From: a virus
Taxonomy: Duplodnaviria > Caudoviricetes
IMG/VR virus record: IMGVR_UViG_3300030045_000003
Location: 1 to 50,104 of that record
Reading direction: 5' to 3' (one strand)
DNA: 50,104 bases
Shown here: in pieces, positions 1 to 50,104 of the stretch
Layout of the letters: each line of letters begins with the position of its first letter
Position numbering within the stretch: the first letter of the stretch is position 1
Notes under the pieces: generated by a model
Told to the model about the DNA's origin: nothing
Database searches by the model: none
Seen by the model: the letters and a program-made list of their open reading frames with translations, nothing else
Program-made: the position numbers and the translations under genes

Positions 1-127
1 GGGCGGGCGCGCAGGGAACGGCAGCGCCGGCAGGCCTGGAATCTCGAAGGACTGGCTTGAGTCCCGGAAGATGATCGACGTGGTGAAGTAGCCCAGCGTC
101 AGGCTCAGGTTGTACGTGTCCGGAGAT
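1..127. repeat. Terminal direct repeat (127 bp), left copy; circular-assembly overlap
   Basis: 1-127 is identical to 49978-50104. An ORF reads straight through the junction. 127 is a common assembler k-mer size. Confidence 0.95.
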
Positions 128-306
128 GCCGTCACCGGCACCATCAGCTGCAGCGTTTGCGTCAGGTCATAGATCGACAGGTAGTAACGCTGACCGTAGG
201 GATTGAACGTGCAAATGCAGTTGTACTGCGCGCCGTCAAGCGTGGCCTGGAACGAGAAATTCGAGGTCGCCGAAGGAGTGAAGGGGATGACGATCTGTGC
301 GGCCAT
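1..306 (-). CDS. 5' part of junction-spanning gene: small baseplate-type domain (MAAQIVIPFTPSATSNFSFQATLDGAQYNCICTFNPYGQRYY...), continues at 49977..49108
   Basis: ATG at 306, 102 open codons to base 1, in frame with 49977-49108 after removing the overlap; total ~391 aa. Lies between the post-tape-measure gene and the baseplate hub. Confidence 0.8.
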   Translation of the reverse strand, partial: MAAQIVIPFTPSATSNFSFQATLDGAQYNCICTFNPYGQRYYLSIYDLTQTLQLMVPVTASPDTYNLSLTLGYFTTSIIFRDSSQSFEIPGLPALPFPARPP

Positions 307-309
307 GGG

Positions 310-930
310 TCAGCTTCCGATGGTGTTGGCGACAGAGCTGTTGGTCGGCGGGTTCGGCACGGGCAGGCCCGCATTCAGCTTGGCGTACAGGCCATTGAAC
401 GCCTGCGTGGCGTCCTGCGCCGTCACGAGCGGCTGAACGAAGTCCCATTGGAACTTTTGCTGCACCTTGATGTCGCCCGCACTGGTGGTGTCGCGGAGCA
501 CTTTCAGCAGGCAGTTTTGATAGATGAAGCCGGGCGTTCCCACCGTGAAGCTGCCGCCCTGCTGGATGTGCGCCTGCAAGCGCTGCTGGATGAACGTGAT
601 CGTCTGTTGGATGCTCGGGTAGCTCAGTCGCCCATTGCGAACCGGGCAGACCATTTCCACGGAGAACGCGAGCGCCTGCTGAAGCATCGCGTTTGCGGCC
701 ATGCTCATCGACGCGAAGGGGTATTCGGCCGGCGAGAAGTCGATCAGCGTGCCGCCCGGCAGGAGCTTGAAGTTCGCGAAGTAGTCATTGGGGTCGGCGT
801 AGTTCGGGGATTCCGTGCCTTCGGTCAGCGAAAGGACGGTCATCGACCCGGCCGGCTTGCCTGCGGCGATGCCGTCGATCAGCGCGATGGGCGCGATCTG
901 GTAGTCGCGGATGAATTGCGGCTTGTCCAT
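310..930 (-). CDS. Tail/baseplate-associated virion protein
   Basis: 206 aa ORF directly after the tape measure, tight gene packing, phage-like codon use. Confidence 0.65.
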   Translation of the reverse strand: MDKPQFIRDYQIAPIALIDGIAAGKPAGSMTVLSLTEGTESPNYADPNDYFANFKLLPGGTLIDFSPAEYPFASMSMAANAMLQQALAFSVEMVCPVRNGRLSYPSIQQTITFIQQRLQAHIQQGGSFTVGTPGFIYQNCLLKVLRDTTSAGDIKVQQKFQWDFVQPLVTAQDATQAFNGLYAKLNAGLPVPNPPTNSSVANTIGS

Positions 931-931
931 G

Positions 932-2632
932 TCAGTTCATCGCTGCGACGGTGGCTTGCGCGCTGCCGCCGGTCTGGTTTTGGATCACCACCCGCACACC
1001 GTTCTCCGTGAAATTGCTGGCGCCGTTCTCCTGCTTCGTGATCGCCACCACCAGCTTCACAAGCTGATCCATGGACTGCGGATCGAGCTTCTGATCGGGA
1101 CCGAATCCGGTTCGCTTCGAGGCGTTTGCGATGAGCGCCGCCGTGTCGTTTTCGCTGCCCGGCGAATACTTGTTCAGGATGCTCCTGATCGTCGTGAGGT
1201 GGTCGCGCTGTTCGTACAGTTGAAGCTGACGCGCGAGCGCCGCGATCCCCTGGTCATCATTCTGGAACGTCTGGAACCCCGTCGTGGAACCCGGAATGCG
1301 CAAATTGCCCGGATTGTGGTTGCGCACCGATAGCGGGGTGTTTCCGGTCAGGTGATCCCAGATAGCCCCGTAGACGCCGCCAGCGGCCCGCAGGCCATCC
1401 ATGAAGCCATGCTTCTTGGCCTCGCCCGCGGCAGGCATGGACGATACGGTTCCCTGCGCCGTCTCCTGGGCTACTTGGGACTTCGGGAACAGCTTTGCCA
1501 GGTAGGTCGCCATCGTGTGTATGGCGCCCATGAACGATTCCACGTCGGACGCAAACTCTTTGCTTCCGAGATAGCTCCCGAGTTTTTCGAGCGCGCCGCC
1601 GACTGCCTCGATCCACTTCTGAAGCCCGCCATTCGACGCGAACGATTCGACCGCCGCTGCGATCCCATCCGCGAACTTTTCCAGGAACGGCGTCAGCGTC
1701 TCCAGGCTCTTGATCAGCGACACCTCGATGCCCTCGCCGGCTCGCTTCATGGAGACGATGAAGTCCTGCCACGCGCGGCCGGTTTCATCGTCCACGTTCA
1801 GTTTCTCGCGGTCGGCCTTGTAGGCGTCGATGGTCTTTGTCAGTTCCTCGGACGTGAGGGCGGACAGGCGGCGCAGGTCTTCCATGCTCACAAGCTGGTC
1901 GAGCCCGCGCGCCTGCGCGCCCTGGAGCGTGCTGCCGCCCGCCTTGAACGCCTGCACGAGCTTGGGCAGGATTTCCGGGAGAATCTGGCCGGCGCTCTTG
2001 CCCTGCGTGTTCTCGCCGAGCGCGTTGAAAATCCACTGCTTCGAACGGTCGGACTGCGCGCTTGCAATGCTGCCGAGCGCAGCTTCCGGGTCGATGTACT
2101 TGCCGAAATTGACGTTGGCCGCGCGAAGCTCGCCCGTGTTGATGCCCAGCCCCAGCGACTGCCGGCGCGCGTTGGACGCCGAGCCCGCCAAGCCACCCAG
2201 GCCGAAGCCGGACGCGATGGCGCTGAACGCCGCCCACTTGGCCGCGCTGAACGCCGTACTGGCGACATTGCGCGCCACGTCGCCCGTCCACTTGACGGCA
2301 TCGCGCAAGTGCTGGATGTCCTCGGCGCGCTGCTTTTTCTTGCGCGCGCCTTCCTTTTCTTCGTCGGCGATTCGCTTTTTGCGCGCGTCGGTCTCGGCCT
2401 TGTCCTTCTTGGCCTTGTCGTCGCGCTCCGTCTTGGCCTTCTTGATCGCTTCGGCGTCGGCCTTGTCCGTCTTGCGGCGCTCGGCAGCGAGCTTGCCTTC
2501 CTGCTGGACGGCCTCTTTCGTCGCCTCAAGCTGTTCTTCGGTGTTGACCTTGAACTTGGCAAATTCGGCGGCGAACTTCTTCCAGTCCGCATCATCGATG
2601 CCGATCTTTACGACGGAGACTTTTTCGCTCAT
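932..2632 (-). CDS. Tail tape measure protein with C-terminal lysozyme-like domain
   Basis: 566 aa, Ala/Lys-rich helical protein, follows the tail chaperone; C-terminal RNHNPGNLR motif seen in phage virion muralytic domains. Confidence 0.8.
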   Translation of the reverse strand: MSEKVSVVKIGIDDADWKKFAAEFAKFKVNTEEQLEATKEAVQQEGKLAAERRKTDKADAEAIKKAKTERDDKAKKDKAETDARKKRIADEEKEGARKKKQRAEDIQHLRDAVKWTGDVARNVASTAFSAAKWAAFSAIASGFGLGGLAGSASNARRQSLGLGINTGELRAANVNFGKYIDPEAALGSIASAQSDRSKQWIFNALGENTQGKSAGQILPEILPKLVQAFKAGGSTLQGAQARGLDQLVSMEDLRRLSALTSEELTKTIDAYKADREKLNVDDETGRAWQDFIVSMKRAGEGIEVSLIKSLETLTPFLEKFADGIAAAVESFASNGGLQKWIEAVGGALEKLGSYLGSKEFASDVESFMGAIHTMATYLAKLFPKSQVAQETAQGTVSSMPAAGEAKKHGFMDGLRAAGGVYGAIWDHLTGNTPLSVRNHNPGNLRIPGSTTGFQTFQNDDQGIAALARQLQLYEQRDHLTTIRSILNKYSPGSENDTAALIANASKRTGFGPDQKLDPQSMDQLVKLVVAITKQENGASNFTENGVRVVIQNQTGGSAQATVAAMN

Positions 2633-2766
2633 GGCCTCATTGTCTCAGGGGATTGACCGCCGGGCCAGCGCCCGAATCAAGTGCCGCTGTCGGTACTGCT
2701 GCGCGTCCAGGAAGCCGGCCGAACTGGTTTCGGTCAAGTCCTTGAACCATGGCCCGGCCAGCAGGG

Positions 2767-3351
2767 TCAGACAGTGACCGATACAGTGGGTTTCGTCGTA
2801 GGTTCGGCAGGCGTCAATGTCGGCAAGGAAGCGATGAACTCCGTATTGCTCCAGGAGCCAAAGCCCCAGCCGCGCGATTCCCCCACCATCGGAAGCAGAC
2901 GCTCCGAGAGCGCCTTCGGTGCGGCCCTGACACTCGACGTAAAAAAAGTGATGCTGTTGAGCACCTCCGAGTAAGCGTCGTCATCGACGATGCCGTGCGC
3001 GTGCGCGGTGGCGAGCGTGGTCTCTTTCCAGCCGCCGCCGGCCGGGTCAGCGTAGACCACCGTCGTCAGGCGAATGAACTCGTTCACGAGGCCCAGGCGC
3101 ACGCCCGAAGGGGTATCCCAGGTGCCAAGCCCCTTGGCTGCGGACATGAGCGCCGGATAGGCGATTTGCGGCCCGACCAGCGCCAAGTGCTGGGCATCGC
3201 TTTCCCCGTAGCACTTGGAGAAAACCGCGCCCAGTTCGGCATAGAACTGTTCGAATGTGACTTGCGCGATGGGCAGGCAGTGGACGTGAACCACGCCGTA
3301 CTTCTCGGACTCGACCTGGAAAGTCAGGTGCAGCTTGGAGTTGATCTTCAT
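2767..3351 (-). CDS. Tail assembly chaperone (gpG-like); -1 frameshift product extends to 2645
   Basis: Between tail tube and tape measure; in-frame slippery T-TTT-TTT at 2947-2941 with an open -1 frame to TGA at 2647-2645. Confidence 0.8.
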   Translation of the reverse strand: MKINSKLHLTFQVESEKYGVVHVHCLPIAQVTFEQFYAELGAVFSKCYGESDAQHLALVGPQIAYPALMSAAKGLGTWDTPSGVRLGLVNEFIRLTTVVYADPAGGGWKETTLATAHAHGIVDDDAYSEVLNSITFFTSSVRAAPKALSERLLPMVGESRGWGFGSWSNTEFIASLPTLTPAEPTTKPTVSVTV

Positions 3352-3364
3352 GTGCGTCCAGAAT

Positions 3365-3392
3365 GAGAAAAGCCCCGCAGGGCAGGGCTTTC
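3365..3392 (-). terminator. Putative intrinsic terminator after tail tube gene
   Basis: Minus strand GAAAGCCC-TGCCCTGC-GGGGCTTTTCTC hairpin followed by a T-run. Confidence 0.55.
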
Positions 3393-3414
3393 ATTGTCGC
3401 GCGAAATGCCGGGC

Positions 3415-3855
3415 TCAGGCGGCAGTCCAGAGTTCGGAATTGACGTTGTAGATGCCGCGCAGTCGCAGGGTATACGTCGGGTCATTCCCGTCGAACGTCA
3501 TGTTGGGAACGTTCTCGATGATGCAGCCCTCGATCTGGTACAGCGGCAGGAGCGCGCTGTCCGAAATCACATTGATCGATCCAACAGAGGTGTTCGTCTC
3601 GACCTGGGACTTGAACGCCGCGGCCAGTGCTTGCGTGCGCAGAATGTGGACTTCCACCACGGCCATGACGTAGGGCTCGGGCGAATCGACCGCGCCCGTC
3701 ATCGTCGCGATCTTCTTGGACGCCACGCCTTCGAAGCCGACCGAAATGCCGCCCTTGGCGAGGAACGGCGAGGTGATCGACAGCGCGGGGTAGTCGGCGA
3801 AGATCACCGCACTGCGTAAAAGATTTAGCACACCCTGATTCAGAGGCACGGCCAT
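3415..3855 (-). CDS. Tail tube protein
   Basis: 146 aa, beta-rich, between sheath and chaperone. Confidence 0.75.
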   Translation of the reverse strand: MAVPLNQGVLNLLRSAVIFADYPALSITSPFLAKGGISVGFEGVASKKIATMTGAVDSPEPYVMAVVEVHILRTQALAAAFKSQVETNTSVGSINVISDSALLPLYQIEGCIIENVPNMTFDGNDPTYTLRLRGIYNVNSELWTAA

Positions 3856-4607
3856 TATTCGACTCCTTCTTTCGTGTGTTCCGACACCGATGCAATCAGC
3901 GCCTTAGTTTCCCGCTCGGCTGCGCGTCTTGCTTGTTGCGCGGCCTTCATGCTTGCCTTGGCCTCATCGCTGTATTTTCGACCAAGCGCAGATTGTCTGC
4001 GCTTCTCAATCTCTTCGGGGGACTGCTTTCTGCCGACGTGAATCGCAAGCAGTTTCGCCTGATGCTCCGGTGTCATCGGGATTGGCTTGCGCTTCAATCC
4101 AGCGACTCGACACTTCTCTCTTGACTCAGCCGTATGGCCCCTAAGGTCAGTCCGGGCTTTCTGTGCGGCAGACATATTGGCCCGAGCCTCATCAGTCCAC
4201 ACCCTCGGCTTGCGCGTTTTTGCGGCAGCGCTCATGCGCGCCTTCTGTTCATCGGTCATCAGCTTGCCACGTCGAGCCGCGCCGATCTTCTTGCGCACCT
4301 CATCGCATCCGCTGACGCCATCTCCGCCCGCCGTCAGGTTATATCCGTGCGGTGCCATTGATCCAGCCTGGGCAATCAGGGTTCGCTCCAGTTCAGCCAG
4401 TTCAGCGCGATCCTTGATGATCGGGGCCGCGATTTCCTCGATCACGAAGTTCTCGATCCCGTGCTTCCGCATGGCGGCGTGAAGGGCGAATCCACCACCA
4501 TGCCGGAATTTCGCCACATGGATTGCCCATCGCTCAGCGAGCGTCATTGTGGTCAGGCCAATGTAGACCTTACCCGTGATGACATTCGTGACCTGATAGC
4601 ACAACAT
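3855..4607 (-). CDS. Free-standing GIY-YIG homing endonuclease with NUMOD3-type repeats
   Basis: N-terminal CYQVTNVITGKVYIGLT...R, YNLTAGGDG, and repeated (H/Q)S.E...KMS motifs; inserted between sheath and tube. Confidence 0.85.
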   Translation of the reverse strand: MLCYQVTNVITGKVYIGLTTMTLAERWAIHVAKFRHGGGFALHAAMRKHGIENFVIEEIAAPIIKDRAELAELERTLIAQAGSMAPHGYNLTAGGDGVSGCDEVRKKIGAARRGKLMTDEQKARMSAAAKTRKPRVWTDEARANMSAAQKARTDLRGHTAESREKCRVAGLKRKPIPMTPEHQAKLLAIHVGRKQSPEEIEKRRQSALGRKYSDEAKASMKAAQQARRAAERETKALIASVSEHTKEGVE

Positions 4608-4610
4608 GCG

Positions 4611-5924
4611 TCAGCCGTTCGCGATGTTGGAGACGGTCAGGTTGACCACGATCTGGTCGAACCCGCGCGCCGGGGTGAACGTCAGCGCCAGGCCGGCGTA
4701 CTTTCCGATGGCGTAATCGCCCGGTTCCTGCACCACGTAGGTGGAGAACGGAATCGCGGTGACGGTCGGCGGCGGCGAGTTCAGCACCATGCCGAAGGCG
4801 ATGCCGTTGTTGACCACCTGTTGCGAGACCTTCTGCAACTGGTTGATGCCGGCCTGGTTGTAGTACAGCGGATTCGTCGGGCTGTTCGACCCGTTGATGA
4901 CCGCGGCCGACAGCGCCATGTCCTGGTTGATGATCATCCAGTCCACGGAGTACCAGAAGTTCCACGGGTTCAGGTCGCCGTACACGCCGTTGACAATCAG
5001 CGTGTTCGAGATGCCGCCCTCGGCGCCCGTGCCCACCCAGTTCAGGCCAGCGGCCTTGTAGGTGGTCGCGTTGGAAGGCGACAGCGTGTAGGGCGTGACG
5101 CCGAACAGGTAGCGGTATTCCAGCGGCGCCACGAGGTTGACCGGGCCGGGATCGGCCGACAACTGGGCGTAGAGCATCGCCGCGGCGCTGAACTCCGTGG
5201 TCGGCGCGCTCGGGGACTGGAGCACGAGGTACGCGGCCTTCGTCGGGATCGTCGCCCAGGCCGAATAGGTCGCCGCCGTCGTCGTGACCAGGAAGTAGGT
5301 CGCCGAGGTCGGCGAATCGTACTGGCGGAACAGCGTCGGCGCCGTGGTCTCCGTGTCCCACGTCATCGGCACGAGGTAGGCGTAGAACTGCTTGGCCGGG
5401 TTCGTCAGGTACGTCGAGAGCGCCGTGACGCCAGCCGCCGGGGTGCCGGCGCCCAGTTCCAGGACGTAGACCGCCTGCGTGTTGCCCTGCGCGAAGAACG
5501 TGTCGCCCATCGCGGTGAGTTCGCTCACCGAGTCAAGCTGGAACGTGCCGAGCGTGGTTTCCGAGCCGGGGTTCGACGCGAGCGGGTAGGTGAACGTGGT
5601 GGCGTTCACTTCCGTGCAGGCAAACGTGCCGTTGTAGCCACTCGGGACGACGCCGGAGATTTGCCCCTGAACGGCGCCGCCGGCCGGGATGCCGTGCGCC
5701 GCTGCGGTCACGACGGTGACGACGCTGGACGTCCAGGAGATGGACGAAATGGCAATCGGCGCCTTCAGCAGAGCGGTCAGGTCGGCATTCTGCGTCAGCA
5801 GCGCCGAAGTGCCCGCCGCCAGCGTCGTGCCGCCCTGCGAGATCAGCGCGCCAGTGCGCTGGAGTTGGCTGGGTGCCGAAGCCACAGCCTCACTCACGTT
5901 GACGATGACGATGGACGTGCTCAT
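4611..5924 (-). CDS. Tail sheath protein (DUF3383-like)
   Basis: 437 aa; C-terminal PLYYNQAGINQLQ...YAGL...RGF pattern of Bcep781-type sheaths; upstream of tube. Confidence 0.8.
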   Translation of the reverse strand: MSTSIVIVNVSEAVASAPSQLQRTGALISQGGTTLAAGTSALLTQNADLTALLKAPIAISSISWTSSVVTVVTAAAHGIPAGGAVQGQISGVVPSGYNGTFACTEVNATTFTYPLASNPGSETTLGTFQLDSVSELTAMGDTFFAQGNTQAVYVLELGAGTPAAGVTALSTYLTNPAKQFYAYLVPMTWDTETTAPTLFRQYDSPTSATYFLVTTTAATYSAWATIPTKAAYLVLQSPSAPTTEFSAAAMLYAQLSADPGPVNLVAPLEYRYLFGVTPYTLSPSNATTYKAAGLNWVGTGAEGGISNTLIVNGVYGDLNPWNFWYSVDWMIINQDMALSAAVINGSNSPTNPLYYNQAGINQLQKVSQQVVNNGIAFGMVLNSPPPTVTAIPFSTYVVQEPGDYAIGKYAGLALTFTPARGFDQIVVNLTVSNIANG

Positions 5925-5939
5925 GGGCTAGGCCCTCGC

Positions 5940-6320
5940 TTACTGGTAGCTCAGGGAAATCACGCCCGCCGTGCCGACAAGCAGGCACAGGCCATTCGTG
6001 AGCGGGAAATCGACGTCGTAGATGCCGGCCGTCTGCGGGATGGAGAACACGAGGTTCGAGGCCGCGGCGGCGCCCGAGGTGGCCGAATCGTAGATCGCGC
6101 TGGTCGCGCTCGCGGCGGTGTTGACGATCACCTTGTTGATCCGGCGGGCCGTGGCCGATACCAGCTTGACCGCCGCCGCCGTGTTGTTCAGCGATGACTT
6201 GTTGCCCTGGCCGATCAGCAGCGCGCCGACGGTATCGGTCACCAGCGGGGCTTGGATGTTGCCGGTGTTGCTCGCATTGGGCTTGACCGCTGCGGATACG
6301 AGAAGGGCGTTTTGACCCAT
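5940..6320 (-). CDS. Hypothetical virion protein
   Basis: 126 aa, RBS GAAGGA, within the structural operon. Confidence 0.65.
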   Translation of the reverse strand: MGQNALLVSAAVKPNASNTGNIQAPLVTDTVGALLIGQGNKSSLNNTAAAVKLVSATARRINKVIVNTAASATSAIYDSATSGAAAASNLVFSIPQTAGIYDVDFPLTNGLCLLVGTAGVISLSYQ

Positions 6321-6375
6321 GATTCGGTTCCTTCAATGAGGTGGTTACGCTGCGTTTCCGCGCGACAGGGCCATT

Positions 6376-7359
6376 CTACGGGCCACCGGCCTGCACCACA
6401 ATGCTGCCGGTAATTTGGCTCTGCGTGGTCAGCGTGATGAACGCCGAGGCGATGAGTTCGCGAGCGATGGCGCGCGAGCGCTGCTGAAGGTAGTTCACGT
6501 CCACGGTCATCGTCTTTTGCTGCGCGATGACGGCCAATTCAGGCTGCGTTTTCTTCTGATCGACAGGCACGATGGACGTCATCGTTCCATAGGGCGCGTC
6601 ATCGGGCATGGAGTTGTCCAGGATCGCCTTCTGGAAGTCCAGCGCCTGGTCGCTGCGGCAACCCCAGAGCGTGAACGTCACCGTCTCTTTGCAGAGCTGC
6701 GCCTGGGATGAATTCGATTGCACCAGCGGCGCCATCGTCATCGCCTGCGTGCCGGTGATGTCCGCCGTGACGTAGGGCGGCACCAGGTTCATGGGCGACA
6801 GGTCGGCCGGGTAGACCGGCAGGCCGCTCGTGCTCATCGCCATCCAAATGGGCAGCGAGTTCGATACGATGGGCAGCGTGCCCACAATCGACGGGTCGCT
6901 GATGACCTGCGTGGCCTCGTAGGGCAGCACGGCAACGCCGACATAGTGCCAAATGTCGGCCGCCTCGTAGCGGTTGGTCTGTGACGAGAACGCGGCCAGC
7001 GAGCCATTGGGCAGCGTCAGCATGAACAGCGAATCCGCCGCCATGTCCGAGAACTCAAGAATCTGCGTCTCGGACGTGAACACCACGGTCTGCCGCGCGA
7101 TGGTGCTGTCAGGGTTTTGCTCTACGCGCTGGGCGACGTGCAGGCTTCCGTTGGCCTGAAACGTCATGTTGTTGTCGATCACGTCCGGATTGATCGCGCT
7201 GCCCAGGCACCAAAACACATAGCCATCGACCGGCAGGATCAGGCGTTGGTAGAGCGTGAACGTGTAAAGCTGCGCCCGCGAAAGCTGATCGACGCCAGCT
7301 TGCAGGACAGCGCCCATGCCAGCGCCCGCGGCGGTTGCGGCTTCGGCGAGCGTGCTCAT
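6376..7359 (-). CDS. Head-tail joining / tail completion protein
   Basis: 327 aa, neck-region position, YQRLILPVDGYVFW motif. Confidence 0.6.
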   Translation of the reverse strand: MSTLAEAATAAGAGMGAVLQAGVDQLSRAQLYTFTLYQRLILPVDGYVFWCLGSAINPDVIDNNMTFQANGSLHVAQRVEQNPDSTIARQTVVFTSETQILEFSDMAADSLFMLTLPNGSLAAFSSQTNRYEAADIWHYVGVAVLPYEATQVISDPSIVGTLPIVSNSLPIWMAMSTSGLPVYPADLSPMNLVPPYVTADITGTQAMTMAPLVQSNSSQAQLCKETVTFTLWGCRSDQALDFQKAILDNSMPDDAPYGTMTSIVPVDQKKTQPELAVIAQQKTMTVDVNYLQQRSRAIARELIASAFITLTTQSQITGSIVVQAGGP

Positions 7360-7775
7360 TTTTCCATCCAGGCCAGCAGCGAGTTACGCAGCATCATCGT
7401 GTCCTCGAAAGACGGCCGGCGCGCGCCCTTCTGGAACGCGCTCTTGCGGTGGTTGATGCCCTTGAGCGCAGCTTGCGTGGGCACGCCGATCATGCCGATT
7501 TTCTCCGCGGCGCCCGTGTCCAGGAAGCTCTTGAACAGCGCCGCGATTTCCTCGCAGCCATCGGCATACGGATTCTCCGGGGCGTGGCCGGTGTTGAGCA
7601 GGTCGCTCATCGCCGAGTCGATGCTCCGCGCCAGGATGTCCGCAATCTGGTCGGCATTCGATTCGTAGAACCCGCGAAACAGGTCGTATTTCGATTCCAG
7701 GATTTGCGCAAGGTCGCCCGTCGTGATGCGGCTGTCCAGGTGAGGGGCGTCGATGACGCCGAGGTTGAGTTCCAC
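7356..7775 (-). CDS. Neck/virion morphogenesis protein
   Basis: 139 aa, GVPTQAALKG...RPSFEDT motif; stop overlaps the next start. Confidence 0.6.
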   Translation of the reverse strand: MELNLGVIDAPHLDSRITTGDLAQILESKYDLFRGFYESNADQIADILARSIDSAMSDLLNTGHAPENPYADGCEEIAALFKSFLDTGAAEKIGMIGVPTQAALKGINHRKSAFQKGARRPSFEDTMMLRNSLLAWMEK

Positions 7776-8228
7776 CTATGACAAGCCCCACGAGGACGGA
7801 CCAAGCTCGCCCATGATCGCAATTGCGCGCCGGCCGAATGGGTCGGCCATCGTCTGCAGGTCAAACAGACTCAGGTTCGCCAGTTGCGTGCCCACCGTCA
7901 GCCCCGTGGACGTGCCGTTGTCGCTCGTGTTGGTCACGACACCCGGGACAAGGTTGTTCACCTTGTACGTCGAGCGCAGAGTGGTGAAGAACGTTTGCCC
8001 ATCCTGATCCGGCTGGTAGTTGACCAGCATCGACACGCCCAGGTTGTAGACGCAGGCCGTGTACAGCAGGCCGCTCATGCACTGCATCGACAGCGGCACC
8101 CACTCCAGCGAATAGGTCAGCGCGTCCTGGAACCCAGGATCGCCATCGGGCATCGCGTCCGTGGTGATGCCCGCGACGTTGCGGCAAAACGTCGTGAAGC
8201 CGGACAAGCTGGGTGTCGTGTCGGGCAT
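7776..8228 (-). CDS. Head-tail connector-like protein
   Basis: 150 aa, position after capsid genes. Confidence 0.6.
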   Translation of the reverse strand: MPDTTPSLSGFTTFCRNVAGITTDAMPDGDPGFQDALTYSLEWVPLSMQCMSGLLYTACVYNLGVSMLVNYQPDQDGQTFFTTLRSTYKVNNLVPGVVTNTSDNGTSTGLTVGTQLANLSLFDLQTMADPFGRRAIAIMGELGPSSWGLS

Positions 8229-8230
8229 GC

Positions 8231-8734
8231 TCAGTTCCGGCGAGCGTTCTTGCGCGGCTTCATGCCTTCGCGGTTGACCTGGATCGTGTTCTTTTGCAGG
8301 TCATCGGCATCGACGCCGGGCCGCGGCTGCTCGATCACGGACACCTCGAAGTTCGAGGCGCTGGCGCCGGCCGCTTGCGCCTCCTTGGCCGCGACGGCAT
8401 CGCCGCCAATGGCCGCAGCCGTGCGGTGTTCGAGCGCGCGGGCGATGGCGTTGGAGTCAATCTCCGACAGGCCGGCGCGGATGTCCTCCAGCGGGATGAC
8501 CTTCTCGGAGTAGATCAGCCCGGAGAAATGGCGGTCGCCATGCACCTTGGCCGGCTTGACGGCGCCGTAGGCAACCAGCTGCTTGATGACGGCCGTCTCC
8601 TGCTCCGGGGCCTCGTGCGGAATCTTGTATTGCGTGCCGGCCGGGATGATGCGGTCATAGACCCGTTCATCGCCCGGCAGGCGATAGTTCAGGTGGTGCG
8701 GGCGCGGCGTGGCGTTGCAGACGTACAGGCTCAT
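8231..8734 (-). CDS. Hypothetical virion-associated protein
   Basis: 167 aa, RBS GAGA, follows the major capsid gene. Confidence 0.65.
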   Translation of the reverse strand: MSLYVCNATPRPHHLNYRLPGDERVYDRIIPAGTQYKIPHEAPEQETAVIKQLVAYGAVKPAKVHGDRHFSGLIYSEKVIPLEDIRAGLSEIDSNAIARALEHRTAAAIGGDAVAAKEAQAAGASASNFEVSVIEQPRPGVDADDLQKNTIQVNREGMKPRKNARRN

Positions 8735-8788
8735 GGCGTTGTCTCACTCATGGGTTTCGGGGCCTCAATCGTACAGCAGAGCGGATGT

Positions 8789-8817
8789 AAAAACGCCCCC
8801 GGTTTTGGCCGGGGGCG
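8789..8817 (-). terminator. Intrinsic terminator after major capsid gene
   Basis: CGCCCCCGG-CCAAAA-CCGGGGGCG-TTTTT on the minus strand. Confidence 0.85.
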
Positions 8818-8852
8818 CGAACCCGTCATGCAACTGACGAGGGAGACAACGA

Positions 8853-9875
8853 TCAGAACGCGGCCGAGAGAATCGTGCAGGTTTCGGGGCGGATCACCCA
8901 GCCCGGGGTGACGCGCATTTCCGAGAGGACGTCCACGGCGCCGCCCGGCAGCGGCACGGTGATTTCCTTGGGGGCCACCATGTCGCACAGCTGCACCGTC
9001 GCGGCGGTCATGCCCGGCGACAGGTCGGCGAACACGTTCGTGTTGATGCGCGAGCGCACGGCCGGCTTCTTCAGCTCAGGCATGTTGATGATGATCGCGT
9101 CGGTATTGCCGCCGCTGCCCGCGTTGATCAGCGTGTCGTCCACCGTGAACGTGATCTGGTCGCCGTTGCGCTCCAGGATGTTCTCGATGACGCCGGCCGT
9201 GGTTTCGACGCCCGCGCCGTTGCGCTGGAACTGCGTCAGCTGCACGATGCCCTGGTATTCCCAGGTCGCCACGGCGCGTTGCGGCGCCATGATGTTGATG
9301 CGCACCGGCTGGCCGATCTGGTTCGTGCGCACCTTCAGCGCCGAAATCAGCGAGATGAGGTACAGCGCCATCTGGCCGTTGTCGTAGGTCGAGACCGACG
9401 TGTTGCCGAACGAGTCGGCCGGCAGGTTGGCGGTGGTCGCCCCCACGGTGTTCAGGATGCCCTCGCCCGAACCACCCATGCCGAACAGCGCCGCCGTGCG
9501 GACTTGCTGGAAGATGGCTTGGCGCATCGCCAGGCGTTGCGCGTCGGCCAGCGAGACGCCCCAGACGCCCGCTTGCTGGATGTCGTGGTGGTCGTACTCG
9601 GCGCGGGCGCGCATGAGGTAGGTCGGCGTCGAGCGCATCGACGCAGCCACGGTCTGGCTGGGCAGCATGTTGTAGGCCGTCTGACCTGCCGCGATCTGCG
9701 TGAGGACTTCGAGGCCCTTGACGTAGACCTGCAGGTCGCCCTGCCCCAGGCGCGGCATGATGTCGCCACCAGCCAGGGATTCCGTGAAGCCCGAGACCTG
9801 CTGGTACTGGAGCACCAGTTCAGGCATCGTGAACGAGGGATGAGCCTGGATGTAGGCCGGGAAGATGCTTGCCAT
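8853..9875 (-). CDS. Major capsid protein
   Basis: 340 aa, after protease/scaffold and decoration genes, followed by a strong terminator. Confidence 0.85.
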   Translation of the reverse strand: MASIFPAYIQAHPSFTMPELVLQYQQVSGFTESLAGGDIMPRLGQGDLQVYVKGLEVLTQIAAGQTAYNMLPSQTVAASMRSTPTYLMRARAEYDHHDIQQAGVWGVSLADAQRLAMRQAIFQQVRTAALFGMGGSGEGILNTVGATTANLPADSFGNTSVSTYDNGQMALYLISLISALKVRTNQIGQPVRINIMAPQRAVATWEYQGIVQLTQFQRNGAGVETTAGVIENILERNGDQITFTVDDTLINAGSGGNTDAIIINMPELKKPAVRSRINTNVFADLSPGMTAATVQLCDMVAPKEITVPLPGGAVDVLSEMRVTPGWVIRPETCTILSAAF

Positions 9876-9887
9876 GGTGGCTGTTCC

Positions 9888-10502
9888 TTACAGTTGAACG
9901 ACGGCGCAGGCGTTGCCGGAATTGACCCAGGTCGCGACACCCGTGGTGGAGTTGTACGACACCGTCTTGCAGCCCGAGGTCTGCACCGACAGGATGCGGA
10001 TCGGCAGGGCAGCGACCGAGTCATAGGCCACGATCTTCTGGTTCGTGTAGTCCCAGGAGACTTGCTGCGTGATCAGGCCACCATCCAGCGAAATCAGCGT
10101 CGGGTCGATGGCGAGCACGATCCGCGCGCCGGCCGAACCGTTCAGGCGGTAGAAGTTGACCTGCCCGCCCAGCAGCGTCACCGGAACCGGCGACTGCGGC
10201 GAACTGATCGCGGCGCCATTCTGGTCGAACACCGTGAAGCCCGTCAGGTTGGCCTGCGCCGTGGCGCGCCCGACCGGGTTGCCGCGCACGTCCAGGCCAC
10301 CCGTAGCGATGTTCTCGCTGATGCCGACGCCGCCGAACATGGCGAGCGTTTCGGTCGATGCCAGCGTGCCGCCCGCCAGGCGGTAGCGGCCCACCGGATC
10401 ATCGAAGGCCACGCCCTGGATGAGGCCGGTGGCCGTGACATCGAACAGGCCCGCGAAATTGGTCGTCGCTGCGGGGGTGAAGGCGACTGCGGTGGCGGTC
10501 AT
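9888..10502 (-). CDS. Capsid decoration/cement protein
   Basis: 204 aa, Gly/Thr-rich, immediately upstream of the major capsid gene. Confidence 0.7.
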   Translation of the reverse strand: MTATAVAFTPAATTNFAGLFDVTATGLIQGVAFDDPVGRYRLAGGTLASTETLAMFGGVGISENIATGGLDVRGNPVGRATAQANLTGFTVFDQNGAAISSPQSPVPVTLLGGQVNFYRLNGSAGARIVLAIDPTLISLDGGLITQQVSWDYTNQKIVAYDSVAALPIRILSVQTSGCKTVSYNSTTGVATWVNSGNACAVVQL

Positions 10503-12233
10503 TTAGATGCTTTCCTTTTGCTTGCGGTGGAAACCGCCCTTGGCGAGTTGGGCCGGGGCCTTGAACTCCTCGTACCACGCGCCGGGACGGCCGGCGTAGG
10601 TGGTCACGTTGTGGCCGGTGTCCGGGTCGATGCGGCGGATCGCGCGCAGACCGTCGCCGGAAGGCTGGCCGATCAGGTTCGAGGCCGCGGCAGCGTCGGC
10701 GTAGATTGCGGCTTCGGCCATGTCGAAGGCCACGGAATCCTTGATCGCCGACAGGTCGGACTTCGCCCAGGTCTTGGAGTGCGGCTGCATCTTGCGCAGC
10801 AGGCGCACGCGGTAGGCCATCGGCGTCTCGCCGTCCATCGGACGCGGCGCCGAGACCGAGTGCATCTGGTACACGCTGTCGGCCTTGGCTTGCGCATCGG
10901 CCATCACTTCGGGGTCGGCATCGCACTTCATCGCGGCGTCCTTCTTGGCTTGTTCTTCCTTCTCGAAAGCATCCTTCTTCGCTTCCGCCTCGGCCTTCTC
11001 GTCGGCGTCCTTCTTGGCGTCGAGCTTGGCCTTTTCTTCCTTTTCCTCGGCGTCTTTCTTCGCCTCGGCTTCCTTCTCGTCGGCATCCTTCTTCGAATCG
11101 CCGGCCAACGTTGCGGCGGGCATGTTCTTTTCGAAGGCGTCGAAGCGGGAGGTCACGCTGTCCAGGCGGGCCGCGAAGCCGCTGCTCATGGCCGCAATGG
11201 CCTCCATGACGGTGGAGAGCGAAGCGCCGGCCGGGTCATTCCCGGAGGCTGCGGTCGCGACTTGATCGGGCATGCTTTGTACCTCTTTCAGTTGAACGCC
11301 CATCGGCGGGCCACCTTTGTCCCACACGCCCAATTCGCATACCGCGAGGTGGTCTAGTAGAACCGGATTGCCCTCTATCAGTAGGGGCGCGTCATCGTTG
11401 AGCGGGACTTTAACATTCCCGCTGGATTTCACAAATACGAATCCGGGAGACGTGCTCAATTGCAGCTCCGTCATTTCCCGGGCTGCGTCCATATCGAGGA
11501 TTCGGGCGATGCCCCAGGCGTCCGCGCCGTTGATGTACGGCATGACGATGGTGCCGACGTTGGACTCCCGATAGGACTTGGTGTCCAGCATGCTTTTCTC
11601 GGGGTGCAGCCACACCACCGGCAGGCCGTTGCAGCGCTCCAGGAACTCGGGCGTCAGCACCAGGGATTCATCGCGCCAAGCGTATTCGGCCTCGATCTTC
11701 TCGCCGTTCTCGTCCTCGCGTTCCTTGCGGTAGGCGATGCCCGTGCCGGTGATGCGCAGGGCGAAGTAGACCGAATTCCCGAACGCCTGCGGGCTGGGCA
11801 GGTCGCCGTCGCGGATCAGCTTTGCGAGGTCGGTTTCAGTGTGGGCGGCGGCGATTCGGAAAGCTCGGTCGATTCCGGGATGGAGCGGGGCCGGCGCTTC
11901 TTCGGGGCGGCACCAGGCGTATCCGGTGCTTTCGTCGCACAGCGTGACCTCGAACTTTGCCACTCCTTTGGCAACGAACGTAACAAATCCCTCAGCCTCA
12001 TGAAGGCGTTCCAGCCCGCCCTCGAAGGCTATTCCTGTTTCTTCAAAAAGCTCGCGGATAGCGGCTTCTTGAGGGGATTCTCCGACTTCAATTTTTCCGG
12101 CGGGGAATGCCCACGCCCCGGGGAAGTCTCCGCCATCACCCCTCCTTAGGAGTAGAGTCTCGCCATCGTCCGAGACGAGCATGATCCCGGCCGCATGAGC
12201 GCCAGTTTGATTTGGGTTACCTTGCTCATCCAT
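10503..12233 (-). CDS. Nudix hydrolase domain fused to DUF2213-like prohead protease/scaffold
   Basis: Nudix box GKIEVGESPQEAAIRELFEETG; central LLDHLAVCELGVWDK motif; charged KKDA-repeat scaffold tail. Confidence 0.8.
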   Translation of the reverse strand: MDEQGNPNQTGAHAAGIMLVSDDGETLLLRRGDGGDFPGAWAFPAGKIEVGESPQEAAIRELFEETGIAFEGGLERLHEAEGFVTFVAKGVAKFEVTLCDESTGYAWCRPEEAPAPLHPGIDRAFRIAAAHTETDLAKLIRDGDLPSPQAFGNSVYFALRITGTGIAYRKEREDENGEKIEAEYAWRDESLVLTPEFLERCNGLPVVWLHPEKSMLDTKSYRESNVGTIVMPYINGADAWGIARILDMDAAREMTELQLSTSPGFVFVKSSGNVKVPLNDDAPLLIEGNPVLLDHLAVCELGVWDKGGPPMGVQLKEVQSMPDQVATAASGNDPAGASLSTVMEAIAAMSSGFAARLDSVTSRFDAFEKNMPAATLAGDSKKDADEKEAEAKKDAEEKEEKAKLDAKKDADEKAEAEAKKDAFEKEEQAKKDAAMKCDADPEVMADAQAKADSVYQMHSVSAPRPMDGETPMAYRVRLLRKMQPHSKTWAKSDLSAIKDSVAFDMAEAAIYADAAAASNLIGQPSGDGLRAIRRIDPDTGHNVTTYAGRPGAWYEEFKAPAQLAKGGFHRKQKESI

Positions 12234-12752
12234 TTACGGAAGTGTAGGCGATTGCCTTCGAACTTCCCAGTGCGCCCGAATCGACTCTGATATTTTGGCC
12301 CTCGTCTCGTCGGAGACGGCACGCCTGGCTAGAGCCGCCTTCTGCATTTTGGATTTTGTTTCCTGGGTGTTCTTTCTACCCCGATGTGTCGCCGAAGCTC
12401 TTTCTATTGCCTCTGGGGTTCTTCGCTTTCCCCTGTTCTTTTCGGCAATCCTCTTGAGGGTCTCAGGGGCCAACCTAACCGCACCGTCACCACCATCGGT
12501 TAGGTTTACCAATGGCCCATCCCCCAGGTCTCTCCGGCCATAGAGCGCGATCAATTCGCACTCAAGTTCACAGGCATACCATTCCTGAACGTCGGACACC
12601 ACAATTTCCACGAAGTATCCGTGCTTATCGACCACAGAGCGCCACCAGTCGCTTCTGTTATGCCTTGATCGGGCGCGCTTTCCCTTGCCCTTCCCGACAT
12701 AGAAGGGCTCGCCATCCGTGGCGCGTCGATGCAGATACACGTAGTGCATCAC
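12234..12752 (-). CDS. Free-standing homing endonuclease (GIY-YIG-like, NUMOD3)
   Basis: YVYLHRR...PFYVGKG...R, LVNLTDGGDG, ETRAKISES motifs; lower GC than flanks. Confidence 0.8.
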   Translation of the reverse strand: MMHYVYLHRRATDGEPFYVGKGKGKRARSRHNRSDWWRSVVDKHGYFVEIVVSDVQEWYACELECELIALYGRRDLGDGPLVNLTDGGDGAVRLAPETLKRIAEKNRGKRRTPEAIERASATHRGRKNTQETKSKMQKAALARRAVSDETRAKISESIRAHWEVRRQSPTLP

Positions 12753-13570
12753 GCCATTCTAGTCGGCGTGGCGTACATGCCCTTCTGGGTCAGCATGTCG
12801 GGCGGCAGCTTGCTCAGGGTGAACAGGTATTGCGCGTGGCAGGAACAAAACGGTTCCTCGCCGACAGACGTGACGGTGTCGTAGTAGCCGTTCGGGCCGG
12901 GCTTCATGTAGCCTTCTTCGATGGCCCAGGTGCCGCGAATGGCATAGACCTTTTCATCGCGCGCCTTGTGGTCTGGGCGGAAATCGTAGCCGGGCCGGCG
13001 CCACGGGGAATGCCACACCAGCGCGATGGCGCCACCCTCCACCGCCGTGATGTCGCGGATCGCAGCCACCAGCTTGGCCGACTGATCGATGATCACGCGC
13101 CGCTCGACAAACGGCATCTTGGCAATGGACTTGCGGATGTCGTCTTTCTCTGCCTTCACGTCCACGGCGCGCGAGCCGCCCGGGTTGATCGACGTCGCCC
13201 AGCCCTGGAACCGGCGTAGGGTCGAACTCACGGCCTCCTGACGGTTCAGGCTGATCAGGTTCGCGCTCGCCATGATCCGCCGATCCAGTTCCTTGCGCAG
13301 CTTCGGCTTGATCTTCGCCAGCGTGAAGCGCGACACCTCGGGCATCGAGTTCAGCACCTGCCCCTTCGTGACCAGGTGCTTGTAGCGGTCACCCAGGACG
13401 CGCTTAAGTTCGCGCTCCGTTTCCTCGGGCGTCTTCAGTTGCTTGAGCGCAGCCACGCGAATGCGCGACACCCAGCGGTCAAGATCGGCCTGCGACGTGA
13501 AGCCGAACTCCTGGAAGTGCTGGATTGCAGCGGTGACTTCCTGAAAGAAGGTCGGCGCCTTAGTCGCCAT
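12749..13570 (-). CDS. Head morphogenesis (Mu gpF/SPP1 gp7-like) protein
   Basis: Start MATKAPTFF (ATG 13570); RPDHKARD and EEPFCSC motifs; follows the portal. Confidence 0.75.
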   Translation of the reverse strand: MATKAPTFFQEVTAAIQHFQEFGFTSQADLDRWVSRIRVAALKQLKTPEETERELKRVLGDRYKHLVTKGQVLNSMPEVSRFTLAKIKPKLRKELDRRIMASANLISLNRQEAVSSTLRRFQGWATSINPGGSRAVDVKAEKDDIRKSIAKMPFVERRVIIDQSAKLVAAIRDITAVEGGAIALVWHSPWRRPGYDFRPDHKARDEKVYAIRGTWAIEEGYMKPGPNGYYDTVTSVGEEPFCSCHAQYLFTLSKLPPDMLTQKGMYATPTRMA

Positions 13571-14996
13571 CCTTGCCGCCCTTGTCGTCGCCGCCGCCGA
13601 ATCCGCCAGCCTCGGTCTGCGGGGGCTCATAGGCCGCGAGCGCGTCCTGATCGATGATCAGCATTGCCGAGAACAGCTCGGGCATGTCGTTGATGACTTC
13701 AGTTCCCCACGCGATCAGCGATGCCTTGTTGGTCGGATCGAGCATCGGCGCCACGGTCGCCAGGAGCTTCTGAACCGCGTCCAGCTTCTTGGCGTTGCGC
13801 TCCGTCTTGACCGATTCTTCTTCCTTGATCAAGTCGGGCCACTTCGCCTCGAACAGCGCGCACGTCTCGAAGAACCACGTTTTGTAGTCCTTCCCGGCCA
13901 GCGCTTCCGGGTAGGTCGTCTGCAGCGCCGCGTAAAAGTCGGCATTCCAGGCCCGGTGCATCGTGATCTTGTCGAAGAACTCGTACAGCGGGTTCGTCTG
14001 CGTGCGGATGGCGCTGATCGTCTGCACCACGGCCATCATGTCTTGGTCACCGCTCGCCAGCCCCTTGGCGAAGCTCTCGTCTTTGATCAGGATGGCCGGC
14101 ACGTCCGTCGCCGCGGCGATGTCGCTGATGATGTTGTCGCGCGCCATGGTCAGCGCGCCGTCGATGTTTTGAAGGTTCAGCGACTCGATGCTGTCGTTTT
14201 GGCCGATGCTCAGGACGTTGCCGTTGCCGCCCTCCTTCAGCAGATTGCGCTTGCGGCCGGTGGCGAAGTCCATGAGGTTGGACACGATGCTGCCGTTTTG
14301 CTGCACCTTCTCGATCAGCAGGCCCGCCTTCGCCGCCACCATGTCGTTTTGGATCATGGTGTTGATGAACGACTTCATTGGGTACAGCGCGCGCAGAAAG
14401 ATCGACCGGCCCGAGAAGCTGAAACTCGACGACTGATAGTCCAGGTAGACCGGCGTCCCGTGGAACACCGTGCGCGTGCGGCTGGCGTGATAGGGCTGAC
14501 CCGCAGCCGTGATTTCCTGGGCGTGCTTCTGGAAGTCGGGCGCGTTCGGATTCTGGTTCGTGATGATCGACCCGGACAGGTTCAGCGGGTCGTAGACGTT
14601 GAAATACAGGTCGGGCCGACTCGCCTGCGCGAACAGGTCGATTGGCACGTCTGTCGGCACGTCGGGCAAACCCACGGCCACGGCGCCGGCACCGTAGGCG
14701 CGCGACAGGTGCATCACGTCGCGGACATGGTTGTCCACGCCCATCGCCTCATGCTCGTCGGTGAACGCCTTCACCAGCACTTCTTCCAGCGCACCGGGGA
14801 CGTTGATCTTGCGCGGCTCGCCGATGGCGAGTGCCACGGGCTTCTCGACGATCTTTCCACCCAGGACGTGACACGTCCAAAGCAACTTGCAGGTGGAGTA
14901 GCCTGGGATCGAACCCGGCACGATTTCGTCGGCGCAGAGGATGTCCATCAACCCGGAGGTCAGGCCGGCCGACGTGGAGAGGGTGATCATGCTCAT
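13560..14996 (-). CDS. Portal protein (DUF1073-like)
   Basis: 478 aa directly after terL. Confidence 0.85.
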   Translation of the reverse strand: MSMITLSTSAGLTSGLMDILCADEIVPGSIPGYSTCKLLWTCHVLGGKIVEKPVALAIGEPRKINVPGALEEVLVKAFTDEHEAMGVDNHVRDVMHLSRAYGAGAVAVGLPDVPTDVPIDLFAQASRPDLYFNVYDPLNLSGSIITNQNPNAPDFQKHAQEITAAGQPYHASRTRTVFHGTPVYLDYQSSSFSFSGRSIFLRALYPMKSFINTMIQNDMVAAKAGLLIEKVQQNGSIVSNLMDFATGRKRNLLKEGGNGNVLSIGQNDSIESLNLQNIDGALTMARDNIISDIAAATDVPAILIKDESFAKGLASGDQDMMAVVQTISAIRTQTNPLYEFFDKITMHRAWNADFYAALQTTYPEALAGKDYKTWFFETCALFEAKWPDLIKEEESVKTERNAKKLDAVQKLLATVAPMLDPTNKASLIAWGTEVINDMPELFSAMLIIDQDALAAYEPPQTEAGGFGGGDDKGGKDGD

Positions 14997-15011
14997 GCGT
15001 GGATTCTCGCA

Positions 15012-16325
15012 CTAGTGGCCCGCACCGTCACCCAGACCCAGCGAGACGCCGTAAACGTAGGTGTCGTACAGGTCGTCAGGGCGCTTGGCGGAGTCCGGGT
15101 CGCCGATGCGGTAGCCCATGACCTGGGACACCAGGTGATTCTTCGTGACGCCCTTGTAGCGCACCGTCTTGTCGTAGGCGTAGGCGCTGATCCCGATTTC
15201 GCCCCGGAAGTGCGGCCCCGAGGCCATGAAGCCGCGACCATCCTTGCCCGCGCTCACAAGGTCTGTATCGATCGGCACGGCGCGCCAGCCGCGCCTATGC
15301 GCCTGCTGAAGCAGGATCGTGCCTGATGCCTTGTCCTCGATGAATGGCGGCATGGCACCTTGCCGCGCCCCGGTGGCCTCGCCCAGTTCCTTCAGCCGGG
15401 CGTACACGGTCGGAAGCCATTCCTCCAGGATCGCGCCCTTGATCTGAATGATGTCCCAGTCCAGGATCGTCAGCTTGCGCTGGCCCGGCGGCGGGTGACG
15501 CTGCAGCGCGTAGAAGGTCACCGCCGTGCCGTCATGCTCCAGGCCGTCCTTGACCGCCGAATCGATGACCGCAAACACGGTGTCGCATTTCTTCGGGTAC
15601 GGGAAGGCTTGGCCTTTCTCGTCAAGCCACTTGTCCAGCGCGAAGAACGCTTTGCCGCGCCAGTCGATGAACACAGCCTCGTATTCCTGGGCGTGGACGT
15701 CGGGATCGGTCTTGTCGCGCAGGTCAGCCAGCGCCTCGGCGTTCAGGTGCGGGTTCAGGTGCGTGGGGATGTGGAACTCGGTGAACCCCTGGCTTGGATC
15801 GGTGCAAATCAGGTAGAACCACGATTCCTCGCTTGCCCCCTTGGGGGTGCCAGCCACGTAGCACGATCCACCCGTGTCCAGCAAAGTCGGCTCAATGGCC
15901 TGCTGGAAAATCTCTTTCAGGCCCTTGAGGACTAGGCCGGCCTCGTCGATGATGACCCGGTGATAGTGGCGCGAGCGGCCGGCGTCCGGGTTGTTCAGCG
16001 TCCAGAATTCAATCGACCCGCCGCCCTCAAGCTCAATGATGCCGTCCGTTCGACTGGCGCTGATCACGAGGTCTTTGACCCGCTTCAGGATTCGCTTGTA
16101 GGACGGAAGCAGCAGCTTGTAATCCGGGGCGAACCATCCGACAAGCTCGCCCTTGATGGCCCAGTTCGCGGCCATCTCCTCAAGCATAGTGGTTTTCCCG
16201 TAGCGCCGCCCCGCCCGCAGGACGATCCGCGCTCGCTTCTGCCCCTTGATCGCCCGATAGATCCTCGCCTGGTCTGCGTGGAACTTGATGAACTGGACGC
16301 GCGTTTCAGCAGCCATCCGGGCCAT
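15012..16325 (-). CDS. terL: Terminase large subunit
   Basis: Walker A AGRRYGKT, Walker B VIIDEAG, GTP coupling motif, nuclease motifs IDSA and DDLYD. Confidence 0.95.
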   Translation of the reverse strand: MARMAAETRVQFIKFHADQARIYRAIKGQKRARIVLRAGRRYGKTTMLEEMAANWAIKGELVGWFAPDYKLLLPSYKRILKRVKDLVISASRTDGIIELEGGGSIEFWTLNNPDAGRSRHYHRVIIDEAGLVLKGLKEIFQQAIEPTLLDTGGSCYVAGTPKGASEESWFYLICTDPSQGFTEFHIPTHLNPHLNAEALADLRDKTDPDVHAQEYEAVFIDWRGKAFFALDKWLDEKGQAFPYPKKCDTVFAVIDSAVKDGLEHDGTAVTFYALQRHPPPGQRKLTILDWDIIQIKGAILEEWLPTVYARLKELGEATGARQGAMPPFIEDKASGTILLQQAHRRGWRAVPIDTDLVSAGKDGRGFMASGPHFRGEIGISAYAYDKTVRYKGVTKNHLVSQVMGYRIGDPDSAKRPDDLYDTYVYGVSLGLGDGAGH

Positions 16326-16845
16326 CGATCACGATCACTTTGCGCTCCGGGGCGGCGTTGGCAGCCTCGGCGGCCATGCGGTCTTGGCTGGCCTTCAGCA
16401 GCGTGGAAGGGATCACCATCGCGTCATTACCCGCCTGCGTCATCGCCCTGAAAGCGCGGACGGCATCCTTTGATCGCTCGTCCTTGAACGGGTTCGCATC
16501 ATCAATGAACTGCTTCTGCTCCGATGCAAGGTTATGCATGTGCATCGAGTTCCTGGCGGCGATGTCGGCCGTCTGGAGGTAAATATCCTCCAGAACCGAT
16601 AACCGATCCCTGACGGAAATAACGTGCACCCTGTCGGAAACCGGGATCGCCTTGAAAGCTCGCTCCGAGCTAACCATTTGATTTGCAACGTCTTTTACAG
16701 CGGCCACCCGGGCACTGATCTTTTCCGACATGGCCGCTCTGCTCACCTGGAACTCGGCTGACAGCTTATTGATGCTCTCGCCCGCGAGGTGCCTGCGGAT
16801 CACCTCGTCCCACTGCTTGTCGGATAGTTTGCTTGGTCGGCCCAT
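16306..16845 (-). CDS. terS: Terminase small subunit
   Basis: MGRPSKL start with HTH, directly upstream of and overlapping terL. Confidence 0.75.
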   Translation of the reverse strand: MGRPSKLSDKQWDEVIRRHLAGESINKLSAEFQVSRAAMSEKISARVAAVKDVANQMVSSERAFKAIPVSDRVHVISVRDRLSVLEDIYLQTADIAARNSMHMHNLASEQKQFIDDANPFKDERSKDAVRAFRAMTQAGNDAMVIPSTLLKASQDRMAAEAANAAPERKVIVIDGPDGC

Positions 16846-16883
16846 GAGGGGATTCTATGGCCGAGCGGCGGCATGCGCCATGA

Positions 16884-17007
16884 TCTTGACCTCCCCGATC
16901 CTGCGGGGGAAACGCTTCCGGCTTTCGCCTCGGACTGGATTCGAACCAGTCTCTCGCCCACCAGGGTCTCGGTCAACGAGCGGGAATCGAACCCGCATGC
17001 TCAGTTG
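16884..17007 (-). ncRNA. Structured RNA segment with two T-arm-like hairpins (not a complete tRNA)
   Basis: GCGGG-TTCGATT-CCCGC and GACTGG-TTCGAAT-CCAGTC, plus GGC-GAAA-GCC, with an outer TTGACC/GGTCAA stem. Confidence 0.4.
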
Positions 17008-17215
17008 GCGTCAGATTCGACACCGGAATGATCCACTCCCAGCGATCCAGGCAGACAATCCCTCGTCGAGCGTGAGGTGCCGTCCCGCCGATGAAGCACC
17101 ACGTAAGCACTGGGTGATATTCATGGCGACGATGATGCCAGCGGCTCCGGCTTGCGCGGATTGCTCGCGCGGCCATCCCGGCCGCGGCCCGGCGCTTGTG
17201 CTGGCGGAGGTTCAT
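16973..17215 (-). CDS. Small hypothetical protein
   Basis: ATGA overlap with the upstream NinX-like stop; 80 aa, basic. Confidence 0.4.
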   Translation of the reverse strand: MNLRQHKRRAAAGMAARAIRASRSRWHHRRHEYHPVLTWCFIGGTAPHARRGIVCLDRWEWIIPVSNLTPTEHAGSIPAR

Positions 17216-17685
17216 GGCAACTCGATGGTTTCGCCAAACCGGCTGGCGACGTAGGCGCGCATGGCGGCGATGAGGGGCGTCTGGCCGGTAACTATGGGCT
17301 TTGATTTCTCACACGGGATAAGCCCCTCCCATTCCGTTTCGGCATCAACGCCGGAAAACCATTCCACGGTTGTGCGAATCCATCGCCCATCGATCCGCTC
17401 CGCCGGGGCGCCCTGGTGAAGCGCAATCCACTCCCGCTCGATGATTGGCCCACCAATGGCCCAAACAGTCGATGGCGAGTAGTACTGCGGGTCTTGGCGC
17501 ATCGGGTTGTTCGGGCGCAGCATGCAGTAAGACTTGCCGTCATCCTCCCTCAGAAACCACCCCGAAAACGTCGGGTCGAGCGTCAGCGTGGGGTAGTGCT
17601 CGTGCGCGGTCTTCCACTCGCCGCATTCAGCGACGGCGGCGTCCAGCAGGGCGCCGGTCAGGTCTGCTACTCGGTAGGTTGTCAT
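17212..17685 (-). CDS. NinX/DUF2591-family protein
   Basis: MTTYRVADLTGALLDAAVA, YSPST.WA.GGPIIERE and TPLIAAMRAYVAS motifs; RBS GAGAGAG. Confidence 0.8.
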   Translation of the reverse strand: MTTYRVADLTGALLDAAVAECGEWKTAHEHYPTLTLDPTFSGWFLREDDGKSYCMLRPNNPMRQDPQYYSPSTVWAIGGPIIEREWIALHQGAPAERIDGRWIRTTVEWFSGVDAETEWEGLIPCEKSKPIVTGQTPLIAAMRAYVASRFGETIELP

Positions 17686-17707
17686 CGTTGTCTCTCTCGT
17701 TTGAAGG

Positions 17708-17789
17708 GGGTGAGTCCTGGTGGAGTCGAACCACCCGCGCCATTCAGCTTTCGCTGGTGCCCGGCGTCCCACGTCCGGAAGACTCACCC
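17708..17789 (-). ncRNA. tRNA-like cloverleaf RNA lacking anticodon loop and CCA
   Basis: 11-bp closing stem GGGTGAGTCTT/AGGACTCACCC, CCGG..CCGG arm, CAGC-GAAA-GCTG arm, GGTGG-TTCGACT-CCACC T-arm. Confidence 0.5.
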
Positions 17790-18043
17790 TCAAGTCTGGA
17801 ACCCATCCCGATAGGGGATTTCGTCTCGCTGCTGGCTGCTCAGCACTTAGGCGCCTACGTTGGGTGCTTAGCAGCGTTCGCCGTCTAGAGCCCCAGACTT
17901 GAAGGCCCCGTCTCTCCGGGGTGTCACTGACGCTAGTTAGGTCGGCGAGTTCTCTGCTGGCCTATCTCGCTTTTCAGTCCAGCAGCCCCTTCGCGCTCAG
18001 TGATTGCAGTATCGGTGATCCGATAGTACAGGTCAAGCGGTCT

Positions 18044-18523
18044 TTACAAAATGCCGTCGCGCTGAAGGATTCCCAGGCTGCGCAGGTGGCCCAGCATCCA
18101 ATCGATGTCCAGTTCATCGCGCGTCATGCCGCCCACCCCGGTCATCTGGTCGAAGGCGGCATCGCAGGAGGTACAGGCATAGGCCCCCATCAGGTCATCG
18201 GCCTTGGTGCCCATGCCGCGGCCACCTTCGCCCAGGCGCGCGCCCCAGCGAGCGTGCGACCAGATGGTCTTGGTGGGATCGTGCGAGCAAATGCCGACGT
18301 AGCGCACCTGACAGGGCTTGCCGCGCGCGCTCTCGCGAATGCGCCGGCCGCGCGCCTCTACCGCGTGCAGCGATGCCGGAACTCGTGCACTCGGCGATGC
18401 GCGGAATGCGTCCGGGTGATGCGCGATGGCTTCGGCCAGGCCGATGGACGGCGCTGGCGTGCGCGGCGTAATGGCGCCCTCCATGACCTTCTGCGGCCGG
18501 CGCTCGGCTTTGTTCCAGGTCAT
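18044..18523 (-). CDS. DUF1364/YbcO-like Zn-binding nuclease-domain protein
   Basis: SARGKPCQVR..GIC...H...GMGTKADD..GAYACTSC motif. Confidence 0.75.
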   Translation of the reverse strand: MTWNKAERRPQKVMEGAITPRTPAPSIGLAEAIAHHPDAFRASPSARVPASLHAVEARGRRIRESARGKPCQVRYVGICSHDPTKTIWSHARWGARLGEGGRGMGTKADDLMGAYACTSCDAAFDQMTGVGGMTRDELDIDWMLGHLRSLGILQRDGIL

Positions 18524-18671
18524 CCGATTTCCCGAGCGCGCATCTCGCGGGCAATCGCCTGCGCGCGCCGGATCAGCTTGCGGCGCCGAAAGAACGCCCA
18601 CCACGGCAGGATGTCATGCGCGCGCAGGAGGGCGACAGCCACGCGAGCGTTCTCGAAGTCTCGGACGGTCA

Positions 18672-19076
18672 TCATTGCGCCACCTCACTGGATTCGATGC
18701 TATTCATCGCCATGAAGGCGAGCGTGTATTCGATCAGGCTGGCTGTGCGCCGAACGCTCATGAGCGCGGTCGATTCGCGCAGGTTCACTAACTCGCCTTC
18801 CAGGCCCGGAACGATGTCGTGTTCTTCCTTGGTTGCGAAGGCGTGTCCCGACACCAGCAAATTCTTCCACTGCAGCAGTGTGCGCGGCTTGCCGGCCCAG
18901 TGCAATCCGCTCTTTGCGATGTCGCCGCAGCAGGCGTGAAACTTTGCGTTCGCCAATTGCGTTCGAGACGGCGCGCTAATCGTCACTGCGTACCCGTCTG
19001 GTGCAGACCTGACGGCCTCGGATGCGCGCTGGCGCGCAACAGCGTGCGCCAGCACAAATATTTTTCTATCTGACAC
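18672..19076 (-). CDS. ninB: NinB-family recombination protein
   Basis: RT..ANAKFHA...DIAK...W.G......WK.L, VPGLEGELVNLRESTALMS..LIEY motifs. Confidence 0.85.
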   Translation of the reverse strand: MSDRKIFVLAHAVARQRASEAVRSAPDGYAVTISAPSRTQLANAKFHACCGDIAKSGLHWAGKPRTLLQWKNLLVSGHAFATKEEHDIVPGLEGELVNLRESTALMSVRRTASLIEYTLAFMAMNSIESSEVAQ

Positions 19077-19698
19077 GCGGCTCGATCCCTAGCGCCTGAA
19101 GAAGACTCCAGCCGCGGTACATGAGAATGCTGACGGTTCCCGGCTTCAGCCCGAATTTTCTTGCCCAGTCGGTGAGAATCAAAGACTCGCCGTCGATTTC
19201 GAATCGAATAGTGTTTCTTTTGTTTCTAGCCTGCTCGGATCGCGTGGCCAAGCGACAGTTGCCCGGCTCATAGTTTCCGTCTGAATCAATGCGATCTATC
19301 GAATGACCAACCGGTCGTTCCCCCATGTCCGCCAGGAACAATCCGAAGTCTGACCACCTCTCGCAAACCGTGATTCCACGCCCTCCGTACCTCAGATACC
19401 CGTTTGCGTTTGGGTCGGAGCATCGAGACCTCATCTGAGCCCACGAACTGTACGCCCCGCCATGCTTCGCGCGCCAATATGCAGCCGACTTTTGACGATC
19501 CCTCTGCATGTCCGAGAAGGCACACCCGCAAGACGTTGTGCGCCCGTTACAGACTGACTGCGCGAGGATTACCTTCTTGGTGCCGCAGTCACAAACGCAT
19601 TTGACAAGCCTGTAGCGCTTCCCGCACGGCTGGATATAAAAACCGGCGTCACCACAAATCGTCAGTCGACCAAATTTCTTGCCGTCAAGACTTTTCAT
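19066..19698 (-). CDS. HNH-type homing endonuclease
   Basis: KFGRLT, C.CDCG, SCGC, YGGRGITVCERW, SIDRIDSDGNYEPGNCR.AT..EQARN motifs; lower GC. Confidence 0.85.
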   Translation of the reverse strand: MKSLDGKKFGRLTICGDAGFYIQPCGKRYRLVKCVCDCGTKKVILAQSVCNGRTTSCGCAFSDMQRDRQKSAAYWRAKHGGAYSSWAQMRSRCSDPNANGYLRYGGRGITVCERWSDFGLFLADMGERPVGHSIDRIDSDGNYEPGNCRLATRSEQARNKRNTIRFEIDGESLILTDWARKFGLKPGTVSILMYRGWSLLQALGIEPRVR

Positions 19699-19963
19699 TT
19701 TGAGACCCCATGCGCTTGCGCTCTGCCTCCCATACGCGCGCCACGGCCTCGCGCAAGCGCTTCTCTGCTTCCGCGCCCTCAAGCTGCCCGACGCTCACGT
19801 AGTACGCTTCACGCCGGCCGCGGTTCGCCTTGCCAAGCATGCCCATCACGCGCTTGACGTGCTCATTGCGCGCCATGCATTCCAGCTTCCAGCCTTCCGA
19901 CCAGGTGTCGGTGACGGTGCCGTCCAGCAGCACCACGCGAGGCCGAACGCCGTCGTATTTCAT
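19685..19963 (-). CDS. Hypothetical protein
   Basis: 92 aa, coupled start/stop overlaps. Confidence 0.6.
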   Translation of the reverse strand: MKYDGVRPRVVLLDGTVTDTWSEGWKLECMARNEHVKRVMGMLGKANRGRREAYYVSVGQLEGAEAEKRLREAVARVWEAERKRMGSQNEKS

Positions 19964-20190
19964 GGCTCCATGTCCTCAAGCTCAAACGGGTATCGCTGCC
20001 ATTCGTATTCCATCGACCCAGCCCCGGAAGTGCCCGGCGGCGGCATGCGCAAGCCCTTCTTGCGGATCACGCCAGCCTCGTGCAGCACGATCATCCAGGC
20101 GCGCAATGTCGGCTCGCTCATTTCGATCATGCCCAAGATGTCCGACTTCGTGCGCGGGGCTTTCATGAGGCATGCCACCAGCTCCGCCAC
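19960..20190 (-). CDS. Small winged-helix-like DNA-binding protein
   Basis: TKSDILGMIEMSEPTLRAWMIVLHEAGVI pattern; start codon uncertain. Confidence 0.5.
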   Translation of the reverse strand: MAELVACLMKAPRTKSDILGMIEMSEPTLRAWMIVLHEAGVIRKKGLRMPPPGTSGAGSMEYEWQRYPFELEDMEP

Positions 20191-20223
20191 AGCAGGTTTC
20201 TTGCGGTCGCATTTTGCCTTTCC

Positions 20224-20418
20224 TCAGTCCTTTTCGGTATCGCTCCACGGCTTGGCCGGGGCGGTTGTTGGTGCCTTCAGAGGCGCAGGGCGCGCGCCAG
20301 GCGCGTGGCGCATGCAGACCGGCCCTATCGCGCTGAAGCTGGTGACCCAGCGGGCCGTGCAACCAGGGTATCGGCACCGGGACAGGTGCTCGCGTTCGGC
20401 GGCGGTAAGGCGCGGCAT
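20224..20418 (-). CDS. Small Cys/His (Zn-finger-like) protein
   Basis: CRYPGC...CMRH; fills the gap in the operon. Confidence 0.45.
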   Translation of the reverse strand: MPRLTAAEREHLSRCRYPGCTARWVTSFSAIGPVCMRHAPGARPAPLKAPTTAPAKPWSDTEKD

Positions 20419-20420
20419 GG

Positions 20421-20876
20421 TCAGACGCTCGCGGGCTGATCTTCGCTCAGGGCTCCGCGCCACATTTCTCGCTGCTCCAGCGTCAGGCGCTCGCCGCTTT
20501 CCTCCCGAGCCTTGAGCGCGTGCGCCCAGTCCTTGTTCCCAGTGTTCCGCACCGGCTTGAAGCTGGCGCGCGTAGCCGCGATGACTTCGGGGCTCACGAC
20601 GTCGGTCTTTGGCGGCGCGAGCATCAGTTCGTTCGCCCGCGGTGCCTGCCGGCACAGATCGCGGAATTGCAGGACGGTCGGCGCGCGGTCGGCCGGCAGG
20701 TATTGCAGCGCGTAGCCGATGGCTTCGGGCATCTTCTCGAAGCCGCCGAGTTCGTGTGCCCAGTTGCTTTTGACGTCAGTGGCCGGCATGGAACCATAGC
20801 GGCGCATGAACTCGTCCCCGTAGGTGAGCGTGAGCTTCGTGAAAATCTTATCGATCCAGGCGGCGGGGAGTGACAT
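20421..20876 (-). CDS. Replication accessory protein (helicase-loader/P-like)
   Basis: Directly follows the replication initiator; W..EL...APTVLQFRDLC motif. Confidence 0.6.
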   Translation of the reverse strand: MSLPAAWIDKIFTKLTLTYGDEFMRRYGSMPATDVKSNWAHELGGFEKMPEAIGYALQYLPADRAPTVLQFRDLCRQAPRANELMLAPPKTDVVSPEVIAATRASFKPVRNTGNKDWAHALKAREESGERLTLEQREMWRGALSEDQPASV

Positions 20877-21705
20877 CAAAAATCTCCTGTGTGGGTTGGT
20901 TCGTCTTTGCGGCGGGCGCGCGGCCCAGGTTGCCGCCTGTCATTTCGTAAACCCGTTCAGCGGCTAGGCGGTCGTCGCGCTCGCGGAACGATTCAGAAGG
21001 CGCCGATCTGCCCCGAGAGGGGCGAACAGACTCATTGCGAACCCAGGTTCGCCACGTCGCCTGCCAATCGACCTTGCGCGCGGCAGCGCCGGCCTTGGCC
21101 TTCCAGAAGTCGGCGAAGCTGCACGCGACCTCATTCGCATCAAGATCAGGGCGCTTTGATCGGCAGTAGTCGAGCCATTCACTTGGGCAAACCCAGTCGG
21201 CAGGAAGGCGAGAGCCAGCAGGCGAACGCTCTCTCTTCTCTTTCTTTTCCTCTGCCTTTGCTTCTACCTCTGTATCTGTATCTGTATGGTTTGAAAGCGT
21301 TGAATTCTGTTGAGATTCAACATTCTCAACATTTTTCAACTTTCTTACGGTGTGGTAGTAGCTCCTGTGGTACTGGCGGCGCTCATCTTCGGATTTGATG
21401 TCGCGATACTTGAGGTAGTTCACGATCCTCCACCCCCACGGGCGGTGGTCGTCCAAAGGAACGATGCGGCGCCCGTCTTCGCCTGGAGTCCGACTGTAGG
21501 GATCGGGCTTCATGAGCGCGTCGATCCCCTTCTCAATGATCGGAAGGGGAATTGTCGTGCGGCGCGCAAGGGCTGGGATCGTCAAGTCAACCTCGCCATT
21601 TTTGTCGGCCAAGACGATCATTTGCTGGAACGTGACGATCGCCTCCCAGGGGCCGGCCGTCCCGAGCGTGCCGTCGTACATCTGCTGAAAAACCTTCCCG
21701 AACAT
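20848..21705 (-). CDS. Phage replication initiator protein
   Basis: 285 aa; low-complexity DTDTE linker with internal AT-rich repeats; C-terminal F.DFW......K.DWQATWRTWVRN motif. Confidence 0.75.
   Translation of the reverse strand: MFGKVFQQMYDGTLGTAGPWEAIVTFQQMIVLADKNGEVDLTIPALARRTTIPLPIIEKGIDALMKPDPYSRTPGEDGRRIVPLDDHRPWGWRIVNYLKYRDIKSEDERRQYHRSYYHTVRKLKNVENVESQQNSTLSNHTDTDTEVEAKAEEKKEKRERSPAGSRLPADWVCPSEWLDYCRSKRPDLDANEVACSFADFWKAKAGAAARKVDWQATWRTWVRNESVRPSRGRSAPSESFRERDDRLAAERVYEMTGGNLGRAPAAKTNQPTQEIFDVTPRRLDR
21289..21341. repeat. Iteron-like TTCAACA/TGTTGAA repeats, putative replication origin
   Basis: Six variants at 9-10 bp spacing in an AT-rich patch inside the initiator gene; four more at 21705-21744. 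Confidence 0.55.
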
Positions 21706-21850
21706 TCAACACTTTCAACATTGCAATGTTTGAATTGTGTTGAACGATACCGGGCACGTCAACCCCTGACCAGCAGAAACGTCCAGAATCTTTTGCATTG
21801 GATGAGTGGGGTTTTCCGTTCGGCGGCACACATAGACACCCGGCAGGCAG

Positions 21851-21883
21851 GAAAAAGCCCGCTGGCGCGAACGCGAGCGGGCG
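21851..21883 (-). terminator. Putative intrinsic terminator
   Basis: GCCCGCT...AGCGGGC hairpin followed by TTTTT on the minus strand. Confidence 0.6.
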
Positions 21884-21911
21884 AACCGGCGTGAGGCCGG
21901 GAGGGAGGAAG

Positions 21912-22361
21912 TCAGAATTCGATCTCGGACGGGTCGGGTTCGTAGTTTTCGACGGGTGCGCGCGTCAGGCTGCGCTGGTAGGAACGCTCTTTGCTTGCGC
22001 GGATGTTCTCGGATTGCGTCAGCAGTTCCAAGTGACCCGGGCGACGGCAACCCGTGGACTCGCACCGATGCTCGACCTGTAGGCCGCTGGCGCGAAGCTC
22101 CAGGTAGGCCAGATACAGGTCGTCGCGCTCCATCGGCCCCAGGTGGTCCAGCAGGAAGGCCAGAATGTGGGCGCTCAGGCGCTTCTGCTTGCCTCCCAGG
22201 CCGGCAATGCGCAGATCAATCCGCGAGTAGCCAAAGCGGCAGCGCGGGCCGCTCGTGGCGCACCAGCACTCGCCCAGGGCATCGTCGGCACCGTACCATT
22301 GCCATGCGGGCTCAGTGCCGGCCCGCAGCGACTCGGCGGTGACCGGAATCGGCTTCGTCAC
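21912..22361 (-). CDS. HNH endonuclease
   Basis: CW.....GY...AHILAF...VEHRC....C..PGHLELLTQSENI motif; GTG start at 22361 assumed. Confidence 0.75.
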   Translation of the reverse strand: MTKPIPVTAESLRAGTEPAWQWYGADDALGECWCATSGPRCRFGYSRIDLRIAGLGGKQKRLSAHILAFLLDHLGPMERDDLYLAYLELRASGLQVEHRCESTGCRRPGHLELLTQSENIRASKERSYQRSLTRAPVENYEPDPSEIEF

Positions 22362-23235
22362 GGAGTTTAGGCGGGGCTCTCGTCGAACAGCGAGCCGTCC
22401 TGTCATCGACCTGCGGCTGGTCAGGCGCGCCGCCTAGCACCCAGGCAAGCGCCGCAAGGTAGCCGTCGCGATAGCCCGTTTCCTTGGCGCTCGACTGAAG
22501 CACATAGTCGGACTCGATTTCCTTGCGGGTCTTGAGCCGCGGGCGCGCGTCAGCCTGCACAATGGCTCGCTTGGCCTTCGCTTTGGCGTGCCCGGTCTTG
22601 CCGGCCGTCGCCTCGATCAGTTCGCGCACCTTGGCAGACTGTTCGGTCGGCTTCAGCTTGGACAGCACGCGAGCTTCGGTGACGCCGATTTGGCCGCTCT
22701 CGACGGCATCACGGACAGCCTTGGAGCACTCCAGCAGCGCCAGCGTATTCTGGACGGTCAGCTTGTTGACGCCGAACGCGAGCGCGACCTGTTCGTCATC
22801 GCGGCCCAGGTTCTTGAGCCGCTGCATCTTGGCGGCACGCACCATCGGCGGATCGGCCTGGCGGACTTCGTTGGTTGCCACCATGATGCCCATGAGCGTG
22901 GCCGAATCGTCGCCCTTGCGCGTGCTGGCGGGCACCAGCAGCGTAGGCAGACCGGCCCTCTCCAGGCGCTCATTTGCCACCAAGGCGTGACGGACGCGCT
23001 GCCGACCATCGACCACCAGGACATCGCCCGTCTCCAGGTCGCGCGTGACGATGACAGGTTCCAGTACGCCGAACGCCTGGATGTTGCGCACCATCATTTC
23101 GTCAATGGGCAGGTTGATCCGCTCATCGAAAAGCGGGTGCGCGGGATCGGTGACGATCTTGAGCTTTTCGGGCGCGAACGACAGCAGGTTCGTGCTGCCA
23201 TCAGCATCCCACACGTCTTTAGACGATCTTCCCAT
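22312..23235 (-). CDS. ParB/Srx N-terminal domain protein
   Basis: GVLEPVIV...VVDGRQRVR motif followed by an HTH. Confidence 0.85.
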   Translation of the reverse strand: MGRSSKDVWDADGSTNLLSFAPEKLKIVTDPAHPLFDERINLPIDEMMVRNIQAFGVLEPVIVTRDLETGDVLVVDGRQRVRHALVANERLERAGLPTLLVPASTRKGDDSATLMGIMVATNEVRQADPPMVRAAKMQRLKNLGRDDEQVALAFGVNKLTVQNTLALLECSKAVRDAVESGQIGVTEARVLSKLKPTEQSAKVRELIEATAGKTGHAKAKAKRAIVQADARPRLKTRKEIESDYVLQSSAKETGYRDGYLAALAWVLGGAPDQPQVDDRTARCSTRAPPKLRDEADSGHRRVAAGRH

Positions 23236-23245
23236 GTTGTCTCTC

Positions 23246-23443
23246 TCAGTGAACCGCGAGTTCGCGGATGGGTTGCACGGTCACGCACTCGAATGCGTCG
23301 GCCGCCGTGATGATGTTCAAGCGAAAACCAAGCGCCCGTGCTGCCACCCTGAGCGATTCGGCCTGCCCGCGGATTTCGCTCGCGAACTGTTCGGCCGCAA
23401 TCTCCGCGATTTGCGCTTCAGTGAGGAATTGCATCGGGTGCAT
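23246..23443 (-). CDS. Hypothetical protein
   Basis: 65 aa, RBS GGAG. Confidence 0.6.
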   Translation of the reverse strand: MHPMQFLTEAQIAEIAAEQFASEIRGQAESLRVAARALGFRLNIITAADAFECVTVQPIRELAVH

Positions 23444-23462
23444 GGTGCTTCTCCGTCAAGGG

Positions 23463-23708
23463 CTAGACGCCTATGAAGTGCACATAGTCGCGATCTTTTT
23501 GCGAGTGGTGCACGGTATCGATGTTGACACCGCCGAAATCGGTTACAGCGCTGAGCGAGCGCACGAGTCCAAGAATCGCGAGGTCGGCCTGTTCCAGTGC
23601 GCGCCGAATGATTGCGACCCGTTCGGCGTCGGCTGCGTTTGCCGCATCGTCCAGGTCAGGCGACGGGCTTTCCAGGTACTTCAGGGCTGCGATGACTTCC
23701 GGCTTCAT
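23463..23708 (-). CDS. Hypothetical protein
   Basis: 81 aa, ATGA overlap with the Cro-like gene. Confidence 0.6.
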   Translation of the reverse strand: MKPEVIAALKYLESPSPDLDDAANAADAERVAIIRRALEQADLAILGLVRSLSAVTDFGGVNIDTVHHSQKDRDYVHFIGV

Positions 23709-23968
23709 TCGAGACTTTCTTTAGCCCGGATGGGCATGGGCTTGTGACGGCCATTCATGAAGCGTTCCGTCATGAAGCGAGGCTCGGCGGGGCTCCACGC
23801 CTCATCGTCGGCGCGAAGCTCGCCACCCGTGATGGATTCGAGCTTGACCTGTTGAGGGTGCGGAATGCCGAGCGTTTTCCATTCTGAGACGGTGTTCTCG
23901 CGCATGTTCAAAGCCCGCGCGAGCGCCCGTACCGTCATGTACTTTGTGAGTGCTTGATCCATGTTCAT
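23705..23968 (-). CDS. Cro/YdaS-like HTH transcriptional regulator
   Basis: VRALARALNMRENTVSEW...IP...LESITGGELRAD; first gene of the leftward operon, apparently leaderless. Confidence 0.85.
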   Translation of the reverse strand: MNMDQALTKYMTVRALARALNMRENTVSEWKTLGIPHPQQVKLESITGGELRADDEAWSPAEPRFMTERFMNGRHKPMPIRAKESLE

Positions 23969-23974
23969 GCCACG

Positions 23975-24003
23975 AGTGTCGCACGTCCGACACTATCGGT
24001 CAA
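23975..24003 (-). promoter_or_regulatory. Leftward sigma70-type promoter overlapped by two operators
   Basis: TTGACC-17 nt-GACACT, 6 nt before the Cro-like ATG; palindromes at 23979-23990 and 23996-24007. Confidence 0.7.
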
Positions 24004-24036
24004 CCGAAGTATTGCGTGTTTTCGCCGCAATTCCTG

Positions 24037-24065
24037 TTGACAATGTGTATCGGGTGTCCGGTACT
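24037..24065 (+). promoter_or_regulatory. Rightward promoter with operator
   Basis: TTGACA-17 nt-GGTACT; TCGGGTGTCCGG at 24050-24061. Confidence 0.7.
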
Positions 24066-24088
24066 TGGGCACCAACGGAAAGGACACC

Positions 24089-24352
24089 ATGACCGCAACC
24101 ACCGCACTGGGCCGCGTCTCACTCCAGCTTCGCGCCGCCCAGGACGCCAGCGACAAGCTCAACGCCTTTTTGGCAAAGCGCGCGGACGCAGGCCACTACA
24201 TCACCCAAATCGCACGCGACCTGGAAACCGCGCTGGCGCTGGCAGAGGCTTCGCTGCTGGCCGCACAACCGCCGCTGCATGACCAGGTCATCATCGGCGA
24301 GCGACCGGCGGTTGCCGCTTTTTTCGTCCTCGACCTCGGAGTCAACAAATGA
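24089..24352 (+). CDS. Hypothetical early protein
   Basis: RBS AAGGA, ATG 24089. Confidence 0.65.
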   Translation: MTATTALGRVSLQLRAAQDASDKLNAFLAKRADAGHYITQIARDLETALALAEASLLAAQPPLHDQVIIGERPAVAAFFVLDLGVNK

Positions 24353-24603
24353 ACACTCAACCCCTGATCGAGCGCCGCGGTGAGAACTTCTGGCGCAACA
24401 GCGACACGGGCCAGCCCTTGCCGTTCCCGGATGACGTGGAGGCCGCGAACGCCATCCCGCCCGACCACTCGCGCACCTTCCGCCCGGTCTACATGGCTCA
24501 CCCCGTGAGCCTGTGGCCGGTCATCCTGTCGGCAGTCAGCGCCATCATCTGCGCCGCAGTGCTGGTCTGGTTCGCCGTCGATTCAGTGAGGCACCACGCA
24601 TGA
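24349..24603 (+). CDS. Small membrane protein
   Basis: 84 aa with one C-terminal hydrophobic segment; ATGA overlap. Confidence 0.6.
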   Translation: MNTQPLIERRGENFWRNSDTGQPLPFPDDVEAANAIPPDHSRTFRPVYMAHPVSLWPVILSAVSAIICAAVLVWFAVDSVRHHA

Positions 24604-24755
24604 TCGATCACAACTATCGCAACCGATCTTCAGCCTTCACCGGGCGCGCCCCGCGCACGCTCTCCGAGCGCTGGCCTGACATGCCCGTGAGCCGCATGGG
24701 CTGGCCGGGCTTCTGGCATCGGCTTGTCGTTTTCCTTGTCGGGCACTGATTTCGC

Positions 24756-24784
24756 TTGACGGGCAGTCTCGGGTGTCCGATACT
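24756..24784 (+). promoter_or_regulatory. Rightward promoter with operator
   Basis: TTGACG-17 nt-GATACT; TCGGGTGTCCGA at 24769-24780. Confidence 0.8.
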
Positions 24785-24819
24785 TCGTTCACTGAAGCAG
24801 TAAGCAACCGGAGAACATC

Positions 24820-25011
24820 ATGCTGACTATCCACATCAAGACCGACGCCGACTTCACGCCTTCTGGTGCGCGCTCTTTTCGCATTGTCACTCACACGCGC
24901 GGAGTTCGGAAACTTTGGCTCTACGTGTCTGGACGGCGGTATCGCGACCTCGCGCCGACCCCGGAAAATCTCGCCATGGCGCGCGAGTGGATCGCGGCCC
25001 GCACAGCCTGA
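24820..25011 (+). CDS. Hypothetical early protein
   Basis: 63 aa, RBS GGAG after the promoter. Confidence 0.65.
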   Translation: MLTIHIKTDADFTPSGARSFRIVTHTRGVRKLWLYVSGRRYRDLAPTPENLAMAREWIAARTA

Positions 25012-25064
25012 AGAAACAGCCCCTCGCAGGGCTTGCATCAACAACACAACGAGGGCGACAACCC

Positions 25065-26072
25065 ATGAACGACATTCAGCTTATCGAGAAGTCGATTCTC
25101 GACCTGGAGCCGGCTTTCGAGCGGATCAACACGGACAAAAGCATCGTGTTTGCGCGCGAGGCTGAGTTCGCCATTCAGATCATCACGAACAGCAACTACT
25201 GCCTCAAGATCGCGAAGGAAAATCCGCAGAGCGTCCGCGATGCCGTCACCAACATCGCGGCCATGGGGGTGAGCCTGAACCCGGCGCGCAAACAGGCATA
25301 CCTTGTGCCACGCAAGGGCGGCATTACGCTGGTCATCAGCTACATGGGCCTGCTGGACATCGCGATTCAGTCGGGCTCGATCCTCTGGGGGCAGGCGGAA
25401 ATCGTCTATGCCGCCGACCTTGTGGCGCCGTTCGAGTTCACCATAAACGGGTACGACCAGCCGCCGACCCACAAACGCAACCCATTCGCCAAGGATCGCG
25501 GCGAAATTGTCGGCGTGTACGTCGTGGTCAAAACCCGCGATGGCGATTACCTCACCACGACGATGACGGCCAGCGAGGTATGGGACATTCGCGAACGCTC
25601 CGATGCATGGCAGGGCTACATGAAGGACAAGAGCAAGAAATGCCCGTGGGTGACCGACGAAACCGAGATGGTCAAGAAGACGGTCATCAAGAGGGCCTAC
25701 AAGACCTGGCCCAAGACTGAGCGCCTGGACAATGCCGTCCATCACCTCAACACCGCGGCCGGCGAGGGCATCACCTTCGCCGCGTCCGAAACGCCGCCGC
25801 AAGCGACCGCCGGCCTCATCGAGGGCGCGACCAAGGAAATCCCGCGCGAGCAGGTCATCCACAACGCGGCCATGGCTTGCATTGCCAAGTTCGAGACCGG
25901 CGACGAAATGGGGGCGTTCGAGGAAGTCGAATGGGTCACCGACAGCGACGAAATGATGCTGCTGTGGGGCATCCTTGGCAAGCAGCGCGCCAAGCTCCGA
26001 AACACCCTCAAGCGACTGGCCGCTGAAGCGCGCGCCAAGCAAGAAAACATCGACAAGGGCACGACGAAATGA
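25065..26072 (+). CDS. recT: RecT-family ssDNA annealing protein
   Basis: GVSLNP....AYLVP...ISYMGL...RGEIVGVY...PW.TD..EM.KKTVIKR..K.WP motifs; ATG 25065. Confidence 0.9.
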   Translation: MNDIQLIEKSILDLEPAFERINTDKSIVFAREAEFAIQIITNSNYCLKIAKENPQSVRDAVTNIAAMGVSLNPARKQAYLVPRKGGITLVISYMGLLDIAIQSGSILWGQAEIVYAADLVAPFEFTINGYDQPPTHKRNPFAKDRGEIVGVYVVVKTRDGDYLTTTMTASEVWDIRERSDAWQGYMKDKSKKCPWVTDETEMVKKTVIKRAYKTWPKTERLDNAVHHLNTAAGEGITFAASETPPQATAGLIEGATKEIPREQVIHNAAMACIAKFETGDEMGAFEEVEWVTDSDEMMLLWGILGKQRAKLRNTLKRLAAEARAKQENIDKGTTK

Positions 26073-27265
26073 CCGAAACAATCGACCGCACCCCGAGCGC
26101 CACGGCGCTTGCCATCCGCGCCAGCCTGGATCAACTGGACGGCGCGCTGGCCGAGTTCGAGAAGATCGAGGCCGGCTTCGCGGAATTGGAGAAGGCTCAC
26201 CCTGCCAATCTCGCGTGCGACGTGACGACGCCGGCCGGCATGCGCGAGGCCATCGCGGGCCGGGCCGCATGGCGCGATCCCCGCATCGCCACGGAGAAGG
26301 CGCGCAAGGCCGGCAAAGCCCCCGTGCTGGCGCTCGGAAAGGACATCGACGCCCGCGCCGCTGCGATCACGCTTCGCCTGGAAGCCGGAGAGGCGAACTA
26401 CGATGACCAGATCAAGGTCGAGGAAAAGCGCAAGGCGGCAGAAGCCGAGGAAAAGCGCCTGGCCGAACTCGCCCGACGCGAGCGCAATTCGGCCATCCTG
26501 ACGGCCATCCGCCAGCGCGCGTTCGACATGCAGGGCAAGCCGGCGAGCGTCATCAGTGGGGCCATCGTCCAACTGCATGTCGATGGCGCGGCCGGCTTCG
26601 GGCTGGACAAGGACTACAAGGCGCTGGAATCCGCGGCCGTTGACGACACGCGCGAGAAGCTGCGCGACATGCACCAAGCGGCAATCGAGCGCGAGGCCGA
26701 AGACGCCGCCCGCAAGGCGGAAGCGCTGGCGCTGGCGGCGGAACGGGCCGAGCTGCAGAAGCTGCGCGATGAACAGGCTGCGCGCGAACGGGCGGCACGC
26801 GAAGAAATCGAGGCCCAGCGGCGCGAGGCTGACGCGATCCGCGCGAAGGCCGACGCCGAGGCGCGCGCCCTTCGCGACGCCGAGGAAGCTCGCCTGCGCG
26901 CCGAGCGCGCGGAACAACAGGCCAGGATCGACGCCGAACGGGCGGAACTGCGCAAGGCCCAGGACGAGGCCGACAAGGCCCGGCGCGCCCGCGAAGAAGC
27001 CGAGGCGCGCGAGCGGATCGCGGTGCAGCAGGCGGCGGCTGAAACCGAGCGCCGCAAGCAGGATGAGGCAGCGCGGGAAGAACGCGCCCGCGCCGAGGCG
27101 GAACTGAAGCGGATGCAGGAGAGTCATGCGGCCGATGCGCGCGGTCGCGATGCGTGGGCTGACCTTGCGCACGTCTGCGAGATGGTCATGGCCGGCGAGA
27201 AGATCGCCGCCATTCGAGCCGCTGCCGCCGCCGCCTTGGAAAAGGCTGGACGCTCCAAGGTCTGA
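26069..27265 (+). CDS. Long coiled-coil protein
   Basis: 398 aa, A/E/R-rich, coupled to recT. Confidence 0.75.
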   Translation: MTETIDRTPSATALAIRASLDQLDGALAEFEKIEAGFAELEKAHPANLACDVTTPAGMREAIAGRAAWRDPRIATEKARKAGKAPVLALGKDIDARAAAITLRLEAGEANYDDQIKVEEKRKAAEAEEKRLAELARRERNSAILTAIRQRAFDMQGKPASVISGAIVQLHVDGAAGFGLDKDYKALESAAVDDTREKLRDMHQAAIEREAEDAARKAEALALAAERAELQKLRDEQAARERAAREEIEAQRREADAIRAKADAEARALRDAEEARLRAERAEQQARIDAERAELRKAQDEADKARRAREEAEARERIAVQQAAAETERRKQDEAAREERARAEAELKRMQESHAADARGRDAWADLAHVCEMVMAGEKIAAIRAAAAAALEKAGRSKV

Positions 27266-27266
27266 A

Positions 27267-27929
27267 ATGGAGAAAGCTCTCATTGAAAGGCGCGAGCGCC
27301 TCATCCGAGGCATTCGCGGCTACGCTTCGATCCTGCGAGTGCTCATGACCAGCAACGCGACCACGGCGCAACTATCGGCCGTGATGAGCTTTGGTGGTTC
27401 GGAGAAGACGAACCGCATCGCCATCAATCGCCTGCTTCGGCGGCTCGCGCCGGACGTCGTTCACATCGCCGGATGGGCTCGCGAAATCGGATGCCCGCCA
27501 TGCGAGATTTGGGCCTTTGGCCCAGGCGAGAACGCCCCTGCGCCACCAAGGCTGGATGGCAGCAAGCGCACGCGCATCAACGCGGCCCCGCGCCGCCATC
27601 GAATCGAGACGATGACCTTCGCCAGCATCATCATTGCCCTGCGCGACGGTCATTCGGTCATCGACCTGGCAGAACTGTCTGGTAGCGCCCTGACGGCTCT
27701 CTATCCGTTCATGAGGCACGCGCATTCCATCGGCCTTGTGCACATCGCGGAGTGGCACCGCCAGGCGTGCAGCAACCCGCGCCCGGTATTCGTGCTTGGT
27801 GCCGGCCGGGATGCGCCCAGGCCGAAGCCGCTGCCGAAGATCGTGACCGACCGACGATATAACGCCGCCCGGAAGTCGCGCAGGGTCGCCACATCTATTT
27901 GCAGAATGATGGCATCGCCGCTTGCATAA
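27267..27929 (+). CDS. Putative DNA-binding protein with internal duplication
   Basis: Two copies of VHIA.W.R.......(W/F)..G.G..AP.P. Confidence 0.6.
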   Translation: MEKALIERRERLIRGIRGYASILRVLMTSNATTAQLSAVMSFGGSEKTNRIAINRLLRRLAPDVVHIAGWAREIGCPPCEIWAFGPGENAPAPPRLDGSKRTRINAAPRRHRIETMTFASIIIALRDGHSVIDLAELSGSALTALYPFMRHAHSIGLVHIAEWHRQACSNPRPVFVLGAGRDAPRPKPLPKIVTDRRYNAARKSRRVATSICRMMASPLA

Positions 27930-27950
27930 GTCTCGGAAGTCCGATATAGT
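27922..27950 (+). promoter_or_regulatory. Rightward promoter with operator, upstream of the tnpB/CRISPR operon
   Basis: TTGCAT-17 nt-TATAGT; TCGGAAGTCCGA at 27933-27944. Confidence 0.75.
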
Positions 27951-27985
27951 CGAGTCTTCGATCAGCAAACAACCGGAGACACCCG

Positions 27986-28138
27986 ATGATCTATCCGCGC
28001 TATGCCGTCAAGGCCGCATACGACACCGCGATGACGCTCTACCGCACGTACCAGGAAGCCATCGAGGCCGTCGCCCGCGAACTCTGCATTCCGGTCGAAC
28101 AGGTCGAGGAAGCGCTGGCGCCGGAGTCTGTGCAATGA
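27986..28138 (+). CDS. Small hypothetical protein (50 aa, MIYPRYAVKAAYD...)
   Basis: RBS GGAG; translated by hand, below the ORF-track cutoff. Confidence 0.6.
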   Translation: MIYPRYAVKAAYDTAMTLYRTYQEAIEAVARELCIPVEQVEEALAPESVQ

Positions 28139-28311
28139 CGCGCGGCTTTGAACCCTGCATGTGCGGCGCGACGGACTGCCCCTCGTGCGGCCCGGCGCAG
28201 GGCTATGCCGTTCGGCGCGTCTGGGTGCATGGGCGAGGCTATCGCTACATCAACCCGGACGAGGAAGCAACCGAAGATGAGTCGGCCGATCAAATCGACG
28301 GCGCCGACTGA
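28135..28311 (+). CDS. Small Cys-rich protein
   Basis: ATGA overlap; CMCGATDCPSC. Confidence 0.55.
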   Translation: MTRGFEPCMCGATDCPSCGPAQGYAVRRVWVHGRGYRYINPDEEATEDESADQIDGAD

Positions 28312-28342
28312 CATCACCCGAATAGACCAAGGAAGGAAGAAG

Positions 28343-28726
28343 ATGAGCAACGACATCAAGGAGTTCGAAGACCTGAACGGCCACACGCTGGCGCAGTGCT
28401 TCAAGACCAGCGACGACGGCGAATTGCATTTCGTCTTGGCGGATGGACGGCAGTTCAAGCTGCACCATAACCAGGACTGCTGCGAATCCGTCTACATCGA
28501 GAGCATCGTTGGCGATCTAGCCGACCTCGTTGGATCGCCGCTGACGATGACCGAGGAAGTCAGTAGCTCGGAACTCACGCCAGAACAGATCGAACACCAA
28601 AGCGGATGCGACTCGTTTACTTGGACGTTCTACAAGCTGGCCACGATCAAGGGCTACGTGGACGTTCGCTGGTTCGGTAGCTCGAATGGCTACTACAGCG
28701 AATCCGTCAGCTTCGATCAAATCTGA
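28343..28726 (+). CDS. Conserved phage hypothetical protein
   Basis: HNQDCCESV...TWTFY...T.KG.V...W.G.SNGYYSE pattern; RBS AAGGA. Confidence 0.75.
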   Translation: MSNDIKEFEDLNGHTLAQCFKTSDDGELHFVLADGRQFKLHHNQDCCESVYIESIVGDLADLVGSPLTMTEEVSSSELTPEQIEHQSGCDSFTWTFYKLATIKGYVDVRWFGSSNGYYSESVSFDQI

Positions 28727-28746
28727 CCGCGCTACCGGAGCCTGAC

Positions 28747-29154
28747 ATGGACAACGCCATCGCTTGCCCGTACTGCCATGCGCCTGCCCGGCTGGTGTCG
28801 GGTGAGGCGATCTATCCGCATCGGGTCGATCTCTATGACCTGAAGTTTTGGCAGTGCCAACCTTGCGATGCCTACGTGGGTTGCCACAAGGCGGGTGCGA
28901 TGACCGACACGGGCCGCAGCGATGGAACATTCCCGCTCGGGCGCTTGGCGAATGCGGAACTTCGTCGGGCGAAGTCTGCCGCTCATGCCGCGTTCGATCC
29001 GCTGTGGAAGTCGAAGCGCATGAAGCGCCGCGACGCTTACGGCTGGCTCGCACGCGAACTCGGAATCAGTCGCGACAACTGCCACATCGGCATGTTTGAC
29101 GTTGACGCGTGCAGAGCTGTTGTGGCCGCTGCATCGAACTTCAGGAAGGACTGA
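28747..29154 (+). CDS. Zinc-finger protein (DUF3268-like)
   Basis: CPYC...C..CDAYVGCH...PLGRLANAELR...AH.AFDPLW...CHIGMFD. Confidence 0.8.
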   Translation: MDNAIACPYCHAPARLVSGEAIYPHRVDLYDLKFWQCQPCDAYVGCHKAGAMTDTGRSDGTFPLGRLANAELRRAKSAAHAAFDPLWKSKRMKRRDAYGWLARELGISRDNCHIGMFDVDACRAVVAAASNFRKD

Positions 29155-29155
29155 C

Positions 29156-29551
29156 ATGGACAACGACAAGGGGCTGGGAAGCATGACCAATAGCGCCAGT
29201 GCGGTGGAACGTCTGCGGGCTTCGCTTTTGACATGGGCGGGCCGAGAAGGCTCCATCGTCAATCAAAACGACATCCACGCCGTCCTGGACACCCTCGCCG
29301 AAAAGGAGTCCGAGCTGAAGGGCGCCTACGAGTTGCTGCACGCCACCGAGGACAAGGCTGTCGCCAAGGAGTCCGAAGTGCAGGCTTTGCGGGAGGTCAT
29401 CGACCACACCGTCAAGACCATCGAGAGGCAACTCGACCTGATCGGCGAACGCGCTCCCGGGAAGTTCCTCGACAAGACGCCGGTCATGCGCAGCTTGCAG
29501 GCGCACGTCAAGAGACTGAGCGCCGCCCTCAACCCGAAGGAAGACCAATGA
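29156..29551 (+). CDS. Hypothetical coiled-coil protein; contains the near-perfect target of CRISPR spacer 2
   Basis: RBS AAGGA, ATG 29156; 29179-29210 matches the reverse complement of spacer 2 at 30/32. Confidence 0.7.
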   Translation: MDNDKGLGSMTNSASAVERLRASLLTWAGREGSIVNQNDIHAVLDTLAEKESELKGAYELLHATEDKAVAKESEVQALREVIDHTVKTIERQLDLIGERAPGKFLDKTPVMRSLQAHVKRLSAALNPKEDQ

Positions 29552-29763
29552 CCATCTACAAATTCAACGCGCAAGTCACCATAAGCGTCTACACCGAAGT
29601 CGAGGCCGATAGCGCGTCAGAAGCTTTGGAGATCGCCAAGGAACGAGAAGTCGGGCAGCTGTGCCACAACGCCGTCTACCCTGACTGTGACGAGGCATGG
29701 TTCACCGATGAACTGGATGGCCAGCCCGAAAAGATCACGCTGAACGAGGTTTCCGATGAATGA
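29548..29763 (+). CDS. Small acidic hypothetical protein
   Basis: ATGA overlap, 71 aa. Confidence 0.6.
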   Translation: MTIYKFNAQVTISVYTEVEADSASEALEIAKEREVGQLCHNAVYPDCDEAWFTDELDGQPEKITLNEVSDE

Positions 29764-30247
29764 CACCCCCGCCCCTGGCGAGCCGATCAGCTTGCCTGAG
29801 CCATCTCCCATCGTCGGCGAAGCCGGCCGTAACAGCGTTCGCTGGGGTCTCGGCTACACCGCCGCTCAAGTCCGCAACATCGTTGCAGCCGACCGCGCCC
29901 ATGGTGCTGCGAGCCCTGACGTGACAAAGATGTTGGAGGCGTTGAAACTCGCTCGTCGCACGCTGTCAATGATGAAGCCTTGGGATGCCTACGACGCGGA
30001 GTTGCTTCAGAAGGCAGTCGCCGCCATCGACGCTCTCGGTGCTGCCGCAACCCAGGCGAGGGCTGCTGTGGGGACAGAGCATGGGCGCCGGCTAGTGCGC
30101 GCCCTGGTTCGTGCGGCATGTCTGCAAGAGAGAGAGCCCAGCGAAAAGAACCAAAACGCATACCACTCGGCGCGCGAGACGGTCGAAGCCGCACTCTCTG
30201 CGCAGACCCCTGGCGAGGGGTGGACGGCAAAGGACTCCGAAAAATGA
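29756..30247 (+). CDS. Hypothetical protein
   Basis: 163 aa; its stop overlaps the tnpB ATG. Confidence 0.6.
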   Translation: MNDTPAPGEPISLPEPSPIVGEAGRNSVRWGLGYTAAQVRNIVAADRAHGAASPDVTKMLEALKLARRTLSMMKPWDAYDAELLQKAVAAIDALGAAATQARAAVGTEHGRRLVRALVRAACLQEREPSEKNQNAYHSARETVEAALSAQTPGEGWTAKDSEK

Positions 30248-31344
30248 TCAAGACCCTCCAAGTTCGGGTCAAGGACAAGCATGCGTCCTTGCTGGCAGCG
30301 ATGGCGAGAAACGTCAACACCTGTTGGAACTACTGCAACGAGACCAGCCAGAAGGCGATCCGGGATCGCCGGCAGTTCCTGAGCGGCTATGACCTGCAGA
30401 AGCTCACCGCTGGGTTCACCGCTTGCGATGGTGTTGAGATCGGCGCCGGTACGGTAAATCTGGTGTGCGTCGAGTACGCAAACCGTCGCCGTCAATTCAA
30501 GCGCCAACGGCTCAACTGGCGCGTTTCGAACAAGAACTCTTCCCGCTACTCGCTTGGATGGGTTCCCATGAAAAGCACGGAGATCAGGTATCGGTCGGGC
30601 CAGATCGTCTATGCAGGAGTGGCGTTCAGCCTGTGGGATAGCTACGGTCTGGGCGACTACGCGCTCCGCGCCGGTTCCTTCTCTGAAGACGCACGCGGCC
30701 GGTGGTATTTCAACGTCGCTGTCGAGGTAGCAGCCACCAAGAGCGAGGGCACCAAGGCCGTCGGCATCGACCTAGGTCTGAAGACCGCCGTCACCTGTTC
30801 GGACGGCCAGACTTTCACGGGCCGGCTGTACCGCGCCAGCGAGGCAAAGCTCGCCAAGGCCCAACGCGCTGGCAAGAAGCGCCTAGCGCGGACGGTGCAC
30901 GCCAAGATCAGGAACCAACGCAAGGACGGACTGCACAAGTTCAGCACTGCGCTGGTGCAGGAAAACGCCGCCATCTTCGTGGGCGACGTGAGCAGCAAGA
31001 AGATGCTCAAGACCAAGATGGCCAAGTCCACGCAGGACGCGGGCTGGGCCATGTTCAAGACCATGCTGGAGAACAAGTGCCGTCAGGCAGGCGTGGTGTT
31101 CGAAGTTGTCAACGAGGCATACACAACCCAAACCTGTTCTCAGTGCGGAAGCATTGAGGGGCCGAGAGGTGTCGCAGGTCTTGGAATAAGACGATGGCGA
31201 TGTTCATGCGGGGTCGAACATGACCGCGACGTGAACTCGGCGCAAAACATCGTCCGAATCGGGCTTGATTCGCTAGCTGTAGGAGCCGCCTTGAGCGGAG
31301 AAGCCAATGTCGATGCGGTGTCGGGCCGCTGCATGGGAGCCTGA
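30244..31344 (+). CDS. tnpB: RNA-guided endonuclease TnpB (366 aa), no adjacent transposase
   Basis: WNYCN helix; RuvC-I VGIDLGLK; RuvC-II region FVGDV with downstream VNEAYTT; Zn finger CSQC...CSC; RuvC-III HDRDVNSAQNI; ATG 30244. Confidence 0.92.
   Translation: MIKTLQVRVKDKHASLLAAMARNVNTCWNYCNETSQKAIRDRRQFLSGYDLQKLTAGFTACDGVEIGAGTVNLVCVEYANRRRQFKRQRLNWRVSNKNSSRYSLGWVPMKSTEIRYRSGQIVYAGVAFSLWDSYGLGDYALRAGSFSEDARGRWYFNVAVEVAATKSEGTKAVGIDLGLKTAVTCSDGQTFTGRLYRASEAKLAKAQRAGKKRLARTVHAKIRNQRKDGLHKFSTALVQENAAIFVGDVSSKKMLKTKMAKSTQDAGWAMFKTMLENKCRQAGVVFEVVNEAYTTQTCSQCGSIEGPRGVAGLGIRRWRCSCGVEHDRDVNSAQNIVRIGLDSLAVGAALSGEANVDAVSGRCMGA
31150..31327 (+). ncRNA. Predicted TnpB omega-RNA overlapping the tnpB 3' end; guide predicted from 31308 (5' boundary uncertain)
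   Basis: GGAG-CCGC-CTTGA-GCGG-AGAAGCCAA (31282-31307) resembles an IS200/IS605 right-end hairpin ending in YCAA; the next 16 nt match 32181-32196 (minus strand) at 15/16. Confidence 0.5.
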
Positions 31345-31345
31345 A

Positions 31346-31840
31346 ATGGACTACCAAACTCTTGAAGACGAGTTGCGCGCTGTCTGCGTCGCGGCCGATG
31401 CCGGCGCTGGCGGGTGGGTGCGCACGTCGCGCATCCTGGAAGCCATTGCCGCCCCTACGGCACCCCAGGCAGTGGGAGAGCCGGTGGCGTTCACTGCCGC
31501 ACAGGCAGCTCAGAAACTTGGGAAGACCCAAGACGACCCCGAGGATAAGTTTACTGCCGCACAGGCAGCTCAGAAAGTTCCACCGCACTGGCGCTATCGG
31601 TCATGCTGGTTCACTGCCGCACAGGCAGCTCAGAAAACTGCACCAGCAGCGACCGCAGAGCCGAGCGCCGTGGCGGGGGCAAGGGAGCCTCTGACGGATG
31701 AGCAGATTGATGAGGAATACCTCAACGGCGATCTCCAACCTCAACTTTACGACAGGCAAGGCATGTTTCAGGCCGGCGCCCGCTTCGCTGAGCGCTACCA
31801 CGGCATCGCTTCTCCTGCTGGTGATGGGGGAGCGAAGTGA
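31346..31840 (+). CDS. Small phage protein (164 aa) whose middle is encoded by the CRISPR array
   Basis: RBS GGGAG, ATG 1 nt after the tnpB stop; open through all repeats (FTAAQAAQK x3); stop overlaps the next GTG. Confidence 0.7.
   Translation: MDYQTLEDELRAVCVAADAGAGGWVRTSRILEAIAAPTAPQAVGEPVAFTAAQAAQKLGKTQDDPEDKFTAAQAAQKVPPHWRYRSCWFTAAQAAQKTAPAATAEPSAVAGAREPLTDEQIDEEYLNGDLQPQLYDRQGMFQAGARFAERYHGIASPAGDGGAK
31489..31636 (+). CRISPR. Type I-F CRISPR mini-array: 3 repeats (28 bp), 2 spacers (32 bp), no cas genes or leader
   Basis: Repeats GTT(C/T)ACTGCCGCACAGGCAGCTCAGAAA at 31489, 31549 and 31609 with CTGCC/GGCAG stem. Spacers CTTGGGAAGACCCAAGACGACCCCGAGGATAA and GTTCCACCGCACTGGCGCTATCGGTCATGCTG. 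Confidence 0.97.
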
Positions 31841-32475
31841 TCGCAGCGCTCTACGTCGAAACTGACGGCGCGTACTTCGGCCTGCCTGGCGTAGACCCGT
31901 GGGATGAGCCGCGTGATGCGCGGAAGTACGCCGGCCCGCATCCTGTCGTCGCCCATCCGCCGTGCCAGCGCTGGGGGCGCTTCTGGCATGGAAGCACATT
32001 GAAGCCGCATCAGTTCGAGTTGGGCACGGACGGCGGCTGCTTTGCTGCCGCGTTCAGCGCTGTTCGCACGTTCGGCGGCGTCCTTGAACACCCCGCTGAC
32101 TCGCAAGCATGGCCTGCGTTCCACATTGCCAAGCCGCCTCGGACTGGCGGCTGGATTCGTGCGGACACCATCGGCGCGGACGACACCGCATGGACATGCT
32201 GCGTCTACCAAGGTCACTACGGCCACATTGCGGGCAAGGCAACCTGGCTCCTGGCCTGCGGCCTCAAGCGCGAACAGCTTCCCGAGCTGCGCTGGGGCAA
32301 GACAGAACAGCGCATCCACCCGCGCGCCCTGGAGCTGCACGGCTACGAGAAGGCTAGGCGGATCGGAATGATGGCGATGGTCGGCGGAAAGGACAAGACA
32401 CGCATCCGCAACGCCACGCCGCCCGAGTTCCGGCAGGTGCTCATCGACATCGCCAACCTGGCACGGAAGGACTGA
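31837..32475 (+). CDS. DNA cytosine methyltransferase-like protein (short form)
   Basis: VVAHPPC (motif IV-like), VLEHP (ENV-like), Q..YGH...K.TWL, and terminal TPPEF motifs; lacks a clear FxGxG. Confidence 0.55.
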   Translation: MIAALYVETDGAYFGLPGVDPWDEPRDARKYAGPHPVVAHPPCQRWGRFWHGSTLKPHQFELGTDGGCFAAAFSAVRTFGGVLEHPADSQAWPAFHIAKPPRTGGWIRADTIGADDTAWTCCVYQGHYGHIAGKATWLLACGLKREQLPELRWGKTEQRIHPRALELHGYEKARRIGMMAMVGGKDKTRIRNATPPEFRQVLIDIANLARKD

Positions 32476-32476
32476 C

Positions 32477-32794
32477 ATGACCCCCGAATCATCCCGGCTC
32501 GCGGAAGAAGCGAAGCAACACTACCGGCACGCGATCGCTGACTGCATGTACGGCAAGCAACGCAGCGTGGCAATCCACGGCCAGGCACTCTTTTCGATGA
32601 TCGACCGACTTGCAGCTCTGGCATCCAGCCAGGCAAGCGAGCCGGTGGAGGCGCGAGATGGCTTCTACGTGATGCCGCACAAGGCCACGCCGGAGCATCG
32701 GCTTCACCTACAGATCGGCGGAACCATCTGGCGCTACGTGCTTGAGGACGCCGCCCCTCAGTCCAACACGCAGAGCAAGGGAGAAGGCGAGTGA
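32477..32794 (+). CDS. Hypothetical protein
   Basis: RBS AAGGA, 105 aa. Confidence 0.6.
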   Translation: MTPESSRLAEEAKQHYRHAIADCMYGKQRSVAIHGQALFSMIDRLAALASSQASEPVEARDGFYVMPHKATPEHRLHLQIGGTIWRYVLEDAAPQSNTQSKGEGE

Positions 32795-33426
32795 CCGCAC
32801 CGAACTGCCGCAAATGCGGTTCCCCCATGGCTCCTGGAATCGCCCTCGCCAACACCATGACCGGAACAGGCGACTTCGGCCGCGATGACGTGGTGACCAT
32901 GAGCCCTGGTGGCCCTGGCAAGCTCATCGACTGCGACAAGTGTACAGCCTGTGGGTGGAGTGTCAGCCCCAAGACGCCGAGCCTGCCGGTGGTCGTCGTC
33001 TCTGCCCCTGAGCGCATCTTCCTGGTCATCGGCGAGGACTGCCCTCCTGAGGCCCGCTGGGATCAACTGGCCGAAGTCACCTGGTGCGAGGACAACATCG
33101 ACGGCAACGGCATTGCCTACCAGCGACAAGACCTCGCCGCATCAGCTATCGAAAGCCTCCAGGCCGAAGTCGAGCGGCTGACGAATGAGTGCACCGCACT
33201 GAGAATCAGAGCCAACGCTCAGCCAGTCCGGATGGATCAGTGCGAGACGTATTGCGCGACAGCAAAGCGCCTCACCGCCGAAAGGGATGCAGCCCTGCGA
33301 AAGTACAGCGAATGGCACATCGAGGCCCTGAGCCGTGCGGCCAAGGACAAGGCCGAACCCGAGAACCCGGCCGCAATCGCGGAGCGCTTCTGGCGCGGAA
33401 CCCTATCAGACCGCAACAAACCGTAA
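32791..33426 (+). CDS. Hypothetical protein with N-terminal Zn ribbon
   Basis: CRKC...CTAC; APERIFL...EVTWCEDNI motif. Confidence 0.65.
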   Translation: MTAPNCRKCGSPMAPGIALANTMTGTGDFGRDDVVTMSPGGPGKLIDCDKCTACGWSVSPKTPSLPVVVVSAPERIFLVIGEDCPPEARWDQLAEVTWCEDNIDGNGIAYQRQDLAASAIESLQAEVERLTNECTALRIRANAQPVRMDQCETYCATAKRLTAERDAALRKYSEWHIEALSRAAKDKAEPENPAAIAERFWRGTLSDRNKP

Positions 33427-33433
33427 TTGGTGC

Positions 33434-33462
33434 TTGACAGGTAGTCTCGGGTGTCCGATACT
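33434..33462 (+). promoter_or_regulatory. Rightward promoter with operator (near-copy of 24756 cassette)
   Basis: TTGACA-17 nt-GATACT; TCGGGTGTCCGA at 33447-33458. Confidence 0.85.
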
Positions 33463-33498
33463 TCGTTTACCGAAGCAGCAAACCAACCGGAGAACGAC

Positions 33499-33699
33499 AT
33501 GACCAACGAAATTATGACCAAGATCGCCGAGCACTTCAAGAACCCGGCCGCTCGCATCGTCGTTGCTGCGCCTGGCGCACGTACCAACATGATTCTGTCG
33601 CCTGCGAACTTCTCCGAAATGAAAGTCGATGGCTCTGGCGTGCGATTTCGCAAACTGTACCTGTTCGCCTCGCAACTGCGCTTCGCGCGGGTGGCGTAA
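33499..33699 (+). CDS. Hypothetical early protein
   Basis: RBS GGAG, ATG 33499. Confidence 0.65.
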   Translation: MTNEIMTKIAEHFKNPAARIVVAAPGARTNMILSPANFSEMKVDGSGVRFRKLYLFASQLRFARVA

Positions 33700-33935
33700 T
33701 GGCTGACCTGCCGAAATCCTTCATGGGTCTTGGTGCCTTTGATGGCGCGCGTGGAGAGCCGCCCTATACCGTGACAGACCTTGACGAAACCGAGCGCAAC
33801 GAACGCGAACGATGCGCCGTCATCGCGGAGACAACCGAGGTTCTTATCGACCTGCGTGACTGGACTTGTTTAACGCGCAAGGCACTTACTGCGCTCGTCG
33901 CAAAAGGCATTGCCGACGCCATCCGAAACCAATGA
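33699..33935 (+). CDS. Hypothetical protein
   Basis: TAATG overlap; ERERCA motif. Confidence 0.6.
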   Translation: MADLPKSFMGLGAFDGARGEPPYTVTDLDETERNERERCAVIAETTEVLIDLRDWTCLTRKALTALVAKGIADAIRNQ

Positions 33936-34071
33936 ATCCAGAGCCTGCCATGACGATGATCTTCACCCACATGGACGAGGCCCTTGACTGCGCGGTCGCG
34001 CTGAGCAACGCGGGCCGCACGTACCGCTACACGCGCAACGCCAAGGGCGAGCACGAGATCACCACGAGGGA

Positions 34072-34503
34072 TTGATGATGAACACCAACGAAGAAACTAT
34101 CGATGTGATTGAAGAACAAATCAAGAAGCGGGCCTTGATTGCCGCGTTCAGCGCCATGAGGCCGCTATTTGATGATTCTGAAACGATAGAGGACAGGGCG
34201 GCAATCAGGACGGTCTTGAATGCCGCCGCCGCCGTCTCTGAGTCGGCGAAAGGGGCGCCGGCAGGGGTCTACATCGATTCCACTTCAATCTTAGCGTCCG
34301 CATTCGCCGCTCACACAATGGGGGTTGGCGCCGAAGACTGCGCGCCCTATTCGGTTGTTGGTTGGCGAGTCGAATGTTTCGTGCAGGCCCTTCGCGGAAT
34401 GGACATGCTCGAATGCGCTTCTGCGTGCCTTCTCGACGGGGTCGATTACTCCGCGAACTCGCGTTCTTTTAAGGACGCCATGGAAATTCAAGATCGCAAT
34501 TAG
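34072..34503 (+). CDS. Hypothetical protein, last gene of the rightward arm
   Basis: ~143 aa, lower GC, converges on the late operon end. Confidence 0.55.
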   Translation: MMMNTNEETIDVIEEQIKKRALIAAFSAMRPLFDDSETIEDRAAIRTVLNAAAAVSESAKGAPAGVYIDSTSILASAFAAHTMGVGAEDCAPYSVVGWRVECFVQALRGMDMLECASACLLDGVDYSANSRSFKDAMEIQDRN

Positions 34504-34511
34504 GCCGATGG

Positions 34512-34841
34512 TCACCGGTATGCAATCTTGAAGTAAAGCGTCCGGTCGTCAGTGCGCCCCTGAGCCGTCACGAACTGGCACGTACCAGCGACGGTCTGCC
34601 CGACCAGCGAGAGGTCGCTGATCGACAGCCAGCCCCACACGGTGTTGTCCACAATGGGGCCGGGCACGATGTCCGCCCCTGTCGTCGGCGTTGTTCCTGG
34701 GTTGCCGATGCAGATGTGCCAGGTCGCCGAGACAACGGAGTCCGTGGGGTCGATCAGCGCGGCCACGTCCCACCCGTAATCGAGGATGGCTTCCGGGTCA
34801 TGCGTGATGGTGGGCTTGCCCGTGGTGACGTTAAAGGCCAT
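34512..34841 (-). CDS. Fibre/adaptor-like virion protein
   Basis: MAFNVTTG...HDPEAILDYGWD...TAQGRTDDRTLYFKI pattern; ATG 34841. Confidence 0.65.
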   Translation of the reverse strand: MAFNVTTGKPTITHDPEAILDYGWDVAALIDPTDSVVSATWHICIGNPGTTPTTGADIVPGPIVDNTVWGWLSISDLSLVGQTVAGTCQFVTAQGRTDDRTLYFKIAYR

Positions 34842-37104
34842 CGGTCGTCTCCGTGAATGCGTAGGTGCGGGTTTCCGCAGGGAAAACAAAGTTGCGAGAT
34901 TCCGGGCCGAACGCATAGACGCGCGACTCGGGCGGGAACACGAACACCCGCGATTCAGGCGGGTAGATGAACATCCGAAGCAGGGTGAAGGCAATCTCGA
35001 CCCAGTTCACCGTGTCCTGCGCCGATCCGGCCTCGGAAATCGTGACGCCCTGCCCGGTCGAATTGTCCACGGTATCGGCAGCGGAAGCCACTTCGGCCAG
35101 TGCCGCCCCGAGCGCGCCAGCAGCGTCCTCCACGTCCTGTGCCGCCCCGAACTCCAACGCCTGGGCAACCAGCAGCGCGGACGCTCCGGTCGAATCGGTC
35201 GCGGCCAGCGCCTCGGCAATCAGTTCGGCGATTGCCAGGAGCGCCGATGGCGCGTCCGACGCGGCGCCGGACTCAGAAATCGCTGCCGGCGTGACGCGCT
35301 GATCGCTGACCGTATCCAGCGCCGCCAGGCCATCGGCGAGCGCCGCCCCCAGGATTGCCGCCACGGACACGGCATCTGCGGCCGCGCCAGCCTCAGCAAT
35401 GGCCGACAGCAGGACTGCCGTCGCCGAAGGTGAATCCGCTGCAGAGAGCGCTTCGCTGACCACCTGTCCGTTGAAGACGGTCGCAGTCGGCGTGTCCGCT
35501 GCAGTACCCGATTCGGAGATGGCACCGCCAGTGATTGCAGTCGTCGAGACGGTATCCGCCGCCGAACCGGCTTCCGAAATGCTTGCCGTCCCGGTGTTGG
35601 TCGCCGATGGGCTGTCGCTGGCGGCGCCCGATTCGGCCACTGCGACGGTCGTGGCACCCGAATAGCTGACCGTATCGGCCGCGGCGCCGGCTTCGCTGAT
35701 GGATTGCGTCGTGACCAGCGCCGCCGATGGGGAATCCGCCGCGCTTCCCGCTTCGGAAATGGCCTGCGTTGTCGTGTTTGTGGCACTGACAGCATCCGAT
35801 GCCGCACCGGACTCGGCGACCGCCGATCCAAATACCGCCGTCGCGGCCACCGAATCGGCCGCAGAGCCACTTTCGGAGATGGCCTGGGGGGTGGATAGCG
35901 TGGCGGACGGGGAATCGCTTGCGGAGCCCGTTTCGCTGATCGCGCTGGTCGTCGAGTTACCGGCGCTCACGGCATCGCTGGCGCTGCCGGATTCCGCGAT
36001 GGCCTGCGTCGTCACGATAACTGCAGACGGCGCGTCGCTCGCCGAACCGCTCTCCGCGATGGCTTGGCCCGTCGTGAATACCGCCGATGGCGCGTCCGAT
36101 GCCGATCCGGACTCGGAAATGCTCACGTTGTAGGTGTTCCCGCCGCCCGAGAACGTTCCTTGCATGAACGTGCCGAACGCGCCCGCGCCGAACGGCATGC
36201 CGAAGGTCGTCGTGACGCGCTCGCCAGTCCCGGCTAGGTTGAACGCCACCAGCAGCGCCGCCACGGCCGAAGTGACCGATCCGTTGCTGTCGGTGACGAT
36301 GCACTGATACTGCCGCCCCTGGATGGAGTAGGTCGCGGTTGGCGTCGTGAAGGTCGAACTCGTGGCGCCCGTGATGTTGGCAAACGATCCGGTCGAATTG
36401 TCTTGCCATTGATAGGACAGCGACCCGGCGCTGGCCGTGGCCGTGACAGAGAACGTCGCCGTGGCGCCAGCGTTTGCCGTCTGATTCGTCGGCTGCGCGG
36501 TGATCGTCGGGCCGGTCAGCAGCGGGCGAAGCGCAATGCTCCGCGCCACCCAGTCCCCGCCACCCGTCGATGTGACGCCGGACACGGTGCCGGCGGTCGT
36601 GATGATCGCGTCGGCAGCAACGCACCAATCAGCACTTGCCGCGCGTTGCGTGTACCCGGTTGGCTGCGATGCGATGGCATTGAAGTTCGTCGAGATGACG
36701 ACATTCAAGGCGTTCGCGCTGACCGTCGTAATCGACGGATAGCTGATCGTCCCGCTTGTGCCCGTTGCCGGCGTTGGCGGCGTGACGTCCAGCGGCGTCG
36801 TGGTGTTGACGCCTCGATATGCGCCGAGCGCGCCTTCGATTGTCGAACCGCCCACCGGGGTAAACGTGAAGTTCCCGGACTCCGACCCCGTGGCCGTGTA
36901 GATCAGGACGGTAGTCGGAAACCCATTCGACGGGGTGTTGACCGTCGAGCCGACAGCAGTCCAGGACGTGGCCGTGACGCCCGTACCGGAGTCTTGCAGG
37001 AACTCCGCAAGAAGGATGTCCCCCGCCGCCAGGCCAGAAGGGACGGCGATGTTGACCGTGCCGGTGCCTGATCCAGAGTTCCCGCCGACGTAGGTGATTG
37101 CCAT
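34831..37104 (-). CDS. Large repetitive fibre-like protein with Ig-like domain
   Basis: 757 aa; PTITAQP...ATFSVTA...LSYQWQ...YQCIVT Ig motif; ~19 tandem 20-aa repeats; 9-aa C-terminal repeats. Confidence 0.8.
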   Translation of the reverse strand: MAITYVGGNSGSGTGTVNIAVPSGLAAGDILLAEFLQDSGTGVTATSWTAVGSTVNTPSNGFPTTVLIYTATGSESGNFTFTPVGGSTIEGALGAYRGVNTTTPLDVTPPTPATGTSGTISYPSITTVSANALNVVISTNFNAIASQPTGYTQRAASADWCVAADAIITTAGTVSGVTSTGGGDWVARSIALRPLLTGPTITAQPTNQTANAGATATFSVTATASAGSLSYQWQDNSTGSFANITGATSSTFTTPTATYSIQGRQYQCIVTDSNGSVTSAVAALLVAFNLAGTGERVTTTFGMPFGAGAFGTFMQGTFSGGGNTYNVSISESGSASDAPSAVFTTGQAIAESGSASDAPSAVIVTTQAIAESGSASDAVSAGNSTTSAISETGSASDSPSATLSTPQAISESGSAADSVAATAVFGSAVAESGAASDAVSATNTTTQAISEAGSAADSPSAALVTTQSISEAGAAADTVSYSGATTVAVAESGAASDSPSATNTGTASISEAGSAADTVSTTAITGGAISESGTAADTPTATVFNGQVVSEALSAADSPSATAVLLSAIAEAGAAADAVSVAAILGAALADGLAALDTVSDQRVTPAAISESGAASDAPSALLAIAELIAEALAATDSTGASALLVAQALEFGAAQDVEDAAGALGAALAEVASAADTVDNSTGQGVTISEAGSAQDTVNWVEIAFTLLRMFIYPPESRVFVFPPESRVYAFGPESRNFVFPAETRTYAFTETTDGL

Positions 37105-37126
37105 CGCTTAGGGCCGGCGATGGAAG

Positions 37127-37546
37127 TCAGGCCGCGAGCTGCGGCAACCCTGCGATCAACGCGTCCACCGTGGGCGCCGGTACCGTGCCGGCCTGCACCT
37201 GGGCGAGCACCCCATAGCAGTAGGCCCAGCAGGCATCGCGCCAAGGCTTCAGGCGCGCCGCGTCGGCCGCGAACTGGGCAACGGTGCTGCCAAAGTAGGT
37301 CACGGCCGACAGCATGGAGTCATAGCCGAGCGCCTGCGCCTGCGCGTCCAGGACGGCCTGCACAGCATCGCCGTACTCGCCCTCAGTGGGTTCCGGCGCG
37401 CTGATTTGGGTTGGCGCATTGCCCGCCTGCACCCATGCGGTATAGGCCGCAAACAGCGGGTCGGTAACGGACTGAGTCGGCGCGCATACCGCCCCGTCCG
37501 AATCGCGAGTGACCACGCCCGTGGCCGAATTGAACGTGTAGGTCAT
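37127..37546 (-). CDS. Tail-fibre assembly chaperone-like protein
   Basis: Y.AW..AGN.P and LDAQAQALGYDS..SA.TY...WRD.CW motifs. Confidence 0.6.
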   Translation of the reverse strand: MTYTFNSATGVVTRDSDGAVCAPTQSVTDPLFAAYTAWVQAGNAPTQISAPEPTEGEYGDAVQAVLDAQAQALGYDSMLSAVTYFGSTVAQFAADAARLKPWRDACWAYCYGVLAQVQAGTVPAPTVDALIAGLPQLAA

Positions 37547-37547
37547 G

Positions 37548-38759
37548 TCAGCACTCCGGGCTCAGGTAGAGGCCGGCATTGTCGTAGGCGCAAGCCAGCG
37601 CGGTCGCATTGTTTGTGCGCCAGATTCTCGGCGCGAGCAGCGTGCCCGCTTGCGGAACCACGCTCGATGAACCCGACAGCGTGTTCGTATAGACCGCACC
37701 CGTGTTCAAGTTCGTCACCTGGACGTAATACGTACTGGCGGTCGCCGATGGCGAGAAAATCGCCAGTTCGAACAATACGGACGTCGAATTGCCCGGGAAG
37801 TTTGTCGAGCCCAGCGCGATAGTGGTTTGCGCCGAGCTTCCGCCGTACACCAGATAAAGCTGCGTCGAGTCGGTGGACAGTTGCGCCACGCCAATCTGGT
37901 TCGTCAGCGTGCTCGGGTCAACGTTGGTTGGTGCCGAGACGTTGGAGCCGATGCCCGCATAGAAGCGAACGCCGCTCACCGTGGCGGCATCGGATGGCCC
38001 GAAGCGCTGGACGTACAGGAAGCCGCTGCCGTCGCCCTTGGTGCCACTGCCAGGCCCGACCATGACCGCGGCATTGTACTGGTAGGCCAGTGAGCCGGCC
38101 GTGGCCGCCGAAACGTAGGCCAGCCGGCGTGCGAACGTCAGACGGTTGGTCGCCGCAACCGCGCGTGCGGTGGCCGTGCCGGTTGTGGTTGGCGCGACCA
38201 TGCCGAAGACGCCGGGGACGGTCGTGCTGCTGGAACCCGGCGGGCACCAGACCGCAGGCATGGCTTTGCCGAAATGCGATTGCATGAACTGCGGCACGCC
38301 ATCGGCGCCGAGTGCAGCAAGGAACGATCGGCCAGCCCACGCCTCGGGCACAAGCTCCATGACACCCGAGCCCGGCGTGGTAAGCGTCGAGCCTGCGGAC
38401 AGCACCGGGACAGGCGCAACCCCGTTCACGTCCAGCGTCAGCACCTTCGATCCGAGTGCGGCGATGGTCACATAGGTCGTGCCGGCCGCGAGCGAGACAA
38501 GCGCGTTGCTGTTGCTGGAAATCAGCACCGCCGTGCGCGCGACGGTGTTCGTCCCGGAGTAGGTGCCGAGACCTTCTTCATAGGCCCCGGTGGCGTTGCC
38601 GTTGCTGTCCACCTGCCAGAGCGCATACCAGAAGGTGTCCCCGGTGGAACAGACGGAACCGAATGCGCGAAAGCCCGTCAGCGCGCCTGCCGTTGTCAGT
38701 GAGCCCGTCCCGGTGGTGGTCGAGCTTTCCGCTACGCGGTCAGTTGAAACATGCGCCAT
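37548..38759 (-). CDS. Virion fibre/spike-like protein
   Basis: 403 aa, DRV.E..TTTGTG.....GA..GFR.F N-terminus, Thr/Gly/Ser-rich. Confidence 0.7.
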   Translation of the reverse strand: MAHVSTDRVAESSTTTGTGSLTTAGALTGFRAFGSVCSTGDTFWYALWQVDSNGNATGAYEEGLGTYSGTNTVARTAVLISSNSNALVSLAAGTTYVTIAALGSKVLTLDVNGVAPVPVLSAGSTLTTPGSGVMELVPEAWAGRSFLAALGADGVPQFMQSHFGKAMPAVWCPPGSSSTTVPGVFGMVAPTTTGTATARAVAATNRLTFARRLAYVSAATAGSLAYQYNAAVMVGPGSGTKGDGSGFLYVQRFGPSDAATVSGVRFYAGIGSNVSAPTNVDPSTLTNQIGVAQLSTDSTQLYLVYGGSSAQTTIALGSTNFPGNSTSVLFELAIFSPSATASTYYVQVTNLNTGAVYTNTLSGSSSVVPQAGTLLAPRIWRTNNATALACAYDNAGLYLSPEC

Positions 38760-38813
38760 GCATCCGGCTCCAGGCTATGAGACGTGGTGCCCCACAGCGT
38801 GGAGCGGGTGCCG

Positions 38814-38999
38814 TCAGGCCGACGCGGCGACGATCTGGTCTTCCGTGAACGAGCGTTCGTGTTTCTCGCCATCCGAGCCGGTGTAGGCAACGAAGAACTC
38901 GACGCTGTCGCCGTCCACGATGTGGGCGCGAGTCACGACGCCCTCGATGGGCTTGGCGTTTTGCTTGACGGCATCGCCGACTTTGAATTTCAGGGCCAT
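38814..38999 (-). CDS. Small hypothetical protein
   Basis: RBS GAGGA, 61 aa. Confidence 0.65.
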   Translation of the reverse strand: MALKFKVGDAVKQNAKPIEGVVTRAHIVDGDSVEFFVAYTGSDGEKHERSFTEDQIVAASA

Positions 39000-39008
39000 G
39001 ATGGTTCC

Positions 39009-39644
39009 TCAGACGGACAGGGTATACGAAACATTTAATGTGTCCCCCGAACTCACCGCTTTCGCGCCGCCCGTGAAGACGCCGGCCGAAAACAGCGTCC
39101 CGGTGGTGCCGTCCTTCGTCGCCACCGTGGTCAGGAAAGCGCCCTCCACCGAGTTGCCGGAAGACGTGATCGAAAACGTCAAGGCCGCAGACAGCGAAAT
39201 CGAGCCCGAGCTGGCCGCGCTCCATGCTGTCGTCGGGCGCGCGCTCTGCGAGTAGGTCGGCGCATTCGCACCGCCAGCCTCCAGCCACCCGGCATGGGAC
39301 GACATGGTGTCGCTGGCGCTGATCGCGCTGTAGGACACGCTGGAAATCAGACCCATGTAGAACGCCGCCGTGTAGGACGAACCGTTCATGTACTTATTCA
39401 GGAGGTCGTTTTTGCCCACCGTCACGACGGTATTCGGGCCGGGCGTTGACCACTTCAGGTTGCCGGCCGCATCGAAGCACTGGGCGTGATAGCAGCCCTT
39501 GAGCAGCAGCAGTTCCCCGATCAGCAGCCCGAACGCTTGCGATGCAAACGCCTTCATGCGCGAAACGAGCGTTTCGCCAGCGTGCGATTCTCCGCGCAGC
39601 ATGGCGACCGCCAGGGCGATGATGGACTTGATACGGTTGGTCAT
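39009..39644 (-). CDS. Virion structural protein
   Basis: NTVVTVGKN...FYMGLI...GTLFSAG.F...SGDTLNVSY pattern; ATG 39644. Confidence 0.65.
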   Translation of the reverse strand: MTNRIKSIIALAVAMLRGESHAGETLVSRMKAFASQAFGLLIGELLLLKGCYHAQCFDAAGNLKWSTPGPNTVVTVGKNDLLNKYMNGSSYTAAFYMGLISSVSYSAISASDTMSSHAGWLEAGGANAPTYSQSARPTTAWSAASSGSISLSAALTFSITSSGNSVEGAFLTTVATKDGTTGTLFSAGVFTGGAKAVSSGDTLNVSYTLSV

Positions 39645-39698
39645 TCGCTGCGCTCCAGCAGGTTGAAAATGTCCTCGGCAGTATAGTCGCCAGCCCAC

Positions 39699-39730
39699 AA
39701 AGAACAAAGGCCCGCACATGGCGGGCCTTG
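39699..39730 (-). terminator. Putative terminator after lysis cassette
   Basis: AAGGCCCGC-CATGT-GCGGGCCTT followed by TGTTCTTT. Confidence 0.65.
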
Positions 39731-39745
39731 TCGGGGCGCGGCGGC

Positions 39746-40102
39746 TTAGGTGGTCGGCGCGGCCGGGTCGGCAGCGGCCGGCGCAGGCGCGGCGGCGGGC
39801 GGCGCGAGCGCGGCATCGACCTTGGCCGACTCGGCGTCGGCCTCGGCACCGATGGCCGTGATCGCGTCGATTTCGGCCTGCGTCACGGGCGACTGGCTCG
39901 CCACGGAAGCGGCGAGCGCGGCCAGGGCGGCATCGACCTTGGCGGAAAGGGTTGCGACCTTGGCGGCGGTGGCGGCGGTGGCGTCGTCGAGTGCGGACAT
40001 GATTTCTTCCTTGATCTGGTGGATGGATCGCAGGATCACGCCCTGCGAAATCAGAATCATACGCTCGATGCGCTGCAATTCTGTGTCCGTTTGCTGGCTC
40101 AT
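39746..40102 (-). CDS. Ala-rich hypothetical protein
   Basis: 118 aa, overlaps the i-spanin stop. Confidence 0.55.
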   Translation of the reverse strand: MSQQTDTELQRIERMILISQGVILRSIHQIKEEIMSALDDATAATAAKVATLSAKVDAALAALAASVASQSPVTQAEIDAITAIGAEADAESAKVDAALAPPAAAPAPAAADPAAPTT

Positions 40103-40632
40103 GGCTTCACCAAGCTGTCGTAGTCACGGGCGCAGAGGTTGCCGCTGGCGCGGAGGCCGGCGGCGTAGGCGGCGAGGTCTGAAGCGTCCGATTCCGCGTC
40201 TGCGCGCGCTCCGAGAGCGCTCGCGTACAGTCCCCATGACACCATGTCGGTTCCGGGGTCGATTCCGGGCGCGCCTGGGGCGGAAGCGGCGGCATGGGCG
40301 CCGGCGGTTGCGCGACGAAGTGCGTCGTCTCGCAGGCGGTAAGCATCAGCGACAGCGCCGCGAGCAGACCGCAAATCAGCGGCTTGTGCCGCGATGGTGG
40401 ATTGCGCATCGGTGAGGTTCCCTGCCTGCTCCGCGATGACGCGGGCGGCTTTAGCGGTGGCGGCGGCACTGGCGGCATCGGCCGCGGCCTGCACTTGCGA
40501 CAGGATGGGCGCGGTCGCCTCGCGCTTGATCGCGGCATCATGGAATCCGAGCCACATCAGCACCGCGGCCACGATGATCAGGACGCCGACTATCTCGAAC
40601 TCCAGCCGCGACGGCAGCGCGAGCGCGCCCAT
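40099..40632 (-). CDS. i-spanin (Rz-like)
   Basis: N-terminal TM segment, Ala-rich coiled coil, C-terminal Cys; embeds a lipoprotein ORF. Confidence 0.8.
   Translation of the reverse strand: MGALALPSRLEFEIVGVLIIVAAVLMWLGFHDAAIKREATAPILSQVQAAADAASAAATAKAARVIAEQAGNLTDAQSTIAAQAADLRSARGAVADAYRLRDDALRRATAGAHAAASAPGAPGIDPGTDMVSWGLYASALGARADAESDASDLAAYAAGLRASGNLCARDYDSLVKP
40107..40409 (-). CDS. o-spanin (Rz1-like lipoprotein), nested in i-spanin
   Basis: MRNPPSRHKPLICGLLAALSLMLTA-C lipobox, Pro-rich mature part, alternate frame within Rz. Confidence 0.8.
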   Translation of the reverse strand: MRNPPSRHKPLICGLLAALSLMLTACETTHFVAQPPAPMPPLPPQARPESTPEPTWCHGDCTRALSERAQTRNRTLQTSPPTPPASAPAATSAPVTTTAW

Positions 40633-40633
40633 G

Positions 40634-40960
40634 TCACGCGGTCTTCACGCTCGCCGACGATGCGGCGGCTTGCACGCGGGCCAGCAGCGCAGCCTTGCGG
40701 GCGATGGTGGCGTCAGCATCGGCCTTGGCCTGTAGTTCGGCCGAGGTGTCCGACAGCCGCGCCACGAGCGAGCCGGTCAGCTTGACGATTTCGGAGTCCG
40801 TGTAGTCCTCCACGCGCTTTTCGACGGTGACGGCTTCGGCCTTGGCGCTTGCCACGAGCGCGGACACTTTTTTGCCGGCCTGGTAGTGCGCGAACGCACA
40901 CACCAGGACGCCGACAACGATGCACAGGGCGACGACTTGAAGACTGGAAAGTGCTTCCAT
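40634..40960 (-). CDS. Membrane protein in lysis cassette
   Basis: 108 aa, one N-terminal TM segment. Confidence 0.6.
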   Translation of the reverse strand: MEALSSLQVVALCIVVGVLVCAFAHYQAGKKVSALVASAKAEAVTVEKRVEDYTDSEIVKLTGSLVARLSDTSAELQAKADADATIARKAALLARVQAAASSASVKTA

Positions 40961-40970
40961 GGGGATTCCT

Positions 40971-41213
40971 TTAGGCTTGCGGGGGTTGATCGGGGGCGGC
41001 GGTGACGCTGCCTTGGTCGATCATACTGCCGAGAATGCCTAGTGCGGACACCGTCAGGACGATGTAAGCCACGACGTGCGGAGCCGAGGACGGCAGCGCC
41101 GCCTTCAGGTCGCCCGGAATCGCTTCCCATGCGCCGATGACGAGCCCGTTCAGTCCCAGCGCTTGCGCGCTGTACTTGCGATGCGTCCTCGTCCAGTTCG
41201 GCAGCAGGCGCAT
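40971..41213 (-). CDS. Holin
   Basis: 80 aa, two hydrophobic segments, adjacent to the endolysin. Confidence 0.65.
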   Translation of the reverse strand: MRLLPNWTRTHRKYSAQALGLNGLVIGAWEAIPGDLKAALPSSAPHVVAYIVLTVSALGILGSMIDQGSVTAAPDQPPQA

Positions 41214-41214
41214 T

Positions 41215-41670
41215 TCACACCACGTCGTCAGGCGTCTCGAACTCGCCCGCCTCGGCCGAGCGTCGAGCCGCGAGCCCGGCCAGATGCGCGCCGCCCGCCA
41301 TGTCCCAGCGCGCGAACTGGCCCTCGGCGCCGGCCGAATCGCCCGCGTTGATCATGCGCAGCATCGTGGACGATGCGAAGTTGCCCTCGCCCGCATTGAA
41401 CGTGAAGTCCACGAGCGCATCGAACTCGTGCTGCGTGAGCGGCACCGTGACCAGCCGATTGACGGCTGCGACGGCGGTGGCGATGTCCTCAAGAAGCCAC
41501 GCCTCTGCCTGCGCCTGGGTGCAGGTATCGCCCGGCTGAACACCAGCCGTGTGGCCGTAGCCAATCGTCCACGGCGCGCCACCCGTGCCAGGGTCAGCGT
41601 AGGCGACCAGGCGCAAGCCTTCTTCGCCTTCCGTCAGGTGTAGGCCGTCGGAGCTGTATTGCATGTTCAT
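41215..41670 (-). CDS. Endolysin, GH24 (T4-like) lysozyme
   Basis: EGLRLVAYADPGTGGAPWTIGYGHT, FDALVDFTFNAG, GL..RR..E motifs. Confidence 0.92.
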   Translation of the reverse strand: MNMQYSSDGLHLTEGEEGLRLVAYADPGTGGAPWTIGYGHTAGVQPGDTCTQAQAEAWLLEDIATAVAAVNRLVTVPLTQHEFDALVDFTFNAGEGNFASSTMLRMINAGDSAGAEGQFARWDMAGGAHLAGLAARRSAEAGEFETPDDVV

Positions 41671-41842
41671 GCCGGTGGTTCCTTGGTGGTGCGAATCTTG
41701 CCGTCCGGGCCGGTCACGATCCCGTATGGCCCCTGCGGCTTCGGTTCGGGTGCGGGCGGGGCCGGCGCGCGCGGGACAGCGGGGCCGAGCGGCCTCCACT
41801 TGTCAGGCATCGGATCATCCGTTGTCCGCATCGCAGCCCTCC

Positions 41843-42019
41843 CTATGAGTGCTTCCACCCGCTACTGACCAGCGCGAGCCACACGATGCCGGCCAGAAGT
41901 GCCGCAATCGCCGCTCGGAGCGTCCACTTTCCGAACTCAGCGAACTGATCGTCCAACCATTCCCGCAAGCCCTCTTTCAGGGCGTCCTTCATCGCTTCGT
42001 TTTGGGGCTCGACTGGCAT
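41843..42019 (-). CDS. Small membrane protein (58 aa), holin/antiholin candidate
   Basis: Hand-translated MPVEPQNEAMKDALKEGLREWLDDQFAEFGKWTLRAAIAALLAGIVWLALVSSGWKHS; first gene of the lysis cassette. Confidence 0.6.
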   Translation of the reverse strand: MPVEPQNEAMKDALKEGLREWLDDQFAEFGKWTLRAAIAALLAGIVWLALVSSGWKHS

Positions 42020-42064
42020 TTCGGTTCATCGCGTTGAGTTACGGGATGATACTTGAGCCCTGGA

Positions 42065-42784
42065 TCAAGTGAAAGGCGGGATGCTGGCCGGGTTGAACTC
42101 CGTGGTCTGCACGGTGTAGTTCGCGGTGAACAGGCAGTCCGTCGAAATCAGAAGCTCATCGACCCCATTGATCGGATCAGGGGTCGCCAGGGCATACAGG
42201 CCGATGTACAAATCGACGCCGCTCGCCTGAGTGTAGTTGTTCGTCGTCGTGCCCGTCACCGAACTGACCACGCCATTCACGGCGCAACGAACGACATTCG
42301 AGGAATCTCGGCTCAATGCAATCGCGTAGGTCTCTCCGGCCGCGAAACTGAAGTCCGTGAAGTCGATGTGCGAGATGCCAAAGCCATACTGCCCGGTGTA
42401 CCAAGATATGACGCCGCCAACGATGTAGAAGATGATCGGGAACGTTCCCGTATCTCCAATCGCCGTCACGAACCGATAGACCTTCGATGAATCAAAGCCT
42501 GAAGGGCATATCCACCGGAAAACTATCGTGAACTTTCCGGCCATCGATAGGCCGGAAGGGAACGGCGTGTATATCCCGTCCCCCGAGGTGGCCGCGAGCA
42601 GCCCGGCGTTTCCAAGGACTGCCGTGGTGGCACTGATGACCGTCGTGCCCTGTGTCGGCGTCCACGTATTGGGAACGGGCGCCGAGTCGGTGAATGTCTG
42701 CGTCCCGCTTGTCCCGTCGAAGTGCAGCAAGACCTTTGTCGGACTTGCGGGGGCGCCGCGGTAACGAGTCGCGGCCGGGATCAA
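42065..42784 (-). CDS. LamG/concanavalin-like domain tail protein
   Basis: VLLHFDGTSGTQTFTDS...IG.....NG.DEL.I...YT motif; TTG start overlapping the upstream TGA. Confidence 0.65.
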   Translation of the reverse strand: MIPAATRYRGAPASPTKVLLHFDGTSGTQTFTDSAPVPNTWTPTQGTTVISATTAVLGNAGLLAATSGDGIYTPFPSGLSMAGKFTIVFRWICPSGFDSSKVYRFVTAIGDTGTFPIIFYIVGGVISWYTGQYGFGISHIDFTDFSFAAGETYAIALSRDSSNVVRCAVNGVVSSVTGTTTNNYTQASGVDLYIGLYALATPDPINGVDELLISTDCLFTANYTVQTTEFNPASIPPFT

Positions 42785-43713
42785 GTGTTGTCCCCGGACA
42801 AGACCCACACGTCGCTGCCCAGGTATGTCAGCAGCAGCGTGGAATTCTGCGCGCGCGCCGTCAGGGACGAGGCATTGAGCACCGTAACCCCCGCGCCCGG
42901 CGTGATGGTCGTTTGGCCGGCGCCCAGCTGGATGACCTGGATCATCGTCTGACCGACCCACGCCACCGACGAATGCGGGGGCACCGTCACGGCGTTTGCC
43001 GAGGCGTTGTTCATCGAGACGATGCCCTGGCTTGATGATGCCGCAGGGGCGTCCGTCAGCGCCAGCGTGTAGGCCGTTCCTGTCTGCGGATTGTAGGCGG
43101 GCGGGTTCCCGCTCGCAGCCGCAGGCGCGGCCCACTTCACGCCGTCCGTTTGTGTGCTATCAGCAGTCAGGACGTAGGTGTCCGTGCCAACGCCCAAACG
43201 GGCAGGCGCGCCAGACGTTCCACCAACGATCAGGTCGCCCTTGGTGGTCATGGGGCTGACGAAGGATGCCGCCCACGCGGGCGCCCCGGAGACGACGGTG
43301 AGCACGAACCCGCCCGTACCGATCCCCAGGCGTTGCGCCGCACCGGACGCGCCGCCCGTGATGATGTCGCCAAGCGTGGTCATCGGGTTGGCGAAGGACG
43401 CGCCCTGCGAGAACTGCGACGCCTGGCCGGCCGTAAACCGATTGTTGGCGAAATCGCCCGTCGTCCAGTTCAGTGCGGTCGTGCCTTCTTGCGCGCGCAC
43501 CACGGTGCACACATCGCCCGACCTGGCGGTGCAGTGCGTGATTTCGTTGACGTCGCCCGTGGCTGCGTCCGTCAGCGACAGGACGAAGTAGTCGCCCCCG
43601 CTCGGGCTCGGGAACAGCGCGCCCTGCCCGGTGGCAAGCGTCAGCGACGTGGCCGACGTGGTGATCGGAGACGCCAGCGATGAATTGGCGTTGTTGGCGA
43701 AAAGGATCGTCAT
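42781..43713 (-). CDS. Tail fibre-like protein 2
   Basis: N-terminus paralogous to 44003-45121; TT.GD.I.GG.SGA..RLG.GT repeats. Confidence 0.75.
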   Translation of the reverse strand: MTILFANNANSSLASPITTSATSLTLATGQGALFPSPSGGDYFVLSLTDAATGDVNEITHCTARSGDVCTVVRAQEGTTALNWTTGDFANNRFTAGQASQFSQGASFANPMTTLGDIITGGASGAAQRLGIGTGGFVLTVVSGAPAWAASFVSPMTTKGDLIVGGTSGAPARLGVGTDTYVLTADSTQTDGVKWAAPAAASGNPPAYNPQTGTAYTLALTDAPAASSSQGIVSMNNASANAVTVPPHSSVAWVGQTMIQVIQLGAGQTTITPGAGVTVLNASSLTARAQNSTLLLTYLGSDVWVLSGDNT

Positions 43714-43725
43714 GTTCGAGGCGGC

Positions 43726-43983
43726 TTAGAAGCCGATCCAGGCCAGCTTGTCCGACGTATTGGCGCCGATCAGGTAGAGCTGGTTCAGGTTCGCGAGCGG
43801 CAGGCTGATCACGTCGCCCGGATCGAGGATGTAGCCGGTGGCCGTCGTTTCACCGGCCGCGCCAATCTCGATGACCGCCGCGTTGGACTTGGGCGCCTTC
43901 AGAAGCACCGGGCCGAACGAAAACGCGACGCTCGGGAGGACGGCTGCGGTGGTGGTGGTGGCCTGCTGGCCGGTCTTTGCCAT
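43726..43983 (-). CDS. Small virion-associated protein
   Basis: 85 aa, RBS GAGGA. Confidence 0.6.
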   Translation of the reverse strand: MAKTGQQATTTTAAVLPSVAFSFGPVLLKAPKSNAAVIEIGAAGETTATGYILDPGDVISLPLANLNQLYLIGANTSDKLAWIGF

Positions 43984-44002
43984 GGTGATTCCTCGGGGTT
44001 GG

Positions 44003-45121
44003 TCAGTAGCCCATCGCCTGCCAGGTGATGCTGTTTGCGTTCACGTCCACGACGAAGCCGGACGTGGTCAGGCTATCGACCCGGATGGCGGATGATTGGT
44101 TGTTGCAGGAGACGACGACAGAGACGCAGGCGGTCGGAAAAATCTTCGGGAAGCTGATCCCGGTTGCGACGTTGTTCGGCACGGCGATTTGACCGCCCTG
44201 GAGGATGGCGCCATTTGGCAGCACCATGAACATCGGCTGCGCCAGGTGGATATTCGATCCGCTGAATGCCGTCGTCGCCACGGCACCCACTTGCGCCGCC
44301 GTGTAGTCGCCTGTCGTTGGCACCACAGCACCGGAGCGGCCATTGAAGCTTGTGACGGCCGCGGCCAGCCACGCGAGCGCGGAGCCCGTCCAGGCCAGCA
44401 CGGTGCCGGCAATGGTCGGCGCGGCCACGAATCCCGTCGTGCCGGGCGCAGTCTGGACGACGAGCTCATTGGCTGCGCCGCCCGCGATGCTGCCGGCCGT
44501 GCCGGTGGCCGGGTTCGTCAGGATGTAGGCACCGATCACGGGCGACCAGACAAGCTCCATCGGGAAGCCGGCCGCAGGGATGTCGCCCGCGTTGAGCGCC
44601 GATCCGCCGAACTTCTGCACCGGGTACGCGGACAGCACGGTAGACCCGAGGGTCAGCGTAAGCGTCACAGCGCCCGTGTTCGCCCCCGCGGCTTGGAGCG
44701 TGAAGGACAGGAAGGCCGGAAGCGACGTCAGGCCAGAGGGCAGCGTGGCGGTCAGGCTGTTCGTGCCCGACGCAATGCAAGAGCCCCAGGTGTTTTCTTG
44801 CAGGACATCCGGTTGCAGCATCGCCGCAGCATCGCCGGCCGTCACCAGTTGCGCCGCGATATCGCCCGCGTTCCAGGTCAGCGCCGTGGTGTTTTGCTGG
44901 GCGCGCACCACCGTGCACACGTCGCTGGAACGCGCCGTCACAAGCACGACTTCCACGATCTGCTGCGTCGATGCGTCCTTGAGCGTCAGGTAGAACGCCT
45001 CACCGGCCGCGGGCTCAGGAAACTCCGTGCCCGTGCCCGTCGCCAGCGTCAGCGTCGTCGCCGATGCGTTGATGCCGCTTTGCAGCGTCGTCGCGGCGAG
45101 ATTGTTGAACAGGAGGATCAT
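44003..45121 (-). CDS. Tail fibre protein 1
   Basis: 372 aa; VTSFNGRSGAV repeat motif; C-terminal LPNG.ILQ.G...FP..FP..C...W.A.GY domain. Confidence 0.8.
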   Translation of the reverse strand: MILLFNNLAATTLQSGINASATTLTLATGTGTEFPEPAAGEAFYLTLKDASTQQIVEVVLVTARSSDVCTVVRAQQNTTALTWNAGDIAAQLVTAGDAAAMLQPDVLQENTWGSCIASGTNSLTATLPSGLTSLPAFLSFTLQAAGANTGAVTLTLTLGSTVLSAYPVQKFGGSALNAGDIPAAGFPMELVWSPVIGAYILTNPATGTAGSIAGGAANELVVQTAPGTTGFVAAPTIAGTVLAWTGSALAWLAAAVTSFNGRSGAVVPTTGDYTAAQVGAVATTAFSGSNIHLAQPMFMVLPNGAILQGGQIAVPNNVATGISFPKIFPTACVSVVVSCNNQSSAIRVDSLTTSGFVVDVNANSITWQAMGY

Positions 45122-45810
45122 ATTTGCACCGCAAAGGTGTATTGGAACGGCAGCAGCAGCACGCCTGAGTTTACTGCCGCCTTGAGGGCGCTGGCGAGCG
45201 CGGTCGGCGAATGGACGCTCGGGCTGGTCACCATTTCGTTGAAACCCGAGCCGCTTCCGTTGAACGAAAAGCCATCGAAAGACGCGCCGCCAGTCTGCTT
45301 TCGGTTGGTCTCGGACACGGTGATCAGCACGTCCGATGCGCTGGTGAATCGCACGCTGACTTCGTAGGTCTGATCCGGGAAAATCTCGCCTCGCAGGAAC
45401 CGTTCTACCCGGCGCTTGAGCCAGCGAATCGAGAACGCATACCCGTCACCCTTGAACGTGTTCCACTGGATGATGCGCTGATAGGTCAGGTCATCGGCGG
45501 TGTAGTTCGACGAACTGTTGATGAACGACAGCGGGTCGAACGTATCGGCGTTGAACTCAAAGGTGTTCCATGGCCCGATGGCGCGCGGGCCACCCGAGGA
45601 CAGGCTGGGGCGAAACACGCCGTAGATGCTCGATGCGGCCCACGACAGCAGCGCGCCGGTCTGGTTCAGGTAGATCGGCAACTGGTAGCCGTTGATGGCG
45701 TCCAGGTTCGCCTGACTCAGCGCGTTGAGCGACCCGAAGAATGCCCCGACGTTATCGTCCCCTTGATACTGGGTATACAGGTACGACGGCAGTGTCGTGG
45801 TGATGTTCAC
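45118..45810 (-). CDS. Baseplate wedge protein
   Basis: 230 aa after baseplate J-like gene. Confidence 0.7.
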   Translation of the reverse strand: MNITTTLPSYLYTQYQGDDNVGAFFGSLNALSQANLDAINGYQLPIYLNQTGALLSWAASSIYGVFRPSLSSGGPRAIGPWNTFEFNADTFDPLSFINSSSNYTADDLTYQRIIQWNTFKGDGYAFSIRWLKRRVERFLRGEIFPDQTYEVSVRFTSASDVLITVSETNRKQTGGASFDGFSFNGSGSGFNEMVTSPSVHSPTALASALKAAVNSGVLLLPFQYTFAVQI

Positions 45811-45813
45811 GGA

Positions 45814-47010
45814 TCAGCCCTGCACCACGGAAATATTTGACGTGGCCGCAAAGAAGAACGCTTCCGGGTCGCCAGAAATCAGAACGCCGCCGCTTGGCGG
45901 TGCCACGACGGTGCTGTTGATCGTGACGACGAATTGCAGCTTGGAGAGCGAGCCTTCCGGGATCACGCCCGAAACCGCATTGATGAATGCGTCCTGCAGC
46001 GCCAGCAGGCTCATGGGCTGGCCCACGTAGATCGAATTGATGTAGCTCACCATGGCCGGCTGCACCAGCGCCACGACCACGGCCTGAGAGACGAAGTTCG
46101 CCGATGACGCCGTGTTCCATGTGATGGTCAGCCCCACGACGTCCTGCGCCGGCACCACAAAGACAATCTCGTAGGTGTCGGGGAAATCGTTGATCGCGAT
46201 GGTTTCGGTCGTTCCCACCGTTGCGGCCGGCTGCAGGTCGAGGAAGTTGAACAGCGACTGAAACAGCGCGTTCGCCACCTGGTACGGGTCGCCACCGCCG
46301 ACGATGGCCTGCCATCCGCCGCCCGTCTGCCGGAACGAGATCAGGCGCGCCTGCACGCCGTTGACCTGCTCAAGCGCCGTGCGAACCAGCTTGGAGATAC
46401 CTGTCCCGACCGCCTGCCCGGCCTGGATGACCTGCGCCTGATACTCGGCGAGCGTCTGTTCGGCGCCGCCCGGCACGCCCGTCGCCGGGTTCGTCACCGT
46501 GCAAGTGATGGTGCTCGGGACACTCGTGATCAGTTCCGTGACCGATGCGGGCGGCACCGCCCAGCTTCCCGAGTCGATGGCAAGGCAGAAGACAGCCGAA
46601 CTCATGCCCACCGGGCCGGGGCCGGAAATTATCGTCGGGTCTTGCGTGACGTATTGGTGCGTACCGTCGCCGACGATGAAGCCGGCATTGATGACGAAGC
46701 CAGGCGAGCCGCTGAAGACCACATAGACGGACGTGTTCGACCCGATGCCGCGCTGCACCCCGTAGACCATGCCGAGCTGGTACAGGATGAACTCGTTTGC
46801 GGTCAGCGGCGAGATGGAATTGATCAGGTCAACCGCCGCCGCGTCCTGGACGATCAGCGCGCCCGTTCCCGTGCTGCTCAAGTCCTCGATCAGCGAGCCC
46901 GGTAGGGTTGTCGTCAGGCCCGGCGCGAGCGCGACAGCGCCGGCCACCAATTGGGCGTTCAGGTTGGCGATGCTGGTCGGAACCGCCCCGGCGGAAGTGA
47001 TGAGCGGCAT
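45814..47010 (-). CDS. Baseplate J-like protein
   Basis: 398 aa; VTNP....GG..Q....Y and V.GV motifs; canonical position. Confidence 0.85.
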   Translation of the reverse strand: MPLITSAGAVPTSIANLNAQLVAGAVALAPGLTTTLPGSLIEDLSSTGTGALIVQDAAAVDLINSISPLTANEFILYQLGMVYGVQRGIGSNTSVYVVFSGSPGFVINAGFIVGDGTHQYVTQDPTIISGPGPVGMSSAVFCLAIDSGSWAVPPASVTELITSVPSTITCTVTNPATGVPGGAEQTLAEYQAQVIQAGQAVGTGISKLVRTALEQVNGVQARLISFRQTGGGWQAIVGGGDPYQVANALFQSLFNFLDLQPAATVGTTETIAINDFPDTYEIVFVVPAQDVVGLTITWNTASSANFVSQAVVVALVQPAMVSYINSIYVGQPMSLLALQDAFINAVSGVIPEGSLSKLQFVVTINSTVVAPPSGGVLISGDPEAFFFAATSNISVVQG

Positions 47011-47013
47011 GGG

Positions 47014-47334
47014 CTAGGTGTAGATCGGTTCAGTGATGGGATCACCGTTCAGCGCCGTCGCATTCACGGCGTAGGTCGGCTGCTGGGCCGTAGTGTCGGC
47101 GGAAACCACGACCGAGGCAAAGTAGGGCGCGTACTGCGCCTGCGTGCGCGCCACCGCGGCATCAGGGGCAATCTGGGTGTTCACGGACTGGCGCGCGGGC
47201 AGGCCATAGTTGCCGTACAGCGGGCTTTCGTTTTGTTCCAGGCGCAGGGTTTGAACGAGCGTTGCCAGCCACACGCGCGACGTGTCGGTGATTTCATACC
47301 ATACCCCCGCGGCATCGCGGCCCCAAGTCCTCAT
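47014..47334 (-). CDS. Baseplate wedge/sheath initiator (gp25/W-like)
   Basis: MRTWGR...TL.QTLRL...ESP.Y.NYG.P; ATG 47334 overlapping the spike stop. Confidence 0.7.
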   Translation of the reverse strand: MRTWGRDAAGVWYEITDTSRVWLATLVQTLRLEQNESPLYGNYGLPARQSVNTQIAPDAAVARTQAQYAPYFASVVVSADTTAQQPTYAVNATALNGDPITEPIYT

Positions 47335-48140
47335 GCTGGTGCTCCAGAATTTCCGGTGACGTTGCCCGACCCGATGTGATACGTTCCCGGCAAGTGTTCG
47401 TGAGACAGGAAGCTCTTTCCGCCCACCGTCAGCGTTGCAAACGAGCCGGCGCCGCTGCACGTCATTGTCGCGCACGACACGGCACCAGTCACGGCCACGT
47501 CAGCCAGGAACGTCGCCCCGCCGGTCACCGCGATGGTTCCGCCGACAGTCAGGTTGCCGCTGATCGCAACGTTCCCGTTGAATGCGCTGTTCGGGCAGTT
47601 CACCGTGACGTTGCTTGGTGCATCAACAGTGACGTTGCCGCCCGAAATCGTCACCGTCGTCGATCCCTGGATGACCTTCACCTGGGATGTGTCCACGATG
47701 ATTTCCGCCGTGCCGTCGTCGGTCAGAATCTTGGCCCCGTTCGGGGCTTGGATGACGACGGCATTCGCGTCAACGGTCGGCCATGCCGTGTTGCCCAGCG
47801 GCACATACACCAGCGCGCCCAGGTTCGATGGGGCCACCAAGGGCGCCAGGCCCGCGCCAAGGCCCGTCACGCCGCCCAGGCGGGCCGTTGCCGCCACCAC
47901 CATGCCTTTGTCGCCCACTTGCACCGGCAGACGCACGTAGCGCGATTCCGCGATGGGGCATGTCACCTGGGGTAGCGTGAAGTCGCTCGCCACCTCGAAC
48001 ACGACCGTAACGATCGCGCCATCAACCGACACGACGCTGACGGGCCAGGACTGGCCGGCAAGCTGATCACCGTCTGCCATGCTGCTGGCGATCAGGCGCG
48101 ACAGCGTCAGCGCGAGCGGCTTTTTCGTGGAAATGCTCAT
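47331..48140 (-). CDS. Baseplate central spike (gpV-like)
   Basis: OB-fold-like N-terminus, beta-helix repeats, C-terminal H-E-H metal-binding motif; ATG 48140. Confidence 0.8.
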   Translation of the reverse strand: MSISTKKPLALTLSRLIASSMADGDQLAGQSWPVSVVSVDGAIVTVVFEVASDFTLPQVTCPIAESRYVRLPVQVGDKGMVVAATARLGGVTGLGAGLAPLVAPSNLGALVYVPLGNTAWPTVDANAVVIQAPNGAKILTDDGTAEIIVDTSQVKVIQGSTTVTISGGNVTVDAPSNVTVNCPNSAFNGNVAISGNLTVGGTIAVTGGATFLADVAVTGAVSCATMTCSGAGSFATLTVGGKSFLSHEHLPGTYHIGSGNVTGNSGAPA

Positions 48141-49105
48141 GTCGGCGTTCCCACGTAGGTGTCGAACACGCTGATCCAGGCTTCGGCGGAGTTTTGCCGG
48201 CTGTCGCCCAAGTGCCGGATGTTGCGAATGGTGAACTCGCCATTGAAGGACGTCACGAACTTGTCTTTGGTCAGCGCGTTGACCGCAGCGCCGGACGTGA
48301 CGTTGATCAGGGACTTCTGGGGCATCTGCACCACGTCGCCGCCGTTCAGGTCGGCGCGCAGCACGGTGCGAAACTGCATCGTCCCCGGATCGACCCACGT
48401 CGGCTGGCCGATGAGGTCGAGGAAGCTGATCGGCTTGGCGGTCGGCTTGACTGTGCCGTCCGTCAGAAAGAAGCCGGCGCCCTGCTGCCAAAGGCTGGCG
48501 CCCGGATAGGTGCTAGCCGGGATGATGGCGCGGCTGGTCTTGAGGACGTAGGCCGCAAGCTGCGGCAGGGTCTTGTAGACCCATGGCTGATCCTGTGGGT
48601 AGACCAGCGATGACGACAGGCTACCCGTGATCGGGGCGCCCGGATACGCGATCTGAAGAACCTGCTTGACCGCATCGCCGAGCGGCGTGCCGGCGCGCCA
48701 GGTGTAGGAGATGTTCGCCGGGTCGGCGTTCGTGCCGGCCTGCGCGTAGGCAATCAGTTCGAGCGAGACTTCGCGCCCCTGCCAGTTGCCATAGGCTTGG
48801 AAAATCTGGCCCTTCAGCAGAATCCCAGCCTGCGCGGGATTTGCCAGTGGCAGACCCTTTGCCATGCCGCCGTACACCTCGATATTCATGTCGTTGAGGT
48901 TGCGCGCCGCCACGATGTCCGAGAAATTGACCCCGGAGATTTTCACGCGCGCACCGCCCACCGGATCGCCGTAGGCGTAGACCGGGATGTCGAACTCGAC
49001 TTTCAAGGCCGCGCCGTTCGTTGTCCCGTCCGGATTGAACGAGGTATAGAAGGCGAGCACGTCCCCGCTTTTGGGTTCAGTGATGCGGACGTAGTAGGCG
49101 CGCAT
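48137..49105 (-). CDS. Baseplate hub protein
   Basis: MRAYYVRIT...GNWQG...DLIGQPTW...RHLGDSR; upstream of the spike. Confidence 0.75.
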   Translation of the reverse strand: MRAYYVRITEPKSGDVLAFYTSFNPDGTTNGAALKVEFDIPVYAYGDPVGGARVKISGVNFSDIVAARNLNDMNIEVYGGMAKGLPLANPAQAGILLKGQIFQAYGNWQGREVSLELIAYAQAGTNADPANISYTWRAGTPLGDAVKQVLQIAYPGAPITGSLSSSLVYPQDQPWVYKTLPQLAAYVLKTSRAIIPASTYPGASLWQQGAGFFLTDGTVKPTAKPISFLDLIGQPTWVDPGTMQFRTVLRADLNGGDVVQMPQKSLINVTSGAAVNALTKDKFVTSFNGEFTIRNIRHLGDSRQNSAEAWISVFDTYVGTPT

Positions 49106-49107
49106 GG

Positions 49108-49977
49108 CTATAGGTACTGAGTTTCCCACGCCGCCAGAATCGTTCGGTCGGAGTCGCTGACGATGGCGTCCCAGACGATGGTTTCGCAGGTGTAGAACGA
49201 TCCCGGGCCGGGCGCTTCGGCCGAGCCTATTTCGGCTGTCAGCGCATCGGAGCGCGGGCCGGTGTCGAGGGTTCCCGAGCCATTGACCAGCGCCGAATCG
49301 ACGTACAGCGCGACTGCGCCACTGGTTCCGTTGCGAGTGCTGATTCCGAAGTGCGGCGCACCATCGTTGATGGTTGCGGTGGATCGCACGGTCGTGCTGT
49401 CATCAGGCCCTAGGCCAATGGTCAGCTTGCCGCCGAGACATCCCACGCCGAAATCGTTAGCTGGGCCTGGCGCGTCGTGATACACGAATCCGGCCATGTA
49501 GAACCAGCGCGCGCTGTCCACCGTGGTGGTAGCCGTGAACACGGATGCCGTTGTCCAGTCATTTTGCGCGGCATCGCTGTTGTCGAAGTAGAGAGCGCCG
49601 CCGCCGATGTAGCCGTACAGGTTGCCGGCGATGATGTTGAACGTGCCATCGTTCCAAATCAGAGGGGTTCCGACGCCAACCTCTCCGACTGCATTCTTGC
49701 CATTTCCGCTCTGGTCGTACCAGGTGTCGACGTAGACCGATCCTCCGGTTGATCCGCCTATCAGCGCGAGCACCGCCGACAGGTCGATGTAGCCATTCAC
49801 GAAACCGATGTCCGCTTGCGGGTTGGTTGTTCCGTTGTAGTAGGTCACATGCACGCAAGGGCCGGTGTACGCGGAATAGAGCTTCCGGAACGAGTAGGCA
49901 CGCTTGGCCTTCAGGGCCATGCCGTCGAGCCCCACGGGCGGCGGGGGCGGCGGGGGCGGCGGCGGGGGCGGCGGGCC
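49108..49977 (-). CDS. 3' part of junction-spanning gene: poly-Pro linker plus concanavalin/LamG-like domain
   Basis: G-P13 then AYSFRKL.SAYTGP...DIGF...WYDQSGNG motif (arabinofuranosidase-B catalytic-domain-like fold). Confidence 0.75.
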   Translation of the reverse strand, partial: GPPPPPPPPPPPPPVGLDGMALKAKRAYSFRKLYSAYTGPCVHVTYYNGTTNPQADIGFVNGYIDLSAVLALIGGSTGGSVYVDTWYDQSGNGKNAVGEVGVGTPLIWNDGTFNIIAGNLYGYIGGGALYFDNSDAAQNDWTTASVFTATTTVDSARWFYMAGFVYHDAPGPANDFGVGCLGGKLTIGLGPDDSTTVRSTATINDGAPHFGISTRNGTSGAVALYVDSALVNGSGTLDTGPRSDALTAEIGSAEAPGPGSFYTCETIVWDAIVSDSDRTILAAWETQYL

Positions 49978-50104
49978 GGGCGGGCGCGCAGGGAACGGCA
50001 GCGCCGGCAGGCCTGGAATCTCGAAGGACTGGCTTGAGTCCCGGAAGATGATCGACGTGGTGAAGTAGCCCAGCGTCAGGCTCAGGTTGTACGTGTCCGG
50101 AGAT
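49978..50104. repeat. Terminal direct repeat (127 bp), right copy
   Basis: Identical to 1-127. Confidence 0.95.

What the first reader, a model, noticed from the sequence alone, without database searches (positions are those of the whole stretch)
29156..32475. Candidate new system: domesticated TnpB plus type I-F mini-array whose guides point at genes flanking the module
Seen: tnpB has no tnpA and no intergenic IS ends (ATGA overlap upstream, next ATG 1 nt after the stop). A I-F array starts 144 nt after it in the same predicted transcript. Spacer 2 near-matches a gene ~1 kb upstream of tnpB and the predicted omega-RNA guide near-matches a gene ~0.85 kb downstream; both guides are antisense to the operon mRNA and both self-matches are imperfect. 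Established: TnpB is an omega-RNA-guided nuclease ancestral to Cas12; I-F repeats are processed by Cas6f and loaded into Csy; cas-less phage mini-arrays can borrow host Cas proteins. Inference: an RNA-guided competition/homing cassette that cuts sibling-phage alleles on both sides (own TnpB plus host Csy-Cas3) so that RecT-mediated repair copies it. Alternatives: TnpB uses Cas6f-cut crRNAs, the guides are regulatory, or the two elements are independent neighbours.
Basis: partly seen in the sequence, partly recalled or inferred. Interest (0 to 1): 0.92.

Follow-up and report, generated by a model that had tools for sequence, protein, structure and literature searches.

The report
Phage TnpB beside CRISPR mini-array
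A complete 50-kb phage carries two separate RNA-guided hitch-hikers side by side: a transposon-type TnpB nuclease gene with its own guide RNA, and a three-repeat CRISPR mini-array that probably borrows the host's Cas proteins against a sibling phage; nothing found here shows that they work as one system.

Summary
tnpB (30244-31344) is intact. Three canonical type I-F repeats lie at 31489-31636. Spacer 2 matches the phage's own gene at 29179-29210 in 30 of 32 bases. The omega-RNA guide, mapped by comparison with relatives to start at 31308, matches 32181-32196 in 15 of 16 bases.

The idea of one combined system is not supported. None of 29 viral loci with TnpB relatives has a CRISPR repeat. None of 58 viral stretches with I-F-type repeats has a TnpB of this family.

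The TnpB belongs to a mobile IS605-type family with a covarying guide-RNA scaffold. Two of its four nearest relatives are frameshifted.

The guide's second match is weak: 1.6% of random 16-mers of this genome score as well, it has a mismatch at guide base 5, and the adjacent motif is not TAM-like.

The mini-array fits the known kind of phage array aimed at related phages. Spacer 2 encodes exactly the allele (N12D) of a homologue seen on another contig, and the phage's own copy has PAM AC instead of CC. A natural variant carries only one repeat. The array lies in frame inside an ORF.

Verdict: a new member of known kinds, of moderate interest.

The parts
24756..24784 (+). Only sigma-70-like promoter match on the + strand upstream of the early operon that contains the module
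   Evidence: TTGACG-17-GATACT, 9 of 12. The next + strand match is at 33434. A consensus match only, not shown to function.
24915..26072 (+). RecT-family single-strand annealing protein gene
   Evidence: Pfam RecT, 1.1e-28.
29156..29551 (+). Gene of unknown function (131 aa) that holds the near-match to spacer 2
   Evidence: GC3 0.83. No Pfam or PHROG hit. One homologue, P0002, at 45% identity with the first 21 residues identical except N12D.
29179..29210 (-). Self protospacer of spacer 2: 30 of 32 bases, flanked by AC where type I-F needs CC
   Evidence: Mismatches at spacer positions 22 and 32.
29756..30247 (+). Upstream ORF (163 aa) whose stop overlaps the tnpB start (ATGA). A hairpin CCCCTGGCGAGGGG lies about 40 nt before the tnpB ATG.
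   Evidence: Codon score favours this frame. No conserved IS left end could be aligned.
30244..31344 (+). tnpB (366 aa), intact, IS200/IS605-family RNA-guided nuclease. The last 12 codons lie beyond the element's right end.
   Evidence: phrog_506, 3.9e-68; ISDra2 TnpB structures, 1.8e-20.
31128..31307 (+). Omega-RNA scaffold inside the 3' end of tnpB. It ends ...GGAGCCGCCTTGAGCGGAGAAGCCAA.
   Evidence: Conservation among 17 relatives stops sharply here. 17 of 31 predicted pairs show compensatory changes across 14 sequences. The 5' limit is not determined.
31308..31327 (+). Predicted omega-RNA guide (DNA flanking the right end)
   Evidence: First bases after the conserved scaffold end. The guide length of 16-20 nt is taken from knowledge of the family (recalled).
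31346..31840 (+). ORF of 164 aa that contains the whole array in frame; no known family
   Evidence: Both flanks of the array prefer this frame by codon score (0.375 and 0.174). The same protein is seen on 10 contigs.
31489..31636 (+). Type I-F mini-array: 3 repeats, spacer 1 (31517-31548) and spacer 2 (31577-31608)
31837..32475 (+). phrog_12600 gene (212 aa, function unknown) that holds the guide's near-match
   Evidence: 6e-65. 234 relatives in viral contigs.
32181..32196 (-). Second site matching guide bases 1-16 with one mismatch (guide base 5). The flank on the TAM side is ...GCAGCA.
   Evidence: Chance level 1.6%.

Best explanation
Two independent RNA-guided elements happen to lie next to each other in the early operon of a complete 50-kb phage.

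(1) A solo tnpB of an IS200/IS605-type family. Its omega-RNA scaffold is embedded in the 3' end of the gene, and its guide is the adjacent phage DNA (31308 onward). By the established model for TnpB, the RNP cuts a copy of the same site that lacks the element, and recombination then copies the element in. The phage's RecT could serve that step.

(2) A cas-less type I-F mini-array, read through from the same operon. Host Cas6f would cut it and the host Csy complex would load it. Spacer 2 would direct host Csy-Cas3 against a sibling phage that carries the D12 allele of gene 29156-29551. The phage's own copy would be spared by a lost PAM (AC instead of CC) and two mismatches.

Shown here: the gene, the RNA scaffold, the repeats, the matches, the variant allele at protein level, and the absence of linkage among relatives.

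Inferred: expression, processing by host Cas6f, cleavage by either nuclease, and exclusion of the sibling phage.
For: TnpB side.
- Pfam, PHROG and PDB matches.
- A scaffold with a sharp end at ...YCAA in 16 family members, and compensatory changes in 17 of 31 predicted pairs.
- 31 viral loci in unrelated contexts, and 12 of 301 sampled genomes of one bacterial order with 1-4 matches each.
- Frameshifted copies in L088 and L093, as expected for a selfish element.

Array side.
- Rfam CRISPR-DR4 on the + strand.
- The exact repeat occurs in 109 bacterial stretches, many of them long arrays of Burkholderiales and Lysobacterales.
- The same repeat, flanked by other letters on both sides, sits on a 90-nt contig in run X7, which also holds the phage.
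- No Cas6f in the phage.
- Spacer 2 translates to SMTDSASAVE, identical to residues 9-18 of P0002. The phage's own gene has N at residue 12.
- The self site has PAM AC.
- A natural variant protein, P0004, lacks exactly the 40 residues encoded by two repeat-spacer units.
- Published pattern: phage mini-arrays carry host-identical repeats and target related viruses, often adjacent genes, but not themselves (passages of PMC11656645; PMC6858448).

Independence of the two.
- 0 of 29 tnpB loci carry a CRISPR repeat.
- 0 of 58 I-F-repeat stretches carry a TnpB of this family.
- 0 of 4 other phage records show a second site for their guide.
Against: - The DNA of the P0002 contig could not be fetched, so a perfect protospacer with a CC PAM is not shown. 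Exact searches for 28 bases of the spacer-2 target found nothing in metagenome or viral contigs.
- Spacer 1 has no known target.
- The host is unknown: none of 2172 spacers from 80 bacterial loci matches the phage convincingly (best 20 of 22).
- The family lacks the canonical RuvC-II glutamate (Gly in all 18 aligned members), so nuclease activity rests on an assumed alternative glutamate.
- No left end or TAM could be defined for the window's copy.
- The guide's second match, at p about 0.016, is not fully explained by chance.
- Both near-matches flank the module, which the independent-neighbours reading treats as coincidence.
Confidence: 0.6

Rival explanations
1. The repeats act mainly as an RNA anti-CRISPR (a Racr-type decoy for Cas6f and Csy proteins, or a Cracr-type regulator of host cas genes). 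On this reading the two spacers are passengers picked up by recombination with a host array.
For: A natural variant (P0004) has a single repeat and no spacers, which is the form described for Racrs (abstract start of PMC10651486; review passage). No leader or promoter lies upstream: the 143 nt before the array are 69% G+C, and there is no promoter-like site. Phage mini-arrays without leaders have been suggested to gain spacers by recombination with host arrays (PMC6858448 passage).
Against: The window's form has full 32-nt spacers between canonical repeats. Spacer 2 is aimed at a phage gene allele, not a cas promoter. Neither spacer had a match longer than 16 nt, or covering its PAM-proximal bases, in the 222 fetched loci, which include the 109 bacterial I-F stretches. 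Those stretches cover only up to 8 kb each, and the true host is unknown. The decoy and targeting roles do not exclude each other.
Confidence: 0.15
2. One reading: tnpB and the mini-array form one cassette. Its two guides cut sibling-phage alleles on both sides (TnpB downstream, host Csy-Cas3 upstream), so that RecT-mediated repair copies the whole module, acting as a phage gene drive.
For: Both near-matches bracket the module, about 1.0 kb upstream and 0.84 kb downstream. Both are imperfect in the phage itself, and both lack the PAM or a TAM-like flank. The two elements share an operon with RecT. In runs X8 and X11, contigs leave the window after 29307 and enter it at 31388, so a co-occurring sibling differs in exactly the segment that holds tnpB. 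The guide match has p about 0.016, and 0 of 4 control phages show a second site.
Against: There is no co-occurrence in relatives: 0 of 29 and 0 of 58. TnpB guides are set by the insertion site and are not acquired, so a match to a distant inverted site has no known origin. No perfect 16-nt match to the guide occurs anywhere in the 80 fetched loci carrying homologues of the downstream gene (best 15 of 16, elsewhere in the locus). The mismatch lies at guide base 5. The flank GCAGCA is unlike the YCAA that precedes left ends in the family. The sibling junctions (29307, 31388) do not coincide with the element's ends.
Confidence: 0.07
3. The TnpB is a domesticated RNA-guided repressor (TldR-like). 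Its guide would tune the downstream phrog_12600 gene or the operon, and the array is unrelated.
For: Gly replaces the canonical RuvC-II glutamate. The guide near-match lies in a gene of the same operon. Prophage-borne TldRs are known (passages of 10.1101/2023.11.30.569447).
Against: The Gly is shared by all 18 aligned family members, including copies with clear transposon ends. The other two acidic residues and the zinc finger are kept. The TldR authors note that one catalytic residue can sit at an alternate position, and they demanded two or more mutations. The target lies inside a coding region, not a promoter.
Confidence: 0.04

Closest known systems
Virus-borne CRISPR mini-arrays used in conflicts between related viruses (Medvedeva et al. 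2019, PMC6858448; phage survey by Faure et al. 2019, known to me only through citations in PMC6858448 and PMC11656645)
   Same: One or two spacers; repeats identical to host arrays; no cas genes; a spacer aimed at a nearby gene of a related virus while the carrier's own copy escapes; no leader, as reported for phage mini-arrays.
   Different: The array lies in frame inside an ORF of the early operon, so each 60-nt unit adds 20 codons. A one-repeat variant of the same locus exists in nature. The carrier keeps a 30 of 32 self match that is protected mainly by its PAM.
IS200/IS605-family TnpB with omega-RNA (ISDra2 TnpB, PDB 8EXA and 8H1J; homing model of Karvelis 2021 and Meers 2023, recalled)
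   Same: RuvC plus zinc-finger architecture; guide-RNA scaffold overlapping the 3' end of the gene; scaffold ends at the element's right end, followed by a variable guide; solo tnpB without tnpA.
   Different: The canonical RuvC-II Glu is Gly in the whole family. The window's subfamily (window, L086, L088) has the right end ...GCCAA and no recognisable left end. In L086 at most about 19 nt separate the neighbouring phage gene's homology from the start of tnpB homology (4984-5002). The ORF reads through the right end into phage DNA.
RNA anti-CRISPRs (Racr, PMC10651486) and viral crRNA-like regulators (Cracr, 10.1101/2024.10.29.618823)
   Same: I-F repeat units carried by a phage without cas genes; a single-repeat variant exists.
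   Different: The window's form has full-length spacers and canonical repeats. No match to a cas promoter was found, and no acrIF24-like neighbour was recognised (no PADLOC, Pfam or PHROG hit of that kind; these libraries may not hold it).
Type V CRISPR-Cas (Cas12 derived from TnpB with its own array)
   Same: A TnpB-like nuclease gene lies 144 nt from a CRISPR array on the same strand.
   Different: The repeats are type I-F, identical to arrays served by Cas6f and Csy. By eye I saw no resemblance between the repeats and the TnpB scaffold (not computed). No relative of this TnpB has an array.

Membership tests
IS200/IS605-family TnpB (OMEGA nuclease) | RuvC-like domain plus zinc-finger (TNB) architecture | tested here: met
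   Pfam OrfB_IS605 59.7 bits and Cas12f1-like_TNB 83.3 bits. ISDra2 TnpB chains, E 1.8e-20.
IS200/IS605-family TnpB (OMEGA nuclease) | Catalytic D-E-D triad | tested here: inconclusive
   The equivalents of D191 and D361 are kept. E278 aligns to Gly in all 18 family members. An acidic residue is invariant in the V(N/D)E motif about 44 residues downstream and could be the alternate Glu (recalled idea; the alternate position is mentioned). No structure was computed.
IS200/IS605-family TnpB (OMEGA nuclease) | Omega-RNA scaffold at the 3' end of the gene, ending at the right end, followed by a variable guide | tested here: met
   Sharp end of conservation in 17 relatives. 17 of 31 pairs are compensatory.
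IS200/IS605-family TnpB (OMEGA nuclease) | Left end with hairpin, preceded by a TAM | tested here: inconclusive
   Seen in L089/L090, L091 and L099/L101. Not alignable in the window, L086 or L088. The window has an unrelated hairpin about 40 nt upstream of the ATG.
IS200/IS605-family TnpB (OMEGA nuclease) | Mobility: copies in unrelated contexts | tested here: met
   31 viral loci share only the tnpB segment with the window. 12 of 301 sampled bacterial genomes have matches.
Type I-F CRISPR array | 28-nt repeat with the Cas6f hairpin, 32-nt spacers | tested here: met
   CRISPR-DR4, 44-47.5 bits. 60-nt period. The exact repeat occurs in 109 bacterial stretches.
Type I-F CRISPR array | Adjacent cas genes and a leader | tested here: not met
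   No Cas6f in the record. No promoter-like site or AT-rich leader. It is therefore a cas-less mini-array, not a CRISPR-Cas locus.
Virus-borne mini-array for interviral conflict | Spacer matches a related virus but not the carrier | tested here: inconclusive
   At protein level, spacer 2 equals the P0002 allele in 10 of 10 residues, against 9 of 10 for the phage's own gene. The self site lacks the CC PAM. The DNA of the relative was not obtainable.
Virus-borne mini-array for interviral conflict | Interference depends on host Cas proteins | not testable with these tools
   The host is unknown, and no RNA holder was listed.
Racr (RNA anti-CRISPR) | Solitary repeat unit without a functional spacer | tested here: not met
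   The window has 3 repeats and 2 full spacers. Only the variant P0004 has one repeat.
TldR (nuclease-dead TnpB repressor) | Two or more RuvC residues lost and/or a truncated C-terminal domain, with stable association to a non-transposon gene | tested here: not met
   One position differs, and it differs across the whole family. The zinc finger is intact. Neighbours differ in every relative.
Type V CRISPR-Cas | Effector and array co-inherited | tested here: not met
   0 of 29 relatives have any CRISPR repeat within about 5 kb.

The most novel reading that the evidence does not exclude
tnpB, its omega-RNA and the I-F mini-array act together as a two-guide homing cassette. Host Csy-Cas3, guided by spacer 2, cuts the sibling allele about 1 kb upstream. 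TnpB cuts a sibling site downstream. RecT-mediated repair from the carrier then converts the whole interval, spreading both elements through the phage population. A milder version is also not excluded: the array alone drives co-conversion of its neighbour tnpB, and it grows by 60-nt units that stay in frame inside a tolerant linker of a protein-coding gene.
Probability: 0.07. Interest if true: 0.85.

Novelty: new member of a known kind. Interest (0 to 1): 0.38.

Why it matters
If the ordinary reading holds, this is a clean natural example of a bacterial phage mini-array. It comes with the targeted sibling allele, with self-protection through a lost PAM, and with population variation (one repeat against three) at a single locus. 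It could serve for testing how leaderless phage arrays gain and lose spacers. The in-frame position inside an ORF is unusual and easy to test. The TnpB adds a well-defined omega-RNA family (scaffold end, right-end motif, Gly at the RuvC-II position) carried by phages that also encode RecT. That is a natural setting for testing TnpB homing during co-infection. Only if the two elements prove coupled would this become a new kind of system.

Tried and rejected
Relatives of the phage.
- Megablast of 28000-34000 against GenBank phages found no match.
- Loci found with the phrog_12600 protein (80 kept of 234) share no other gene of the module.
- The spacer-2 target protein found no relative in viral contigs or, as an alignment with P0002, in metagenome contigs.

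Exact DNA searches.
- The spacer-2 target gave nothing in metagenome or viral contigs.
- Spacer 1 gave nothing in viral contigs.
- The window's own record is left out of these collections, so the blanks say little.

Host assignment.
- 2172 spacers from 80 bacterial loci gave one weak hit, 20 of 22. This was rejected as chance.

Short matches to L086 and L088.
- Spacer 2 matches them over 16 of 16 bases and the guide over 17 of 18.
- I first read these as targets. I then rejected that reading.
- They fall in short conserved patches shared by L086 and L088 (a gene start MTDS and a linker AVDAVAGEPVA).
- They cover the PAM-distal half of the spacer only.
- Exact matches of 16-17 nt between the window and these loci are at background level.

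Other attempts.
- tblastx of the window against L086 and L088 was too noisy to use.
- BLASTP of the upstream ORF and of the array ORF against ORFs of L086 and L088 gave no significant similarity.
- Rfam gave no family for the omega-RNA at gathering thresholds.
- TnpB was not found in 5 genomes that hold the repeat.

Sequencing runs.
- No RNA holder was listed.
- Laying contigs of X7, X8, X9 and X11 showed no joint that skips tnpB or array units. Contigs cannot show rare variants. Parts without cover in X9 and X11 are not evidence.

Closed or limited tools.
The contigs of P0002 and P0004 could therefore not be read.
- Supplementary tables of the Cracr preprint (Tables S2, S3) were not seen and may list this or similar arrays.
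- The survey by Faure et al. 2019 was not read.
- No structure prediction or complex prediction was run.

Full report
What the window is. The 50,104-bp window is a whole IMG/VR virus record with 127-bp direct terminal repeats, rated 100% complete, at 63% G+C. Structural genes lie on the minus strand. A tightly packed plus-strand early operon runs from about 24.9 to 33.4 kb. Within the scanned stretch (23500-35000) it has one promoter-like match at 24756-24784, and on the + strand no terminator-like site after 24319. RecT is at 24915-26072. Eight sequencing runs labelled peat metagenome hold the region. The proteins of the module are on record from 9-10 contigs.

tnpB is 30244-31344, 366 aa, with Pfam OrfB_IS605 and Cas12f1-like_TNB, phrog_506, and ISDra2 TnpB structures at 1.8e-20. 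Its start overlaps the stop of ORF 29756-30247 (ATGA), and the next ATG follows its stop by 1 nt. There is no Y1 transposase and no Cas6f in the phage. Three 28-nt repeats at 31489, 31549 (one mismatch) and 31609 score 44-47.5 bits for Rfam CRISPR-DR4 on the plus strand, with 32-nt spacers. Spacer 2 is the reverse complement of 29179-29210 in 30 of 32 bases. Apart from five 32-mers scoring 27-32, which I attribute to the terminal repeat without having checked, 400 random 32-mers of the window reached at most 26 of 32. Spacer 1 has no match in the window.

The TnpB is a transposon-type element with its own guide RNA. Thirty-one viral loci encode relatives with best-segment identities of 30-80%. 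DNA similarity to the closest relatives covers only 30247 to about 31311, with nothing shared upstream or downstream. Aligning the 3' regions of 17 relatives shows a conserved segment that ends abruptly at ...GGATGTCAA in most members and at ...GAGAAGCCAA in the window, L086 and L088. After that point every sequence differs. RNAalifold on 14 sequences predicts 31 pairs, 17 of them with compensatory changes. One example is the 7-pair hairpin at alignment columns 139-156. This is the expected omega-RNA scaffold.

In most relatives the ORF stops within 0-16 codons (mostly 1-11) after the end of the protein match (two outliers, 38 and 98 codons). The window's ORF reads 12 codons on into flanking DNA. 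Left ends with a hairpin, preceded by ...YCAA, are visible in L089/L090, L091 and L099/L101. None can be aligned for the window, L086 or L088. In L086 only about 19 nt separate the neighbouring phage gene's homology from the start of tnpB homology (4984-5002).

All 18 aligned members have Gly where ISDra2 has the catalytic E278. The two Asp residues and the zinc finger are kept. The TldR preprint notes that one catalytic residue can occupy an alternate position in TnpBs (passage). The Glu of the V(N/D)E motif, invariant in all 18 aligned members and about 44 residues downstream, is my candidate; this is from recall and was not tested.

L088 and L093 are frameshifted. The family occurs in 12 of 301 sampled genomes of one bacterial order, with 1-4 matches each. 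Together these points describe a selfish, mobile and sometimes decaying element, not a domesticated gene.

The guide's second match is weak. Guide bases 1-16 match the minus strand at 32181-32196 with one mismatch at base 5, and 16 of 20 bases match overall. The flank on the TAM side reads ...GCAGCA. Shuffles gave a mean of 0.08 matches at up to 2 mismatches. The fairer control is the genome itself: 63 of 3987 random 16-mers (1.6%) have a second site with at most 1 mismatch. In 4 of 4 other phage records the guide has only its own site. No perfect 16-nt match to the guide occurs anywhere in the 80 fetched loci that carry homologues of the phrog_12600 gene; the best, 15 of 16, lies elsewhere in its locus. 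TnpB guides are fixed by the insertion site, so a match to a distant inverted site has no known source. I rate it as probably chance.

The guide region also resembles a linker-coding patch (AVDAVAGEPVA) conserved between L086 and L088, in 17 of 18 bases. That fits the guide being ordinary phage DNA next to the insertion.

The mini-array fits a known kind. The exact repeat occurs in 109 bacterial stretches, many of them long arrays of Burkholderiales, Lysobacterales and others. In run X7 it also sits on a 90-nt contig with other letters on both sides, the look of another array carrying the same repeat. Read in the frame of the target gene, spacer 2 encodes SMTDSASAVE. The phage's own gene has N at residue 12. 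P0002 is the only homologue found among 5.8 billion clustered proteins (45% identity overall, first 21 residues identical but for this one), and it has D at residue 12. The self site is flanked by AC instead of the CC PAM of type I-F (the PAM is from recall). A silent change of the Arg codon CGT to CGG would restore CC.

This matches the published pattern: phage mini-arrays carry host-identical repeats, mostly target related viruses, sometimes adjacent genes, do not target themselves, and lack leaders (passages in PMC11656645, and PMC6858448).

Two features go beyond that pattern. First, the array lies in frame inside ORF 31346-31840. Both flanks prefer that frame by codon score, like neighbouring genes. 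Each 60-nt unit equals 20 codons. All three frames of the repeat are open, however, so translation is not shown. Second, P0004, from a 602-bp contig, is the same protein minus exactly the 40 residues encoded by two repeat-spacer units. A one-repeat form of the locus therefore exists. Whether spacers were gained or lost is unknown.

Linkage fails. None of 29 tnpB-relative loci (of 31; L092 and L096 were left out as near-duplicates) has any CRISPR-DR hit within the roughly 5 kb fetched on each side. None of 58 viral stretches with the pattern GTTCACTGCCGNNNAGGCAGCTNAGAAA has a tblastn hit to any of 18 family TnpBs. More distant TnpB families could have been missed.

Sibling phages exist. In runs X8 and X11, contigs follow the window up to 29307 and then diverge, and others enter it at 31388, with the same loose letters in both runs. 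X8 also holds the window's own form. A co-occurring relative therefore differs in the segment that contains tnpB. Its junctions are not the element's ends, though, and its sequence could not be read.

Mechanism. Most likely (0.6): the operon transcript yields an omega-RNA for TnpB and, through host Cas6f, two crRNAs loaded into host Csy. Spacer 2 excludes or converts D12-allele siblings. TnpB homes into element-free copies of its own site, with RecT helping repair in both cases. The rivals are a decoy or regulatory role for the repeats (0.15), the combined cassette (0.07), and a TldR-like repressor (0.04).

Novelty. This is a new member of known kinds. The in-frame, polymorphic array and the phage-borne TnpB subfamily without a recognisable left end are worth a note. 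The adjacency by itself is not a system. I found no paper describing a TnpB coupled to a type I array in a phage in searches. These cover open-access text only and do not show absence.

Noticed in passing
L086:900-6650 and L088:300-6350: These two phage loci share 20 collinear short patches (28-66 nt, 82-100% identical) separated by diverged DNA, besides tnpB. They look like recombination boxes for module exchange. Window 31474-31489, 31308-31325 and 17802-17818 resemble three of these patches.
   Followed up: partly
window 31478-31505 and L088:4574-4597: The DNA coding EPVA-FTAAQ at the start of the first repeat resembles DNA coding PVAWTADQ in an L088 gene (GTGGCGTnnACTGCCGnnCAG). This could be microhomology through which a repeat was captured from a host array, or it could be chance.
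   Followed up: no
L084:4584-4837: Another viral contig carries three I-F repeats on the minus strand facing one exact copy of the window's repeat on the plus strand. L085 has the exact repeat at 2238-2265 and a weaker CRISPR-DR4 match at 86-113 on the other strand.
   Followed up: no
window 30244-31344 and loci L086-L106: The whole TnpB family has Gly at the position of ISDra2 E278 (motif VG[DN]VS) and an invariant acidic residue in V(N/D)E before the zinc finger. This probably represents a rearranged catalytic site.
   Followed up: partly
L094:1348-1370: The guide position of this TnpB copy is a (CTGT)n microsatellite.
   Followed up: no
window 28747-29154 and 28148-28726: Neighbouring early genes are DUF3268 (a zinc-finger domain, 8e-35) and DUF7448 (1e-27). 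Most other genes of the operon have no family.
   Followed up: no
window 31321-31354 and 28722-28755: Two gene junctions share GGAGCCTGAnATGGAC (74% over 34 nt), a repeated ribosome-binding and stop-start arrangement in the operon.
   Followed up: no

What the first reader, a model, noticed from the sequence alone, without database searches (positions are those of the whole stretch)
29179..29212. Spacer 2 targets the phage's own gene, but a synonymous base removes the PAM
Seen: the minus strand of 29179-29210 reads GTTCCACCGCACTGGCGCTATTGGTCATGCTT versus spacer GTTCCACCGCACTGGCGCTATCGGTCATGCTG. That is 30/32, with mismatches at PAM-distal positions 22 and 32 and a perfect seed. The 5' flank is AC, not the canonical I-F CC. 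These bases are positions 2-3 of Arg codon CGT; the synonymous CGG would give the CC PAM. Inference: the spacer came from a close relative with CGG and this phage is silently immune. The crRNA is also complementary to the mRNA over the second Met codon (29183), so repression or priming are possible alternatives.
Basis: partly seen in the sequence, partly recalled or inferred. Interest (0 to 1): 0.85.

Follow-up and report, generated by a model that had tools for sequence, protein, structure and literature searches.

The report
Phage mini-CRISPR spacer matching own gene
A peat-soil phage carries a tiny type I-F CRISPR array whose second spacer nearly matches one of the phage's own early genes but lacks the adjacent recognition motif, which is the known pattern for a weapon aimed at sibling phages rather than at the carrier.

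Summary
The window is a complete 50,104-bp phage genome. It carries an orphan type I-F mini-array at 31489-31636 with 3 repeats and 2 spacers of 32 nt. Spacer 2 matches the minus strand of 29179-29210 at 30 of 32 positions, with mismatches at 22 and 32 and 21 contiguous PAM-proximal matches. The flank is AC, not CC. The flank bases are positions 2-3 of Arg19 codon CGT in an early gene (29156-29551), and the synonymous CGG would restore the PAM.

No DNA with a 32/32 match and a CC PAM was found in IMG/VR, JGI metagenomes, GTDB genomes or INPHARED. The only close homologue of the target protein (P0002, from an ENA metagenome contig) has the same first 21 residues except N12D. Asp is what spacer 2 encodes there. 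All three self-versus-spacer differences use rare codons in this phage (CGT is 5% of Arg codons).

The best reading is a virus-borne mini-array used in inter-phage conflict, with the carrier protected by PAM loss. This was described for the archaeal viruses SPV1/SPV2. The finding is a new member of a known kind. Host, crRNA expression and the spacer 1 target remain unknown.

The parts
31489..31516 (+). CRISPR repeat 1 (28 nt, type I-F class)
   Evidence: Rfam RF01317 CRISPR-DR4, 47.5 bits against a cut-off of 35. It forms the 5-bp stem, 5-nt loop hairpin in the fold.
31517..31548 (+). Spacer 1 (32 nt), target unknown
   Evidence: No second match in the window with 3 or fewer mismatches. No exact match in IMG/VR. 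The 4 CC+16-nt hits in IMG/VR were chance matches, 18-23 of 32. The best match in 109 host CRISPR loci was 21 of 32.
31549..31576 (+). CRISPR repeat 2 (28 nt, C4T relative to repeats 1 and 3, outside the hairpin)
   Evidence: Rfam CRISPR-DR4, 44.2 bits. One mismatch to the other repeats.
31577..31608 (+). Spacer 2 (32 nt)
31609..31636 (+). CRISPR repeat 3 (28 nt). No fourth or degenerate repeat follows.
   Evidence: Rfam CRISPR-DR4, 47.5 bits. Only 3 copies in the genome with 3 or fewer mismatches.
29179..29210 (-). Self protospacer, 30 of 32 identical to spacer 2. It covers the third base of codon 8 through the first base of codon 19 of the target gene.
   Evidence: 0 of 100 shuffles; 21 contiguous PAM-proximal matches.
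29211..29212 (-). PAM position. It reads 5'-AC-3' on the protospacer strand (GT on +) instead of CC. These are bases 2-3 of Arg19 codon CGT.
   Evidence: CGT is 5% of Arg codons in 25 ORFs of the phage.
29156..29551 (+). Target gene, 131 aa (P0001), an early-region ORF. The N-terminus is lineage-specific and the C-terminal ~55 aa is a widespread module. The relative P0002 has a weak, sub-threshold Ead/Ea22-like match.
   Evidence: translation; GC3 0.83; no Pfam hit; 101 hits, mostly to residues ~70-127; PF13935, E 0.0023, 18.9 bits against a cut-off of 27, for P0002.

Best explanation
This is an orphan, phage-borne type I-F mini-CRISPR array that borrows the host's Csy/Cascade and Cas2-3 proteins. 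It lies in the rightward early gene block and is probably transcribed by read-through. Host Cas6f would cut the three repeat hairpins to give two mature crRNAs. crRNA 2 is aimed at the 5' coding end of an early gene as it occurs in closely related phages (Asp12 allele, inferred CGG at Arg19, which gives the CC PAM). A cell already occupied by this phage would then destroy a super-infecting sibling. The carrier's own copy is spared mainly because a synonymous third-base change (CGG to CGT) removes the -2 base of the PAM. Two PAM-distal mismatches (positions 22 and 32) add little protection. Shown here: the array, the 30/32 self match, the missing PAM, the synonymous nature of the PAM change, the lack of cas genes on the phage, and a relative with the spacer's allele at protein level. 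Inferred: the relative's CGG codon, crRNA expression and processing, a host with a I-F system, and the competitive effect.
For: (1) Anatomy. There are three Rfam CRISPR-DR4 repeats with 32-nt spacers, and each repeat folds into the Cas6f-type hairpin. Csy4 and Csy3 were not found in the phage. The exact repeat occurs in 109 stretches of GTDB genomes, many of them Burkholderiales and Lysobacterales. All 5 of 5 genomes I checked carry Csy3. (2) Self match. 30 of 32 positions match with an intact seed, against 0 of 100 shuffles, and the flank is AC. (3) P0002 is the only close homologue in 5.8 billion proteins. It equals P0001 over residues 1-21 except N12D, the residue spacer 2 encodes. Of 6 other family members that I chose from 101 hits and aligned, only P0002 shares this N-terminus. 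(4) The self allele uses rare codons at all three differing sites: CGT 19 of 377, GGA 66 of 668, AAT 65 of 302. (5) Literature seen as passages. [quoted passage not shown] Here the target lies 2.3 kb upstream. PMC11656645 states the same as a general rule. PMC4117759 and PMC4678832 give the I-F PAM as protospacer-GG, with about 90% to over 99% of acquired spacers carrying the consensus PAM, and say PAM mutation blocks interference.
Against: No DNA target with CC was found anywhere. IMG/VR gave 0 hits for the 31-nt pattern and 0 for a codon-degenerate pattern. The 2 CC+16-nt hits were chance matches, 19 and 21 of 32. JGI metagenome contigs gave 0 and GTDB genome contigs gave 0. INPHARED blastn of 28700-32500 hit only tnpB and the gene after the array. 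Searches with the target protein found no locus. Two peat runs that cover the protospacer (X7, X8) show no variant there. Spacer 1 has no target. No sigma-70-like promoter or leader was found on the + strand in 28600-32000. The host is unknown. Of 2,935 spacers from 109 same-repeat loci, none matches the phage beyond 19 contiguous nt. A PAM-mutant self target can prime spacer acquisition in I-F (PMC4117759), which would be a cost to the carrier.
Confidence: 0.55

Rival explanations
1. Captured host array fragment, kept as a relic or by-product. A host acquired spacer 2 from an ancestor of this phage that carried the CC PAM. The phage lineage escaped by the PAM mutation. Later a repeat-spacer-repeat-spacer-repeat piece of a host array was picked up by illegitimate recombination. 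The self match then records past host immunity, and the array need not have a present function.
For: Spacer 1 matches nothing related to the phage, as expected for a random neighbouring host spacer. No leader or promoter was found. The repeats are identical to those of many cellular arrays. Short contigs with the same repeat and other spacers occur in the same peat runs (X7 record 10, X9 records 24 and 25). The region is mosaic and carries a tnpB.
Against: The three repeats are nearly perfect and the spacers are exactly 32 nt, so there is no sign of decay. The same array is fixed in the runs that cover it (X7 and X8, no differences). No host array carrying spacer 1 or spacer 2 was found among 2,935 spacers (which searched these loci for spacer-like stretches) or in GTDB genomes. 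Even if the array was captured, the crRNA would still act against CC-bearing relatives, so this rival concerns origin more than function.
Confidence: 0.2
2. RNA anti-CRISPR decoy of the Racr or Cracr type. The repeats soak up Cas6f and Csy proteins, or a spacer reprogrammes them against the host's own cas promoter. The match of spacer 2 to the phage would then be incidental.
For: Solitary I-F repeats in phages act as Racrs (PMC10651486, seen as search listing and abstract start only; PMC11656645 passages). Multi-spacer I-F 'Cracr arrays' in phages are reported in bioRxiv 10.1101/2024.10.29.618823 (abstract, sections 7 and 9). An ENA contig encodes the same ORF with exactly 40 aa (120 nt, two repeat-spacer units) missing, which leaves one solitary repeat (P0105).
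Against: Both spacers are full-length at 32 nt and the repeats are canonical, so normal crRNAs are expected rather than aberrant complexes. Spacer 1 has no CC-flanked seed match of 8 nt or more in the flanks of 109 same-repeat CRISPR loci (each locus is at most 8 kb, so cas promoters are covered only in part). A 30/32 match of spacer 2 to the carrier's own gene family is not explained by a decoy role (0 of 100 shuffles). The single-repeat form may be an assembly collapse, and no such joint appeared in the four runs laid (table 5: none).
Confidence: 0.15
3. Self-regulation. crRNA 2 binds the phage's own gene or its mRNA, since it is complementary to the coding strand over codons 8-19 including Met10. 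It would then tune expression without cleavage.
For: The crRNA is complementary to the sense strand at the 5' end of the ORF. PAM-distal mismatches recall regulatory crRNA-like RNAs (bioRxiv 10.1101/2024.10.29.618823).
Against: Known crRNA-like regulators keep a PAM and PAM-proximal pairing and lose distal pairing. Here the PAM is what is missing, and pairing is nearly complete at 30 of 32. Without a PAM, I-F complexes do not engage dsDNA productively (PMC4678832 passages). The real start is Met1, which has a strong AGGAAGGA site, and P0002 also starts there.
Confidence: 0.05

Closest known systems
Virus-borne mini-CRISPR arrays of Saccharolobus portogloboviruses SPV1/SPV2 (PMC6858448, passages seen)
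   Same: The arrays have 1-2 spacers and no cas genes on the virus, and their repeats match cellular arrays. Spacers are directed at close relatives. The orthologous locus in the carrier has point mutations that prevent self-targeting. The target lies close to the array.
   Different: Here the carrier is a tailed bacterial phage (tail sheath, portal and terminase) and the system is type I-F, not an archaeal type I CRISPR-A repeat. No leader with a promoter was found. The protective change is a synonymous PAM-base change. The reciprocal partner virus has not been found at DNA level.
Phage RNA anti-CRISPRs: solitary repeat units, Racr (PMC10651486, listing and abstract start only; PMC11656645 passages)
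   Same: I-F-type repeats are carried by a phage without cas genes. A possible single-repeat variant of this locus exists (P0105).
   Different: The window has complete repeat-spacer units with 32-nt spacers, which should give functional crRNAs rather than dead-end complexes.
Viral Cracr arrays, crRNA-like regulators that silence host cas or creT promoters (bioRxiv 10.1101/2024.10.29.618823; abstract, sections 7 and 9)
   Same: Multi-spacer I-F arrays occur in phages and hijack host Cas proteins.
   Different: No match of either spacer to the cas-locus flanks I examined. Spacer 2 matches a phage gene, not a host promoter. I did not look for an acrIF24 neighbour.
Classical PAM-escape mutants of phages under type I-F immunity (PMC4117759, PMC4678832; passages)
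   Same: A single PAM-base substitution leaves the protospacer nearly intact.
   Different: The crRNA is encoded by the same genome as the escaped target, so the 'escape' protects against the phage's own array.

Membership tests
Type I-F CRISPR array | 28-nt repeats of the CRISPR-DR4 / I-F class ending in ...GAAA, with the Cas6f hairpin | tested here: met
   Three Rfam RF01317 hits above the gathering score. Each repeat forms a 5-bp stem and 5-nt loop.
Type I-F CRISPR array | Spacers of about 32 nt with a regular 60-nt period | tested here: met
   Repeat starts at 31489, 31549 and 31609, with two 32-nt spacers.
Type I-F CRISPR array | The repeat is associated with Csy (I-F) cas genes in cells | tested here: met
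   The exact repeat occurs in 109 genome stretches. 5 of 5 such genomes tested have Csy3 over the Pfam cut-off.
Type I-F CRISPR array | Adjacent cas genes and a leader | tested here: not met
   No Csy4 or Csy3 in the 50-kb phage. No promoter-like site on the + strand in 28600-32000. It is an orphan array.
Virus-borne mini-CRISPR array for interviral conflict | 1-2 spacers, carried on a virus genome, without cas genes | tested here: met
   The record is a complete virus with direct terminal repeats. It has 2 spacers and no Csy3 or Csy4.
Virus-borne mini-CRISPR array for interviral conflict | The spacer matches a closely related virus, ideally 100% with a PAM | tested here: inconclusive
   Protein level only: P0002 carries the spacer-encoded Asp12 and is otherwise identical over residues 1-21. 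No DNA match was found.
Virus-borne mini-CRISPR array for interviral conflict | The carrier's orthologous locus is mutated so that it is not targeted | tested here: met
   AC instead of CC, plus 2 mismatches. That AC blocks interference comes from the literature and was not tested here.
Virus-borne mini-CRISPR array for interviral conflict | The repeat is identical to the array of the actual host | not testable with these tools
   The host is unknown. None of 2,935 spacers from same-repeat loci matches the phage. Same-repeat fragments occur in the same peat runs.
Racr (solitary repeat RNA anti-CRISPR) | A single repeat unit without a full spacer and second repeat | tested here: not met
   The window has three repeats and two full spacers. 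Only the ENA variant P0105 would fit, and it may be an assembly artefact.
Cracr (viral crRNA-like regulator) | PAM-flanked, PAM-proximal partial match to a host cas or creT promoter | tested here: inconclusive
   For spacer 1 there was no CC plus seed of 8 nt or more in 109 loci of at most 8 kb each. The true host locus is unknown.

The most novel reading that the evidence does not exclude
The locus may be caught switching between a solitary repeat (an anti-CRISPR decoy) and a two-spacer mini-array. An ENA contig encodes the same reading frame with exactly two 60-nt units missing. If that form is real and ancestral, host Cas1-Cas2/3 inserted spacers into a phage-borne solitary repeat during co-infection. 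That would turn a decoy into a weapon against sibling phages. The PAM-less self match would then be what remains when the competitor and the carrier share the gene.
Probability: 0.12. Interest if true: 0.65.

Novelty: new member of a known kind. Interest (0 to 1): 0.38.

Why it matters
Experimental support for virus-borne mini-arrays as tools of virus-against-virus competition comes from archaeal viruses. Clean bacterial type I-F cases are mostly database statistics. This genome is complete and has one clear array, one clear self-locus and a single synonymous base that separates 'target' from 'self'. That makes a compact, testable model, since CC and AC can be compared directly in any laboratory I-F strain. 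It also raises a question that can be tested: how does a phage tolerate a PAM-mutant self target that should prime the host's adaptation machinery?

Tried and rejected
Searches for the 32/32, CC-flanked source of spacer 2 all failed.
- IMG/VR: the 31-nt pattern with N at position 22 gave 0. A codon-degenerate pattern of the encoded peptide gave 0. CC plus the first 16 nt gave 2 hits, 19 and 21 of 32, both chance.
- JGI metagenome contigs: the degenerate pattern gave 0.
- GTDB genome contigs: the degenerate pattern gave 0.
- The degenerate pattern would miss Ser TCN codons and any amino-acid change.
- The search for related loci with P0001 in viral and metagenome contigs and with P0002 in viral contigs: pattern hits were found, but none was confirmed.
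- INPHARED blastn of 28700-32500: 13 records matched, none over the target gene or the array.
- The genome search with P0002: 0 of 5 same-repeat genomes. 1 of 401 genomes of the order of G002 matched weakly (E 6.6e-4, residues 26-84, not the N-terminus).

Spacer 1 gave no second match in the window, none in IMG/VR, 4 chance hits for CC plus 16 nt, and nothing in 109 host loci.

Host assignment by spacers failed. 2,935 spacers gave 8 short alignments of 18-22 nt, the best being 19 of 19 contiguous. The flanks of those loci share no DNA with the phage and only weak tblastx matches.

Reads. All 12 runs found are peat metagenomes. In the four runs laid, there was no variant at the protospacer or PAM in the two runs that cover it (X7, X8), and no joint that skips spacers. 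X9 and X12 do not cover 29179-29212.

I rejected the idea that the array being 'inside an ORF' (31346-31840) is meaningful. The repeat is open in all three forward frames, and other frames also run through the array. The codon-position GC signal of the flanks is weak. No homologue exists other than the phage's own variants.

I rejected the array being cargo of the adjacent tnpB element. Contigs in X8 and X9 share the sequence from 31388 onward but differ upstream. The 100 nt before repeat 1 therefore belong to the phage lineage, not to the IS.

Supplementary tables of the papers (for example the lists of Cracr arrays and of mini-arrays) were not opened. They may already list this IMG/VR record.

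Full report
OBSERVATION. The window is a complete virus record of 50,104 bp with direct terminal repeats. Spacer 2 lies at 31577-31608 on the + strand. It has one other match in the genome with 3 or fewer mismatches, on the minus strand at 29179-29210, with 2 mismatches. In 100 dinucleotide-preserving shuffles no such second match appeared. The mismatches are at spacer positions 22 and 32, and 21 contiguous bases match from the PAM-proximal end. The two bases 5' of the protospacer are AC. On the + strand these are bases 2-3 of codon 19 (CGT, Arg) of an ORF that starts at 29156 behind AGGAAGGA. CGG would encode the same residue and create the CC PAM. One detail is new. The position-22 mismatch is non-synonymous (self AAT for Asn12, spacer GAT for Asp), while the position-32 mismatch is synonymous (GGA versus GGC, Gly8).

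THE ARRAY. There are three 28-nt repeats at 31489, 31549 and 31609, and the middle one has a C4T change. They are separated by two 32-nt spacers. All three pass the Rfam CRISPR-DR4 gathering score. Each forms the 5-bp stem and 5-nt loop typical of Cas6f substrates. The fold of the whole stretch is not unusual (z = -1.03; 26 of 200 shuffles fold as well). There is no fourth or degenerate repeat. The phage has no Csy4 or Csy3. The exact repeat occurs in 109 stretches of GTDB genomes, many from Burkholderiales (Polaromonas, Ideonella, Ramlibacter, Acidovorax and others) and Lysobacterales. All 5 of 5 such genomes tested carry Csy3. This is therefore an orphan type I-F mini-array that can only work with a host's Cas proteins. 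It lies in the rightward early block, which also holds RecT, a DUF3268 zinc-finger protein, the target gene, two small ORFs, tnpB, the array and a phrog_12600 gene. No sigma-70-like promoter was found on the + strand between 28600 and 32000, so read-through transcription is the likeliest source of pre-crRNA. That last point is an inference.

THE PHAGE AND ITS HABITAT. The structural genes (tail sheath, portal, large terminase, baseplate, tail fibre) mark a myovirus-type tailed phage. Its terminase is at most 52.8% identical to any INPHARED phage. GC content is 63%. All 12 sequencing runs that hold the 28700-32500 stretch are peat metagenomes. The host is unknown. None of the 2,935 spacers extracted from the 109 same-repeat loci matches the phage beyond 19 contiguous bases.

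THE TARGET GENE AND ITS RELATIVES. P0001 (131 aa) has no Pfam, PHROG or NCBIfam assignment. An exhaustive HMMER search gave 101 proteins at E of 1e-3 or better, nearly all matching only the C-terminal ~55 residues. I aligned the six hits whose match reached furthest toward the N-terminus. Only P0002 shares the N-terminal region that holds the protospacer. P0002 (152 aa, on one ENA contig of 3,121 bp) is a mosaic relative. Residues 1-21 are identical to P0001 except N12D. Then comes an insert with a weak, sub-threshold Ead/Ea22-like match (PF13935, E 0.0023). After that comes an identical 36-residue stretch. Asp at position 12 is exactly what spacer 2 encodes. A relative with the spacer's allele therefore exists, at least at protein level. 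The agreement is unlikely to be chance. One of about 11 codons under the spacer and one of three possible substitutions at that base coincide, roughly 1 in 30.

Codon usage adds a second indirect line. In 25 confident ORFs of the phage, CGT is 19 of 377 Arg codons (5%) against 66 for CGG. GGA is 66 of 668 Gly codons against 446 for GGC. AAT is 65 of 302 Asn codons. The self locus carries the rare, A/T-ending variant at all three differing sites. That is what one expects if the self locus is the derived, mutated state.

WHAT COULD NOT BE SHOWN. The direct test is a 32/32 match with CC in a relative, and it came back empty in every DNA collection available. The tool that could fetch the contig encoding P0002 was closed. 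In the two peat runs that cover the protospacer (X7, X8) the contigs are identical to the window. Contigs do drop rare variants. Spacer 1 has no identifiable target.

MECHANISM. Three sets of passages bear on it. Richter et al. 2014 (PMC4117759) define the I-F PAM as 5'-protospacer-GG-3' on the target strand, which is CC before the spacer-identical strand. Fewer than 10% of new spacers lack it. They also show that a target lacking the consensus PAM escapes interference but primes new spacer acquisition. Vorontsova et al. 2015 (PMC4678832) report over 99% GG selectivity and state that PAM point mutations inactivate defence even with a perfect match. Medvedeva et al. 2019 (PMC6858448) describe virus-borne mini-arrays of 1-2 spacers that target close relatives. 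[quoted passage not shown] A 2024 review (PMC11656645) gives this as the general rule for viral mini-arrays.

The present case fits that description point by point. The array is small and orphan, the target lies 2.3 kb away, a sibling allele matches, and a point change disarms the self site. My best explanation (confidence 0.55) is an inter-phage exclusion device. Its crRNA 2 attacks CC-bearing sibling alleles, and the carrier is spared by the synonymous loss of the -2 PAM base. The two distal mismatches (positions 22 and 32) are not at the flipped-out every-sixth positions. That positional rule is my recollection of I-F Cascade structure and comes from no call. On their own they would probably not block interference.

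RIVALS.
- The array may be a captured piece of a host array that records past immunity which the phage escaped (0.2). This differs mainly in origin, because the crRNA would still hit CC-bearing relatives.
- It may be an RNA anti-CRISPR decoy or a Cracr-type regulator (0.15). In its favour is P0105, an ENA-derived protein identical to the frame through the array but lacking exactly 40 residues. That equals two repeat-spacer units and leaves a solitary repeat. Against it are the canonical 32-nt spacers and the specific self-family match. The single-repeat form may also be an assembly collapse, and no such joint was seen in the four runs laid.
- Self-regulation of the target gene or its mRNA (0.05) lacks the PAM that known crRNA-like regulators keep.

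CAVEAT ON 'SILENT' IMMUNITY. A PAM-mutant but otherwise matching self target is the configuration that triggers priming in a native I-F system. If the host has Cas1 and Cas2-3, the carrier's own crRNA could direct spacer acquisition from the carrier. Whether the A at the -2 position abolishes binding enough to prevent this is not known from my calls and needs the assay listed under next steps.

SURROUNDINGS. A full-length tnpB (Cas12f1-like TNB plus OrfB_IS605 domains, 30244-31344) sits directly upstream. It is about 67% identical in DNA to transposase genes of Ralstonia phages. Contigs in runs X8 and X9 match the window up to 29307 and again from 31388, with different sequence between. A mosaic relative in the same habitat therefore lacks the 3' part of the target gene, the small ORFs and tnpB. 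It keeps the sequence just before the array. The open frame through the array (31346-31840) is probably not informative. The repeat is open in all three forward frames, the codon-position GC signal is weak, and there are no homologues beyond the phage's own variants.

VERDICT. [quoted passage not shown] Interest is moderate (0.38). A specialist would recognise the pattern, but the locus is a neat, directly testable model.

Noticed in passing
window 31489-31636, compared with protein P0105 (ENA contig of 602 nt): A metagenome-derived protein is identical to the frame through the array but lacks exactly 40 aa, which is 120 nt or two repeat-spacer units. It leaves one solitary repeat. This is either a real solitary-repeat variant of the phage or an assembly collapse. 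No such joint appeared in the four runs laid.
   Followed up: partly
window 29307 and 31388: Contigs in peat runs X8 and X9 share loose ends at these two places. A mosaic relative matches the window up to 29307 and again from 31388 but has other sequence between, so it lacks tnpB and the 3' part of the target gene.
   Followed up: partly
window 30244-31344 (+): An intact-looking IS605-family tnpB (Pfam Cas12f1-like TNB and OrfB_IS605) lies directly upstream of the array. It is about 67% identical in DNA to transposase genes of Ralstonia phages (Heva, Dimitile, Hyacinthe). No tnpA was seen, and the ends of the element were not defined.
   Followed up: partly
L114 (IMG/VR contig of 65.7 kb), position 2238-2265; L113 (IMG/VR contig of 68.8 kb), position 4810-4837: Two other viral contigs carry the identical 28-nt I-F repeat. 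L114 has a solitary repeat behind an A-rich stretch and looks like a Racr-type unit. L113 has one forward repeat next to repeats on the opposite strand.
   Followed up: no
window 29366-29536 (residues ~71-127 of P0001): The C-terminal ~55 residues of the target protein form a module found at the N- or C-terminus of many proteins of 52 to 784 aa (101 hits at E of 1e-3 or better). It has no Pfam family, so it may be an uncharacterised phage domain.
   Followed up: partly
window 10503-12233 (-): A 576-aa protein (phrog_6216) has an N-terminal Nudix-hydrolase-like stretch. It also has imperfect tandem DNA repeats of about 33-69 nt at 10915-11095.
   Followed up: no
runs X7 and X9 over window 31486-31637: Short contigs in the same peat samples carry the same or nearly the same I-F repeat with other spacers. 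Organisms with this repeat class therefore co-occur with the phage (records 10, 24 and 25).
   Followed up: no

Follow-up and report, generated by a model that had tools for sequence, protein, structure and literature searches.

What does a CRISPR array do inside a protein-coding gene of a phage? The DNA analysed here, referred to as the window, spans 50,104 bases (63% G+C) and is a complete virus record bounded by direct terminal repeats. A PHROGs scan of 40 ORFs depicts a myovirus-like phage with a tail sheath, baseplate proteins, a portal, a large terminase and a major-head-like protein, together with ParB-like, replication-initiation, NinB, HNH and homing-endonuclease genes. No integrase and no cas gene was found among these 40 ORFs, and searches of the window for three Cas families, Cas6f, Cas7f and Cas1, returned no matches. 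At positions 31489-31636 on the plus strand, the phage carries a 148-nt segment that consists of three 28-nt repeats and two 32-nt spacers with a period of 60 nt. This segment lies within a 164-residue ORF, here termed orfX. Is the segment a genuine CRISPR array, how does the gene accommodate it, and against whom might its spacers be directed?

A type I-F-like array with a bacterial repeat

The segment is a genuine type I-F-like CRISPR array that is positioned in frame inside an ORF. Each repeat aligns with the full Rfam model CRISPR-DR4 (RF01317; model positions 1-28) and exceeds the gathering score of 35 (Table 1). A repeat search that tolerated up to three mismatches yielded three matches in the window and none in 100 shuffles. 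The 5-bp hairpin stem is kept in all three repeats, and the sole variant base, C4T in the second repeat, is located outside the stem; the same variant is found in 5 of 3047 host repeats. The two spacers, S1 and S2, are mutually unrelated in sequence.

The exact 28-mer is present in 109 bacterial genome stretches, mostly in long arrays and mainly in Lysobacterales and Burkholderiales, the latter including Polaromonas, Ideonella, Ramlibacter, Limnohabitans, Comamonas and Alicycliphilus among others. Cas6f (PF09618) scored above the cut-off in all five of the bacterial genomes with the exact repeat that were tested. Spacers in host arrays with this repeat measure 32 nt in 2734 of 2928 cases and 33 nt in another 177, in agreement with the type I-F spacer-length pattern described in PMC5059440. 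The chromosomal type I-F arrays of Burkholderiales and Lysobacterales thus share an identical 28-nt repeat, the 32-nt spacer length and the hairpin with the phage array, whereas their leader is AT-rich (42% G+C on average), cas genes lie next to them and their spacers number in the tens.

Could the locus instead be a protein-coding tandem repeat that merely resembles CRISPR? The repeats are translated in frame, and the encoded peptide FTAAQAAQK has a composition like that of the A/Q/P/T-rich linkers of the protein family to which the flanks of orfX are related (for example, ATQAAQQPK in the protein P0003). However, all 28 positions of the repeat unit agree with the repeat of the 109 bacterial stretches, the layout of 28 + 32 nt is strict and encloses unrelated spacers, one spacer copies a distant gene on the opposite strand, and Tandem Repeats Finder reports no array in the region. 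Given the CRISPR-DR4 scores, the bacterial repeat identity and the S2 match described below, we judge a mere protein repeat to be refuted and assign it a next to negligible probability.

Table 1. Positions of the array, orfX and neighbouring features, counted from the first base of the window
Feature	Position	Strand	Details
Gene holding the spacer-2 protospacer, 131 aa, no known family	29156..29551	+	protospacer = codons 8-19
Imperfect protospacer of S2	29179..29210	-	30/32; mismatches at spacer positions 22 and 32
tnpB, 366 aa	30244..31344	+	PF07282 1.4e-23, PF01385 4.2e-16; directly 5' of orfX
Ribosome-binding site GGGAG	31335..31339	+	6 nt 5' of ATG 31346
orfX, 164 aa + stop	31346..31840	+	mosaic small phage ORF reading through the array
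N flank: protein module LEDELRAVCVAADAGAGGWVRTSRILEAIA and linker PTAPQAVGEPVA	31346..31488	+	homology to P0011, P0013 and P0003
CRISPR repeat 1, 28 nt	31489..31516	+	CRISPR-DR4 47.5 bits
Spacer 1 (S1), 32 nt	31517..31548	+	between repeats 1 and 2
CRISPR repeat 2, 28 nt, C4T variant	31549..31576	+	CRISPR-DR4 44.2 bits; hairpin intact
Spacer 2 (S2), 32 nt	31577..31608	+	appears derived from the lineage's gene 29156-29551
CRISPR repeat 3, 28 nt	31609..31636	+	CRISPR-DR4 47.5 bits
C flank: linker TAPAATAEPSAVAGA and C-terminal module REPLTDEQI..DLQPQLYD..FQAGARFAERYHGI	31637..31837	+	homology, 10 proteins
Conserved phage gene, phrog_12600	31837..32475	+	start overlaps the orfX stop as GTGA

Reading frame, flanking modules and upstream signals of orfX

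orfX is tightly packed between its neighbours. Its start codon lies 1 nt past the tnpB stop codon (31342-31344), and the GTG start codon of the downstream gene at 31837 overlaps the orfX stop codon (31838-31840). The tnpB gene shares the operon with the array, although no role for it in the mechanism discussed below is shown. The orfX frame reads without a stop through GEPVA, FTAAQAAQK, LGKTQDDPEDK, FTAAQAAQK, VPPHWRYRSCW, FTAAQAAQK and TAPAAT. The initial annotation had reported a threefold FTAAQAAQK at a 60-bp period, a ribosome-binding site and coupling to the genes on both sides, and all three observations hold.

The same annotation had been puzzled that an array of 148 nt, which is not a multiple of three, leaves both flanks in frame, and it had offered segment replacement or selection for the frame as explanations. 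Both flanks are indeed in frame. Repeat 1 begins with a G (31489) that completes the upstream Ala codon GCG at its wobble position; the array therefore adds 49 whole codons, and translation can continue into the C-terminal module and the coupled downstream gene. Moreover, the repeat-spacer unit of 60 nt equals 20 codons, and gain or loss of a unit consequently never shifts the frame. Of the two explanations, segment replacement is plausible in light of the protein relatives described below, whereas selection for the frame is not supported. The repeat is open in all three sense frames, and 32-nt host spacers are open in the FTAAQAAQK frame in 73% of 2734 cases, or in 82% of the 1655 spacers with a G+C content of at least 55%. 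These fractions give a chance of 0.53-0.67 for two open spacers, and we estimate the chance of the whole in-frame and open arrangement at about 0.2. Since chance alone would produce open spacers this often, selection for an open frame is not shown, and we read the array-encoded peptide as a tolerated passenger and not as a selected function. An out-of-frame insertion would have cost orfX its C-terminal module and its coupling to the next gene, which is a simple reason for the survival of the embedding.

Base composition alone speaks neither for nor against coding by orfX, whose GC3 of 0.61-0.72 is lower than that of most phage genes and which a crude gene caller missed. The AlphaFold2 model of orfX has a mean pLDDT of 58 and a pTM of 0.21, with pLDDT values of 43-56 in the array-coded part and 65-83 in the C module. 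Such a weak model is compatible with a floppy insert and is not evidence for one.

The sequence relationships of the flanks indicate that they are real protein modules of a mosaic gene, as their resemblance to small mosaic phage proteins had already suggested in the initial annotation. A HMMER search of 1.84 billion representative proteins with P0002, a single-repeat variant of orfX, retrieved 15 proteins at E <= 0.001, the query itself included. The C-flank module forms the C-terminal module of ten proteins of 64-365 aa (E 7e-11 to 9e-4) and is 67% identical to P0005 over 46 aa. The N-flank module recurs as an internal module of P0011, P0013 and P0003 (E 4e-5 to 3e-4), with 74% identity to P0011 over 39 aa. 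In P0003, the N module is followed 13 residues on by LTDEQI with no repeat between them, and the order of N module, linker and LTDEQI is therefore naturally occurring. P0006 shares both linkers of orfX, PTAPQAVGEPVA on one side and AEPSAVAGAREPLT with TAPAATAEPS on the other, and contains a module of ~100 aa between them where orfX contains the array. It is plausible from this comparison that the array replaced a middle module of the ~100-aa kind. FTAAQAAQK is similar in character to the family linkers with their many A, P, Q and T residues, which may be why an array is tolerated in a linker.

The array-less homologues called for in the initial annotation exist at the protein level, with no repeat between the modules in P0003 and another module at the place of the array in P0006, whereas junctions at the DNA level could not be defined. 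The downstream gene is encoded in 234 viral loci, 80 of which were kept for comparison. The orfX flanks are absent from these 80 loci (tblastn, best E 0.2-0.5), as are the repeat and any other neighbouring gene of the phage; the neighbourhood is so mosaic that synteny yields no junction. No viral contig was found to encode P0006.

Among the closest forms of orfX, P0001 is an exact copy of the protein and occurs on 10 contigs. P0002 has flanks identical to those of orfX, a single FTAAQAAQK and no spacers, and is known from one 602-bp contig; 593 pattern matches to it in JGI metagenomes included no confirmed case. P0002 is either an ancestral solitary repeat, a product of recombination collapse between repeats or an assembly artefact. 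It is the sole hint of array turnover. In four metagenome runs (X7-X10, contigs only), every piece that covers the array has the three-repeat form with no differences, and neither joints nor the single-repeat form were found in these contig pieces. Six further runs contain all sampled words of the array region.

The position of the array inside an ORF is unusual. From 58 IMG/VR stretches with this I-F repeat type, we obtained 29 solitary repeats or mini-arrays (up to four repeats) located away from locus ends, and none of the 29 has an open frame of at least 120 nt on both sides. The phage array is bordered by 143 and 204 nt of open frame, both homologous to protein modules. None of the mini-arrays or solitary repeats in 30 loci that contain the exact repeat is placed in an ORF that looks coding. 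A long spanning frame in one locus (L190) was considered as an embedded case and rejected, its translation being junk. The literature that we consulted reports no phage CRISPR array embedded in frame in an ORF, although the supplementary tables of the Racr and Cracr papers may list some. The solitary-repeat finder described in PMC10651486 masks ORFs predicted at a confidence of at least 80% before searching, and it would therefore miss arrays that are embedded in ORFs.

The array also differs from host arrays in its upstream region. The 100 nt 5' of the array are coding and 75% G+C, whereas a mean of 42% was obtained for the final 100 nt of 47 host leaders, and no similarity was found between the phage segment and these 47 leaders. 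The host leaders are AT-rich, and many of those viewed contain a TCTTTAACAA-like motif. Moreover, in the scanned region 27500-34500, the stretch from 30272 to 32939 is free of predicted sigma-70-like promoters. With no host-like leader and no predicted promoter, any pre-crRNA would come from the operon mRNA, in line with the earlier proposal that a leaderless array would have its crRNAs cut from mRNA.

Spacer origins and possible targets

Where do the spacers come from? The main new result of the present analysis is that S2 appears to derive from the phage's own lineage. S2 matches the window itself at 30 of 32 positions (BLAST E 1.5e-9), ~2.3 kb upstream of the array, in a gene of the same operon direction. 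On the strand to which the crRNA would pair, the protospacer is followed by GT (29211-29212, plus strand), in contrast to the type I-F consensus GG that is described for 90-93% of acquired protospacers (PMC5059440). The carrier codon at the PAM is CGT and the consensus would be CGG, both of which encode Arg, so that a synonymous change suffices. The two differences between S2 and the carrier comprise one synonymous change (GGA/GGC) and one non-synonymous change, AAT (N) in one version and GAT (D) in the other.

The gene product that contains the protospacer has only one relative in 5.8 billion protein clusters. This relative, P0018, is a mosaic protein of 152 aa that begins with MDNDKGLGSMTDSASAVER and is encoded on a 3.1-kb contig. 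The reverse complement of S2 encodes SMTDSASAVE, which is exactly the P0018 sequence, while the carrier has SMTNSASAVE. S2 hence fits the allele of the relative better than that of the carrier, given that P0018 has D and the carrier N; P0018 was compared as protein, and the D/N agreement amounts to one nucleotide. A perfect S2 target was found in neither IMG/VR nor the JGI metagenomes. An apparent match of S2 to nrdB of Dickeya phages (23/25, E 0.08) was dropped as chance after the 30/32 self-match had emerged, and six short DNA matches (28-41 nt) of the protospacer gene in 401 genomes are likewise read as chance. The self-match, which was absent from the first reading of the locus, would make the element a virus-borne mini-array, a known class.

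The self-match may also carry a price. An imperfect match of 30/32 beside a PAM with one G is probably of the kind that triggers type I-F priming, given that a non-consensus TG PAM triggered priming on the plasmids used as CRISPR escapers in PMC5059440. Such priming would set the host's immunity on the carrier itself, a burden that the mini-array model has to bear.

S1 has no other match in the window at up to three mismatches, no exact match in IMG/VR either as the full 32-mer or as a 21-mer, no significant match in 50,697 phage records, and no match at up to three mismatches in 401 genomes of Burkholderiales, the order of one candidate host. Conversely, none of 2928 host spacers from 109 loci matches the phage fully, the best being a 19-nt exact run. 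The metagenome runs X8 and X9, in which the phage array is found, also include small contigs that combine its repeat with different spacers; possible type I-F hosts therefore share the habitat of the phage.

Might the array be an inert relic or hitchhiker, that is, host-array units that were copied by recombination or off-site integration into the orfX linker, where they are harmless and have no selected crRNA function? The leaderless and apparently promoterless setting, the chance-level openness of the spacers and of the whole arrangement, the lack of an S1 target in the searches above and the constancy of the array across the contig pieces of four runs would all fit such an origin. In addition, a host array immunised against the phage family would hold an S2-like spacer. 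However, none of the three hairpins is disrupted and both spacers have kept their full 32 nt, neither spacer is present in the host-array loci compared, and the synonymous PAM change and two mismatches of the carrier protospacer are the expected residue of selection against self-targeting. On this balance, we regard an inert relic as unlikely.

Possible use of the host Csy machinery

We propose that the locus is a phage-borne type I-F mini-array, free of cas genes and leader, that directs the host Csy complex against related phages and so mediates superinfection exclusion. We hold this reading to be somewhat probable on balance and favour it because its features equal those published for virus-borne mini-arrays. 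The array would be transcribed within the plus-strand operon mRNA, and host Cas6f would cut the three repeat hairpins in this mRNA. Two complete crRNAs would result, in each of which a 32-nt spacer stands between an 8-nt CUCAGAAA handle and a 20-nt hairpin. These crRNAs would be loaded into the host Csy complex, and Cas2/3 would destroy related phages with a GG-flanked matching protospacer, a choice of target phage that we infer. The carrier would be spared because its own S2 target has a non-consensus PAM and two mismatches.

Published virus-borne mini-arrays have one or two spacers and no cas genes, and they target closely related viruses, often close to the array, while the carrier's own locus is point-mutated (PMC6858448; PMC7099407). 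The phage versions are described in the same sources as devoid of host-like leaders, and mini-arrays are thought there to mediate heterotypic superinfection exclusion; the experimental validation reported in PMC7099407 concerns archaeal viruses. The known cases include the SPV1 and SPV2 mini-arrays of archaeal viruses (Medvedeva et al. 2019; PMC6858448) and the phage and prophage mini-arrays of Faure et al. 2019, as related in PMC6858448, PMC7099407 and PMC10651486. As far as these accounts describe them, they share with the present phage the one or two spacers, host-type repeats, the absence of detected cas genes, a nearby target in a gene of a relative and a mutated carrier copy, and the phage versions also share the missing host-like leader. 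The mini-arrays described elsewhere are intergenic, whereas the present one is embedded in frame in a translated mosaic ORF. Neither a reciprocal partner nor a confirmed target genome was found for the phage array. A further parallel is offered by vibriophage ICP1, which is described as using guides against a competing mobile element in the same way. ICP1 does so with a complete type I-F system and its own cas genes, in contrast to the present phage, in which no Cas6f, Cas7f or Cas1 was found.

The repeats might alternatively serve as an RNA anti-CRISPR decoy (a Racr or crRNA competitor) that titrates Cas6f or Cas7f or fills the Csy complex, the spacers being incidental. RacrIF1 is described as acting in this manner from a phage I-F repeat without cas genes, and it belongs to the solitary repeat units reported by Camara-Wilpert et al. 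2023 (PMC10651486). The present locus resembles it in having an I-F repeat in a cas-less phage and in the existence of a single-repeat variant with identical flanks, P0002. Viral crRNA-like RNAs that compete with host crRNAs are also described in bioRxiv 10.1101/2024.10.29.618823. However, a Racr as described is solitary, intergenic, driven by its own promoter and lacking a true spacer, whereas the phage locus has three repeats and two full spacers, lies inside an ORF and has no predicted promoter. Moreover, three canonical repeats and two full 32-nt spacers would make normal crRNAs and not aberrant complexes, and S2 appears to be a true protospacer-derived spacer. We therefore consider a decoy function rather unlikely.

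A regulatory role as a Cracr array, in which the spacers would pair in part with promoters of host cas or toxin genes and silence them via the host Csy complex, is to be considered as well. Multi-spacer viral I-F arrays of such a kind, which use host Cas proteins as the phage array would, are described in bioRxiv 10.1101/2024.10.29.618823. The spacers described there pair over at least 9 PAM-proximal bp with the host promoters, whereas the match of S2 is to a phage gene and extends over nearly the full length of the spacer (30/32), and the repeats of the phage are canonical and not degenerate. CC followed by the first 8, 9 or 10 nt of either spacer gave no match in 762,461 bases from 114 host I-F array or cas6f loci (expected 1.45 to 0.09), a sample that may miss the promoter of the true host. 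A regulatory array is in our estimation very improbable.

The mini-array proposed above could have a second use. The element may be both a working CRISPR array and a translated linker, such that 60-nt units change without breaking the gene, translation shields the array from polarity, and Cas6f cutting sets the level of orfX. We view this extension as quite doubtful. If it were true, translation would protect the promoterless and leaderless array and the downstream genes from polarity, and Cas6f cutting would tie the expression of full-length orfX, and perhaps of the coupled downstream genes, to an active type I-F system and so give the phage a built-in means of sensing host immunity.

The main evidence that viruses use host CRISPR machinery against each other comes from virus-borne mini-arrays. 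The present phage would add a clean type I-F example to this class, one with the escape signature that is expected in the carrier's copy of the target. Because arrays can hide in confidently predicted genes, such elements may be undercounted in surveys of phage-borne repeats and RNA anti-CRISPRs. If read-through of the array matters, the locus would be a rare DNA stretch that is both guide RNA and protein linker, and host Cas6f would act as a switch on phage gene expression.

tnpB and the CRISPR array

The tnpB gene is located directly upstream of orfX, the 164-aa mosaic ORF that holds the CRISPR array in frame. The adjacency of TnpB to a CRISPR array recalls the origin that has been proposed for Cas12. 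What type of repeat does this array contain? The repeats are plainly of type I-F, despite the tnpB neighbor. The tnpB start codon (ATG) and the stop codon of the gene before it overlap in the sequence ATGA. The tnpB stop is positioned 1 nt ahead of orfX, which begins just past it; a gap of 144 nt separates the end of tnpB from the array. The gene is tightly fitted in the operon, and element ends would have no space. No tnpA was seen, and Rfam gave no match to a guide RNA family. Relatives of the window tnpB are found in Ralstonia phages with 67% DNA identity.

Features of the window around and beyond orfX
Feature	Position	Strand	Description
tnpB	30244-31344	+	366 aa; PF07282 and PF01385
ORF	32791-33426	+	C-terminal end ...FWRGTLSDRNKP
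Homing-endonuclease-like and HNH endonuclease genes	12234-12752 and 18044-18604	both -	Sited in structural and replication regions

Type I-F repeats in other contigs

Short contigs from two metagenome runs (X8 and X9), aligned over window positions 31486-31579, carry the window repeat with other spacers beside it and are probably host CRISPR arrays from the same peat metagenomes. The IMG/VR stretch L085 (4584-4837) and a Corticibacter populi genome stretch (L128) represent the same locus, a prophage region, in which 3-4 I-F repeats form an array on one strand and a single exact repeat lies about 78 nt away on the opposite strand, in convergent orientation to the array. Another viral contig, L086, has the window repeat as a single, exact and isolated copy at 2238-2265; this copy occupies an intergenic position 3' of a small gene and is a candidate RNA anti-CRISPR.

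Module exchange among small ORFs

The 2535-aa protein P0004 matches the N-terminal part of P0002, the single-repeat variant of orfX, in 8 separate stretches (HMMER, E 2e-14, 26% identity), which may be matches of low-complexity or repeated modules. P0005, which has the C-terminal module of orfX in common, ends in ...FWGGTLSDRNKPT, to be compared with the end of the ORF at 32791-33426 given in the table. Many small ORFs in this part of the window and among its relatives evidently exchange short modules.
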